Shown here: one piece after another, positions 1 through 36,922 of the stretch
Layout of the letters: each line of letters starts with the position of its first letter
Numbering within the stretch: position 1 is the first letter of the stretch
Origin: Candidatus Aminicenantes bacterium
GTDB lineage: Bacteria > Acidobacteriota > Aminicenantia > UBA2199
Assembly: GCA_026393775.1 (NCBI GenBank)
Contig: JAPKZM010000269.1
Span: forward strand, 1-36,922
Direction: 5' to 3'
DNA length: 36,922 nucleotides
Program-made: the position numbers and the translations under genes
The notes under the pieces: model-generated
Database searches by the model: none
What the model saw: only the letters and a program-made list of their open reading frames with translations
Told to the model about the DNA's origin: nothing

Positions 1-1016
1 CTCAAGGCGGCGGCGCCGGTATGGGGGCGCGGGGAGTAGATGAAGGAAAAAACCGATTCGTACTGCACGCGCTCAAGCAGCGACAAGGTCAGTCTGAAAT
101 CGCGTTCAGTTTCGCCCGGAAAGCCGACGATGAAGTCTGAACTGAATTTCATTTCCGGCATGGCGGAGCGGAAAGCGTGGATGATGCGGAGATAGTGATT
201 CCGGGAATAGGTGCGTTGCATTCTTTTTAGGATCCGCGTCGAGCCCGACTGAGCCGGAAAATGTATATGGCGGGCGATGTTGCGGTTTTCCGCCATGACC
301 CTGATCAGCTCCCGGTCATGATAGCCGGGATACGACGTGATGAAGCGGATCCAGTTTATCCCGACCCGGCTGGCCAGGATCTCCAGCAGGTCGGCGAATG
401 TCCGGCCGCTGGCTGGCTCGCGCCAATGGTTGACGTTCTGCCCGAGCAAAACGATTTCCTTGAAACCCTCCCGGTCCAGGGATTCGGCTTCACGAAGTAT
501 GGCGGCCATGGGGCGGTATTTCTCCCGTCCGCGGGTGAACGGCACGACGCAGTAAGAACAGAAATTGTCGCAGCCTTCCATGATCGACACGTAAGCGGTG
601 ACGCTGCTGCTGCGGGCGGACGGCGCGGGGACCAGTTCCTGCCAGCGGCGGCTGAAGGCAACGGCGGTTTGGGCGCGGGCACCGGCCTGGAGTTCGTCGA
701 TGATTTCAGCGATGCGGTGATACTGGTGCGTCCCGACCACGTAGTCCGCCCTGACTTTTTTTTTGAAAATATTGTCTTTTTCCAACTGGGCCACGCAGCC
801 GGCGACGATGATTTTCTTGGCGGCCTGGAACTGGCCGATATAGGAAAAAATCTTTTCCTGCGGTTTTTCGCGCACGGCGCAGCTGTTGACGATAATGACG
901 TCGGCCGCCGTCTCGCATTCGCTGGGCTCGAGTCCCTTGCACTCCAGCAAGTGATGGATTTTTTCCGAATCGTTGACATTCATCTGGCAGCCGAATGTCT
1001 TGATGAAAAAGGTCAT
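1..1016 (-). CDS. miaB: tRNA (N6-isopentenyl-adenosine-37) methylthiotransferase MiaB, radical SAM; C-terminus cut by the window edge
   Basis: Absent from the ORF track because the frame stays open to position 1. My translation from the ATG at 1016 reads MTFFIKTFGCQMNVNDSEKI..NSCAVREKPQEK..SIMEGCDNFCSYCVVPFTRGRE..FPAQSGSTRILKRMQRTY..DFIVGFPGETERDF. That gives the N-terminal MTTase Cys cluster plus the CxxxCxxC radical-SAM motif. The start overlaps the recN stop as ATGA. Confidence 0.9.
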   Translation of the reverse strand, partial: MTFFIKTFGCQMNVNDSEKIHHLLECKGLEPSECETAADVIIVNSCAVREKPQEKIFSYIGQFQAAKKIIVAGCVAQLEKDNIFKKKVRADYVVGTHQYHRIAEIIDELQAGARAQTAVAFSRRWQELVPAPSARSSSVTAYVSIMEGCDNFCSYCVVPFTRGREKYRPMAAILREAESLDREGFKEIVLLGQNVNHWREPASGRTFADLLEILASRVGINWIRFITSYPGYHDRELIRVMAENRNIARHIHFPAQSGSTRILKRMQRTYSRNHYLRIIHAFRSAMPEMKFSSDFIVGFPGETERDFRLTLSLLERVQYESVFSFIYSPRPHTGAAAL

Positions 1017-2635
1017 GAACGGGATTTGCCAAGGAGAAGTTCGGCGGCTTTCAGCACGTCGGCATTGATGGCGCTCCCGGCCATCAGCCGGGCGATTTCC
1101 CTGACCCGGTCGCCGTCTTCCAGGGGCATGGCCGTACTGAAGGTCTGGTTGTTTTTGAATTCCTTGCTGATCAGGAAATGGCGGTCGGCAAAGCGGGCGA
1201 TCTGGGGCAAATGGGAGATGCTGATCACCTGGTTCTGCTCGGAGATTCTGCGCAGTTTTTTGCCGACGAATTCGGCGGTTTTGCCGCCGATGCCGGAATC
1301 GATTTCGTCAAAAATGAAGGTGGTCCCCGACTCGTCGCTGCTGATCGATTTCAGCACCAGCATCAGGCGCGACAGTTCGCCGCCCGAGGCCACGTCCTTA
1401 AGCCGACCCGGGGCCTGGCCGGGGTTGGAGCTGAAGTAAAATTCGATTTTGTCGGGCCCGGTTTCGCTGATGTTTTCCGCGCTGGGCTCGTTTTCGTCGA
1501 TGCGTACCTCGAAGCAGGCTTTCGCCATTTCCAGGAAAGCCAGTTCCTTGACGATCATGGCGCTCAGTTTCTCGGCATTTTTCTTCCGGCTTTGCCGCAG
1601 CCGCTCCAGCAGGGCTTTGTACTCCGCCAGTTCGCGGACCATCTCCTTCTCGACATCGCCCAGGGAAAAATTAAGGTTGAGCAATTCGTCCCTTTCCTGG
1701 CGCATGTGCTCGTATTTTTCCAGCAAGGACTCCAGGTTGAGCTTGTGCTTGGCCTTGAGTTTTTCCAGCCGGGACAATTTCTCGGAAATTTCATTCAGTT
1801 CGGCTTCGTTGTAGTCGACTTTTCCGGCCATGGTGCTTAAAAATCCCGATATTTCGGGCAGTAAGTTGAAGAAGCGATCGATTTCGTTTTTTAAATGGTC
1901 GAATTCCGGGAACAACGATTGCAAATAGGCGGCGGCAGGGAGGTCGCGGGCCAGCAGGTTGTAAACCGATTCGTCTTTCTGGTAAAAATCCTGGACAAGA
2001 GTGTCCGATTTTTCCAGGATCGATTCGGCCGCGGCGAGAATTTTCAGGCGCTCCTGCCAAAGCGACTCGTCACCTTTTTGCAGGTTGAGGTTTTCGATTT
2101 CCTGCAGTTGAAAATTCAGGTAATCGATCTTTTCCCGGGCCTGCAAGTTTTTCGTCAGCAATTCGTTGCGCTTGGCCTGCAAGCCGCGGATCGTCCTGCA
2201 TTTTTCGGCCAGGGCTTTCAACGAATCGCCGGCTTCAGCGAACTGGTCGAGAAAGACCTGGTGGTTTGCGGTGTTGAGGAGAAAAACGTGGTCTTTCTGG
2301 CCGTAGATGTTCAACAGGGATTCGGCTTTTTCCTTGACTTGGGGAAAGGGGGCGAGTTCGCCGTTGATATAAGTCAGGGACTTGTTTTTGGCGATCTCCC
2401 TCTTCAACACGAACTCATTGTCCCCCTGGACGAACAGGGCTTCGACGGTCAGCTTGTCCTTGCCGCTGCGCACGATGTTGGCCGGGGTTTTCTTGTTGAT
2501 CAGCAGCATGATCGCGTCGATGAGAATCGATTTCCCGGCGCCGGTTTCTCCGGTCAGGATGTTCAGGTTCGGAGAAAAATCGAGCGCGACTTTCTCCACT
2601 ACCGCCAGGTTCTCGACTTTAAGGTAGGAAAGCAT
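1013..2635 (-). CDS. recN: DNA repair protein RecN (SMC-like ATPase)
   Basis: 540-aa ORF. Walker A is GETGAGKS near the N-terminus, followed by a long coiled-coil middle. The ABC signature ASGGELSR and Walker B FIFDEIDSGIGG sit near the C-terminus. Confidence 0.95.
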   Translation of the reverse strand: MLSYLKVENLAVVEKVALDFSPNLNILTGETGAGKSILIDAIMLLINKKTPANIVRSGKDKLTVEALFVQGDNEFVLKREIAKNKSLTYINGELAPFPQVKEKAESLLNIYGQKDHVFLLNTANHQVFLDQFAEAGDSLKALAEKCRTIRGLQAKRNELLTKNLQAREKIDYLNFQLQEIENLNLQKGDESLWQERLKILAAAESILEKSDTLVQDFYQKDESVYNLLARDLPAAAYLQSLFPEFDHLKNEIDRFFNLLPEISGFLSTMAGKVDYNEAELNEISEKLSRLEKLKAKHKLNLESLLEKYEHMRQERDELLNLNFSLGDVEKEMVRELAEYKALLERLRQSRKKNAEKLSAMIVKELAFLEMAKACFEVRIDENEPSAENISETGPDKIEFYFSSNPGQAPGRLKDVASGGELSRLMLVLKSISSDESGTTFIFDEIDSGIGGKTAEFVGKKLRRISEQNQVISISHLPQIARFADRHFLISKEFKNNQTFSTAMPLEDGDRVREIARLMAGSAINADVLKAAELLLGKSRS

Positions 2636-3951
2636 CAGTCCAGGTTGTACGGGGATAGGAGTGTCTGCAGGTTGATGCGTCCGTAACCCATGTCCGTGTC
2701 GATCCCGGGTTTTTCGCTGGCGTTGACGTCATCGGCTGTGTATTTGATGATGGCCATGATCTGCTGGTTGGTCAGCAGCGGCTTGTAGGCGATGAGCAGC
2801 GCGATGGCCCCGGATACGTGGGCGGCGGCCAGCGATGTTCCGTTGCCCCAGTCGTAGAAGCGCAATTCGGTCGGCCGCGCCGGGTCGAAAGCGGCGCCGT
2901 AAATCCAAACGCCGGGCGCCACCACGTCGATCTGCGGCCCGCGGTTGGAGAAGTCGGCCAGCTTGTCGCTGGCATCACTGGCGCCGACGGCCGTGCACAG
3001 CAGATCGTAGGCGGCAGGGAACTGTACTGCGTCGCTGCCGTCGTCGCCGGCGGCGGCGACCAGGGAACAGCCCTTGTCGAAGGCGTACTGGCAGGCGTCC
3101 TTTAAAATAAAACTGTCGTTGTCGCCGCCCAGGCTCAGGTTCAGCACCTTGGCGCCGTGGTCGGCGGCGTACTTGATGCCGGCGGCGATGGTCAGGTAGT
3201 TGCCGTTGCCCTGGTCGTCCAGGACCTTGACCGGCAGCAGCGAGGCGTTCCAGCCCACCCCGGCGATGCCGATGCCGTTGTTCGTTTCGGCCGCCGCCAG
3301 CGAGGCCACCAGAGTGCCGTGGCCGTTATCGTCCTGGGCGTCGGTGTCGTCGTTGACGAAATCGTAACCGGGGACGATCTTGTTCTTCAAATCCTCATGA
3401 CCCACGGCGATGCCGGTGTCGATGATGGCGATGATGATGCCGCTGCTGCCGGTGCTCCAGGTCCAGCCCTCGGTGGCCTTGATGTCGGCGGCCATGGTGC
3501 CGCGGAGATTCTTTTCCGGGTAAAACACCTGACCGTTGTTGAGCAGGGCGTACTGGTAGGAAAAAAATTGTTCGTTGGGAATCTGGGCATTCATCGATGC
3601 CAGGTAATTGAACGAAACGTCCTGCACCCATTTTTCCGCGGCCAGGCTCTTTTTGAGTTCGGCCAAGTCGGTCCCGGGGGTGGCGTCGAGCAATAGGTAG
3701 CCGGAGTATTTTTCGCGGCGCAGGCTCTGGATTTGCCCTCGATAGCGGCTATAGAGAAACTCATTGGCGGAAGCCGCCGTCCTGCCGTCGCTGGCCAGCT
3801 TGACGACCAACTGCCCGGGCACGAAACAAGCCGGCACCCCGTACGGGGCGATTTCTTTGTTTGGCGAATCCTGGGAATTTCCCGGCCGTTCAGCGGCCCA
3901 AAAAAAGAATATCCCGGCCAAACCCAGCAGGAGAAGGTTTTTTGTTTTCAT
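2635..3951 (-). CDS. Secreted subtilisin-like serine peptidase (MEROPS S8)
   Basis: Has an N-terminal signal peptide (MKTKNLLLLGLAGIFFFWAA). The catalytic triad motifs are IIDTGIAVGHEDL (Asp), DDNGHGTLVAS (His) and GNGTSLAAAHVSGA (Ser). Its stop overlaps the recN start by 1 nt. Confidence 0.9.
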   Translation of the reverse strand: MKTKNLLLLGLAGIFFFWAAERPGNSQDSPNKEIAPYGVPACFVPGQLVVKLASDGRTAASANEFLYSRYRGQIQSLRREKYSGYLLLDATPGTDLAELKKSLAAEKWVQDVSFNYLASMNAQIPNEQFFSYQYALLNNGQVFYPEKNLRGTMAADIKATEGWTWSTGSSGIIIAIIDTGIAVGHEDLKNKIVPGYDFVNDDTDAQDDNGHGTLVASLAAAETNNGIGIAGVGWNASLLPVKVLDDQGNGNYLTIAAGIKYAADHGAKVLNLSLGGDNDSFILKDACQYAFDKGCSLVAAAGDDGSDAVQFPAAYDLLCTAVGASDASDKLADFSNRGPQIDVVAPGVWIYGAAFDPARPTELRFYDWGNGTSLAAAHVSGAIALLIAYKPLLTNQQIMAIIKYTADDVNASEKPGIDTDMGYGRINLQTLLSPYNLD

Positions 3952-3960
3952 GGCGAACCC

Positions 3961-4713
3961 CTAAAAGACGTAAACGACAGCCAGAGACAACTCAGTCCGG
4001 GCCAGCAGGCTGGCCTTGAAGGTCAATTCCCAGTTGTCGCCGATTTCTAGCACCGCGCCGGCCAGCGGCCCGATCAGGTTTTTTTGCTTGTAGCTCATTT
4101 CCTGCTGGCCCTGCAGGTCGACGACGGTTTCGGCGGCGATGAATTTTCCGTGCAGCAGATTCAAGCGCGGGCCAAGGAAAAAGGTCAGGCCCGACAATCC
4201 CTGGTAGTGAAGGGTCACATCCAGGGTGATCAGGGTGAAGGCGTTCTCCCCCGTGGCCTGTCCGCTGACCAGGGGAAGCGTCACCTCCCAGGCCTTGTCC
4301 TTTTCCAGGACGAAGACGAATTCCCCCCTGGCTTTCATGAAAAAATCACCGAAAGCGAACGGTTCGGCGGCTAGGGCAATGCCCAGCAGCAAACCCTGGA
4401 ATTTTTGCCGGTCCCAGTTGAGGGAAAGTGGCAGGGCGTTGAAATAAACCGGGTCCTTGGCGAAAGCGAAATGGTAGCCGGCCAGAACTTCCAGCGTGAT
4501 GAAGTCGGAGATGTCCACCTGCAGCGTCAGCCTCGGAGACAGCAAATTGAAACTATTGGCTGTTTTTTGTTCACCGCAAAGAATAGCGATCGAATGATAG
4601 GAAAATTCCAGGCCGGGTGTGAAGGTTAATTCGATCGGCTGCGACGTTGATTCGGCGGCCGGAATGGAGATGAAAGTGGATAGTAAAACTAGTGGCAAGA
4701 ACCAATTTTTCAT
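3961..4713 (-). CDS. Hypothetical outer-membrane beta-barrel protein
   Basis: Has a signal peptide (MKNWFLPLVLLSTFISIPAAE) and alternating hydrophobic beta-strand patterns throughout. The C-terminal ...LAVVYVF ends in an aromatic residue, as OMPs typically do. An AGGAGA SD lies upstream. Confidence 0.6.
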   Translation of the reverse strand: MKNWFLPLVLLSTFISIPAAESTSQPIELTFTPGLEFSYHSIAILCGEQKTANSFNLLSPRLTLQVDISDFITLEVLAGYHFAFAKDPVYFNALPLSLNWDRQKFQGLLLGIALAAEPFAFGDFFMKARGEFVFVLEKDKAWEVTLPLVSGQATGENAFTLITLDVTLHYQGLSGLTFFLGPRLNLLHGKFIAAETVVDLQGQQEMSYKQKNLIGPLAGAVLEIGDNWELTFKASLLARTELSLAVVYVF

Positions 4714-4742
4714 GGTTTCTCCTGACCCAGCCGAGCTGGATA

Positions 4743-4813
4743 AGAGCCTTAAATAGCAAATTCAAAATTTGTTCTAAAAAACTAACAAATAGTAGAATTT
4801 GCTATAAGGCTCT
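4743..4813. repeat. About 71-nt nested imperfect inverted repeat (26 potential bp) in a divergent intergenic region
   Basis: The outer arms 4743-4763 (agagccttaaatagcaaattc) and 4795-4813 (gaatttgctataaggctct) pair over 19 bp with a 2-nt bulge. The inner arms 4767-4773 (atttgtt) and 4784-4790 (aacaaat) pair over 7 bp around a 10-nt loop. Confidence 0.7.
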
Positions 4814-4868
4814 AAAAAAATATACGTGAATTAACCCCAAATGTCAAATGGTTTTCGTTCGAGGAAAA

Positions 4869-4877
4869 TGTTATACT
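4869..4877 (+). promoter_or_regulatory. Candidate extended -10 element (TGtTATACT) ending 7 nt before the ATG at 4885, implying a leaderless transcript
   Basis: TG at 4869-4870 and TATACT at 4872-4877. No Shine-Dalgarno sequence lies between it and the start codon. Confidence 0.35.
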
Positions 4878-4884
4878 TTCATCG

Positions 4885-6723
4885 ATGAACAAAAAAATTC
4901 TCCATAATCTGCTGTTGCTGGCAGCCGTTGTTTTTGCCGTCAACCTGATCTTTTTCAGCTACGGCCAATGGTTGGTTTTCCCTTTGCTCGGAGCCGTTGG
5001 CCTGCTGGCGGCGGTGGTTGGCCTGGGTTTTTTCATCGCCTGGAAATTCAGAATTGCCGCTGTCGGGATGTTGGAAGCCGCGGCACTGGGATTGATGGCC
5101 AGCACGGCCTATTTCTACTTGGCTGCTTTTTTTAAAATCCTGAACAGGGTGACCGTATTGACTTTCTTCGCCGGGGCGGCCATCCTTCTGCTTTTCCTGA
5201 TGCTCAACAAGAACCGGCACCGGGAAAGCCTGGCCGGGCTGAAACAGTTCTTCGCCAGGCCGCAGTTTGAATTCGCTATTTTTGTTTTTCCCATGTTCTA
5301 CGCCGCGTTGCCGCCCTCTTTTTACGACTCGCTGGTCTATCACCTGGGAATTCCCAATTTATACTTGCAAAGCGGCGGTTTCGTCGCCACGCCGCAGTTC
5401 ATGTTCGCCAACACGTTCATCTATTACGAGATTGCCATGATTCCCGGCGTGTTCCTCGGAGATCTCGTGCCGCGCCTCTTCCATTTTTTGCTGGGCGCGC
5501 TTTTTGTTTTGGCCGTCGCCGATGAGGCCGTTGAAAATTGGGGCGTCAAGAAGCGCTGGCTCCTGCTTTTGGCGATCGTTTCGCTGCCCATGACCCTGTT
5601 CCTGCTGGTTACCTGCAAGAATGACCTGTGCAGCGCCATTTTCATTTTTTTGGCCATCAAGCAGCACCAGCGGCAAAATTTCAAGTTATCGGCCGTTTTC
5701 TGGGGTTTCGCCGTGGGGGTCAAGTATTTCAACCTGCTGCCGCTGGCGCTTTTCCTGCTCTTGACCATCAAGCCATGGAAGAAAGGCGACCTGAAAAAAT
5801 TGGCGCTCACGGCCCTGATCGTTTTTCTGGTCGTCTCTCCCCTGCTGGTAAAAAATTACCGCTTTATTGGCAATCCTTTTTTTCCATTTTTCCAGAAAAC
5901 ATTCCCGGCCGCTTTCTGGGACGGGGAGCGACAAACTCGGTTGCAGGCCGAGGTGGGACAAATCGTTCATTCGCCTGGCGATTTTTTCAAATTGCCCTAT
6001 AGCTTGTCTTTTTATTCCTATGGCTACGGAGGATTGGTCGGGCCGATTTTTTTAATTTTCCTGCCTTTCCTGCTCCTGCACCCTTTGGTTCAAAAAAAAT
6101 GGCTGTTGTGGTCTTTGTTGCTGCTGGCCATTGCCCCTTTCTTTACGGCCAGTATTCGTTTCATCTACGTGGTTTTCGTCCTGCTGGCGATTTTTTCCCT
6201 GCAGGCATACGAAGCAATAGGCGGCGCGATCGCCAAACTGATTTTTTATCTGCTCATCGTGATTAATTTTGTCATGGGCTTTGCGCTGCTGGAAAAATTT
6301 TATCTGGCGCACACCATGCTGAGCGGAAAATTTTCCAGCCAGCAGTACCGGGAATATTTTTTCCCGGCTTTCCCGGTGTTTGCTTACATCAACGCGAACG
6401 CTCCGCCCGGGGCAAGGATCTTGATTGCCGGGGAAGCGCGCAATTATTATCTGAAAAGGCCGTACCAGGTTTCTTCGGCCATAGATTATTGCATTTTAAG
6501 AAAATACCTGGAACCCAGCTCGAGCGTTGGCGAATTTGTAACGGCCATGCACAAGGAGGGATTCTCCTATCTGGTGGTGAACGCCGGTGAATTGCGACGC
6601 TTGCAGAAAAATTACGCGATTTTGAGCGCGGGGGAACAGGAGAAGCTGTTTTATTTCCTCAATTCCTTGACGCCGATTTTCCGCCAAGGATCTGTCTGCC
6701 TTTATAAAATCGGCGATCGTTAG
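4885..6723 (+). CDS. Polytopic membrane protein, probable GT-C-fold glycosyltransferase (PMT/ArnT-like) with a C-terminal soluble domain
   Basis: 612 aa with at least 10 predicted hydrophobic helices. An acidic or aromatic first-loop segment (PPSFYDSLVYHLGIP) follows the early helices. The hydrophilic C-terminal domain is about 150 aa. The family assignment rests on architecture, not on a recognised signature. Confidence 0.5.
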   Translation: MNKKILHNLLLLAAVVFAVNLIFFSYGQWLVFPLLGAVGLLAAVVGLGFFIAWKFRIAAVGMLEAAALGLMASTAYFYLAAFFKILNRVTVLTFFAGAAILLLFLMLNKNRHRESLAGLKQFFARPQFEFAIFVFPMFYAALPPSFYDSLVYHLGIPNLYLQSGGFVATPQFMFANTFIYYEIAMIPGVFLGDLVPRLFHFLLGALFVLAVADEAVENWGVKKRWLLLLAIVSLPMTLFLLVTCKNDLCSAIFIFLAIKQHQRQNFKLSAVFWGFAVGVKYFNLLPLALFLLLTIKPWKKGDLKKLALTALIVFLVVSPLLVKNYRFIGNPFFPFFQKTFPAAFWDGERQTRLQAEVGQIVHSPGDFFKLPYSLSFYSYGYGGLVGPIFLIFLPFLLLHPLVQKKWLLWSLLLLAIAPFFTASIRFIYVVFVLLAIFSLQAYEAIGGAIAKLIFYLLIVINFVMGFALLEKFYLAHTMLSGKFSSQQYREYFFPAFPVFAYINANAPPGARILIAGEARNYYLKRPYQVSSAIDYCILRKYLEPSSSVGEFVTAMHKEGFSYLVVNAGELRRLQKNYAILSAGEQEKLFYFLNSLTPIFRQGSVCLYKIGDR

Positions 6724-8258
6724 GGAGAGGTGAATTCCAGGCGGTACAAACGGAAGCCGCCGGGAAGCCTGGATACAAGGGCCGAACGCATGCTGGCGCG
6801 GAACCGGGAATATTCACCCTCCGGGATGTGATGGAAAGCTAGAAGATTTTTCAACGCATCATTCATCTCGACGATTTCGCCGAGCGCATAAATCGGCTGC
6901 CCCATGGCGGCGTTTTTTTTGAGCCGGGCTTGGATCTCGGCAAGGGAGTGTCCCTTACCCAGCAGCCAATCGAGGATGAGCACTTCGCGCCAGGCAAAAT
7001 AGGGAAGATAGATTTTTCCGAATGCGTAACCCGGGGGATTCCCGGTGATCAGGATTTGCCCCCGTTCCGGAACTTGCTTTTGAATACCTATAGCGACCTG
7101 GTAGTTGATGTTATTGTTGATGTCGTTCAAGGGCATGATGCCGTAAGAAAAATTGATCCATAGAAGAGCGCCGGCCAGAAAAGCGCCGATAATGTTGGCG
7201 ATAAACGGCTTCAGGTCGCCCAGGGCGGTGATGGCGATCAGCAGCAGGGGGACCATGATATGAATTTTGTATTCGATGTTTCCCGTATCCCAGAATGAAA
7301 AAAAAAGGAAATAGGGCGCGAACCAGAAGAACATGGCCCATTTGAATGTTCTCCCAACCGGCTGGGCCGCCGGCTTGCATGCCACGGCCAGCAAGGCCAG
7401 AAAACCGGCCGATATCAACCATGTCCAAATCCCGGCTTGGGTGAGCAATGCGTGCTGCAGACCGCTCAGTGAAGAAATGAATGTCGTCAATCCCGGTGGG
7501 TGAAAGGACGTGAGGCGATAACCGGAATAGATATCGGGACCGAAAAAAATATTGTAGAGGATGCGGAAAATGGGCTTGTGGGAAAGGGCGGCATACGTAC
7601 CGTAAAAGATCAGTCCGAACGATAAATAGGCTAGGAGAAATTGCAGGTAACGGCGCCAGGATGAATGCTTTTGCAGTAGATAGAAAAATACGGTCCCGAC
7701 GATCAGTCCATTGGTCAAATGGAATCCGGCCGCCAGGACGAAGCACAATGCGGAAAGAGCCAGAGTAGAAGCCCTGGTTTCCCGGAAAACAAGCAGGTAC
7801 AAGCCGGCCAGCGTGAAAAAAACTCCCGGCATATGGACTTCGGCATCGACCGCGTATAACCAGAAAGAGTATGAGAAAGCGACAACCGCCACGCCGAACA
7901 GGCGCAGAGCCGGAGTCAAGCCGATTTTTTTCAGCATCCGCCCCACCAGCCCAAGGTTCAGGATGGCGAACAGCATCGAAAAAAGTTGCAGGTGAAAGAA
8001 TTCAAGGACCCGGTAATGAAAAAGGGCTTCCAGGACGCGGTAGATCAGGTAGTTAGCCGGGAAATAAAGCAGATGATGGATCTGGGTCACGCCCAGCCAG
8101 TCATGCTTGATCAATGCATAACGCAGGAAGTGGCTGAACACGGTGCCGTCAAAACTATAGTTGACCGGCAAAAAGCTGAAATAGAGCAGGGCGCTGGTGA
8201 TCAGGAACAAGGAAATTGGCCAGCCGGAAAAATAGGACGAGCAGGCGAATTTTTTCAT
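6720..8258 (-). CDS. Polytopic membrane protein, probable GT-C-fold glycosyltransferase (DUF2723/PMT-like)
   Basis: 512 aa and multi-pass. The first-loop segment is NYSFDGTVFSHFL...HHLLYFPANYLIY, and a soluble domain forms the C-terminus. It is the last gene of the long minus-strand array, with an ATGA overlap to the upstream gene. Confidence 0.45.
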   Translation of the reverse strand: MKKFACSSYFSGWPISLFLITSALLYFSFLPVNYSFDGTVFSHFLRYALIKHDWLGVTQIHHLLYFPANYLIYRVLEALFHYRVLEFFHLQLFSMLFAILNLGLVGRMLKKIGLTPALRLFGVAVVAFSYSFWLYAVDAEVHMPGVFFTLAGLYLLVFRETRASTLALSALCFVLAAGFHLTNGLIVGTVFFYLLQKHSSWRRYLQFLLAYLSFGLIFYGTYAALSHKPIFRILYNIFFGPDIYSGYRLTSFHPPGLTTFISSLSGLQHALLTQAGIWTWLISAGFLALLAVACKPAAQPVGRTFKWAMFFWFAPYFLFFSFWDTGNIEYKIHIMVPLLLIAITALGDLKPFIANIIGAFLAGALLWINFSYGIMPLNDINNNINYQVAIGIQKQVPERGQILITGNPPGYAFGKIYLPYFAWREVLILDWLLGKGHSLAEIQARLKKNAAMGQPIYALGEIVEMNDALKNLLAFHHIPEGEYSRFRASMRSALVSRLPGGFRLYRLEFTSP

Positions 8259-9733
8259 TGGCGCGAACGGTCGGCTAGGTTTTGACCGAAATAGTGGTTC
8301 AGGATCAGGGGGAAGACATGGGTCGGCGCGAGGGCTGCGTCCAGCTGCGCATAAGGGTATCCGGGCAGGTACAGAGCCAGAAAAATATTTCTTTTTTCCA
8401 CTTCGGGAACGACCTGCAAGAACGGTTTGCGAAATGAACCGCGATAGCCATGATCGGATTGGACGACGATGATCGGCGGCGCGGCGGATTTTTTCAGGAT
8501 CATTTCCATGGTTTCGGCCAGCCTGCGGCTGATATAAAGGTACTGCTCCAGATAATACTTGCGCACGGAATAATCGATGGCATGTTCCGCCGGCACGACT
8601 CCACCTTCCTGGTCAAAGACAAAGGGGGCGTGGGGACTGAAGAGATGGACCAGGACGAACTTCGGCCCGGCCAGTTTCACGATCGCCGGCATTTGTTCGA
8701 AGACGTACAAAACCCGCCTGCGGAAGAACAGCGCATATTTGTCATCGTCCTTCTGCCATTTTTCGACCAGCGGGTACAGGATCGACATTTCGGCCAGGGT
8801 CCGGTAAAAATCGTTAAAAAAAACCGAGGCGCGCTCCTGGGCATAGAAATAATGTTGTTGCGAATCGTCCAAGGCGGTCAGGCCTTCATAGGGGAAATCG
8901 ACAATCGAATACCCCTGTTCCTTCAGGAAGCGGCTGACCTTGTTTTGCCTGATCAGAAGGGCCGGATCGGTCTTGGCCGGAAGTTTTCCCATGTTCAAGA
9001 CGGAGGCGATCGCCTCCGGGGTCCAGACGTACAAGCTGCGGCTTCGTTCGGCGATGAAGAAGCCCGCCGCCCGCATCCGTTCCGTGAATGCCGAGTTGTC
9101 ATAATGGAATATATTCGCGATCGTCTCCAGGCTGGCGAACTCATCAATAAAAAAACAATATATGTCGGGTTTCGAGGACGCTGGAGCCGGGAGCCGCATT
9201 TCCTTTTTTTGTAAAAAAGTGCGGGCGTTTTTCACGTTCGCGTTGCGGACATGGTAAAGGAGGATCCCGCCGACGTTCCAGGCCAGCAGCGCCAGCATGA
9301 TGACGGTTAAAATTTTGCCGGTAGCGCTGAACGAGCGTTTTGACCTGAGGATCCAAAAGACAGCGAGTGCCACGCCTGCGCCTATCGCCAGCGCCGGCGG
9401 CAGGGCGGAGAAAGGCTTGCCCAGACGGCCGATGACTTCGGCGAGCGCGTCATGGATCAGCTGGTAATAAAAAAACAACAGCAGAATCAAAAAAATGACC
9501 AGAGCCTTTTTCCCCCTGTTTTTGACGACTGGCTTCAGGCAAAGCCATAAAGCCATGGTCAATGCGAGCGCCAGGGCCATGGGCGGGAGGATCACCCTGA
9601 AAGCGACTTCGCTGATATTTTGCTGGTAAAGAAAAAGGATCGGATAAAGCGAAAAAAGATAAATGTAAACGGAATGACCGCAACCGCATCCTCTCCAGTT
9701 TACCCGCCATTTTTTCATTGTCTCATTTTCCAT
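8255..9733 (-). CDS. Membrane-anchored sulfatase/alkaline-phosphatase-superfamily transferase (LtaS/EptA/OpgB-like)
   Basis: About 5 N-terminal TM helices precede a soluble domain. That domain carries PDIYCFFIDEFAS (metal-binding acidic pair), YVWTPEAIASV (candidate nucleophile Thr) and VVQSDHGYRG (the family DHG motif). An alternative start is MKKW at 9718. Confidence 0.6.
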   Translation of the reverse strand: MENETMKKWRVNWRGCGCGHSVYIYLFSLYPILFLYQQNISEVAFRVILPPMALALALTMALWLCLKPVVKNRGKKALVIFLILLLFFYYQLIHDALAEVIGRLGKPFSALPPALAIGAGVALAVFWILRSKRSFSATGKILTVIMLALLAWNVGGILLYHVRNANVKNARTFLQKKEMRLPAPASSKPDIYCFFIDEFASLETIANIFHYDNSAFTERMRAAGFFIAERSRSLYVWTPEAIASVLNMGKLPAKTDPALLIRQNKVSRFLKEQGYSIVDFPYEGLTALDDSQQHYFYAQERASVFFNDFYRTLAEMSILYPLVEKWQKDDDKYALFFRRRVLYVFEQMPAIVKLAGPKFVLVHLFSPHAPFVFDQEGGVVPAEHAIDYSVRKYYLEQYLYISRRLAETMEMILKKSAAPPIIVVQSDHGYRGSFRKPFLQVVPEVEKRNIFLALYLPGYPYAQLDAALAPTHVFPLILNHYFGQNLADRSRQ

Positions 9734-9778
9734 GCTGGGCAGGCTTAGCGCGCATGTCCGAAGCGCAGCCAGCCCGAC

Positions 9779-11797
9779 CTATTCTATCAGCTCGGATGCA
9801 TCTTTCAAATCCAGCCGCTCCAGGCGTTCACGCAACGCGGGTTGCCCGGGATTCAGGCGCAGCGAGCGCCGATAGAACGACACGGCTTCATCGGCCCGCT
9901 GCAGGTCGAAAAAAAGATTGCCGAGCGAGTTCAGGATGCGGAAATCGTTTTTTCCTTTTTCAACTATGGCCGCGATCATTTTATTCCCCTCCTCTTCGTG
10001 CCCGGAAAGGAACGCCAGTCTGGTTGCATGCAGGTGATCGTCGAATTTAAAGAGGATTCCTTTTGGCCACAGTTTCCAGGCGAAATCGAAGTTTTCATAA
10101 CTCAGAAAATATAAGGACCGCTGCCTTGGTGACATGGACTGAAAGGCGAGTTTTTCTTTTTGGATCAGGACGAGCCAATCGCTGGATTGAGGGCCGGCCA
10201 GCGCCAGCGCAGCTTCCCGGGCTTTTTCCCAGGCGGCGAAAGCCAAATAAAGTTTAATGCCTATCTTTTTGTTTTGCTCGCTGGGCGAAATAGAAGCCAT
10301 TGCCTGAATGGTTGCTTCTGCTTCTGTCAGTTCACCCCTGGCCCAATGGATCCGCAGGAGTTTCATTAGGCGGTAATTGGTCCGTGGAAGATCAAGGGGC
10401 AGGGAACGCACTTTTTCAAGCCAGTCCAGGCTTTCTGCGTAACGAGCTTGGCTGCAGGCAATATCGGCCAACCACAGAGCGATTGTCACGGCGGTGGACT
10501 TTGCCATCTCGAAGGTCAGTGCCCGGCGTAAAAGAATTTCACTGCGGACGAAATCGCCGTTGGCGCGTAGTTGCCCGGCGTATTTGCTCAGGAAAAAACT
10601 GTCATTGGGACAGGAGCTTAGGGCGCTGGCCCAGAAACTCGTTTCGTTGTGATATCTTGGGAGGTTGCCGATGACGGTTGAGGATGAAATAATGAGAAAT
10701 GCGGCCAAAACGAGTTTTTCGAAAAATCGGGGCAGAGAGTGGAGCCAATGGCTCAGAAGCCACACCAGGCCGATGGTAGGGAGCATCAAATAGCGGGTGG
10801 AGATGTTGTATGGATAAGTGGGAGTAAAGGCAAACAGCATGTAACCGACCAGATGGGGGACGCTCCAGATCCATGCCTGTAGATATTGGATTTTTTTACG
10901 TCCCAACCACAAAAGCATCACCATGAGTGAAAGAAAAATAAATCCTAGAATTGAGTTGATTAAGGTTGTAACTGTATTTACGGGCAGGAACATATCATAG
11001 TGAAATGGAAATATAAGTGAACGGAAATAGTAGCCCAGTACTCCAAGTAGGACACGGCAGTTTTGCCAAAGCGAGGGAAAGAAGTGGATGGGGATGCCGC
11101 TGCGGCCAATGACCACTGACTTGACTCCCCAATACAAAGCTGAGACGACCAGGTATGTGGCATGAATGGGATAGTAAAGACGCTTGCGCCGGCTTAGCTC
11201 ATGCAAAAGAAAAACCGGCAGAAAAAAGAGGGCCGCTTCCTTAGAAAAAAGGGCCAGCAGGTAACTTGCGGCCGAAAACATCCCGAGCAGGATGGTTCTC
11301 CTGGTTAGGAAGAGATCGAATAGATAGAGGGCCAGCAGTCCGAAGAAAAGCATCAGCAAGTCGTTGCGGCCGACGACCCAGGAGATACTGTCCAGGTTGA
11401 GTGGGAAAAGGGCGAAGAGCAAGACTGCCGTCTCGGCAATTCCATTGACTGCGGTTTGCCGGCTGAGAAAAAAGTACATCATGATCAAACTGGCAATAAA
11501 GATGAGCAGGTTCACCAGGTGCAAGTGGAAGGAGTCCAATCCCCAAATGGCTTTTTCTATCATGAAGGAAAGGACCGTCAGCGGCCGGTAATAATCGTAG
11601 CCGGAACCTCTTTGGCTGGTCGAAGCCCAATAGCCGCTGCGAAAAGGGGCAAGCAAGGAAAATTCACCTTGCAGTATGTCGTTTTCCAAAATCATGGGTT
11701 TGTCATCCCAGATCAACTCGTGCTTAATGGAGGGGAGATAAACCAGTAAAGGCAGCAGGACCAGTAAACAGAGAAAAAGGATCTTTTTATGCATCAT
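9779..11797 (-). CDS. TMTC-like GT-C glycosyltransferase (PMT_2/DUF1736-type membrane domain) fused to C-terminal TPR repeats
   Basis: 672 aa. The N-terminal loop reads ELIWDDKPMILENDIL...YDYYRPLTVLSF, the DD and YYRPL motifs I associate with TMTC/PMT_2 proteins. About 10 TM helices follow. The C-terminal ~250 aa holds TPR-like repeats (e.g. ADEAVSFYRRSLRLNPGQPALRERL). Confidence 0.65.
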   Translation of the reverse strand: MMHKKILFLCLLVLLPLLVYLPSIKHELIWDDKPMILENDILQGEFSLLAPFRSGYWASTSQRGSGYDYYRPLTVLSFMIEKAIWGLDSFHLHLVNLLIFIASLIMMYFFLSRQTAVNGIAETAVLLFALFPLNLDSISWVVGRNDLLMLFFGLLALYLFDLFLTRRTILLGMFSAASYLLALFSKEAALFFLPVFLLHELSRRKRLYYPIHATYLVVSALYWGVKSVVIGRSGIPIHFFPSLWQNCRVLLGVLGYYFRSLIFPFHYDMFLPVNTVTTLINSILGFIFLSLMVMLLWLGRKKIQYLQAWIWSVPHLVGYMLFAFTPTYPYNISTRYLMLPTIGLVWLLSHWLHSLPRFFEKLVLAAFLIISSSTVIGNLPRYHNETSFWASALSSCPNDSFFLSKYAGQLRANGDFVRSEILLRRALTFEMAKSTAVTIALWLADIACSQARYAESLDWLEKVRSLPLDLPRTNYRLMKLLRIHWARGELTEAEATIQAMASISPSEQNKKIGIKLYLAFAAWEKAREAALALAGPQSSDWLVLIQKEKLAFQSMSPRQRSLYFLSYENFDFAWKLWPKGILFKFDDHLHATRLAFLSGHEEEGNKMIAAIVEKGKNDFRILNSLGNLFFDLQRADEAVSFYRRSLRLNPGQPALRERLERLDLKDASELIE

Positions 11798-13079
11798 CGC
11801 CTGGAAACGGACATACGTGGCGCGGGGAATCGGTTTGTGGCTTGGCGGCTGGCTTGGCCAATGAGTCGAGCATGTCGTTGAACCGTGTCATCTGCCTTGG
11901 CCAGGAATACGCGCCGATGTTTTCCTGGTTACGCTGCGGAGAACGATAAAATATGGGATCAAAAAGGATCCGCTCCATGAGACAGGCGATCGCCAGTTCA
12001 TCCAGCGGCGGAACGCACCAACCGCATCCGCAGTCTTCGACGATCCGCCGCACGTGGGCATCATCGGTGAGCGCCAGAACGGGTTTTCCGGAATATAGGT
12101 ATTCAAACAGCTTCAAAGGGATACCGCTGCGCACGCCCGGACGGGTGATGAGCAAGAGCAGGTCGGCGGCCTTCTGGTAGGCCAGAGTTTCCCGACGATC
12201 CTTGAGCGGATGGATCACCACCACGCCGGTAAGGATCAAATTCTCCAACAAAGACATTTCGCGGCGCGAATACTCTCCGATCAGGTGGAGACGAAAAGGC
12301 CTGTTGGGATTATTTCGGCCAGCCTGGCGCAAGGCGGCGAGAAAAGGATCGATAGTAGTGGCGCTGTCCGAGAGGGCGAACCTCCCGGTGTGCACAATAT
12401 GAAAACAACCTTGAGCCAATGATGGTTTGGGCAAATCATGCCATTCGTCTTCATCGTAGCCGTTGTAAACCGTTTCGCAGCGACAACCTGGATAAACGCG
12501 GCTGAAATAATCCTGCAAGACTGGAGTCACAGCCACGACCAGTTGCGAACTGGCGACGACCGCCGCCTCGGTCTCCTTGTATCTTTCATTCACACAATGA
12601 TGGGAATGCAACCGTTTTTCTTCTATGGGGTGGAATAGCAAACCGTCACGGAAATCACTGATCAGGGGGACGTGAAAGCGGCGCGATAATTCCAGGCCGA
12701 TTTCCAGCACTTCCTGCGGCGGATAAGTAACTAGGATCAGGTCAGGGAGGCAAGCCTGGCGGATTTCCTCGGCCCGGCGCAATACGGCCCGGCGCCAGGG
12801 GGAAAAAATCGAGGCATAGTGGCCGCAGTAATTCTGAAGCTCCGCCCATGCCCGCCAGAATAGCCAACAGATCAATTTCTTACCCTGATGGGCGCGTACA
12901 AAGGCCGGGTCATGGACACGGATAATTTCAGGGCTGGTGTCGGCCATCTCCTCATAGCCATGGGTAAGGATGGAAACGGTATGGCCGCAGCGCCTTAACC
13001 ATTGGGCCATCTGTAGCGGGCGCATTGCACCGGCGTTGTTGAGCGGAGGAAAATAGTAAGCGACCAGCAGGATGTTCAT
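11787..13079 (-). CDS. GT-B glycosyltransferase (family 4-like)
   Basis: The N-terminus MNILLVAYYFPPLNNAGAMRPLQMAQWLRRCGHTVSILT is typical of Glyco_trans_4. The C-terminal half has the GT-B motif ...LKLFEYLYSGKPVLAL. Confidence 0.8.
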   Translation of the reverse strand: MNILLVAYYFPPLNNAGAMRPLQMAQWLRRCGHTVSILTHGYEEMADTSPEIIRVHDPAFVRAHQGKKLICWLFWRAWAELQNYCGHYASIFSPWRRAVLRRAEEIRQACLPDLILVTYPPQEVLEIGLELSRRFHVPLISDFRDGLLFHPIEEKRLHSHHCVNERYKETEAAVVASSQLVVAVTPVLQDYFSRVYPGCRCETVYNGYDEDEWHDLPKPSLAQGCFHIVHTGRFALSDSATTIDPFLAALRQAGRNNPNRPFRLHLIGEYSRREMSLLENLILTGVVVIHPLKDRRETLAYQKAADLLLLITRPGVRSGIPLKLFEYLYSGKPVLALTDDAHVRRIVEDCGCGWCVPPLDELAIACLMERILFDPIFYRSPQRNQENIGAYSWPRQMTRFNDMLDSLAKPAAKPQTDSPRHVCPFPGDDA

Positions 13080-13081
13080 GG

Positions 13082-14350
13082 CTAGACTTTCCCGAGCACC
13101 CGCTGGAACAAGTCATGAAATCGTCGCCCGATCTCGCGGGGTGCGAAACGCTCGGTGACTATCCGGCGGCCGAGCGCTCCATCGAATGTGGGCAAGCGGT
13201 CAACCATTTTTTCCAAGGCTGACCCCAGAGCATTTTCATCTCCGAAGGGCACCAGGATGCCCGATCCCTCCGGCAGGTACTCAGCCACCGCTGTCGGCGT
13301 GGAAACCACGGCCAAGCCACTTGCCAGGGCTTCGGCGGCCACGCAGGAAAAGGTTTCGATTTCACTGAATACAACGAGGATGTCCCCCTGGCGCATGGCT
13401 GCCGCTACCTCCTTTTCGGGAAGCGGGTCCTTAAAAAAGACTACGCGGTTGAGCAACCCCAGGAACCGGGCTTGCTCCTCGCATTCCTCGCGGGTCGGTC
13501 CGTCTCCGATCACCAGCAGGTGAATGTCGGGACGGTGCCGGGCCAATATGCCCATGACGCGTATGATACCGGCAATATTCTTTGATTTCTTTTGGAAGGA
13601 AACATGCAGGATGGAGAAAACATTCCGGGAGGTATTTTTTTTCTCTGGAAAAAAAATTTCCGGGTCGATGACATTTCCGATAACCCGCCAAAGAGGCGCC
13701 CTCAAACCGTGAGCGCGCATGCCTTGGGCCAGCATTTCAGAGACCGTGGTCACGGCGGCGCAATGCGCGCTGAAACGCCTGATAAACCAAGTTCGCAGGC
13801 GATTTCCCCTACCGGGAGGTAGCAGATATTGGGTCCAGTGCTCACTGAAGACCAGCGGCATCCGGCGCCAAAAAAATCGCAAGAAAAGGATCAGCCCGAT
13901 CGGCGGCGTAACCTGAACCTGGATCAGATCGGGTTTTTGGAACGATAGCGGTAGAGCGCGGCGGCCAGCCGATGCGGCGGCCATGAAACGCAGGGTGTTG
14001 GATAGGGCTTGCCAGGGGGAAGGCGGAGCCGGCCGGAAGTAGACACGCACGGTAGGCAGGCCGTTTTCGACCTCATAGACAATCTCGCGCTGCGTTTTCA
14101 AGGACGGATCCGGGGTAACAAAGAGGACCGCTGTGGGGCAGAACGCAGCAATTGCGGCCGTCTGGCGGTTGACGAAGAGGCCGCCGAGAGGGGCGTTCCG
14201 GTTCGGGTACCACCAGCTTGGCCAAACGAGTACCCGTGGGCCGGGCGCCGACCCGGTGTCCATGTTTTCTTGCTCAAACACGCAGCTACCTCCAACCTGG
14301 GGAAAGCGATTCTCTATTATTGCAGGGCCGGGGAGTGAATACAATCCCAC
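13082..14350 (-). CDS. GT-B glycosyltransferase (family 4)
   Basis: Has the EX7E-type motif FSEIETFSCVAAEALASGLAVVSTPT. An alternative start is MDTGS at 14263. Confidence 0.8.
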   Translation of the reverse strand: MGLYSLPGPAIIENRFPQVGGSCVFEQENMDTGSAPGPRVLVWPSWWYPNRNAPLGGLFVNRQTAAIAAFCPTAVLFVTPDPSLKTQREIVYEVENGLPTVRVYFRPAPPSPWQALSNTLRFMAAASAGRRALPLSFQKPDLIQVQVTPPIGLILFLRFFWRRMPLVFSEHWTQYLLPPGRGNRLRTWFIRRFSAHCAAVTTVSEMLAQGMRAHGLRAPLWRVIGNVIDPEIFFPEKKNTSRNVFSILHVSFQKKSKNIAGIIRVMGILARHRPDIHLLVIGDGPTREECEEQARFLGLLNRVVFFKDPLPEKEVAAAMRQGDILVVFSEIETFSCVAAEALASGLAVVSTPTAVAEYLPEGSGILVPFGDENALGSALEKMVDRLPTFDGALGRRIVTERFAPREIGRRFHDLFQRVLGKV

Positions 14351-14353
14351 TAC

Positions 14354-15532
14354 TCAGCGTGATCCCAGCAGAGATGCCAGGAGGGGGAGGATCTTCTGTG
14401 CTTGTTGGCGCCGGGAATAGGGCTCGGGGTCCAGGTCGGGAGCAAGACAGCCAGGCCGCATGCGGATGACGTTGCGAAGCGCGGCAGCCGCCTCAGCGGT
14501 TGTCGACACCTGATAGGCATAGCGGAAAGGCTTCAGCAGCCGGGCCAGGGCGTCATCCGTTTGGCAGATGGCCAGGATCGGCCTGTTCATGCGGATGGCG
14601 TCATAGACTTTGGTGCCGACCATAAGGGAAGAGCGGTGGTTGACGACCATGATATCCATGGAGGTTAAAAAAGCGATGCCAGCCTCGTAATCACTATAAC
14701 CGTGAAAGTGGAGATCGTTCGCGAGGCCGTGGCGGGCGGCGGCCTCGGAGAGGGCTTTCTCTTCTCCAGCAACACCCAAGTGGTGGATCTCTATGGAGAA
14801 CTCCCCGGTCAGTTCCGCGACCGCAGCTAGAAGGAGCAACGGATGATCGGGATGGTACGGGGAAAACTTTCCCCAGATGCCCAGGCGCAGGACCGCGCCC
14901 AGGGGCGAGGGCGGGGCAGGCGAGCCGGGGCTTCCCTCGAAACCATTTTCCAGCACTTGGAAGCGCTCCGGCGGCAGGTCGGGGAAGGCAGCACGGCGCA
15001 GGGTCGCCATCTCCGGGGTGACATCGGTGATGACCTGGGCATTGCGGACGGCACTTTGCTCCAGGTGACGGACCAGGGGAGCGCTGAAACGCAGGGATAC
15101 ATGAGACCCCAGGTCCCAGGCATCGCGAAAATCAAGCCAGTAAGGTACATGGAAGCGTTTCCCCAGGCCGGGGGCCAGGGTAAAAGAGAAAAAAGGGCCG
15201 CCGCTAAAGACAAGCAATCGTGGATGCTCCTGCTGGATGAGATGCTCCAAGGATCGCCGGAAAGGGCGCTGCCAGGTAAGCCATTCCTCGATGAAGGGCA
15301 AGCGCGGGATCGGCGGCGGCCGCCAGGAAGGCGCGGGCACGGTGTGAACGGTTATTTTTTCAAGCCCGGCTGAAAAAGGCACCGCGGCTTCCCGAACGCT
15401 CAACGGGGAAGTGACCACGGCCACGGTATAGCCGTTTTCAGCAAAGAAGCGACTCAGGAAACCCCAGCGCTTGGACCCGACCCCCGGGTAGGGAGGGAAG
15501 TAGAAGGAGACCAGGAGAAGATCAACGGCCAT
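14354..15532 (-). CDS. GT-B glycosyltransferase-like protein
   Basis: The N-terminus MAVDLLLVSFYFPPYPGVGSKRWGFLSRFFAENGYTVAVVT resembles Glyco_trans_4. The C-terminal half is a Rossmann-like GT-B domain. Confidence 0.7.
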   Translation of the reverse strand: MAVDLLLVSFYFPPYPGVGSKRWGFLSRFFAENGYTVAVVTSPLSVREAAVPFSAGLEKITVHTVPAPSWRPPPIPRLPFIEEWLTWQRPFRRSLEHLIQQEHPRLLVFSGGPFFSFTLAPGLGKRFHVPYWLDFRDAWDLGSHVSLRFSAPLVRHLEQSAVRNAQVITDVTPEMATLRRAAFPDLPPERFQVLENGFEGSPGSPAPPSPLGAVLRLGIWGKFSPYHPDHPLLLLAAVAELTGEFSIEIHHLGVAGEEKALSEAAARHGLANDLHFHGYSDYEAGIAFLTSMDIMVVNHRSSLMVGTKVYDAIRMNRPILAICQTDDALARLLKPFRYAYQVSTTAEAAAALRNVIRMRPGCLAPDLDPEPYSRRQQAQKILPLLASLLGSR

Positions 15533-16724
15533 GGGAATGTGCGTTGGATCTCTCGATCAATTCGGCGTAGCGGCCTTCCAGCCGCCGGATCTCCCGGTCC
15601 GCATCGTGATGCGCTTCCATGTGGCGGCGGCCGGCAATGCCCATCGCCGCCCACGATTCCTGGTTCTTGAGCAAGCGGGCCGTGTTTTCAGCCAAACCCG
15701 CGATATCGCCCTCCGCACTGAGCATGGCGCTTCCTCCAGGCACGACGACATAGGGAATGTCGGCGTGGCGGGTGGCCAGGACCGGTAGGCCCAATGCCTG
15801 CGCTTCAAGAATGGTGGTCGGTGCGCCGCCCTCGCTGTCGCCGTCGGCGGCGGTCATGCTCGGATGGATAAAGAGATCGGCGTGAGCCATCTGCTCCAGG
15901 TAGGCGGAGTAATCGAGGAAACCCATCATGCGGATGAATGATTTCATGGCGTGGAGCTGGATGAAGTCCTCGATCTCCTGCCGTTGCGGCCCGTCGCCGA
16001 TGATGCGGAATTCAAAAAAAGGACAGGCCGAGCGGATGGCGTTCAAGGCCGCCAGCGCGACCAGCAGCCCTTTCTTTTCAATCAAGCGGCCGCTGAAGAT
16101 GATGGTGACGGCTTCGCCTTTCGCTTTGGGACGGCGCGGACGGAAGGACAGAGCGGCCAGCGGAATGGCGATAGGCTGGATCTCGATCTTCTCCGTGGGA
16201 CAGCCGATCCCGGCCAGGCGCTCTTTCATGTGCGGTCCTTCGACTAAAAAGAGGTCGCCTTCCTCGAAAAGCGACGGATATCCTTCCGCGCAGGAAGCCA
16301 GGGAAGTGGCCCTTGACATGTCGTGGCCGTAAAAAGTGGTCACCAGGGGGAGGCGGAGGGCCCGCTTCAGGCGCAGCGCCCAGATGCCGTTGCGGCCGAA
16401 ATGGGCATGCAGCAATACAGCCCGGCGTTGTTTTAAAAACCTCTCTGCTCCGAGTTCCCGGTCTAGCAGGCGGCGGCCGATCCCCTGCCGGAGCCAGCGC
16501 CAGCTCCCGACCGGCACGGACATGGAAAAACGATCGGCCTGGGGGAGCGGGAAGTGCTCCAGGTTGCGGTATTTCCAGGAGACAAGGACGGGATGAAAAC
16601 GGCGCATATGGGTGATGATGTTGTAGATGAAGGTCTCCGACCTGGGCAGAAAGAAGTGGTGAACGTGGGCCACGGCATCGCCGGCCGCGGCTGCCGGTTT
16701 GTTTATTGCAGGGTTCAGGATCAT
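15522..16724 (-). CDS. GT-B glycosyltransferase (family 4)
   Basis: The C-terminal motif is DSEGGAPTTILEAQALGLPVLATRHADIPYVV, and the layout is a typical two-domain GT-B. ATGA overlap with the flippase stop. Confidence 0.8.
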   Translation of the reverse strand: MILNPAINKPAAAAGDAVAHVHHFFLPRSETFIYNIITHMRRFHPVLVSWKYRNLEHFPLPQADRFSMSVPVGSWRWLRQGIGRRLLDRELGAERFLKQRRAVLLHAHFGRNGIWALRLKRALRLPLVTTFYGHDMSRATSLASCAEGYPSLFEEGDLFLVEGPHMKERLAGIGCPTEKIEIQPIAIPLAALSFRPRRPKAKGEAVTIIFSGRLIEKKGLLVALAALNAIRSACPFFEFRIIGDGPQRQEIEDFIQLHAMKSFIRMMGFLDYSAYLEQMAHADLFIHPSMTAADGDSEGGAPTTILEAQALGLPVLATRHADIPYVVVPGGSAMLSAEGDIAGLAENTARLLKNQESWAAMGIAGRRHMEAHHDADREIRRLEGRYAELIERSNAHSHGR

Positions 16725-18232
16725 GGCGTCACGTTTTCATCCAGCCGGCGCCTGGCCTGCCATTGTTCACGCAGTATTCGGCGCAGGTCCTGGTAAGCAA
16801 CCAGGCGGGAAAAATGGATCAGCACGAGATAAACCATTATTCCCGCTCCCACCAGGGCAAGGAGGGAAATCCAACCGGGCCTCAGGAAAATATATCGCTG
16901 CAAGGCCATGACGGCAGCGCCCATGCCGGCGCTGCAGGCAAAAATGCCGGCCAGGTTGGAGACCATGCGGGCGAAAGTCAGCCCGATGATCCTGCCGGCG
17001 ATACGCCAGGAAGGATACCACAGGAGCAGGAACCCGCTGGCGGCGTAGGCGGTGGCCACGCCCTTCACCCCCCAGCGCAAGCCGATGATGAAGGCAGCTG
17101 CATAGACGACCCCGGCCGCCGCGCCGATACGAAGCATGGTGTCGGTGCGCCCCCGTGCCGTGTAGATCCATCCCAGGGTGGTCCCGACCGACTGCAGCAG
17201 GCCTACGATGGCCAGGATGCGCAGGATGGCGGCGGCATCCTTCCAAGGGGGGCCGAAGACGGTCACAATGAAAAGGTCGGCCAGCACGGCCATGCCGATC
17301 ATGAGCGGGAACGTGACCAAGGCGATCAGGCGCGCAGCGCGCAGGTAGATGGCGCGCAGGCGTTCGGTCTGGTCCTGAATGGAGGCCATGGCGGAGAACA
17401 TCACCCGCGAGACCGTGCTGCTCACCTGGCTGATCGGGTAGAGCATCAGGTTGTAAGCCCGGGAATAGATGCCCAGGGCGGCCGGCCCGATGAATTTCCC
17501 GACCAACAGGTTGTCCAGGTTGCGAATCCAGTAATTCAAGAGATTGAATCCCGTCAGCGATGAGCTGAAACTGCGAAGTTCCCGCCAAGCCGACAGGTCA
17601 AACGCGAGTGAAAGCTGCCAGCGGCTCAACCGCCAGCTCAGAACCGCAATGAGCAGGGCGGTTAATAGGGACTGGACCACCAGGCTCCAGATGCCCCAGC
17701 CGTTCAAGGCCAGCAGGATGGCGACCGCCCCCGAAAAAAACACTGCGACGGTTTCTATCTTGGCGATTTTCCGGAAGGCCATGTTTTTTTGCAGCAGGGC
17801 CATCGGCACTCCCAAAAACGCGGTCAAAATAAAAGTCGGAGCGATACCCAGGCACAGCGGGGCCAAACGGGGATTCTTGTAGAAGCCGGCGATCAACGGA
17901 GCGGCGGCGACCAGTAACAGGGCCAGGGTGATGCCGACAAACAGCTGCAGGCAGAACACAGTGGCCTCATGCCGTTTCCCGGCGTCCTGTTTCTGGATCA
18001 AGGCGGCACTTAGCCCCAGGTCGCTGAAAGAGGCGGCGAAGCCGGTGAAGACGAGGACCATCGCCAGCGTTCCAAAATCACCCGGAACCAGAAGCCTGGC
18101 CAGCACGATCGATACGCCGACCTGCAACACCTGGCGCAGCACTTGCGACAGCCCGCTCCAGCCCAGACCGTGAAGGGTGCGTTGCAGCAGGGAATCAGCG
18201 CTGTTGCTTTTCTGGTTCTCTTGGCTACTCAT
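16721..18232 (-). CDS. wzx: Wzx-like oligosaccharide flippase (MOP/polysaccharide biosynthesis protein family)
   Basis: About 12-14 TM helices. The N-terminus ...LLQRTLHGLGWSGLSQVLRQVLQVGVSIVLARLLVPGDFG is typical of this family. The ORF extends to 18301, but the ATG at 18232 forms an ATGA overlap with the upstream stop and removes a non-hydrophobic, Arg-rich extension. Confidence 0.8.
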   Translation of the reverse strand: MSSQENQKSNSADSLLQRTLHGLGWSGLSQVLRQVLQVGVSIVLARLLVPGDFGTLAMVLVFTGFAASFSDLGLSAALIQKQDAGKRHEATVFCLQLFVGITLALLLVAAAPLIAGFYKNPRLAPLCLGIAPTFILTAFLGVPMALLQKNMAFRKIAKIETVAVFFSGAVAILLALNGWGIWSLVVQSLLTALLIAVLSWRLSRWQLSLAFDLSAWRELRSFSSSLTGFNLLNYWIRNLDNLLVGKFIGPAALGIYSRAYNLMLYPISQVSSTVSRVMFSAMASIQDQTERLRAIYLRAARLIALVTFPLMIGMAVLADLFIVTVFGPPWKDAAAILRILAIVGLLQSVGTTLGWIYTARGRTDTMLRIGAAAGVVYAAAFIIGLRWGVKGVATAYAASGFLLLWYPSWRIAGRIIGLTFARMVSNLAGIFACSAGMGAAVMALQRYIFLRPGWISLLALVGAGIMVYLVLIHFSRLVAYQDLRRILREQWQARRRLDENVTP

Positions 18233-19077
18233 GCAATCTTGGTTACCCACAGGTCGATTTGCTTTTCTTCCTGCAAAAAACGGCCGGGGCGTGCCAACCA
18301 ATGCCGCAGAGACTGGCAGGCGGCAAACATATGGCGGGTTGGTTCCGGCGTGGCGGATGTTCTGGAGATACTGGTTGCGTACGGGAGTTCTCGGACCAGG
18401 GAGATGATCTGTCTTTCGGTGATCCAGTTGAGCTCGTGCAGAGCGGTTAAAGGACGGCCCAGAAATTTCAAATAGAGGGCGGCGATGTTCTTGTTCATCT
18501 TCGGCCAGAAAAAGATTCCATAGTGGGGCTCAAAAAAACCACTGTAGTCCGGAGCGCGGACATATAGAACCCCGCCCGGTTTCAAAACCCGCAGCATCTC
18601 ACTCAGGCATTGCCTGACATCACGTACATGCTCCAGGGTCTGGAACGTGGTGACCAGTCCGAAATGGGCATCCGGAAAGGGAAGAGCCTCGCCCCAGCCG
18701 GGGACAAGCCTCGGCCGATAGGTTGCGGGGTATCCTGAGGCCGCAATCTTCTTGGAAAAATATTGCTGCTTCCAGGATTCGGGCTCCACTCCCCAGACGT
18801 CGCGACCGAGATGCAGGCCGTGCAGGAGGAAGGTGCCGCAACCGGCAGCTATATCCAATATCCTTTCTTTCCCTGGCAAGCGCTCACGGATGACACTCCA
18901 GCGTCCGTCGTAGTTGTCCCTGTCGTTGAACCAATTGTTCGTGATATGGGAAATACGGTCGGGGTCGTCGTTTCCCGAATAGGCTCGTATGCCTTGCAGG
19001 ATGCGTTCGCGCAATTCATGCCATAACTCCCGCTCCATTGGGTTCAACGGATTCGGTGCTGGTGGCGATACGTTCAT
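18229..19077 (-). CDS. Class I SAM-dependent methyltransferase
   Basis: Motif I is ILDIAAGCGTFLL, and the post-I and motif III region reads LRVLKPGGVLYV. Confidence 0.8.
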   Translation of the reverse strand: MNVSPPAPNPLNPMERELWHELRERILQGIRAYSGNDDPDRISHITNNWFNDRDNYDGRWSVIRERLPGKERILDIAAGCGTFLLHGLHLGRDVWGVEPESWKQQYFSKKIAASGYPATYRPRLVPGWGEALPFPDAHFGLVTTFQTLEHVRDVRQCLSEMLRVLKPGGVLYVRAPDYSGFFEPHYGIFFWPKMNKNIAALYLKFLGRPLTALHELNWITERQIISLVRELPYATSISRTSATPEPTRHMFAACQSLRHWLARPGRFLQEEKQIDLWVTKIA

Positions 19078-19784
19078 TTTGGCCCGGAGATCGCTGGCTT
19101 ACGGGCTATGACGACGTACGCCCAGGTCCATTTTTCGTTGCGATGCAGTTTCTCCAGGGCCAGAAAGAACAGGTTATTAAAGGCAGTGCATAGCGAAATA
19201 AAGGGCCAGAAAATTCCCCACTTGAAACTGTTCAAATAATAATTGAATTCACTTCCGAAGGTCACGAAAAAACCTGAAAGGGCCTTGATCTCGAGCACCT
19301 CGAACCCGGCTTTGGCAAAAATGTGGTCGATGCCGTAGCGGGTAAAACGGAAAAAATCGCGCGGCTCCTCGTGCAAATGCCAGGTCTGTGGGGCGGTGAA
19401 TACCGCCGTGCCGCCGGGTTTGAGCACGCGCAATGCCTCCCGCAGCGCTGTTTCCGGTTCTTCCAGGTGTTCGAGCACCGATGTGCACAGAACGCAGTCG
19501 AACTCGCCGTCGGCCGCGGGCAGCGCGTACGCCGTGCCGGTGCGGTCGATCGCCGAGTGATCGTGTGAGCTGCCGGCATGATCGACACCGACATAATGTT
19601 CAACAAAGCGGCCGACCAGGTCGCTTTTCCACTTGTTTCCGCAACCGATGTCGATCAGGTTGCCATGGAAGTGGCTGGCTGCGGCGGCTTCGATCTGGGC
19701 GCCGGCCCTTCGGATTACCAACCAGCCGGGATGGCTCAGTGGGTAACGGGCATAATAGCGCCGGCTCGGATTTTTAACAGCCAT
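19074..19784 (-). CDS. Class I SAM-dependent methyltransferase
   Basis: Motif I is LIDIGCGNKW. Also present are FDCVLCTSVLEHL and LRVLKPGGTAVFT. Confidence 0.8.
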   Translation of the reverse strand: MAVKNPSRRYYARYPLSHPGWLVIRRAGAQIEAAAASHFHGNLIDIGCGNKWKSDLVGRFVEHYVGVDHAGSSHDHSAIDRTGTAYALPAADGEFDCVLCTSVLEHLEEPETALREALRVLKPGGTAVFTAPQTWHLHEEPRDFFRFTRYGIDHIFAKAGFEVLEIKALSGFFVTFGSEFNYYLNSFKWGIFWPFISLCTAFNNLFFLALEKLHRNEKWTWAYVVIARKPAISGPK

Positions 19785-20743
19785 TAACGGAGATTTCCAA
19801 TCGGTTGTGGGTCGTTGCCGTCAGACAACCTGGATGCTCGTGTGTTCCGGTCGGCGAGCAGTTCCTGCAGTATGCATATCAATTTCTCCTGCTCGGCGTC
19901 TGCGGGTTCGTGCCGCTTTTCGGGGAAGGATGCGACGGCGGGATTTTTCTCGCGCGTACCCGGGCAACGCTGCCGGATTGCGCTGATCAGCACTTCCGGG
20001 TCCCGGCAAAAATCGTCGTAGGGGACATGCAGGACCCGGGCCGGGTCGATCTGCCTGAGGTCTTCGTTCATTTTTTCCTGGATGTCGATGAGTTGGCGCG
20101 GGATCTGCTCGACGACCGGCAAGTGGCGGATTTCCTCGAAACAGCGGGGAACGATGGAGAACCAGCGTGAGCCGTCGGGGCTTAGCTTGCGCCTGCCGAC
20201 CAGCACCGAAATGGCGACATCGGGCAGCGAACGCTCGACGACCAGGAAATGGGCGTTCGGGAAAATGTGGGCAAGTATGTTCAAGCGCAACAGGTGCTTG
20301 ACGTTCTTGTTCATGAAGGGGGCATCGGCAAAGATATTCTGCATCCGCAGGATGGTCCGCCGTACTGTCTCCAAATGAGACGCGGGCAGATCGCTGACCT
20401 CCTGGTAGCGATCGATGTTGAAGTAGTGGCCCCAGAAGGCACCGGCTTCGCGCGGAGCCATGGGGCCCCGACTGCGGCCGTAATCGCTGCGGAAGTCAGA
20501 CTGGTATGCAGGATGGAACCACCGCTGCCAGCGGCTTACCGTGCATGGCGCCAACGGGAAACGGCTTACGCCGTTCGTGAAGTAGGCCACATCTAGTCTG
20601 TGGACGATATACTGACTGACCAAGGTAGTGCCTGTCCGCGGAAGGCCGGTCAGGAAAAGTTGAGTCGAACCGCAATCAAAGGCGTGGGTTCGCTCCCATT
20701 TCTCCATTTGGGACAGCAGCCGGCTTCTCAACCCGAACAGCAT
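19784..20743 (-). CDS. PAPS-dependent sulfotransferase family protein
   Basis: The 5'-PSB loop is FLTGLPRTGTTLVSQYI. The 3'-PB-like segment is FPNAHFLVVERSLPDVAISV. The track ORF runs to 21109, but its first 122 aa overlap the upstream methyltransferase and look non-protein-like. The ATG at 20743 lies 1 nt after the upstream stop. Confidence 0.75.
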   Translation of the reverse strand: MLFGLRSRLLSQMEKWERTHAFDCGSTQLFLTGLPRTGTTLVSQYIVHRLDVAYFTNGVSRFPLAPCTVSRWQRWFHPAYQSDFRSDYGRSRGPMAPREAGAFWGHYFNIDRYQEVSDLPASHLETVRRTILRMQNIFADAPFMNKNVKHLLRLNILAHIFPNAHFLVVERSLPDVAISVLVGRRKLSPDGSRWFSIVPRCFEEIRHLPVVEQIPRQLIDIQEKMNEDLRQIDPARVLHVPYDDFCRDPEVLISAIRQRCPGTREKNPAVASFPEKRHEPADAEQEKLICILQELLADRNTRASRLSDGNDPQPIGNLR

Positions 20744-20744
20744 T

Positions 20745-21566
20745 TTAGCCCCTGCGGACGGCGAACAGGATATTGTTCTCCGGACCATGCATCGGGTTGC
20801 GATGCCGACGCACCTGTTCGATATGCAAATGATGGCGGCCCAGCAGGCGCCGCCAGAAAAAGACGGAACGTACACGTTTGTCAACCAACAGTGGGCTACG
20901 ATCGGAGACATTGCGGGTTTCGGTCCACGAGGAAAAATTGTCGCTGCGGTGGAACTGGGTGTTCTGGTTGATCCAGCCGAAATATCCGCTGATGATAAAG
21001 ATCCCGCCAGGGCGAAGCCGAGCAGCCAGGTGCTCGACCGCTCGCTCCAGTTCCGCATCGTCCACGATATGGAACATGACTCCGATCGCGCTGACCAGGT
21101 CAACCGCATCAGGGAGCGGCCCGGCGCTGGCGACGTCCTGGTTAATAACCGTTACCGGGGAAGAATGAAAGCGTTCCTGCAGGCGACACGCGGCAACCGT
21201 TGATATTTCTATCGCTGTCACCTGCTCGGCGTGGAAAGTATTGAGATAAAAATCGGTCCAGTGACCGGTTCCCGCTCCGATGTCCAACACATGGCTGAGC
21301 GGTAGCGCCCCTGCTCGAACGGCCATGAATTCGATTATGGCGTTTTCAACCTGGTTGTAATGGTAGCGCACCAGCAGCGGTTGGGCATCGGGCGATACGG
21401 TATGCCCATCGGAGTTGCTGTCCGTCAAAGAGTAATAAGATTCGAAGAATTCCTTGGCCCGATACGCGTGAACGGATCTTCGGCGGTAGCGCAGGGGCAG
21501 TAGGTAGGTTTTGGCGATGTGATAGGGTAGAAGTCGGCAGAGCGCGTTATAGGCTTTTTTTAACAT
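20745..21566 (-). CDS. Class I SAM-dependent methyltransferase
   Basis: Motif I is VLDIGAGTGHWTDFY. Also present is LRPGGIFIISGYF. I chose the start at 21566 (MLKKAYNAL) because a GAGGAA SD precedes it, while the longer ORF overlaps the upstream gene. Confidence 0.75.
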   Translation of the reverse strand: MLKKAYNALCRLLPYHIAKTYLLPLRYRRRSVHAYRAKEFFESYYSLTDSNSDGHTVSPDAQPLLVRYHYNQVENAIIEFMAVRAGALPLSHVLDIGAGTGHWTDFYLNTFHAEQVTAIEISTVAACRLQERFHSSPVTVINQDVASAGPLPDAVDLVSAIGVMFHIVDDAELERAVEHLAARLRPGGIFIISGYFGWINQNTQFHRSDNFSSWTETRNVSDRSPLLVDKRVRSVFFWRRLLGRHHLHIEQVRRHRNPMHGPENNILFAVRRG

Positions 21567-21576
21567 TTCATGTTCC

Positions 21577-22578
21577 TCAGTGGCGGATCCTTTCCAGCAC
21601 TCGGTGCAACACAGTCCGCCGCACCACCAAAGGTGCCTGTCGTTGCTGGGTGGCGAACGTTTGTTTGAATCGTCGTGTCCCCTGCAGCGACCCGCTGGGG
21701 TTGAAGTCATAAACCATGAAGCCGGTGGTGCTGGCATGTTCGATCATTTGCATCGTCTGCCAGTTGCGCACGCCGAGGACGAAGGCATCCGGGTCGTAGG
21801 CTGCCAACCATTCCACGGCATGACGGTTGTGGTAGAAATTAACACTTCCACCGACCAGCTTTTCGTCATGATACGCCAGCCATAATCGGCAGGATTCCGG
21901 GGCGAGATCCTGCAGGGCCCAAAACAGCTCATCCGGGTATGATAGGGTAGCCTTTTCACCCCAGCGTGAAATGGCGCGGCGGTAGAGCCCGATGAACGCC
22001 GTCCATTCGGTTGCAGCAACAGCTTGGCGAACGGCGATGCCGGCACGTTCTCCTTTGTGGATCTGTTTCCGACAGCTGTAGCATACGTGTTCAAGCAATC
22101 CGCCATTGCGACGTAGATCTTTCAAGTCAAGCGTCTCGCTGCTGTCCTCGCGCAATGTCCAAAGCCCCAGCCAATTTTTTGTGAGGGCATACAAGGCATC
22201 CGCCAGCAGGGCTGCGAAAGGCTCGTACGGAGTGAGTCGCCAGGTCAGTGAGTATCGCCGTGCCAATCGGAGGACCGCTGCCAGGAGATGTTCAAGAGTC
22301 ACTCCAGAGCCGTAAAGTGCCCCACCGTATGTCCCCGCTGCTGACATGACCAGTTCCTGGACTAGTCCCCGGAATCGCTGTCTGGAGGAGAATGGCAGCA
22401 CCAGATGTTGCCCGTCCGAAAAGTCGCAGCGAAGAGCTCCGGATTCGAGCCTTCCGAAAGCATCCCACATTTTGGCCCATGCTCGGGTGTGAAAAAAAGT
22501 TGCATGGGGGCAATTGCGGGCGGCCTCATCCCACTCGGCGCCAGTGGCCGGTCGGACACCCAGTAATCGTGGTGTCAT
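21577..22578 (-). CDS. FemAB-like / Acetyltransf_6 GNAT-fold protein (acyl or aminoacyl transferase)
   Basis: 333 aa. The N-terminus has ...CPHATFFHTRAWAKMWDAFG. The layout is two-lobed and the C-terminal region reads AVEWLAAYDPD...GFMVYDFNPSG. This resembles the FemAB-related proteins found in EPS loci. Confidence 0.55.
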   Translation of the reverse strand: MTPRLLGVRPATGAEWDEAARNCPHATFFHTRAWAKMWDAFGRLESGALRCDFSDGQHLVLPFSSRQRFRGLVQELVMSAAGTYGGALYGSGVTLEHLLAAVLRLARRYSLTWRLTPYEPFAALLADALYALTKNWLGLWTLREDSSETLDLKDLRRNGGLLEHVCYSCRKQIHKGERAGIAVRQAVAATEWTAFIGLYRRAISRWGEKATLSYPDELFWALQDLAPESCRLWLAYHDEKLVGGSVNFYHNRHAVEWLAAYDPDAFVLGVRNWQTMQMIEHASTTGFMVYDFNPSGSLQGTRRFKQTFATQQRQAPLVVRRTVLHRVLERIRH

Positions 22579-23733
22579 TTAGGACAAGATGCCCCGCACC
22601 GCCGCGATCACGTCGGCCACGTCTTCATCGCTGAGTTTTGGCGACAGCGGCAGGGAGACCGTCCGCTCCGATATCCACTTGGCGTTGGGGAAGTCGCCGG
22701 GTTTATAACCGTAGGTTCTTCGGTAATACGGGTGCAAATGCAGGGCGATATAATGGACACCGATGCCGATATTCTCGCGTGTCATCCGCTCGAGGAACCG
22801 GTCGCGGCTGATGCGCAGTCGCTCGGTATCCAGCAACAGCGTGTAGAGATGACGGGCGTGCTTCATGCCGCTCGTCACTGGGGCGGGCAGGAACACCGGT
22901 AGTTCTCGGAATGCGTCATCGTAGGCCCGCCAGATTTTTTCGCGCCGGCACCAATAGCGTTCGATGCGTGGCAACTGGTGGATGCCCAGCGACGCCTGCA
23001 GGTCGGTCATGTTATATTTGAAGCCTGCGTACACTACCTGGTAATGCTTGAACCCCTCATCTGAGTAACGCTTCCATGCGTCCTTGCTCATGCCGTGCAG
23101 GGCGAGCACCTTGATCTTGTCGGCATACTCAGAGCGGTTGGTGACGACCATCCCGCCTTCGCCGGTGACGATGTTCTTCGTCACGTAAAAGCTGTAGCAG
23201 CCGAGGGCGCCGAAACGGCCCACTTTTTTCCCTTTGAATTCGGCTTCGATGGCATGGGCGCAATCCTCAACGATGTCGAGGTTGTGCCGGCGGGCAATAT
23301 CGCAGATGGCATCCATCTCGCATGGCCGGCCGGCAAAATGCACCGGGATGATGGCCCGAGTCTTCTTCGTGATTTTCCGCTCTATGCCCTGAGGGTCGAT
23401 GTTCATGGTCTCGCGCCGGCAATCGGCCAGAACCGGCCGGCCGCCGGCGTGGATAACAGCGTTGGCTGTGGCGGCGAAAGTCATCGCCGGGACGATGACC
23501 TCGTCCCCCGGGCGGATGCCTAGTGCGAGCATGGATAGGTGCAGAGCCGCCGTACAGGAGTTGAGCGCCAAGGCATAGCGAGATCCATTGAAGGTTCGGA
23601 ACATTTCCTCGAATCGGTGGACTTTCGGTCCGGTGCCTATCCAGCCGGAACGCAAGGATGCCACTACTTCGGCGATCTCCGCTTCTTCAATGATGGGGCT
23701 ACCGAAAACCAAAAATTTCTTCCTTTGTGGCAT
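22579..23733 (-). CDS. DegT/DnrJ/EryC1 PLP aminotransferase, ArnB/SpsC-like (nucleotide-4-keto-sugar aminotransferase)
   Basis: Key segments are KKFLVFGSPIIEEAEIAEVVASLRSGWIGTGPKV, AIIPVHFAGRPCEMDAI..IVEDCAHA, the catalytic Lys in SFYVTKNIVTGEGG, and FKYNMTDLQASLG. By eye it aligns closely to E. coli ArnB. A GTG at 23778 would add 15 aa encoded by atypically AT-rich DNA, so I prefer the ATG at 23733. Confidence 0.85.
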   Translation of the reverse strand: MPQRKKFLVFGSPIIEEAEIAEVVASLRSGWIGTGPKVHRFEEMFRTFNGSRYALALNSCTAALHLSMLALGIRPGDEVIVPAMTFAATANAVIHAGGRPVLADCRRETMNIDPQGIERKITKKTRAIIPVHFAGRPCEMDAICDIARRHNLDIVEDCAHAIEAEFKGKKVGRFGALGCYSFYVTKNIVTGEGGMVVTNRSEYADKIKVLALHGMSKDAWKRYSDEGFKHYQVVYAGFKYNMTDLQASLGIHQLPRIERYWCRREKIWRAYDDAFRELPVFLPAPVTSGMKHARHLYTLLLDTERLRISRDRFLERMTRENIGIGVHYIALHLHPYYRRTYGYKPGDFPNAKWISERTVSLPLSPKLSDEDVADVIAAVRGILS

Positions 23734-23774
23734 CTGATTTATTCTGTTATTAAAATTATTCAGTCGCCAATGGC

Positions 23775-24884
23775 TCACACACCCTTGATGGCTGCCACGA
23801 TCTCTTCTTGGGTTTGCGGTTCCAGGTAGGGGTGCATGGGCAGACTGAAGATCTCATCGGCAATTTTTTCGGCGACCGGGAAATCGCCCTGGCTGTAGCC
23901 CAGGCCGGCGAAAGCCTCCTGCAGATGCAAGGGGATGGGGTAGTAGACGGCGGTCGGAATGCCGTTCTCGCGAAGTTTTTTAACGATCTCGTCGCGGCGT
24001 GGATGCAGCACCGAATACTGCGCCCAAGCCGAAACATTTTCCTGCAGCACCCGCGGCACCTTGACGGTTCCTGCCAGCAGCTGATTGTAGCGGCCGGCGA
24101 CCTCCTGGCGTAGTTCGATCTCTTCTGGAAATATCTCCATTTTGGCCAGCAGGACGGCGGCTTGCAGGGAATCCATGCGGCCGTTGATGCCCAGGCGCAC
24201 GTTGGTGTATTTGTCCACCCCCTGGCCATGAACGCGGATGGAGAGCAGCTGGTCGCAGATATCTTTTTTAGAGGTGAAAATCATGCCGCCGTCACCATAG
24301 CAGCCCAATGGCTTGGCCGGGAAAAAGCTGGTGGCGGCCACCCTGGCCAGGGAGCCGGCCTTTTTGCCGTTCTGCTCGGCGCCGAAGCTTTGGGCGGCGT
24401 CCTCCAAAACGAACAGGCCGTATTTTTCGGCGATGGCCTGAATGGCCCGATATTCGGCGGGCTGGCCGAAAAGGTCCACCGGGATGATGCCCCTGGGTTT
24501 CAGGCGGCCTTCGGTCACCGTCTTGGCGATCGCTCTCTCCAGCTTGAGCGGGTCGATGTTAAAGGTTTCGTTGTCGATGTCGACGAAGACCGCCGTCGCG
24601 CCCAGCAATCCGATCACCTCGGCGGTGGCAATGAAGGTGAAGGTGCTGGTGAAAACGGCGTCGCCGGGGCCGATATTCTCCACCATCAGCGGCATGAGCA
24701 GGGCATCGGTGCCGCTGGCGACGGACAAGGCATGGGGCATGTTCACGAACGCGGCCAACTTTTCCTCGAGTTCGCGGATTTCCGGCCCCAGGATATACTG
24801 GCCGTGGTCGAGGACTTTTTTGATCCTTTCTTCGAGCTGCCGGCGGATCCTTTTTTGCTGGGCAGCCAGATCGATGAAATGCAT
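23775..24884 (-). CDS. DegT-family PLP aminotransferase, WbpE/WlbC-like (UDP-2-acetamido-2-deoxy-3-oxo-sugar 3-aminotransferase type)
   Basis: Key segments are MHFIDLAAQQKRIRRQLEERIKKVLDHGQYILGPEIRELEEKLAAF, IIPVDLFGQPAEY, VLEDAAQSFGA, TSFFPAKPLGCYGDGG and NGRMDSLQAAVLL. It matches my recollection of P. aeruginosa WbpE along its whole length. AGGAGA SD; first gene of the long operon. Confidence 0.85.
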   Translation of the reverse strand: MHFIDLAAQQKRIRRQLEERIKKVLDHGQYILGPEIRELEEKLAAFVNMPHALSVASGTDALLMPLMVENIGPGDAVFTSTFTFIATAEVIGLLGATAVFVDIDNETFNIDPLKLERAIAKTVTEGRLKPRGIIPVDLFGQPAEYRAIQAIAEKYGLFVLEDAAQSFGAEQNGKKAGSLARVAATSFFPAKPLGCYGDGGMIFTSKKDICDQLLSIRVHGQGVDKYTNVRLGINGRMDSLQAAVLLAKMEIFPEEIELRQEVAGRYNQLLAGTVKVPRVLQENVSAWAQYSVLHPRRDEIVKKLRENGIPTAVYYPIPLHLQEAFAGLGYSQGDFPVAEKIADEIFSLPMHPYLEPQTQEEIVAAIKGV

Positions 24885-24966
24885 ATTTTAATCTCCTAAT
24901 TGATTTTCAAATTTGCCTGGCCGGATGCGAATAAGCTACCGCCGCTGCATGAGGGCCGTTCAAATA

Positions 24967-24982
24967 AGCATGTTTTTTGCCA
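24967..24982 (-). promoter_or_regulatory. Weak candidate sigma54 -24/-12 element facing the glycan operon
   Basis: The minus strand reads TGGCAA-AAAAC-ATGCT, with GG and GC 12 nt apart as in TGGCAC-N5-TTGCW. It lies about 85 nt upstream of the ATG at 24884. About one such match is expected by chance in this window. Confidence 0.25.
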
Positions 24983-25143
24983 TTAGGGGCTGATCCTGTA
25001 ACCGTGGTGATGATATATCATTTTACTATTCCTTTGCAAGCTGGAAGCTGGTTCGATTCCGGCAACATAGAGCAATGATTTGGAATTCGGCTTGGGCTTG
25101 TAATAAAAAAACAACCGCCTCAAGTGGACGGAAATTCAAATAA

Positions 25144-25168
25144 TGACAAAAATTGGCATTTTTTGTGA
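25144..25168. promoter_or_regulatory. Imperfect palindrome; candidate enhancer-binding-protein (UAS) site for the pilin promoter
   Basis: TGACAAAAA-N7-TTTTTGTGA, with 8 of 9 arm positions complementary. It is centred about 100 nt upstream of the predicted sigma54 start site. Confidence 0.3.
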
Positions 25169-25231
25169 CTTTTTTTGGTAAATTCCGGGCGGTTAAAAAT
25201 TGAAATCGGCCTGCAGACAGGCGATTTTATT

Positions 25232-25246
25232 TGGCAGACAAATTGC
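25232..25246 (+). promoter_or_regulatory. sigma54 (RpoN) -24/-12 promoter of the pilin gene
   Basis: TGGCAG-ACAAA-TTGCT compared with the consensus TGGCAC-N5-TTGCW. GG is at 25233-34 and GC at 25245-46. It sits about 33 nt upstream of the ATG, with an AAGGAGG SD at 25266-25272. Confidence 0.6.
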
Positions 25247-25278
25247 TTATAAAAAGTAGATCCTTAAGGAGGTTCTGA

Positions 25279-25734
25279 ATGAACAAGAAAGGTTTTACAT
25301 TGATTGAATTGCTGATCGTTGTGGCCATCATCGGTATCGTGGCCGCCATCGCGATTCCAAACCTGTTGGTCGCGTTGCAGAAAGGCAAGCAGAAAGCGAC
25401 GATGGGCGACATGAAGTCGGTCGGCACCGCCTTGGAAGTCTATACCACCGACAATTCGATGGTTCCCAATGCCGATCTCATCACTCTCAACACGGCCACC
25501 TATTTTATCCCCTTCTACATCAAGGTCCTGCCGTTGGTAGATTCCTGGGGAACGGCTTGGGATTATGCATCCGGGGCCACCCCCAGCGACCAGTATTCGG
25601 TCACCTCTTGGGGCCGTGACAAGGCAGCCGCAACGATTGGGACCATGTATCAAGTGACCAAAATTGGCGATTTCAACAACAACATCACCTTCTCCAATGG
25701 TCAGTTCACTCTCGGGCCGATAGTCAAAAAATAA
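25279..25734 (+). CDS. Prepilin-type (class III signal peptide) protein, GspG-like pseudopilin/pilin
   Basis: MNKKG|FTLIELLIVVAIIGIVAAIAIPNLL carries the prepilin peptidase site and Glu at +5. The GspG-like globular part reads ...LPLVDSWGTAWDYASG...VTSWGRDKA. Strong SD. Confidence 0.9.
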   Translation: MNKKGFTLIELLIVVAIIGIVAAIAIPNLLVALQKGKQKATMGDMKSVGTALEVYTTDNSMVPNADLITLNTATYFIPFYIKVLPLVDSWGTAWDYASGATPSDQYSVTSWGRDKAAATIGTMYQVTKIGDFNNNITFSNGQFTLGPIVKK

Positions 25735-25757
25735 TCGCGTCCCGTTCTTTTTTCACA

Positions 25758-25792
25758 AGCGGCTGGAAGTTTTTTCCAGCCGCTTTTTTTTT
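25758..25792 (+). terminator. Rho-independent terminator after the pilin gene
   Basis: A perfect 11-bp stem (agcggctggaa / ttccagccgct) with a 5-nt loop, followed by T8. Confidence 0.85.
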
Positions 25793-25880
25793 ACTGCTGA
25801 ATTACTCGGTCAGCGGGGTCAAGTATTTATTTTTCCTGCGCCTGGCTTATTTTTTATTCCTTTTCCTTTTAGCCGCTTTT

Positions 25881-27197
25881 TTGAGCCGCTTCCGGCTGCA
25901 TGACATCCTGGCGCCGCTGAGCGGCGGCATTGCCTTGATCGTCTTCGTGTACGGGCTCATCCAGAAATTTTTTATTTTCCCCTGGATCCTGATGCAATCC
26001 GGCTGGGACATATCGCCTTATTCAATGGCGTTGCGCAAGCAGGTCGCGTCGGGGCGCATTTTCGCCATCTTTCCCTTGCCGACATTGTACGCCATGGTCT
26101 GCGGTTTGCTGCTGATTTGTGTCACACACTATTTTTTTAAGGCCAGCGGCTGGCGCAAAGGATACTGGGCCGTCCTGTTCCTGCTGGGCGGGGCCAACCT
26201 GTTTTTTACCCAGTCGTTCGGCGGCATCATTTTCTTTACCGTCGGCGTGCTGTTTTACCTTTTCGTCTCCGGCATATTCAAGATCAAGTACCTGGCCCCC
26301 CTGCTCATGGTCCTGGCCCTGCTTTTTTCCCTGGTCGTGGCCATGCGCTTCTCCGAGGCCCGGGAATTGAAGCCCATTACGTTGCGTTTTGCCAACTGGC
26401 TCCAGGCCGGGCGAGTCATCGCCACGGCGCCGCTGCTGGGCACCGGCTTGGGCAATTATGAAACGGCCGTGCCGGCGCAGGTTTATCCGGGCGAACCCGC
26501 TTCCATATATGCCCATAACTTTTTTTTGCAGCTGACGGCTGAAATCGGTGTCCCCTGGCTGCTTCTCCTGCTGTTGCTCGCCGTGCCCTGGCTGAAGAAC
26601 AATTGCCGCAAGATTCTGCTACGTGAAAATGCCCTTTTTACCGCCCTCTGCATCCTGATTCTGTTCTTCAATCTTTTCGATGTGGGTAATTACTTCTTCG
26701 CGGCCGGGATAGGTTTTGCCGTCGCGTTCTCGCAGCTGTTCGATTTGAGCGGCCGCACGCGTTGGCTCTATTTTTGGCCGGTGGCTGTTTTAGCCGTCGT
26801 GCTGCTGGTCAATGAGATCGGCATTGACCGGCAAAAGACGGCTGATCTATGGCTGGTCCGCAAAGAGCTCGACAAGGCGGAACGCGGCTATCGCCGGGCT
26901 CTGCGCATCAACCCCTATTCGTACCGGGCCTGGCAGGGCTTGGCCGTTATTGCCCAGAAAAAAGGTGACTCCGCCGCGGCGGAGCGGATTTACGGAAAAA
27001 TCCTGGCCATATATCCTGGACAGGCTTATGCCAATTTCATGTTCTCGCAAGCCGCTTTCCGGCGGGAAGCCTATCTGACCGCCCTGGTTTACGCCAGACG
27101 GGCGGCGGAGGCGAACAAAAAAAATCATGAATACCAGAGGTGGCATGAATTTATTAAAACCCATCTTGCGGATCGGCTCCCGCTTTCAGGAAATTGA
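25881..27197 (+). CDS. Wzy_C-family membrane protein (O-antigen ligase / O-oligosaccharyltransferase / polymerase family) with C-terminal TPR repeats
   Basis: About 10-12 TM helices. The Wzy_C loop motif is GTGLGNYE...IYAHNFFLQLTAEIGVPW. The C-terminal TPR-like repeats include AERGYRRALRINPYSYRAWQGLAVIAQKKGD and AAAERIYGKILAIYPGQAYANF. The start is uncertain: TTG at 25881 has no SD, and the next ATG is at 25992. Confidence 0.75.
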   Translation: MSRFRLHDILAPLSGGIALIVFVYGLIQKFFIFPWILMQSGWDISPYSMALRKQVASGRIFAIFPLPTLYAMVCGLLLICVTHYFFKASGWRKGYWAVLFLLGGANLFFTQSFGGIIFFTVGVLFYLFVSGIFKIKYLAPLLMVLALLFSLVVAMRFSEARELKPITLRFANWLQAGRVIATAPLLGTGLGNYETAVPAQVYPGEPASIYAHNFFLQLTAEIGVPWLLLLLLLAVPWLKNNCRKILLRENALFTALCILILFFNLFDVGNYFFAAGIGFAVAFSQLFDLSGRTRWLYFWPVAVLAVVLLVNEIGIDRQKTADLWLVRKELDKAERGYRRALRINPYSYRAWQGLAVIAQKKGDSAAAERIYGKILAIYPGQAYANFMFSQAAFRREAYLTALVYARRAAEANKKNHEYQRWHEFIKTHLADRLPLSGN

Positions 27198-28977
27198 ATT
27201 TTCGGTTCTCCTGGCCTGGGCATTGCTCTTCCCGGCCAAGCAATCCTACCTCTATTATTTCGGCTTCACCGCGCTGCTGGTTTTGTTCTCCCTGAAAAAA
27301 ATCTTCGCCCTGAAAAATATTTCCTTCATGCGCGTTTCGGTGTTCTTGTTGTTGTTCAATGCCCTGTTGATTGGGTGCACTTTTTTTTCCCCTCAACCCG
27401 GCAAATCGCTCTTGTTCGTCTGCGACATTTTCCTGCTTTCGTTTTGGTTTTTTCTGTTCGACATAGAAAAGATCGACGTGAGCCGCTACTTGCGTTTGCT
27501 GGCCTACGTCATATCGATCGCTTCCCTGGCGATCGTCATTTTATTCGCATGGCAAACCGGCCGCAATCCGCTGGGGACGGTTTTTAAAAATCCAATCCTG
27601 CAGGGCATCGCGGCGGCGCTGGCCGCCCTGTTCTTTCTCCATGCCCTCTTGCAGAAATTCGCAGCCAGCGACCTGGCGCTGCTGCTCATCAACACGGGGG
27701 CGGTGATCGTCAGCGCTTCCAAGGCCGCTGCCCTTGGCTTGGCATTGTTCTCAGCCGCCCTGATCATAGCCAGGAAAAGGAGATGGCTGATCTTTTTCCT
27801 TGGGCTCGTGCTCTTGCTGGCGCTGGTTCCCAATCCTCTGCGGCGTATGGTCGGCCATTCGTTGGAGCATGATCCCTATGTGTTGAATCGCCTCGACATC
27901 TGGAACATGTCGGCCCGCATGTTCCGCGCCAATCCCTGGACCGGCATCGGGCCCGACCTGTTCAGCGAGGCGGCCAGGCGTTTTAACTTTCCCCAGGAAA
28001 AAGGCCCGGCCCGCTATGCCAAACTGCCCGAATCACCGCACAGTGATTATTGGAAGGTGATCGTCGAGACCGGCCTGGCCGGCTTGATCTTTGTCCTGTT
28101 GTTTCTGTTTTTCACCATCCGCTGTATGCTGGCGCCGCCCTGGTTCGACCTGCCCAAGGTGTTGTTGGCCTTTCTGTTGCTGCAGATGCTGTTTTTCAAC
28201 TTCATTTTCAATATTTTTTTCCTGTCGGTCATGCTTTTCCTGCTGTATGCTTTTTTTTGGCGGCGTTTGTTTTTTGTTTTGCTGACTCCCGCTTTCAAGG
28301 TTTTTTTGTCGGGATTACTGGTTTTGGTTTTTATCCTTTTTTATTTGTTGCCTTTTTGCGCTGACCGTATGCTGCAAACAGCAGCCGTGGAAAAAGACAT
28401 TGTCCGGCGTTTCGCCTTGTTGAACCATGCCGCTCTCTTCAGTCCGCTGGATGAACGAGTACTCGTGGCGCGCGCTCAGACTCTACGCGGGTTTTTCAAA
28501 GCTTCAGGCAGCCTGGAGGCGTGGGTGGCGGCCTGGGAAGATCTGCGTTCCGCCCAAAGAATAAACCGCAACAGCAGCGAGGCTTGCGTTTTAGAAGCGG
28601 CGTTATTCGGGGATATCCTGGAAAAAAGGATCACGTACTCCGCTCTGGCGGAGGAAATGCTGGCTCCGCTGCGCCGGGCCCAAGAGCTCGAGCCGTTCAA
28701 CCCTTTCTTACGCTTGCAGCAAGCGATGATTTTAAACGAGTTTGACCGCCTTCCGGAGGCGCGAAGCCTGGCGAGTGACGCCCTGGACCTGGAACCGGAC
28801 TACGTCGCGGCCCTGTTCTTCGTGCGGCGCCTGGAAGGTTCTCCGCAGGGGGACGCCACTTTCCAGAGGCGCATCGCGCGGATTCAAGCCAAAGCGGAAA
28901 CCTTGCGGGTCCAACCCGGCTCTTATCTTTACGATCTGTTCCGCTTGCCGGCGGGCGCAGGCAGCGCTGGGCGCTGA
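27145..28977 (+). CDS. Second Wzy_C-family membrane protein with a C-terminal TPR domain
   Basis: The Wzy_C motif is WTGIGPDLF...PHSDYWKVIVETGLAGL. There are many TM helices and a C-terminal helical-repeat (TPR-like) domain of about 200 aa. The ORF opens at 27127. The ATG at 27145 follows GAGGTGG. Either start overlaps the previous gene by 53-71 nt. Confidence 0.75.
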   Translation: MNLLKPILRIGSRFQEIEFSVLLAWALLFPAKQSYLYYFGFTALLVLFSLKKIFALKNISFMRVSVFLLLFNALLIGCTFFSPQPGKSLLFVCDIFLLSFWFFLFDIEKIDVSRYLRLLAYVISIASLAIVILFAWQTGRNPLGTVFKNPILQGIAAALAALFFLHALLQKFAASDLALLLINTGAVIVSASKAAALGLALFSAALIIARKRRWLIFFLGLVLLLALVPNPLRRMVGHSLEHDPYVLNRLDIWNMSARMFRANPWTGIGPDLFSEAARRFNFPQEKGPARYAKLPESPHSDYWKVIVETGLAGLIFVLLFLFFTIRCMLAPPWFDLPKVLLAFLLLQMLFFNFIFNIFFLSVMLFLLYAFFWRRLFFVLLTPAFKVFLSGLLVLVFILFYLLPFCADRMLQTAAVEKDIVRRFALLNHAALFSPLDERVLVARAQTLRGFFKASGSLEAWVAAWEDLRSAQRINRNSSEACVLEAALFGDILEKRITYSALAEEMLAPLRRAQELEPFNPFLRLQQAMILNEFDRLPEARSLASDALDLEPDYVAALFFVRRLEGSPQGDATFQRRIARIQAKAETLRVQPGSYLYDLFRLPAGAGSAGR

Positions 28978-29658
28978 TCAGTCGCTTTCAGCTTCCAAAC
29001 GGATGAAAATATAGGGATTGCGATAGTCGTTGGTACGAATCTTGACCAGGTTGTTGAAAGCTCCTTTGGCGAACGGGGTGAAATTGAGGGTGATCTCGGT
29101 GGTCTTCTTGGCGCCCACCAGATTGGTTTTGAACTGCAGGGAGACCTCCGGGCTGCAGCTGACCTCGATGATACGCAAATCATTGGTCCCGCTGTTGCTC
29201 AGATTGAGCTTGCGGGTGTAGGTTTTGCCGACTGCCACTGCGGTAAAATCGATGCGCTCCGGCTTGAGGTCGGCCTGGGCGAAATCCTTGATGAGCACGG
29301 TGCCGCTGAAGGTCAGGCGGACTTCGGCGGTTTCGGCGTCATTGCTGGTCACGGTGATGGTCTTGATGACCTTGCCGTTATAGCCGCTGGTATTGAATTT
29401 GCTCGCGATGGTACCCTTTTCGCCGGCTTTGTATTCCTTCTTGGCCAATCCGGCTGTGGTGCAGCCGCAGGAAGGGACGATATTCTTAATGATCAGGAGG
29501 TCGGAACCCGCGTTTTCAAATTCAAAATTGACGTCCACCATCTGGCCGCTTTCCACTTCGCCAAAATCAACAAACATGCTTTTAAATTTAATCACCGGCT
29601 TGGCGAACATCTGCACTGACGCCAGCAGGATAGACAGTCCCAGTATGCACTTTTTCAT
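28978..29658 (-). CDS. DUF1573 domain-containing secreted protein
   Basis: Has a signal peptide (MKKCILGLSILLASVQMFA) and the DUF1573 hallmark IVPSCGCTT, followed by a second Ig-like repeat. The start at 29658 forms an ATGA overlap with the lpxD stop and follows a GGAGG SD. The stop abuts the convergent gene's stop. Confidence 0.8.
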   Translation of the reverse strand: MKKCILGLSILLASVQMFAKPVIKFKSMFVDFGEVESGQMVDVNFEFENAGSDLLIIKNIVPSCGCTTAGLAKKEYKAGEKGTIASKFNTSGYNGKVIKTITVTSNDAETAEVRLTFSGTVLIKDFAQADLKPERIDFTAVAVGKTYTRKLNLSNSGTNDLRIIEVSCSPEVSLQFKTNLVGAKKTTEITLNFTPFAKGAFNNLVKIRTNDYRNPYIFIRLEAESD

Positions 29659-30677
29659 TTTGCCTCCCATTCTTTGATCTTGGCCTCTATTTTCTGCAGT
29701 CTTTCTTTCCAGGCGCCGAGGTTCCTCAGCAGGACCATGCTTTTTCTCCAGGCGCTGATTTCCTGGTGGGGAATGCCGGCAACGATCATTTTGCTTTTGA
29801 TCGATCCGCTGACGCCGCTCTTGGCGGCGATCATGACACCGTCGGCGATTTTAACATGGTCGGCGATTCCCACCTGGCCGCCCATGACCACTTGGGCGCC
29901 GATTTCGGTGGAACCGGAAATGCCGGTCTGCGAAGAAATGACCGTATTTTTGCCGATGCGGACATTGTGCCCGATTTGGACCAGGTTGTCCAGCTTCGTA
30001 TTTTCGGCCAGGGCAGTTTCCTCGATGGTCGAGCGGTCGATGCACGTATTGGCCCCGATTTCGCAGCCGGAGGCGATAAGCACCTTGCCTTTTTGCGGGA
30101 TTTTTACCGGCGCCCCGTCCAGGCCATGGCCGTAGCCGAAACCGTCGGCGCCGATGACGGCTCCAGGATGAATGATCACCCGGTCGCCGATTTCCACGTT
30201 TTCGCGGATGACGACCCGGGAATAGATCAGGCAATCGCGGCCGATCGTGACGTCGCGGTAGATGACCACTCCAGCGTGGATTTCCGTGTTTTCGCCGATC
30301 CGGCTGTTTTCGCCGACATAGGAGAAGGGGCCGATGCGGACATTCTTCTCCAGCCGGGCCTTTTCCGAAATGCTGGCGTTGGCGGCGATGCCCGAGCAGA
30401 AAGGCCGCTGCGGATGAAAGAAATCCAGCAGCCTGGCGAAAGCCAGCTGGGGATCGGCGACCAGCACCCGGTTCGGGTAGTTATAGGAACTATCGGCGGC
30501 TACGATCAGTGCTCCGGCGTGGATCATCGACAGGTCCACATCTTCCTTGTCCTTGGCGATGAAAGCGATTTCATCGGCAGTGGCTTTTTTCAAGGACTGG
30601 ATGCCGTTGATCTCGAGGTCGGGATCTCCGTGCAGCTGGCCGGAAACGAGCTCAGTGATCTTTTTTAGGTTTGGCAT
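29655..30677 (-). CDS. lpxD: UDP-3-O-acylglucosamine N-acyltransferase
   Basis: The LpxD-type N-terminal domain reads MPNLKKITELVSGQLHGDPDLEINGIQSLKKATADEIAFI. Long hexapeptide (left-handed beta-helix) repeats and a C-terminal helix follow. Confidence 0.9.
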   Translation of the reverse strand: MPNLKKITELVSGQLHGDPDLEINGIQSLKKATADEIAFIAKDKEDVDLSMIHAGALIVAADSSYNYPNRVLVADPQLAFARLLDFFHPQRPFCSGIAANASISEKARLEKNVRIGPFSYVGENSRIGENTEIHAGVVIYRDVTIGRDCLIYSRVVIRENVEIGDRVIIHPGAVIGADGFGYGHGLDGAPVKIPQKGKVLIASGCEIGANTCIDRSTIEETALAENTKLDNLVQIGHNVRIGKNTVISSQTGISGSTEIGAQVVMGGQVGIADHVKIADGVMIAAKSGVSGSIKSKMIVAGIPHQEISAWRKSMVLLRNLGAWKERLQKIEAKIKEWEAK

Positions 30678-31539
30678 TTTCCTCTTTGTCCAGCAGAAAG
30701 GTGAATTTCGCTCCGTAGAGCATGATGCCCATGGTCATCTCCATCCAGAATCCGAAAAGGATGATGGCCACGATGGGGCTCTCTATTTTACGCAGCACCG
30801 ATACGTGGATCAGGTAATAGGTATAGGCCCTTTTAATTAACTCCCACAGCAGGGCCGAAAAGACCGCGGCGATCAGGGCGGCGCCCGCCTTGATTTTCTT
30901 TTCCGGAATCCATTTGAACAGGATGAAAAAAAACAAAAAAGTGACCAGGAAGGGGAGAACGATTCTGACCAGCAAGTTGTCGATGGAAAGGACGAAAGCC
31001 GGGTCGATGTATTTTTTAAAAAAGGGGTTTTCCGCCGCCAGGGTATTGATGGTGGAAATCAGGCCGGTGAACAGGAACGAAAAAACGATCAGGATGCCGG
31101 CAATCATCAGCAAGCCGATCTCCTTGATCCTCCTGAGCAGGATGCCGTGCCTGATCTTGATGAAGAACATGTCGTTGATGTAATGGATCATTTTATTGAA
31201 GACCTGGATGCCCACAAACAGGAATACGGCCAACCCGATCAGGCCCAGATCCTCTACCTGGGCGGCCAATTCGCCGGCTTTCTGGAAAAAAATAGGGGCT
31301 ATTTTCGAAAAAAACTCGGGAGAGAACGGGTACATGTTTTTCACGGCGTTGCCTGGGTCGCCGATGAACTTGTTGAAAAGGAATGAAAAAAAAATCAGCA
31401 GGAAAAACGATGAAAAAATCGAGTAATAGGCGAGGATGGATGATTTGTCGATCCCGTTCTCGCTCAAAAAATATTTAAGGGCCAGCCAGCCGTTCTTGAC
31501 GACATGAACCGGCGCTAAAGCATGGTCTCGTTTTTTCAT
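30652..31539 (-). CDS. YihY/BrkB-family inner-membrane protein
   Basis: 295 aa with 6 TM helices. Family-like segments are SSILAYYSIFSSFFLL near the N-terminus and ...ILFGFWMEMTMGIMLYGAKFTF near the C-terminus. Confidence 0.7.
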   Translation of the reverse strand: MKKRDHALAPVHVVKNGWLALKYFLSENGIDKSSILAYYSIFSSFFLLIFFSFLFNKFIGDPGNAVKNMYPFSPEFFSKIAPIFFQKAGELAAQVEDLGLIGLAVFLFVGIQVFNKMIHYINDMFFIKIRHGILLRRIKEIGLLMIAGILIVFSFLFTGLISTINTLAAENPFFKKYIDPAFVLSIDNLLVRIVLPFLVTFLFFFILFKWIPEKKIKAGAALIAAVFSALLWELIKRAYTYYLIHVSVLRKIESPIVAIILFGFWMEMTMGIMLYGAKFTFLLDKEENAKPKKDH

Positions 31540-31584
31540 TGGCAGAAACGGGGGGAAGCGTACCGCATTCTCCCGGTTTAATGG

Positions 31585-31929
31585 CTATTTTACGACGGTG
31601 TAATTACCCCATTTGACGAAGAAAAGAATCAGGTCGATCAGCAGAACGTAAATGACCAGGGATTCCATCAGGGCCAGGGCGATGATCAGCATGCCGCGAA
31701 TCGAATCGGCCGCGGCCGGGTTGCGGGCGATGTTGTCCGCGGCGGAGCGGAACGCCCGCGATTGGCTGGTAATGCCCACGATGGCCGCCACGACCAAGCA
31801 GAGGCTGCCGATGAGGGTGGTCCAGAAAAACATCGATGACGTGATCCCGGGCTGTTCTGCGCCCTGGGCGGGGAGTGCCGAGGCCATGATGAGCAGTCCC
31901 AAAAAGATCAGAAGCGGTTTTTTTCTCAT
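31585..31929 (-). CDS. atpE: ATP synthase Fo subunit c, with a signal-peptide-like N-terminal extension
   Basis: The loop motif is NIARNPAAAD and the ion-binding helix is IIALALMESLVIYVLLI. I placed the start at 31929 (MRKKPLL) because GAGGAGG lies 9 nt upstream. The track's ATG at 31947 sits inside that SD. Confidence 0.85.
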   Translation of the reverse strand: MRKKPLLIFLGLLIMASALPAQGAEQPGITSSMFFWTTLIGSLCLVVAAIVGITSQSRAFRSAADNIARNPAAADSIRGMLIIALALMESLVIYVLLIDLILFFVKWGNYTVVK

Positions 31930-31954
31930 TTCGTATATCCTCCTCATTGTTTTT

Positions 31955-32671
31955 TTAATGTTCGCTAGCCATGGCGCCGGCGAGGTACACCGACGCCAGC
32001 ATGATAAAAATATAGGCCTGCAACAGTGAAGTGAAAATGGCTAAGGCCATCATCGGCAGCGGAGCGATAAAAGAGACTAGATATGTTGTGATAATGATGA
32101 TAACCATATCCTCACCGTAAATATTACAGAAAAGCCTGACCGTCAGAGACAACGGCCGGGAAAATTGGGAAATAATTTCAATAGGAGCAAATAGCCAGGA
32201 CAACCACCAGGCCGGGCCGGTGAACGTTTTCAGATATCCGAAAAAACCGTGTTTTTTCACTCCCTGGGCATGATAATAAAGAAAAGTGAATATAGCACAG
32301 CCGGCGGGAACGTTTATGTTGGATGTGGGGGAGCTCATTTCCGGGAAAAGCCCGATCAGGTTGGCCAAAGCGATGAACAGACCCAGCGTGCCCAGGGCGG
32401 GGATGAATTTCCGGCCATCGGGTCCGATGGTGTCGTCGACGTGGTTCCTGAGAAACAGGTAGAGCGTTTCCAGCAGCGTTTGCATTTTTTTTGGAAACAG
32501 GGACAGGTTCCTGACCGTGAGCTTGAAAAAAATAACCAGGATCACGGTGACGATCAAGGCCATGATCAGGTGGGTGGGCAGGGGGTCAGCGTGCAGACGG
32601 AAACCCAGCGCCTGGGCGATAAAGCGGATCAGGCGGTTGATCAGGCTGGCGACCAGGGGATTATGTTCCAT
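31955..32671 (-). CDS. atpB: ATP synthase Fo subunit a
   Basis: 238 aa and polytopic. The conserved Arg helix reads SRPLSLTVRLFCNIYGEDMV, followed by ...LLQAYIFIMLASVYL. Confidence 0.9.
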   Translation of the reverse strand: MEHNPLVASLINRLIRFIAQALGFRLHADPLPTHLIMALIVTVILVIFFKLTVRNLSLFPKKMQTLLETLYLFLRNHVDDTIGPDGRKFIPALGTLGLFIALANLIGLFPEMSSPTSNINVPAGCAIFTFLYYHAQGVKKHGFFGYLKTFTGPAWWLSWLFAPIEIISQFSRPLSLTVRLFCNIYGEDMVIIIITTYLVSFIAPLPMMALAIFTSLLQAYIFIMLASVYLAGAMASEH

Positions 32672-33047
32672 GGCTTGCGTTCCCGGAAAAGCGGGCCAGT
32701 CCCTCGATCAGGACGGCCAGGTAGACGATGGCGACGCCCTGGATGAAAAAAACAGCGCCGCTTTTCGTCCAGCGGCTGAACGCATAGAAGGCGGCGGCGA
32801 TAATCAGCAATTTCACCTGGGCCAATAAGAAAAACATCATCCTTCCTTTGCCTTTTTTTAAAATGCGGTCGGTCGATCGGATCAGTAGCGTAAAAGCGGC
32901 GATACTGATGGCGGCGCCCGTGAGGGAAATTATACAATAAATGAAGCTTTTTGTAAAAAAATAGATGAGAACCATGGCGATGATCTCCGCGCCGATCGCC
33001 TTGATGCCCACCTGGCCGCCGATATCCGGCTTACTTTTTATTGTCAT
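32661..33047 (-). CDS. atpI: AtpI-like small membrane protein
   Basis: About 128 aa with 4 hydrophobic segments, located immediately upstream of atpB. The start is ambiguous among 33077, 33047 and 32975. Confidence 0.5.
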   Translation of the reverse strand: MTIKSKPDIGGQVGIKAIGAEIIAMVLIYFFTKSFIYCIISLTGAAISIAAFTLLIRSTDRILKKGKGRMMFFLLAQVKLLIIAAAFYAFSRWTKSGAVFFIQGVAIVYLAVLIEGLARFSGNASHGT

Positions 33048-33246
33048 GGGAGCGGGTGACGGCGAACAGGTTGACAAAACCGGCCAGGATCCCGTAGATG
33101 ATGAAAATGATGGTCAAATAGGGGTCGGTTTTCAGCCATTTATCCAAATAATAGCCGATGGCGAACCCGACCAGGATGGAGCTAGGAAACATCAGTCCGA
33201 CCGATGCGTAAGTCGGCCATTTTTTCTTGTCCGGCAAGGGCGGCAT
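33031..33246 (-). CDS. atpZ: AtpZ-type small membrane protein (ATPase_gene1 family)
   Basis: 71 aa with two TM helices. The family-like segment is VGFAIGYYLDKWLKTDPYLTIIFIIYGILAGF. Confidence 0.65.
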   Translation of the reverse strand: MPPLPDKKKWPTYASVGLMFPSSILVGFAIGYYLDKWLKTDPYLTIIFIIYGILAGFVNLFAVTRSHDNKK

Positions 33247-33289
33247 GGTGCTTAGGCTTCAGGCCGAAAAGGGTAGGATGCGGCGGCGG

Positions 33290-33646
33290 TCAATAATCTT
33301 CATCCCCTTCATCGTCTTTCATGTCGAAGCCATCCAGGTCTTCTTCGGAATCGTCATCACCGAAATTTTCTTCTTCCTCGTAATAATTCATCGTTTCGAA
33401 ATTTTCCGCGCCGAACTCGGTTTTGCGTATTTCGATGGTCTTGTGGAATTCATCCTTGTCTTCAAAATGCCTGATGAAATTGGCGTCCAGTTCGCTGTAA
33501 AACAATTCCAGGTAGTCGTCTTCGATATAGCAAAAAACCGACATGTGCTCGTCCGTGTCCAGGGCGCCAACCACTTCGATGATCTTGGTCGCGGCGGCTT
33601 TCAAGATGTCAAGCGTTTGCCACGAAATGATTTCGATCTGCTCCAT
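33290..33646 (-). CDS. Hypothetical, highly acidic 118-aa protein
   Basis: AAGGAG SD 9 nt upstream. The C-terminal tail is YYEEEENFGDDDSEEDLDGFDMKDDEGDEDY. I do not recognise a family. Confidence 0.6.
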   Translation of the reverse strand: MEQIEIISWQTLDILKAAATKIIEVVGALDTDEHMSVFCYIEDDYLELFYSELDANFIRHFEDKDEFHKTIEIRKTEFGAENFETMNYYEEEENFGDDDSEEDLDGFDMKDDEGDEDY

Positions 33647-33682
33647 CAGCGAATACTCCTTGGCGAATTTTTATATTGTTCT

Positions 33683-33711
33683 TATTTAATTTGATAAATT
33701 ACTTTTGTCAA
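33683..33711 (-). promoter_or_regulatory. Candidate sigma70 promoter for the acidic protein / atpZIBE unit
   Basis: The minus strand reads TTGACA (33711-33706), a 17-nt spacer, then TAAATA (33688-33683), about 35 nt upstream of the ATG at 33646. Confidence 0.4.
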
Positions 33712-33766
33712 GTGTTTTTTAAATATTTTTTCAGATAGTGCCCGGTCAGCGATTTTTTGTCTTTCA

Positions 33767-36091
33767 TCATGGCGGCAGGCGGGCCGCTGAAAAGCATGTA
33801 ACCGCCGCCGTCCCCCCCTCGGGACCGAGTTCGATGACATGATCGGCGCTAGCGATCAGCGACAAATTGTGCTCGACCGCCACGATGGTGTTGCGTTTTT
33901 TCAGCAAGCGCTCAAATAGCTTCTGGATGACCGCGATATCGTAGGCGTGGAGACCGAACGACGGCTCGTCCAGCAGGAACAAGATATCGGTTTTTTCCTG
34001 ATCCAGGTACTTCAGCAGCCTGAGCTTCTGCAGTTCGCCCGTGGACAGGCAGCTGATTTTTTCCCCCAGTTGCAGGTAGCCCATGTCGTTGTCCTGCAGG
34101 TTCTTCAATGTGTTCAGCACCTGGGGAAGATCGGCGCCAAGATCGCGGACGAATTCATCGATGGTCAGGGCCAGAACGGCAGCGATGTTTTTATTTTTAT
34201 GGGTGATCTTTAAAATATCGGGAGCAAAGCCGCTGCCATAACAATGGCGGCAGGTGGTTCTGACCGTTGGCAGGAACTGCATTTCAATCTCCAGATAACC
34301 CCGGCCCTTGCATTCGGGGCAGCGCCCCATGGGAGAATGGAACGAGAAATGGCCGGGGAGATACCCCAGCAGGCGGCTTTGCTTCAGCGAGGCGAAAAAT
34401 TCCCGCAGCGGAGGAAAAATGTCTAAAAACCCGGCGATGTTCGTGCTGCCGCGCCTCGCGCCGACCCCCGGATCGAGATGAACGACCTCTTTGTGGCCGG
34501 AGTTCGCTCTGTGCTTCAGATAAATTTCATCATACAGCAGAGTGCTTTTGCCCGCGCCGCTGACTCCGGCAATGACGGTGAAAGCCCGACGCGGCATCCG
34601 GAAATCAAAATGCTTCAAGTTGTGGCTGCTGGCGTCCCTGCAGGTCCAGAATTCCATCTCAACCCTTTTTCCGGCCGGCCTCTCCCTTGCCAGCCGGAAG
34701 TACTTCTGGGTGGTTGTCGATTGGGAGTTGAAAAAATCTTCCTTACTGCCGGAATAGACGATCTGCCCGCCCGCGCTGCCCGCGCGCGGTCCCAGCTCGA
34801 TGACGTGATCGGCATTGCGGATCAGGTGGGGGTTGTGCTCGACCAGGACGACGGTGTTGTCATTATCCTTTAGTTTTTTCAGAAAAAAATCCATTTTTTC
34901 ATAGTCGGCGGGATGCAGGTCGGCGGAGGGCTGATCGATGATCAACAGGGAATCGGAGAGGGTGGAGCCCATGATGAAAGCCAGGTTGATGCGCTGGTAT
35001 TCGCCCTTGGAAAGGGTAAAGGTGGGGCGGTTCAGATGGATATAATGAAGCCGGCTGCGCCGCAAATACTCCAGCTTGGCCGCGATCTCCGCGAAGACCT
35101 CGGGGGAGATCTTATTCCGGTAGTTATTGCCGTCCAAATCCTTGATCCAGGTGTTGGCGGCGCCGATGGTCATGGCCAGCAGGTCGGCGATGGTCCGGCC
35201 CTTGATCCGGAACGATGTGGCCAAACGGCTGAAGCGGCTGCCGCCGCACTCGCGGCAGGGGGCGGTCCCGGAGGCGGTTTCGTCCACTTCCCCCAGGCCT
35301 TTGCAAACCGGGCAGGCGCCACGGGCGCTGTTGAACGAAAAAAGATTTTCGTCCGGGCTTTCATATTCCTTTTGGCAGCGGGGGCAGAAGAGCACGACCG
35401 GGAAATGCAGGGGCCGGCGGTCATGGAACACGGTAAGCGTATTGCGGCTCATCGCCATGGCGCCATCGACGGCTTCAAAAATCCGGCTGCGGTTCTCGGC
35501 CCGGTTTTCCAGTTCGTCGACCAGGACCAGCATCGGCGCATTCCGGCTTTGGCTGTCGATGGCCGTTTTGCGGCCTTGGCGGACCTGAAAATAGTAACCG
35601 CGGTTGATCAAAAAAGAAATATCGCCCTGATAGGAAAAACAGATTCGCAGCATGCCGGCCTTGAGCGTCAGCAGCGCCTGGATGATCTCATCGATGCTGA
35701 ATTTCTTGATTTCGGCGCCGCAGCCGGGGCAGTAAAAATCGGAGATTTTAGCGTACAGGATGCGCAGGTAATCAAAAATATCCGAGGCCGTGGCCACGAT
35801 GGAGCGGGGATTCCGCACCGGTTTCTTCTGACGAAAGGCGATGGCCGGCGGCAGGTTGTCGATGCGATCGATGTCGGGCTTGTCGATCCTGTCGAGGAAC
35901 TGGCGGATATAGGGGGAAATCGATTCGATGTAGCGGATGTAGCCTTCGGCGTAAAGGGTGTGGAAGGCCAGCGACGATTTACCGGCGCCGCTGACGCCGA
36001 CGACGGCAGTTATTTTCCCCAGCGGGATGGCGGCGTCGATATTTTTCAAGTTGTTGGTGCGGATACCCCTGAGGATGATGTTTTTTTCCAT
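33767..36091 (-). CDS. uvrA: UvrA-family ABC ATPase paralogue (atypical, about 794 aa if a frameshift at 33812-33818 is repaired; the C-terminal 34 codons then continue to 33708)
   Basis: Walker A motifs are GVSGAGKSSLAF (site 1) and GVSGAGKSTLLY (site 2). Zn modules are CPGC/CPRC, CPVCKGLG/CRECGGSR and CPECKGRG/CRHCYGSG. The GPRAGSAGG and GPEGG ends are present. After GPEGG the current frame gives non-homologous TAAVTCFSAARLPP*, whereas the frame reached by adding one G gives DGGGYMLFSGPPAAMMKDKKSLTGHYLKKYLKNT*. Confidence 0.85.
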   Translation of the reverse strand: MEKNIILRGIRTNNLKNIDAAIPLGKITAVVGVSGAGKSSLAFHTLYAEGYIRYIESISPYIRQFLDRIDKPDIDRIDNLPPAIAFRQKKPVRNPRSIVATASDIFDYLRILYAKISDFYCPGCGAEIKKFSIDEIIQALLTLKAGMLRICFSYQGDISFLINRGYYFQVRQGRKTAIDSQSRNAPMLVLVDELENRAENRSRIFEAVDGAMAMSRNTLTVFHDRRPLHFPVVLFCPRCQKEYESPDENLFSFNSARGACPVCKGLGEVDETASGTAPCRECGGSRFSRLATSFRIKGRTIADLLAMTIGAANTWIKDLDGNNYRNKISPEVFAEIAAKLEYLRRSRLHYIHLNRPTFTLSKGEYQRINLAFIMGSTLSDSLLIIDQPSADLHPADYEKMDFFLKKLKDNDNTVVLVEHNPHLIRNADHVIELGPRAGSAGGQIVYSGSKEDFFNSQSTTTQKYFRLARERPAGKRVEMEFWTCRDASSHNLKHFDFRMPRRAFTVIAGVSGAGKSTLLYDEIYLKHRANSGHKEVVHLDPGVGARRGSTNIAGFLDIFPPLREFFASLKQSRLLGYLPGHFSFHSPMGRCPECKGRGYLEIEMQFLPTVRTTCRHCYGSGFAPDILKITHKNKNIAAVLALTIDEFVRDLGADLPQVLNTLKNLQDNDMGYLQLGEKISCLSTGELQKLRLLKYLDQEKTDILFLLDEPSFGLHAYDIAVIQKLFERLLKKRNTIVAVEHNLSLIASADHVIELGPEGGTAAVTCFSAARLPP

Positions 36092-36125
36092 GCCTGCTGT
36101 CCGTTCCCGTTAAAAACAAGATAAA

Positions 36126-36198
36126 TACGCCCGGAGAGACTCGAACTCCCAACGCACAGCTTCGAAGGCTGCCGCTCTATCCTTTGAGCTACGGGCGC
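36126..36198 (-). tRNA. tRNA-Arg (anticodon TCG)
   Basis: The minus strand folds by hand into a cloverleaf: GCGCCCG-TA-GCTC-AAAGGATA-GAGC-G-GCAGC-CTTCGAA-GCTGT-GCGTT-GGGAG-TTCGAGT-CTCTC-CGGGCGT-A. It has a 7-bp acceptor stem, a GG in the D-loop and a TTCGA T-loop. The anticodon loop is CT-TCG-AA. No CCA is encoded. Confidence 0.9.
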
Positions 36199-36211
36199 GA
36201 CCTTAGAAGCC

Positions 36212-36240
36212 ATTATAGCTTGATCCGGGCGCTTCGGCAA
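36212..36240 (-). promoter_or_regulatory. Candidate sigma70 promoter of tRNA-Arg
   Basis: The minus strand reads TTGCCG (36240-36235), a 17-nt spacer, then TATAAT (36217-36212). The -10 element ends 13 nt before the mature tRNA 5' end. Confidence 0.5.
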
Positions 36241-36253
36241 CCGCTCCGGATCG

Positions 36254-36262
36254 TGGTATAAT
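36254..36262 (+). promoter_or_regulatory. Extended -10 promoter (TGgTATAAT) ending 5 nt before the nitroreductase ATG (leaderless)
   Basis: TG at 36254-55, TATAAT at 36257-62 and ATG at 36268. No SD is possible in that space. Confidence 0.45.
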
Positions 36263-36267
36263 TTTTT

Positions 36268-36922
36268 ATGCTAAAAAACATCGTTTCCAACCAGTCCGTC
36301 TTGGAATTGATAAAAAAACGCTATTCATGCCGCAGTTTCGACGGCCGCGGCTTTGAGCCGGAACTGCTGGCTGCGCTGGAGAAATTCCCGGCTGCATTGG
36401 AACTGCCTTTTAAAAACGATGTGCGTTTCGGCGTCATCGACAAGGATCTGGTGCGGGCGGAGAATTTCTTTTCCAGCGGCAGTTACGGGATGATCAAGGG
36501 GGTACGCTTCTATTTGAGTGCCCTGGTCAAAAGAGACTCGCCCCGCTGCTGGGAAGATGTCGGTTTCGGGCTGGAGACAATTGTTCTGTATGCCACTTCA
36601 CTGGATCTGGCCAGCTGCTGGATCGGCGGCATCTTTGACCGCAAGCATTTTGGCCGGACCCTCGGCATCCGGCCGAAAGAAATGCTACCGGCGGTAGTCG
36701 CCGTCGGCCGGCCGGCTGAAAGACGCTCGCAGCGCGATCGCCTGGTACGCTGGAGCGCCCGCGGAGATCAGCGCAAAGCGGCGGCCGCGATTTTTTTCCA
36801 CGAAGATTGGCAGATCCCTTTCGCTTACTCCGATTTCCCGCGCTGGGCGCCGGTCCTGGAAAACGTGCGCCTGGGGCCTTCGGCCTCCAACAAGCAGCCT
36901 TGGCGCCTTATTATGAAGGACG
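36268..36922 (+). CDS. Nitroreductase-family protein (TM1586-like layout), partial at the window edge
   Basis: My translation reads MLKNIVSNQSVLELIKKRYSCRSFDG...SLDLASCWIGGIFD...VRLGPSASNKQPWRLIMKD. It carries the RxSxRxF and PSAxNxQPW nitroreductase motifs. The frame is open to the end of the window. Confidence 0.8.
   Translation, partial: MLKNIVSNQSVLELIKKRYSCRSFDGRGFEPELLAALEKFPAALELPFKNDVRFGVIDKDLVRAENFFSSGSYGMIKGVRFYLSALVKRDSPRCWEDVGFGLETIVLYATSLDLASCWIGGIFDRKHFGRTLGIRPKEMLPAVVAVGRPAERRSQRDRLVRWSARGDQRKAAAAIFFHEDWQIPFAYSDFPRWAPVLENVRLGPSASNKQPWRLIMKD

Follow-up and report, generated by a model that had tools for sequence, protein, structure and literature searches.

GT-C and sulfatase-fold membrane proteins at the end of a glycoconjugate locus in Candidatus Aminicenantes

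In the uncultured Candidatus Aminicenantes, four neighbouring genes, called here A, B, C and D, encode membrane proteins that are real and conserved. They were studied within a window, the whole stretch of DNA analysed, of 36,922 nucleotides (Table 1). Many full-length homologues were found for each protein (E = 0 down to ~1e-100), and the four reading frames are exactly those given in an earlier note on this DNA. A is transcribed from the opposite strand and converges with B, C and D, the stop codons of A and B overlapping by 4 nt. B, C and D are translationally coupled to the GT4 genes upstream, C and B overlapping by 4 nt and the last GT4 gene running into the D start. D, C and B are the last genes of a Wzx/GT4 glycan operon.

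Table 1. Features of the locus, with positions in the window.
Feature	Position	Strand	Description
A	4885..6723	+	612 aa
B	6720..8258	-	512 aa
C	8255..9733	-	492 aa
D	9779..11797	-	672 aa
D C-terminal TPR array, aa 385-672	9779..10645 (stop codon included)	-	~eight helical hairpins, predicted periplasmic
D membrane domain, aa 1-384	10646..11797	-	TMTC/TfpW-type GT-C, 11 helices
Four GT4 glycosyltransferase genes	11787..16724	-	last one overlaps D start by 11 nt
Wzx-type MOP flippase	16721..18301	-	Pfam Polysacc_synt_3 1.7e-90; NCBIfam PRK10459 294.7 bits (cut-off 273)
Upstream operon part	18229..24884	-	three SAM methyltransferases, sulfotransferase, FemAB/GNAT-like acyltransferase, two DegT-type sugar aminotransferases
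Type IV pilin / GspG-like prepilin	25279..25734	+	151 aa; Pfam N_methyl, T2SSG; NCBIfam
Two Wzy_C-domain membrane proteins	25881..28977	+	25881-27197 (with Pfam TPR), 27127-28977

The pilin-like gene diverges from the operon head and, with the two Wzy_C genes, makes a pilin–Wzy_C–Wzy_C triad at the head of the locus, 13.5 kb from D. Its product is a candidate protein acceptor, and the Wzy_C proteins are candidates for a polymerase, a ligase or an O-oligosaccharyltransferase. The best NCBIfam match of one DegT protein is ArnB, under the cut-off, and lpxD is found 20 kb away. A search for a polyprenyl-phosphate-sugar synthase or a GtrA-type flippase gave none in the window, nor in the extra 5 kb of a near-identical 47-kb contig.

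D is a bacterial protein of the TfpW/TMTC type. In its AlphaFold2 model (pLDDT 92.4), residues 385 to 672 are helical hairpins throughout; the best Foldseek matches are TPR proteins, and Pfam detects a single repeat (620-653, within a TPR region at 608-659). Because the membrane domain has 11 helices and Lys/Arg clusters in every other loop, the TPR domain is predicted to be periplasmic. When the TPR region was left out of the D profile, 349 columns of the membrane domain still aligned with insect TMTC (hhalign 99.6%, E 4.6e-24), at an identity of only ~20%. The TMTC layout that the earlier note had read in D is therefore borne out by membrane homology to which the repeats contribute nothing. 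PMT_2 was matched by 9 of 18 TPR-less members of the D family. The motifs of D are W30-D31-D32, Y69-Y70-R71-P72-L73, R144-x-D146, K186-E187, D268 and R335-Y336, together with the Tyr/Pro-rich motif Y257-x6-P264-F265-x6-P272. Conservation was scored over families of 55-71 sequences, in which motif residues were invariant or nearly so; D31, P72 and R335 are each present in 71/71 members of the D family. With TMTC motifs as defined in PMC7801869, M1-M4 and M7 are present and conserved in D. TfpW motifs were those of the TfpW preprint.

The metazoan TMTC1-4, which are GT105 protein O-mannosyltransferases of cadherins, resemble D in having 11 TM helices followed by a non-cytoplasmic TPR array, and in the DD, YRP, RxD, KE and R-Y motifs of matching loops. 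However, D has no Pfam TMTC_DUF1736 match and only the one Pfam-recognisable TPR, no His-Lys occurs in its M2, DW reads D-M, and Thr or Ser takes the place of Glu in ERxxY. As D is bacterial, undecaprenyl would replace dolichyl as its carrier. The earlier note took bacterial homologues to be essentially uncharacterised, which is not so: TfpW of Pseudomonas aeruginosa, a GT-C enzyme with 11 TM helices and a periplasmic TPR domain, is a studied D-arabinofuranosyl transferase that glycosylates group IV pilin, and has motifs DDX in periplasmic loop 1 and YX6PFX7P in loop 4. Prokaryotic TMTC-like proteins had also been noted in PMC7801869. Compared by description, TfpW (646 aa) and D (672 aa) have in common a cytoplasmic N-terminus, the 11 helices, a large C-terminal periplasmic TPR domain (predicted in D), ArnT as nearest template, and linkage to a pilin gene, in the same locus here and in the same operon in contig L013. 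D31-D32-K33 corresponds to DDX, and the Tyr/Pro-rich motif of D to that of TfpW, with a spacer one residue shorter. Unlike TfpW, D is not encoded immediately downstream of the pilin gene but at the end of the Wzx/GT4 operon. Genes for DprE1/DprE2 or a DPPR synthase are absent from the D locus, so the donor of D is probably not D-Araf.

B is a TMEM260-like GT-C glycosyltransferase. It scored 24.2 bits with Pfam TMEM260-like, which is the gathering cut-off, and this family was matched by 40 of 70 relatives of B (PMT_2 by 15/70). Against PDB, the B family profile found human TMEM260 (9rql, 6e-8), Pmt1 (3e-5) and ArnT (3e-4), the match to the solved TMEM260 spanning the membrane part only. The B and D families are related (hhalign 97%, E 1e-10), D37 of B aligning with D31 of D. 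Human TMEM260 is a protein O-mannosyltransferase made of GT-C, Rossmann-like and TPR parts, with the catalytic base D441 in the Rossmann-like “palm”; its conserved Asp and His of the first outer loop, D52 and H67, have D37 and H62 as counterparts in B.

A belongs to DUF8201 (PF26626) and, according to its AlphaFold2 model (pLDDT 89.4), is a GT-C glycosyltransferase with an ArnT-like core, preceded by four extra N-terminal helices. The best Foldseek matches of the model were all GT-C: ArnT (5f15, E 5e-5, TM 0.49/0.55), ALG12, ALG9, AftD, AftA and STT3. Among Foldseek matches with a transporter fold, PepT had a probability below 0.1. The A and B families matched each other (hhalign 95.5%, E 1.5e-8). 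The core of A carries D148/H153 in the first outer loop, K245-N-D247, K280 and R425, and a few family members gave faint ALG3 or EpsG Pfam matches. A C-terminal beta/alpha domain is common to A, where it covers ~135 aa and D534 is invariant, and to B, where, at D430, 55/70 relatives have Asp and 5/70 have Glu. By description, this domain with its conserved Asp is reminiscent of the D441 palm of TMEM260, but neither A nor B has the TPR “fingers”. The three polytopic proteins announced as GT-C enzymes are thus of this fold and not transporters, A by Foldseek, B and D by family profiles; their presumed catalytic first-loop Asp could be placed at D148, D37 and D31, respectively, and no known polymerase with a cytoplasmic TPR domain was met among the relatives.

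On sequence grounds, C is a divergent membrane protein of the alkaline-phosphatase superfamily, with the sulfatase fold. Pfam did not detect this superfamily with C alone, and 31 of 59 family members matched Sulfatase. The C profile aligned with solved sulfatases (E ~0.01 over the PDIY..D, PH.P and SDHG blocks), whereas LtaS and EptA structures were undetected at E <= 10; the sulfatases are nearer in sequence. The sulfatase motif Cys/Ser-x-Pro-x-Arg is absent from C. C carries D197-E198-F199, T238, the putative nucleophile, and S426-D427-H428-G429, with D197 and T238 conserved in 57/59 members, H368 and D427 in 59/59, and H363 and H428 conserved as well. The DEF, T and SDHG motifs quoted earlier for C, like WDD and YYRPL for D, are all present in the translations. 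With five N-terminal helices, K/R-rich alternate loops and the N-terminus in, the catalytic domain (160-492) is predicted to be periplasmic. The membrane anchor and superfamily proposed for this “transferase” are confirmed by these residues and matches; which phospho-substituent it would move we infer from comparison.

Orthologous loci retain D and A, with a C-like gene within ~10 kb. In each of L001, L002, L003 and L004, a glycan cluster with Wzx has D directly 3' of its last GT4 gene. The end of the cluster is occupied by A in L002, L004 and L009, and by two copies of A in L003. C-like genes were found in L002, L003 and L004, and two of them in L001. Translational coupling of D, C and B to the GT4/Wzx operon is kept in every Aminicenantes relative examined. 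In L003 and L004, D is immediately followed by a GT2 gene of 242-247 aa, with full-length matches to AglJ, ArnC, PpgS and Dol-P-hexose transferase, and thus polyprenyl-phosphate-sugar synthase-like in sequence. The pilin gene adjoins Wzy_C genes in L016-L021 and L013, and the triad is kept in five related contigs. In L013, an unrelated contig of 30% GC, two D-like genes come directly after the triad with an overlap of 4 nt, and no glycan-assembly genes surround this operon. D-like genes of L011, L012 and L015 are alone or in unrelated contexts, so linkage to a pilin is no general rule.

From protein families, folds, conserved motifs, operon layout and synteny, A to D are shown to form the end of one glycoconjugate locus (~4.9-29 kb) that is devoted to extracytoplasmic tailoring. 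The acceptor they most likely decorate, outside the cell membrane, is a pilin-like protein or a glycan of the surface. Judging from gene families, a modified oligosaccharide would be assembled on undecaprenyl diphosphate by the GT4 enzymes, aminotransferases, methyltransferases and sulfotransferase on the inner side of the membrane, and would be flipped by Wzx. At the outer face, A, B and D would each add one sugar from a polyprenyl-monophosphate sugar, using the conserved first-loop Asp and Lys/Arg phosphate-binding residues, and the Thr238/metal site of C would move a phospho-substituent (phosphoglycerol or phosphoethanolamine, for example) from a membrane phospholipid, as LtaS, EptA, PptA or GacH do. 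The periplasmic TPR domain of D would most likely recruit a protein acceptor, since TfpW, with the same architecture, glycosylates pilin and since the TPR domain of TMEM260 is necessary and sufficient for binding of the acceptor peptide. The best candidate is the pilin-like protein, because the triad is conserved and D-like genes follow it in L013. Both adjacent Wzy_C proteins may also serve pilin, as O-oligosaccharyltransferase or polymerase; O-oligosaccharyltransferase genes are usually linked to the gene of their pilin substrate. A and B, with a TMEM260-type core and beta/alpha domain and no TPR, would act on the same glycoconjugate. Taken whole, with a flipped glycoconjugate tailored by A to D and a protein as acceptor of D, this reading is put forward tentatively, its chances somewhat short of even. 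The post-export decoration suggested before thus fits the context (the Wzx/GT4 operon tail, the GT2 after D in two loci), its donor sugar, phospho-substituent and acceptor being inferred.

The Neisseria pgl system with PptA combines a DegT aminotransferase, an acyltransferase, GT4s, a Wzx-like flippase, a Wzy_C-type O-oligosaccharyltransferase and an EptA-family phospho-form transferase, all acting on pilin. A member of each class, with C as putative counterpart of the phospho-form transferase, is encoded in the window beside a pilin gene; however, the Neisseria system is not known to have a PMT/TMTC-type GT-C, and its genes are scattered rather than gathered in one locus.

D is coupled to glycan-assembly genes, here and in every Aminicenantes relative examined, and in the window lies far from the pilin gene, which a glycan acceptor fits equally well. 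A, B and D might then take sugars from undecaprenyl-phosphate donors and attach them as side branches to a flipped or polymerised O-antigen or exopolysaccharide, in the manner of Gtr/three-component systems or GacL, and C would add glycerol-phosphate or phosphoethanolamine as GacH does, the pilin gene being a bystander. The TPR domain of D would then act as a scaffold towards the polymerase or the export apparatus and not as a module for protein acceptors; BcsC, PelB and AlgK have periplasmic TPR domains that are scaffolds in polysaccharide export. Several GT-C enzymes accompany a membrane-anchored sulfatase-fold phospho-transferase in polysaccharide clusters of streptococci (GacI/J/K/L with GacH, the S. 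mutans SCC), and outer-face Und-P-sugar GT-C enzymes also modify O-antigen in three-component systems. With such precedents, the arrangement is interesting, not unprecedented. The GT2 beside D in L003 and L004, which resembles Und-P-sugar synthases, and the nearby lpxD also agree with a glycan acceptor. Yet the streptococcal GT-C enzymes have no TPR, GacH, an LtaS-family protein, has more TM helices, and the present host is diderm, with a Wzx-dependent locus and no such GT2 or flippase partner in the window. Polysaccharide-acting GT-C enzymes with extra domains tend to bear CBMs rather than TPR, whereas the characterised GT-C+TPR enzymes, TfpW, TMTC and TMEM260, all act on proteins; we know of no characterised polysaccharide-modifying GT-C with a TPR domain. 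The absence of Wzz/PCP and Wza/OPX genes within 37 kb, and the L013 operon, also argue against glycans as the sole acceptors, a possibility that we regard as real but rather doubtful.

The minus-strand operon has Wzx and no Wzy, and at least one of A, B and D could be the missing polymerase, ligase or en-bloc oligosaccharyltransferase, acting on a diphosphate-linked repeat unit. TfpW has been proposed to polymerise as well as transfer, the Pro-rich motif it shares with D being tied to chain-length control, and the faint ALG3/EpsG matches of the A family point the same way. This is nevertheless improbable: the two Wzy_C proteins near the operon head can fill these roles, the conserved residues of D map onto monophosphate-sugar binding motifs of TMTC/ArnT, the nearest structures of A (ArnT, ALG12, ALG9) use monophosphate donors, and a polyprenyl-phosphate-sugar synthase-like GT2 adjoins D in L003 and L004. 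Still less probable is a modification of lipid A or core phosphates by an ArnT-like A and/or B and an EptA-like C, the classic sugar-plus-phosphoethanolamine pair, which would agree with ArnT as best structural match of A and a match of the B profile, with the ArnB-like DegT and with lpxD, but not with the absence of an ArnA, ArnC, ArnD set from the window (all Arn-type matches being far under family cut-offs), nor with a C profile that finds no similarity to EptA structures, nor with A, C and B co-varying with the Wzx cluster and D rather than with lipid A genes.

The TMEM260-like nature of B, the beta/alpha domain shared by A and B, and the synteny of the triad with D-like genes are additional to what the earlier note had described.

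The four genes that the earlier note had picked out are listed in the table below as A to D; the coordinates of all four open reading frames were confirmed exactly, and the quoted sequence motifs were found in their translations. A and B are convergent and overlap by 4 nt at their stop codons. Overlaps of 11 nt between D and the upstream GT4 gene and of 4 nt between C and B place D, C and B at the end of a single long operon on the minus strand. Upstream of D on the same strand, this operon holds four GT4 genes and a Wzx flippase (above the NCBIfam cut-off), and it also contains three methyltransferases, a sulfotransferase, a FemAB/GNAT-like protein and two DegT aminotransferases. An lpxD gene is present in the window. 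Homology searches returned dozens to hundreds of full-length homologues for each of A, B, C and D, nearly all in Candidatus Aminicenantes MAGs or in unnamed metagenome contigs. The relatives all stem from uncultured organisms. The four are genuine genes, conserved in an uncultured phylum of diderm bacteria.

Positions of genes and segments in the window and in related loci (L numbers, other contigs)
Feature	Contig	Position	Strand	Length
250-aa ORF, S8 subtilase, SMC-like ATPase	window	2635-4713	-	
A, DUF8201 protein, predicted GT-C	window	4885..6723	+	612 aa
B, TMEM260-like protein	window	6720..8258	-	512 aa
C, alkaline-phosphatase-superfamily membrane protein	window	8255..9733	-	492 aa
Site of the missing segment between C and B	window	8259-8273		~290 bp missing
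D, TMTC/TfpW-type protein with TPR	window	9779..11797	-	672 aa
Sub-cut-off PEP-CTERM/XrtA-associated matches	window	11787-16724, 21577-22578, 25881-27197		
Sulfotransferase (Sulfotransfer_3)	window	19784-21737	-	
Pilin/GspG-like gene and two Wzy_C genes	window	25279-28977	+	
DUF1573/HYDIN-like gene	window	28978-29670	-	230 aa
Fusion gene between D and C	L001	12027-15695		1211-1222 aa (with L002)
Fusion gene between D and C	L002	12072-15707		1211-1222 aa (with L001)
GT2 gene directly after D	L003	13981-14709		242-247 aa (with L004)
GT2 gene directly after D	L004	12103-12846		242-247 aa (with L003)
Segment between C and B	L005	13375-13664		
Segment between C and B	L006	3522-3811		
Tandem row of four long TPR-rich genes	L012	2220-11949		
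Pilin-like, Wzy_C, Wzy_C, D-like, D-like	L013	1702-9614		

In D, Pfam recognised one TPR (residues 620-653) and nothing else. Single-sequence searches of the PDB with D and with C gave only TPR proteins or no match. In the AlphaFold2 model, computed from a 71-sequence alignment (pLDDT 92.4), the membrane helices end at residue 382 and the remainder of the protein folds into about eight helical hairpins; this hairpin region (385-672) gives TPR matches in Foldseek. With the full-length model, Foldseek returned mostly TPR proteins, and PglB at rank 50 (probability 1.0). Because TPR matches swamped the full-length profile and model, an alignment of 18 diverse D relatives was built with the TPR part cut away. 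Pfam PMT_2 is detected in nine of these 18 sequences, and TMTC_DUF1736 and PMT in one each. Searched by sequence against the PDB, the truncated profile matched no chain. Aligned by hhalign to an Anopheles TMTC that the homology search had returned, it matched at 99.6% (E 4.6e-24) over 349 columns, from 1 to 355 in D and from 4 to 388 in TMTC; the membrane domain of D is homologous to TMTC over its full length, with no contribution from the TPR part. Together with the helical hairpins, this match bears out the proposed TMTC layout of a GT-C domain followed by a C-terminal TPR array. The TMTC_DUF1736 segment of Pfam, which covers the TM7-TM8 loop, had no match in D. A genome scan with the single D protein found four Aminicenantes-type MAG contigs and no others. 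Counterparts of the TMTC motifs described by Eisenhaber et al. (PMC7801869) are listed below.

TMTC motifs and their counterparts in D, with conservation among the 71 aligned sequences
Motif	TMTC	D	Remarks
M1	DD	D31-D32	D31 71/71
M2	SHKSYRP	Y70-R71-P72	P72 71/71; no His-Lys
M3	RxD	R144-x-D146	present
M4	KE(T/Q)xxT	K186-E187	K186 69/71
M5	DW	D268-M269	Asp 48/71; Met replaces Trp
M7	ERxxY	T334-R335-Y336	R335 71/71; Thr/Ser replaces Glu in the close clade

Bacterial homologues had been described in the earlier note as essentially uncharacterised. This is not so, as full-length prokaryotic TMTC-like proteins were noted in 2021 and TfpW of P. aeruginosa has been characterised, the only TPR-bearing GT-C O-oligosaccharyltransferase with that status in our literature search. 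TfpW is an experimentally studied GT-C enzyme of 646 aa that starts in the cytoplasm, crosses the membrane in 11 TM helices and ends in a TPR domain in the periplasm; its periplasmic loop 1 bears a DDX motif that is essential, and its loop 4 a YX6PFX7P motif. Set against this published description, loop 1 of D contains D31-D32-K33 and its loop 4 contains Y257-x6-P264-F265-x6-P272, where the spacer after the Phe is six residues in D and seven in TfpW (Y257 70/71, P264 70/71, F265 47/71, P272 51/71). Eleven membrane passes were counted in the D model, and Lys/Arg clusters occupy alternate loops (113-119, 166-168, 203-206, 300-302 and 354-361). A periplasmic position is therefore predicted for the first loop, for the catalytic motifs and for the TPR array. 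D would thus have the architecture described for TfpW, with 11 TM helices, the loop motifs and a periplasmic TPR domain. The TfpW gene lies beside pilA, immediately downstream of this major pilin gene, and the pilin is glycosylated from a polyprenyl-phosphate sugar; D, in contrast, is 13.5 kb from the pilin gene of the window and on the opposite strand.

B scored 24.2 bits against the Pfam family TMEM260-like, exactly the gathering score of 24.2. Forty of its 70 relatives match TMEM260-like (best E 7e-10) and 15 match PMT_2, and the family profile retrieved from the PDB human TMEM260 (9rql, 6e-8), yeast Pmt1 (3e-5) and ArnT (3e-4). The B and D families align to each other over the N-terminal GT-C module (hhalign 97%, E 1e-10), with residue D37 of B opposite D31 of D. 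For A, local Pfam searches gave no match, TMEM260-like included, and the A-family profile found none in the PDB; precomputed annotation places A in PF26626 (DUF8201), and a weak NCBIfam match is to LIC_10190_fam. Its AlphaFold2 model (pLDDT 89.4) had ArnT 5f15 as first Foldseek match (E 5e-5, TM 0.49/0.55), then ALG12, ALG9, AftD, AftA and STT3, at probabilities of 0.98-1.0. A transporter, the alternative that the earlier note had raised for such membrane domains, was rejected for A, with PepT and NCC at Foldseek probabilities <0.1 and TM-scores of ~0.1.

Residues 245-612 of A and 140-512 of B are homologous (hhalign 95.5%, E 1.5e-8). Within this region both have a C-terminal beta/alpha domain of ~135 residues, with strands at 512-515, 527-529, 562-566, 599-601 and 604-608 in the model of A and a conserved Asp (D534 in A, 55/55; D430 in B, 55/70). 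In the solved TMEM260, a Rossmann-like luminal domain bears the catalytic base D441 and is accompanied by TPRs, whereas A and B have the beta/alpha domain with its conserved Asp and no TPR. The TPR domain of TMEM260 is necessary and sufficient for binding of the acceptor peptide.

Similarity to GT-C enzymes, in structure for A and D and in profile for B and D, upholds the view that the three large polytopic proteins are GT-C-like. An acidic residue in the first extracytoplasmic loop is conserved in all three families: D31 in D (71/71), D37 in B (68/70) and D148 in A (55/55). D also keeps Lys/Arg where TMTC and ArnT models bind phosphate (K186 and R335). By analogy with these enzymes, we infer that A, B and D would use a polyprenyl-phosphate-linked sugar as donor.

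C itself has no Pfam or NCBIfam match. The DEF...T...SDHG motifs are present in its translation. Its relatives support the alkaline-phosphatase superfamily attributed to it, as 31 of 59 match Pfam Sulfatase. The family profile matched solved sulfatases weakly (E 0.009-0.05) over the PDIY..D, PH.P and SDHG blocks, and no LtaS or EptA chain at E <= 10. Conservation is high at T238 (57/59), D197 (57/59), D427 (59/59), H428 (52/59) and H368 (59/59), and H363 is also conserved. That C is a true sulfatase was rejected, since the formylglycine motif Cys/Ser-x-Pro-x-Arg is absent and a Thr is kept at the nucleophile position. Five hydrophobic segments are present, and K/R counts in successive loops (4 / 1 / 5 / 2 / 4) follow a positive-inside pattern which predicts the N-terminus inside and the catalytic domain outside. 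Transferases of phospho-substituents with a Thr nucleophile include LtaS, EptA, PptA and GacH. Their anatomy, a membrane anchor with an outer AP-fold domain, a Thr nucleophile, and Asp/Glu and Asp-His metal ligands, is matched by C, in which T238 is by analogy the putative nucleophile and the Asp and His residues are putative metal ligands.

In every orthologous locus compared (48-73% identity in D), D comes directly after the last GT4 gene of a cluster that contains Wzx. In L002, L003 (two copies), L004 and L009 the cluster ends with a convergent A. Genes like C are found in L001 (two copies), L002, L003 and L004, and B occurs in the closest relatives only. TPR-less PMT_2 paralogues adjoin D in L001, L003 and L007. 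A GT2 gene directly after D in L003 and L004 has full-length matches to AglJ, ArnC, PpgS and a Dol-P-hexose transferase, and probably encodes a polyprenyl-phosphate-sugar synthase. In a three-component system of the GtrA/GtrB/GtrC type, a synthase GT2 and a small flippase accompany the GT-C enzyme, whereas neither a GT2 nor a GtrA-like gene was found in the window or in L005, a 47-kb contig nearly identical to it, and the GT2 is seen only in L003 and L004.

Other arrangements were met in these comparisons. The fusion protein encoded between D and C in L001 and L002, absent from the window, has PAP2_3, weak MFS and spermine-synthase-like domains. In L012, a distant D relative belongs to the tandem row of TPR-rich genes; it and at least the next gene downstream encode GT-C/TPR proteins. 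After the row come IS66 and DDE transposase genes, and the arrangement suggests a local amplification of this enzyme type. L014 was rejected as support for the association of GT-C enzymes with C, because the sulfatase beside the D-like gene there is of the soluble SGSH type and no homologue of C.

Beyond the operon head, and reading away from it, come a type IV pilin/GspG-like gene and a pair of Wzy_C genes, one of which has TPRs recognised by Pfam. This pilin–Wzy_C–Wzy_C triad is kept beside the operon head in five related contigs (L016, L017, L019, L020 and L021). On an unrelated contig of 30% GC, L013, a single gene row that starts with purL carries two D-like genes three and four genes downstream of a pilin-like gene, with overlapping Wzy_C and D-like genes and no other glycan genes nearby; identity is 30% to D and 42% to the window pilin. 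The layout of the triad with D-like genes resembles pilA-tfpO and pilA-tfpW, and O-oligosaccharyltransferase genes are typically linked to the gene of their pilin substrate. Next to the Wzy_C genes, in relatives too, lies the gene for a DUF1573/HYDIN-like double Ig-fold protein (NCBIfam OS_HP2, choice-of-anchor D domains), which overlaps the end of lpxD; it is possibly an envelope protein.

What has been shown for the block is its protein families and folds, its conserved residues and its operon structure and synteny; all of its chemistry is inferred. Our preferred reading, to which we give slightly less than even confidence, is extracytoplasmic tailoring of the glycoconjugate produced by the locus. 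A, B and D would each add single sugars from polyprenyl-monophosphate donors, C would add a phospho-substituent drawn from a phospholipid, and the TPR domain of D would direct this enzyme to a protein, for which the pilin-like one is the likeliest candidate. The main rival, a lesser possibility to be taken seriously, is tailoring of the glycan alone, as in GacL/GacH or Gtr systems. It accounts just as well for the coupling of D to the GT4 genes in one operon, but GT-C enzymes acting on polysaccharides tend to bear carbohydrate-binding modules, and D has a TPR domain instead. If the acceptor were only polysaccharide, the block would be an ordinary, though gene-rich, case, from a phylum about which little is known, of glycans being tailored in the periplasm. 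A role as polymerase or ligase seems improbable, and modification of lipid A in the manner of ArnT and EptA even more so.

Protein-directed tailoring has a bolder form, which we consider doubtful: the locus might be a dedicated O-glycosylation machine for the pilin-like protein, comprising D (TMTC/TfpW), B and A (TMEM260), two Wzy_C/TPR O-oligosaccharyltransferases and C as a pilin phospho-form transferase. Were it true, the TPR-guided, domain-specific O-glycosylation of animal cadherins and plexins would also exist in an uncultured bacterial phylum, with a linked, defined substrate, and prokaryotic counterparts of both metazoan families of protein-specific O-mannosyltransferases would stand side by side.

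Streptococcal loci with several GT-C enzymes and a phospho-transferase are known, as are TfpW and the prokaryotic TMTC-like proteins noted in 2021, so that the components found here are of known kinds and not a new kind. What is new is the pairing of TMTC/TfpW-type and TMEM260-type GT-C enzymes in one operon and their link by synteny with a pilin–Wzy_C module. Three poorly described families gain at the level of prediction: DUF8201 receives its first, model-based fold assignment, and the bacterial TMEM260-like proteins and the apparent sulfatase-fold family of C, missed by Pfam in C itself, their first family placements. TPR-bearing GT-C enzymes are abundant in environmental bacteria; to our knowledge, TfpW is the only one to have been studied. 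In humans, TMTC and TMEM260 are disease genes. In this locus both enzyme types come as a compact and conserved set, with a plausible linked pilin-like substrate and a linked glycan pathway, and the locus offers a concrete system for heterologous reconstitution.

Some minor features of the window were also recorded. The sulfotransferase within the glycan operon is a hint that one of the sugars is sulfated. Its ORF shares 365 nt with the methyltransferase ORF upstream, and its true start is therefore probably further downstream. A PEP-CTERM/exosortase EPS system is not claimed, since the matches to the stp2 glycosyltransferase, pepcterm_femAB and the PrsT TPR lipoprotein are all far below cut-offs; no exosortase was seen alongside these PEP-CTERM-type matches. 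The L001 cluster contains an Asn-synthase-like gene. At the A end, the cluster is flanked by a 250-aa ORF (no Pfam or NCBIfam family match), an S8 subtilase and an SMC-like ATPase; all three are kept there in L005 and L010 (38-62% identity in L010), and the L002 sequence examined extends just to the start of the 250-aa ORF. The segment missing between C and B relative to the ~99% identical contigs L005 and L006 holds, in those contigs, what is left of a SAM methyltransferase (76 aa, with VLEVGSGIG), and the more distant L001 and L002 have a full methyltransferase gene at this junction. The series looks like a stepwise loss of the methyltransferase gene.

Follow-up and report, generated by a model that had tools for sequence, protein, structure and literature searches.

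In this study, we describe, from an uncultured Aminicenantes bacterium, a conserved three-gene unit in which a prepilin gene is followed by two overlapping genes, W1 and W2, for membrane enzymes of the Wzy_C/WaaL fold. Sequence comparison and structural models make it moderately probable that the unit is a pilin-dedicated O-oligosaccharyltransferase module that would work like pilA-tfpO, comP-pglS and pilin-tfpM. It would thus represent a familiar design, a pilin joined to a glycan transferase, in two enzyme families so far unstudied. The features lie in a window of 36,922 nucleotides, the whole stretch of DNA that was analyzed, as follows.

6720-24884, minus strand: divergent glycan-assembly operon (Pfam and NCBIfam matches)
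25232-25247, plus strand: sigma54-type -24/-12 element TGGCAG-ACAAA-TTGCT (TGGCAG-N5-TTGCT; exact pattern match)
25266-25272, plus strand: strong Shine-Dalgarno sequence AAGGAGG of the pilin gene (read from the sequence)
25279-25734, plus strand: pilin, a 151-aa prepilin (Pfam N_methyl, 38 bits; T2SSG, 33 bits)
25757-25794, plus strand: intrinsic terminator/attenuator, 13-bp stem and T9 run, between the pilin gene and W1 and within the open W1 reading frame
25794-27197, plus strand: W1, Wzy_C/WaaL-fold membrane enzyme with a C-terminal 3-TPR domain (Pfam Wzy_C, 45 bits, and TPR; 467 aa if CTG 25794 is the start)
27145-28977, plus strand: W2, Wzy_C/WaaL-fold membrane enzyme of 610 aa from its most likely start; 13 TM helices are predicted, and a TPR domain takes up about 190 aa at the C-terminus (Pfam Wzy_C, 67 bits)

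Conservation of the pilin-W1-W2 unit

In all 26 GTDB species-representative loci with 1.5 kb or more of upstream DNA, a prepilin gene directly precedes W1-W2, and the same order is found in the metagenome loci L001, L003, L004 and L006-L008. The synteny holds down to 35-37% W2 identity. Adjacency in relatives, which the initial annotation had named beforehand as a refuting test of its pilin-glycosylation reading, therefore held. Seven loci (L007, L008, L031, L032, L035, L036 and L038) keep the three genes without DegT, DUF1573, lpxD or brkB within 5 kb, and for this reason we regard the triad as a conserved unit. All compared sequences come from uncultured MAGs of one lineage, so some of this synteny may reflect inherited gene order.

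The pilin and its expression signals

The pilin has the N-terminus MNKKG/FTLIE, with Glu at +5, read from the sequence as a class III signal peptide, and is probably the major type IV pilin. Against the GspG equivalog TIGR01710 it reaches 65 bits, short of the cutoff of 88.85. A -24/-12 promoter precedes the highly expressed major type IV pilin gene, pilA, of Pseudomonas, Myxococcus and Geobacter. The present gene shares this promoter type with the sigma54-dependent pilA genes, and the N-terminal part of its product is nearest in the PDB to Geobacter PilA-N, PulG, Myxococcus PilA and Thermus PilA4; unlike the pilA products, its globular domain is GspG-like. A domain search of all large ORFs in the window found no T2SS or T4P machinery domains, in keeping with the lone prepilin described in the initial annotation, and no RpoN, enhancer-binding protein or pilus machinery was seen on the contig.

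Across 47 distinct pilins, residues 1-50 hardly vary; the surface loops are hypervariable and frequently Ala/Pro/Thr/Ser/Gly-rich. None of 51 pilins examined ends in Ser or Thr, and no conserved acceptor sequon was found across the pilins. The patch ASGATPSD, initially put forward as an acceptor region, is present at aa 97-104; its conservation only in close relatives tells against that role. We propose the pilin itself as the glycan acceptor.

The sigma54-type element stands 31 nt upstream of the pilin ATG. Within the window alone, the pattern is statistically unremarkable, with two matches where 0.4 are expected; two are also reached in 7 of 100 shuffles. Sigma54 control, as first annotated, is supported instead by conservation across loci: TGGCA-N6-TTGCW, with a variable spacer, occurs 27-47 nt upstream of the ATG in 34 of 51 related pilin genes, the most distant included. 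The GGAGG upstream of the ATG is likewise kept (7/7 loci compared). The strong hairpin already noted after the pilin gene was recovered at 25757-25785, with 13 pairs, -24 kcal/mol and z = -4.0, and is followed by a T-run. A hairpin of -15.6 kcal/mol or lower with a T-run follows every pilin gene that precedes W1 (33/33), and the stem carries compensatory changes in L007, L008, L013 and L032.

Fold and topology of W1 and W2

Both reading frames were reassigned at their starts. The first canonical start of the W1 ORF (25881-27197) is TTG 25881, which gives 438 aa, as annotated at NCBI. Because the 29 additional N-terminal residues are conserved down to 41% identity, W1 almost certainly begins farther upstream, at about 25794, where the codon in the window is CTG rather than ATG, GTG or TTG. 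The W2 ORF as called spans 27127-28977; its start is most likely at 27145 (Met7), since homologues are close to 609 aa long and a start here produces the 53-nt overlap with W1 that all relatives share. The overlap is kept in all loci examined and suggests translational coupling.

The loop motifs IYAHNFFLQLTAEIG and PHSDYWKVIVETGLAG quoted in the initial annotation are present, and its two Wzy_C proteins with TPR ends were borne out, the TPR end of W2 by predicted structure only. The AF2 models have pLDDT values of 85.5 (W1) and 89.7 (W2). The W1 C-terminus matches CTPR3 with a TM-score of 0.82; the W2 TPR domain was missed by Pfam, and Foldseek matches it to the TPRs of OGT and MamA. In hhalign, W1 and W2 align with a probability of 97.5% at 18% identity, and by sequence they are distant, old paralogues. 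The catalytic loop Arg/His are kept in both: R198, R207, H241 and D296 of W1 are invariant in 44 homologues, and in W2 R249 is invariant and H299 is present in at least 90% of sequences.

Among solved structures, only the WaaL of C. metallidurans (PDB 7TPG/7TPJ) has detectable sequence homology, and its TM core and periplasmic loop are matched by the W2 family profile (7tpg, E = 2.9e-10, residues 44-324). In this alignment R249 and H299 fall on the WaaL Arg/His positions. E. coli WaaL gave no significant match. The solved WaaL has 413 residues and no C-terminal domain, whereas W1 and W2 add a predicted TM helix and a periplasmic TPR domain; the N-terminal TM bundle of W1 is reduced relative to it. 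With the extra helix, four predicted TM helices follow the catalytic loop in each protein, and therefore the C-terminal TPR of both is predicted to be periplasmic, the outcome that the initial annotation had left to topology or AlphaFold prediction. The topology rests on AF2 secondary structure, WaaL homology and the positive-inside rule.

Comparison with known systems

In TfpO (PilO; P. aeruginosa 1244 and Acinetobacter) and TfpM (Moraxellaceae), as here, a Wzy_C enzyme with a conserved catalytic His is encoded directly 3' of the pilin gene on the same strand, and W1, at 467 aa, is within their reported size range (PMC9829042). Their substrates are glycosylated at a C-terminal Ser/Thr, and none of the pilins examined here ends in one. 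TfpM is without the larger C-terminal periplasmic domain of PglS (PMC9829042), whereas W1 and W2 have TPR domains, and no sequence relationship to TfpO or TfpM is detectable beyond Wzy_C. PglS-ComP (Acinetobacter baylyi) and PglL (Neisseria and other bacteria) involve larger enzymes of 520-620 aa and glycosylation of an internal Ser. In its AlphaFold model, PglS has 13 TM helices and carries a large periplasmic domain at the C-terminus (PMC12800693), which parallels the architecture of W1 and W2. PglS and most PglL homologues also adjoin pilin genes, as W1-W2 do; type IV pilin genes adjoin 21 of 31 PglL homologues (PMC3643930). In contrast, the marks of the PglL/PglS class, PglL_A (PF15864) and Wzy_C_2 (PF11846), were absent from W1 and W2 in a domain search, and here two paralogues with overlapping genes are fixed together. 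By sequence, W1 and W2 belong to none of the TfpO, PglS and TfpM families. Without these domains, and with pilins that lack a terminal Ser/Thr, the likeness to PglL and TfpO first noted is weakened.

WsfB and WsaB (Paenibacillus, Geobacillus) resemble W1 and W2 by description. The predicted substrate of these Wzy_C enzymes is a structural protein of the cell surface; WsfB itself has a TPR motif at its C-terminus, and in WsaA/WsaB the TPR protein is separate and adjacent (PMC2943079). They differ in coming from Gram-positive bacteria and in having an S-layer substrate rather than a pilin. A C-terminal TPR motif had already been noted in PglL and WsfB (PMC2943079), and the architecture of W1 and W2 agrees with it. 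The TPR fusion was initially taken as a sign of a protein substrate. It fails to tell protein O-oligosaccharyltransferases from other Wzy_C proteins; distant Wzy_C-TPR proteins also occur in polysaccharide loci of other lineages, without a pilin. The earlier pilin-glycosylation reading thus keeps its synteny, periplasmic TPR and sigma54 control and loses its acceptor patch, the TPR as discriminator and the PglL/TfpO hallmarks.

Neighboring glycan operon

The divergent operon encodes two DegT aminotransferases, a FemAB-like GNAT, three methyltransferases, a sulfotransferase, a Wzx-type flippase, four GT4 enzymes and three large polytopic proteins. Its content varies among relatives, with Wzx in this genome and an ABC transporter in L001; it is swapped between close relatives and missing beside the cassette in seven loci. 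The operon is the probable source of the lipid-linked glycan, and we propose its product as the donor. A link to an exosortase was neither found nor required by the proposal. In most loci, the cassette is flanked on one side by an O-antigen-like operon (Wzx or Wzm/Wzt) and on the other by lpxD, a place where WaaL might be expected.

Proposed mechanism and alternative explanations

In the proposed mechanism, a GspG-fold type IV pilin would be highly expressed from the sigma54-dependent promoter and strong ribosome-binding site, and the terminator directly 3' of its gene would allow only part of the transcripts to read into W1 and W2, at an attenuation ratio that is likewise part of the proposal. 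W1 and W2 would have the WaaL (GT-C) fold, with a periplasmic Arg/His loop that binds undecaprenyl-pyrophosphate-linked glycans, and the extra TM helix in each would place the TPR domain in the periplasm, where it may serve as a protein-docking module. At least one of the two would transfer the lipid-linked glycan en bloc to Ser/Thr in one of the pilin's surface loops, while the pilin is anchored in the membrane and before its assembly. In this genome, the glycan would be an amino-/methyl-sugar glycan made and flipped by the divergent operon. The other enzyme may act on another pilin, at another site or on further periplasmic proteins, or could be the cell's O-antigen ligase. There is precedent for such an arrangement: the genes for TfpO, TfpM and PglS each lie beside that of their own pilin substrate (PMC9829042, PMC12645811), and pseudopilin-like pilins of Thermus are O-glycosylated on loop serines (PMC7203116).

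W1 and W2 may instead act on glycolipids or polysaccharides, one as the O-antigen ligase WaaL, joining the glycan of the neighboring operon to lipid A-core, and the other either as a polymerase of the Wzy type or as a further ligase that serves another polymer, with the pilin gene a conserved upstream neighbor that lends its promoter. We consider this unlikely, with some weight in its favor. Both proteins have the Wzy_C/WaaL fold, sequence does not separate O-oligosaccharyltransferases from WaaL (PMC3643930), and the usual position of the cassette and the pilin-free Wzy_C-TPR loci fit such a role. The window also holds no other strong Wzy_C protein, the ORF at 8255-9733 being very weak (E = 0.33). 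Against it, the seven loci that lack the glycan operon and lpxD still pair the pilin with W1-W2, one promoter, an attenuator and overlapping frames are common to the three genes across loci, and solved WaaL has neither the extra TM helix nor the periplasmic TPR predicted here. NCBIfam matches, moreover, are confined to the TPR region of W1, with none for W2.

A pilin-dedicated module is also preferred over general PglL-type protein O-oligosaccharyltransferases, in which W1 and/or W2 would modify many periplasmic or surface proteins and the pilin would be the most abundant substrate. PglL enzymes glycosylate internal sites within disordered Ala/Pro-rich regions, and their reported 550-600 aa are near the 610 aa of W2 (PMC9829042, PMC12645811). 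The lack of a fixed sequon in the pilins agrees with such enzymes, and two of them could split pilin-specific and general roles, much as Acinetobacter has TfpO besides PglL (PMC6331429). The linkage to a substrate gene, not widely seen for general PglL (PMC12645811), is nevertheless absolute here. Together with the missing PglL_A and Wzy_C_2, this makes the general role improbable.

TPR proteins such as PilF/PilW have a role in type IV pilus biogenesis. That precedent and a weak match of W1 to the PilW model TIGR02521 (E = 1e-4) would suit a pilus or pseudopilus accessory module without glycan transfer, with W1 and W2 as pilin chaperones or assembly factors on a catalytically irrelevant Wzy_C scaffold, which we regard as highly improbable because the catalytic Arg/His positions and the loop around them vary little or not at all in both families at 35-40% identity, which argues for retained enzymatic activity.

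Conservation of the pilin-W1-W2 cassette

Two genes for Wzy_C (WaaL-fold) membrane proteins, here called W1 and W2, lie 3' of a prepilin gene in the window, and the initial annotation had proposed the three as a pilin or protein O-glycosylation module at 25232-28977. All of the features that it described in this interval are present, in order and on the + strand, and those that surround the pilin gene are as follows:

25232-25247, + strand: sigma54-type element TGGCAG-N5-TTGCT, found by pattern match
upstream of the pilin ATG, + strand: ribosome-binding site AAGGAGG, a strong Shine-Dalgarno sequence
25279-25734, + strand: prepilin of 151 aa with the Pfam domains N_methyl and T2SSG, starting MNKKG/FTLIE
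25757-25794, + strand: hairpin with a 13-bp stem and a T9 run (-24 kcal/mol, z = -4.0)

A search of 5.8 billion proteins returned 214 homologues of W1 and 114 of W2, the latter at 35-99% identity and nearly all of about 609 aa. The E-value of the W2 profile search falls abruptly from 1e-145 to 6e-22, and W2 is thus a sharply bounded orthologous family. Six metagenome or MAG contexts, with W2 identities of 78%, 60%, 52%, 43%, 36%, and 37%, all carry the pilin, W1, and W2 genes in order. When one genome per GTDB species was scanned, 33 full-length W2 orthologues were found, all in Aminicenantes-type MAGs, some of which evidently bear wrong bin labels. In each locus for which the upstream DNA spans 1.5 kb or more (26/26), a prepilin gene ends 1405-1550 nt 5' of the W2 start, directly before W1. 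The initial annotation had set loss of the pilin adjacency in relatives as a ground for abandoning its proposal; the adjacency held in all 26 species loci and in the six contexts. Outside Aminicenantes, three distant Wzy_C or Wzy_C-TPR proteins were examined in context, and none is encoded beside a pilin.

Among the related loci that were compared with the window (denoted by L and a number), seven (L007, L008, L031, L032, L035, L036, and L038) keep the triad without the upstream DegT genes and the downstream DUF1573-lpxD-brkB genes, as judged by tblastn. Close relatives also swap the divergent glycan operon, which is Wzx-dependent in the window and ABC-transporter-dependent in L001. Because the triad is kept alone in seven loci and the operon is exchanged, the conserved unit is pilin-W1-W2 and not the glycan operon together with the Wzy_C genes.

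We favor, with moderate confidence, the explanation that W1, W2, or both are pilin-directed protein O-oligosaccharyltransferases (O-OTases) that use lipid-linked glycan from the variable neighboring operon; this would also accommodate a mixed pair, one a ligase and the other an O-OTase. The main rival, which we regard as rather unlikely, is that both proteins have LPS or polysaccharide as their substrate, in the role of WaaL and/or Wzy. The usual position of the cassette, between an O-antigen-like operon and lpxD, speaks for that rival, but the linkage to the pilin is absolute even where the context has changed.

Enzyme core, TPR domains, and predicted topology

Pfam Wzy_C is matched by W1 with 45 bits and by W2 with 67 bits. 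The W2 profile aligns over residues 44-324 with the WaaL of C. metallidurans (7TPG, the only related solved structure) at E = 2.9e-10, and this alignment places W2 R249 and H299 on the ligase Arg and His. Among 41 W2 homologues, R249 is invariant and H299 is present in at least 90%. In 44 homologues of W1, the equivalent residues R198, R207, and H241 are invariant, as is D296, which lies 55 residues past the His. Acidic residues at the same distance from the His, E404 of PglL (55 past H349) and E379 of PglS (55 past H324), have been proposed to matter (PMC3643930, PMC12800693), and W1 D296 may correspond to them, as judged from spacing only. An hhalign comparison of W1 with W2 gave a probability of 97.5% and 18% identity over 317 columns, by which the two are old paralogues.

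The initial annotation had each protein ending in TPR-like repeats. Pfam detects TPR in W1 only, but Foldseek searches with confident AlphaFold2 models (W2, pLDDT 89.7 and pTM 0.87; W1, pLDDT 85.5 and pTM 0.80) bear it out for both: about 190 C-terminal residues of W2 form a TPR solenoid of the kind found in OGT and MamA, and about 110 aa at the W1 C-terminus form a three-repeat TPR that matches CTPR3 with a TM score of 0.82. NCBIfam gave no match for W2 and, for W1, matches confined to the TPR region. In Foldseek searches of the PDB with W1 and W2, TPR matches dominate, with no membrane-core match among the matches listed; homology to WaaL is drawn from the profile-sequence search only.

Topology was predicted by counting model helices and by taking the homologous catalytic loop as periplasmic, with loop charges also considered. 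On this basis W2 would have nine TM helices before the loop (228-300) and four after it, and W1 would have six (five from the TTG start) before the loop (185-242) and four after it. Clusters of K/R fall on the predicted cytoplasmic loops of both proteins. A periplasmic location of the TPR domains, which the initial annotation had put forward for checking, is predicted for both W1 and W2 from the AlphaFold2 secondary structure and the loop charges.

Comparison with known Wzy_C enzyme classes

The lipid-dependent O-OTases described so far fall into four classes, TfpO, TfpM, PglL, and PglS, all with Wzy_C and a required His; the genes for TfpO, TfpM, and PglS adjoin those of their pilin substrates (PMC9829042, PMC12645811), and 21 of 31 PglL homologues from a motif search are encoded beside type IV pilin genes (PMC3643930). 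The module would act like these pilin-linked enzymes, yet by its sequence features it stands outside each of the classes. W1 and W2 share with PglL and PglS a Wzy_C domain with conserved catalytic His and Arg, but the domains that co-occur as marks of that group, PglL_A (PF15864) and Wzy_C_2 (PF11846) (PMC3643930, PMC12645811), are missing from both proteins even at E <= 5. PglS is modeled with 13 TM helices and a sizeable C-terminal periplasmic domain (PMC12800693), and the modeled W2 (9 + 4 TM helices) and W1 (6 + 4) share this plan of a membrane core followed by a C-terminal periplasmic domain. As with TfpO and TfpM, the W1 gene lies directly 3' of the pilin gene on the same strand, within about 60 nt of it in the window and in all related loci with enough flanking DNA. 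However, TfpO and TfpM are compact enzymes of 420-470 aa with no C-terminal periplasmic domain, whereas W1 (467 aa) and W2 (610 aa) both carry TPR. TfpO and TfpM also glycosylate a C-terminal Ser/Thr of the pilin (PMC9829042), a residue that none of 51 pilins has at its C-terminus (0/51); all end in K, R, Q, N, or L, the window pilin with ...GPIVKK.

Sequence alone does not tell O-OTases from enzymes with WaaL or Wzy functions (PMC3643930), which also speaks for the rival of action on LPS or polysaccharide. W2 shares the WaaL-type TM core, periplasmic loop, and catalytic Arg/His, and W1 is homologous to W2. The architecture of the pair is nonetheless not WaaL-like: WaaL proteins have about 400-420 aa (the 7TPG chain, 413) and no extra C-terminal domain, whereas W1 and W2 add a TM helix and TPR. 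In hhalign comparisons of the W1 and W2 profiles with E. coli K-12 WaaL and the O16 polymerase WbbH, nothing was significant (E = 0.19-0.76). The initial annotation had taken a TPR fusion as a sign of a protein substrate. The fusion itself is present, but as an indicator it is weaker than was stated, because a C-terminal TPR motif was previously described in PglL and WsfB (PMC2943079) and because the nearest outside Wzy_C(-TPR) proteins are encoded in pilin-free polysaccharide loci.

A link to exosortase/PEP-CTERM systems was considered and rejected; its sole trace is a weak match of the TPR region to PrsT, and no exosortase is present in any locus.

The pilin and its variable loops

The pilin has the traits of the GspG type, namely a prepilin leader with G/F, Glu+5, and a T2SSG-type globular domain (Pfam), and scores 65.2 bits against the GspG equivalog TIGR01710 (NCBIfam), under the cutoff of 88.85. 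The initial annotation had noted the absence of other T2SS or T4P genes, and this stands: no large ORF of the 37-kb contig gave a match to a T2SS or T4P machinery domain, as a gsp operon would provide. Among solved structures, the N-terminal helix is nearest those of Geobacter PilA-N, PulG, Myxococcus PilA, and Thermus PilA4.

In an alignment of 47 distinct pilins, the N-terminal 50 residues are nearly invariant, and three surface loops are hypervariable and often rich in Ala/Pro/Thr/Ser/Gly. The patch ASGATPSD (aa 97-104), which the initial annotation had offered as a glycan acceptor, is kept in close relatives only, and distant pilins differ there. Directly after it the pilins carry the motif YS[VIL]xSxGR(D/N), which we take to resemble a GspG-type beta-strand rather than a sequon. 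PglL-type enzymes have a reported preference for disordered Ala-rich regions (PMC12645811), with which the pilin loops fit by analogy, a match that is not evidence of modification. The loops would equally fit the glycosylation of loop serines found in the pseudopilin-like pilins of Thermus (PMC7203116).

The number of pilin genes varies among loci. A second, diverged pilin gene lies 55-136 nt 3' of W2 in about half of the 26 species loci. Relatives that carry such a gene are L003 (at 9893-10348), L004 (at 9933-10400), L015, L019-L027, L029, L030, and L037. In several of these loci the gene has both its own TGGCA-N6-TTGCT element and a distinct C-terminal motif, DGRFTV.P..K. In L001, L010, L011, and L033 a tandem pair of pilin genes precedes W1 instead; there is a single pilin gene in the window.

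Promoter, terminator, and gene starts

Two sigma54-type motifs occur in the window against 0.4 expected, a number that is not improbable by count alone. Across orthologues, however, a -24/-12 (GG-N10-GC) element is conserved: TGGCA-N6-TTGCW, with a variable spacer sequence, lies 27-47 nt 5' of the ATG in 34 of 51 pilin genes, the most distant loci included. Neither rpoN nor a gene for a cognate enhancer-binding protein is in the window, which is one complete contig (36,922 bp) of a MAG labeled Candidatus Aminicenantes bacterium. Rfam matched only a tRNA in the window, so the 394-nt leader region contains no known RNA element. The window (25150-25222, + strand) and L001 (6000-6075) have a leader block in common, AAAATTGGCATTTTTT[G/A]TGACTTTTTTTGG, and a small inverted repeat, GCCTGCAGACAGGC, lies just 5' of the -24 element in the pilin leader. 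Block and repeat may be candidate sites for an enhancer-binding protein or IHF.

All pilin genes that precede W1 (33/33) are followed by a hairpin of -15.6 kcal/mol or stronger and then a T-run, and the stems differ by compensatory changes, for example in L007 (GCAGCTGGT/ACCGGCTGC) and L008 (ACGGCTGGTACC/GGTACCGGCCGT). Downstream, W2 begins 53 nt ahead of the W1 stop codon in every related locus. From the strong Shine-Dalgarno sequence, the hairpin, and the fixed 53-nt W1/W2 overlap together, we infer transcript attenuation and W1/W2 coupling, a classic design in which the pilin would be highly expressed, transcription would be attenuated after the pilin gene, and W1 and W2 would be made at a low, coupled level.

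The hairpin and T-run lie inside the open W1 frame (window, 25737-25881, + strand; also L001, L003, L004, L006-L008, and L010-L039), so that the same bases would serve as terminator and as a hydrophobic N-terminal segment, with S-G-W and P-A-A in the stem arms and F-F in the T-run.

Gene starts were revised from the relatives. Since W2 homologues share a length of about 609 aa and the 53-nt overlap with W1, the start of W2 in the window is most likely Met7 at 27145 and not the first ATG at 27127. For W1, the ORF 25881-27197 gives 438 aa from the TTG at 25881, and the homologues have 467-487 aa. The 29 residues 5' of this TTG remain conserved in relatives with as little as 41% identity, and S7, L12, R16, and F20 are invariant, so the start of W1 is very probably close to 25794. 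At this place the window reads CTG CTG (25794-25799). Most close relatives have a TTG just 3' of the hairpin, and in more distant ones an ATG immediately precedes it. No canonical W1 start occurs at either place in the window, L004/L029, L010, L011, L033, or L037, which points to non-canonical initiation or to a truncated enzyme.

Significance of the proposed function

To our knowledge, Aminicenantes is a candidate lineage without cultured members, and we found no literature that links it with pilins. The pilin-W1-W2 cassette is a well-founded and readily testable candidate that will not surprise specialists. Its design is known; what is new is the lineage, along with the two enzyme families and the fact that two TPR-bearing paralogues are always paired. 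Should an O-OTase function be confirmed, W1 and W2 would be two sequence-distinct families beyond the four known lipid-dependent classes, and widespread sediment and subsurface bacteria would make sigma54-regulated, glycan-decorated type IV pili with a glycan that differs by strain. Bioconjugate vaccine production calls for new O-OTases that differ in the acceptors and glycans they tolerate (PMC9829042, PMC12800693), and as of late 2025 there is no solved O-OTase structure (PMC12800693). The strict pairing of the two paralogues with a pilin would offer a clean natural system for the study of protein-substrate recognition. If W1 and W2 were instead WaaL and/or Wzy, the finding would be an unusual arrangement of ordinary LPS genes.

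We think it improbable that W1 and W2 form an obligate two-enzyme machine, in which paired periplasmic TPRs hold the pilin while one protein polymerizes or extends an Und-PP-glycan in the manner of Wzy and the other transfers it. Were this so, the pilus would carry a polysaccharide sheath that changes with the neighboring hypervariable glycan operon, the pilin-anchored O-antigen would be in effect a third way to display surface polysaccharide, and the pair would represent two O-OTase families, both new, whose acceptor rules would be new as well.

Genes surrounding the cassette

The glycan operon from which the favored pilin-directed O-OTase would draw its substrate, together with the three large membrane proteins of its distal end, is composed as follows:

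6720-24884, - strand: glycan operon with, by Pfam/NCBIfam, two DegT-type aminotransferases, a FemAB-like GNAT, three methyltransferases, a sulfotransferase, a Wzx-type flippase, four GT4 glycosyltransferases, and three large membrane proteins
9779-11797, - strand: polytopic ORF of 672 aa with C-terminal TPR
8255-9733, - strand: polytopic ORF of 492 aa with a Wzy_C trace only (E = 0.33)
6720-8258, - strand: polytopic ORF of 512 aa, of the TMEM260-like protein O-mannosyltransferase family at 24.2 bits, exactly the Pfam cutoff

By gene content the region resembles a hypervariable O-antigen/glycan locus between conserved flanks. For export, L001 (1-5099) has an ABC transporter, Wzm/Wzt with Wzt_C, and the window, L003, and L004 each have a Wzx-type flippase; what stays across the exchanged operons is the first DegT aminotransferase. 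The three polytopic proteins at the distal end (6720-11797, - strand) have little or no family assignment. The ORF at 8255-9733 may be a Wzy polymerase, and the distal ORFs are candidates for the transfer of lipid-linked sugar, possibly onto protein.

Downstream of the cassette are genes for a DUF1573 protein, lpxD, a BrkB-like gene, and ATP synthase genes. The DUF1573/choice-of-anchor D protein has two Ig-like domains (28978-29670, - strand), and its gene ends where W2 ends; most relatives retain it in this place, with W2 or the second pilin on one side and lpxD on the other.

The left end of the contig encodes an SMC/AAA-type ATPase, matched by PADLOC mad3 at 2e-26 and more weakly, in its N-terminal part, by LmuB and GajA/PtuA. 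The gene directly downstream is that of an S8 subtilase (PADLOC 'subtilase' at 3.8e-28, IetS at 2.5e-10). The two occupy 1013-3951 (- strand), possibly to 4713, are followed by a 250-aa ORF without assignment, and are a candidate IetAS-like anti-phage defense pair. At the other end, a tRNA-Arg(TCG) gene (36126-36198, - strand) adjoins that of a 774-aa UvrA-like double ABC ATPase (33767-36091, - strand), a neighborhood that is kept in relatives.
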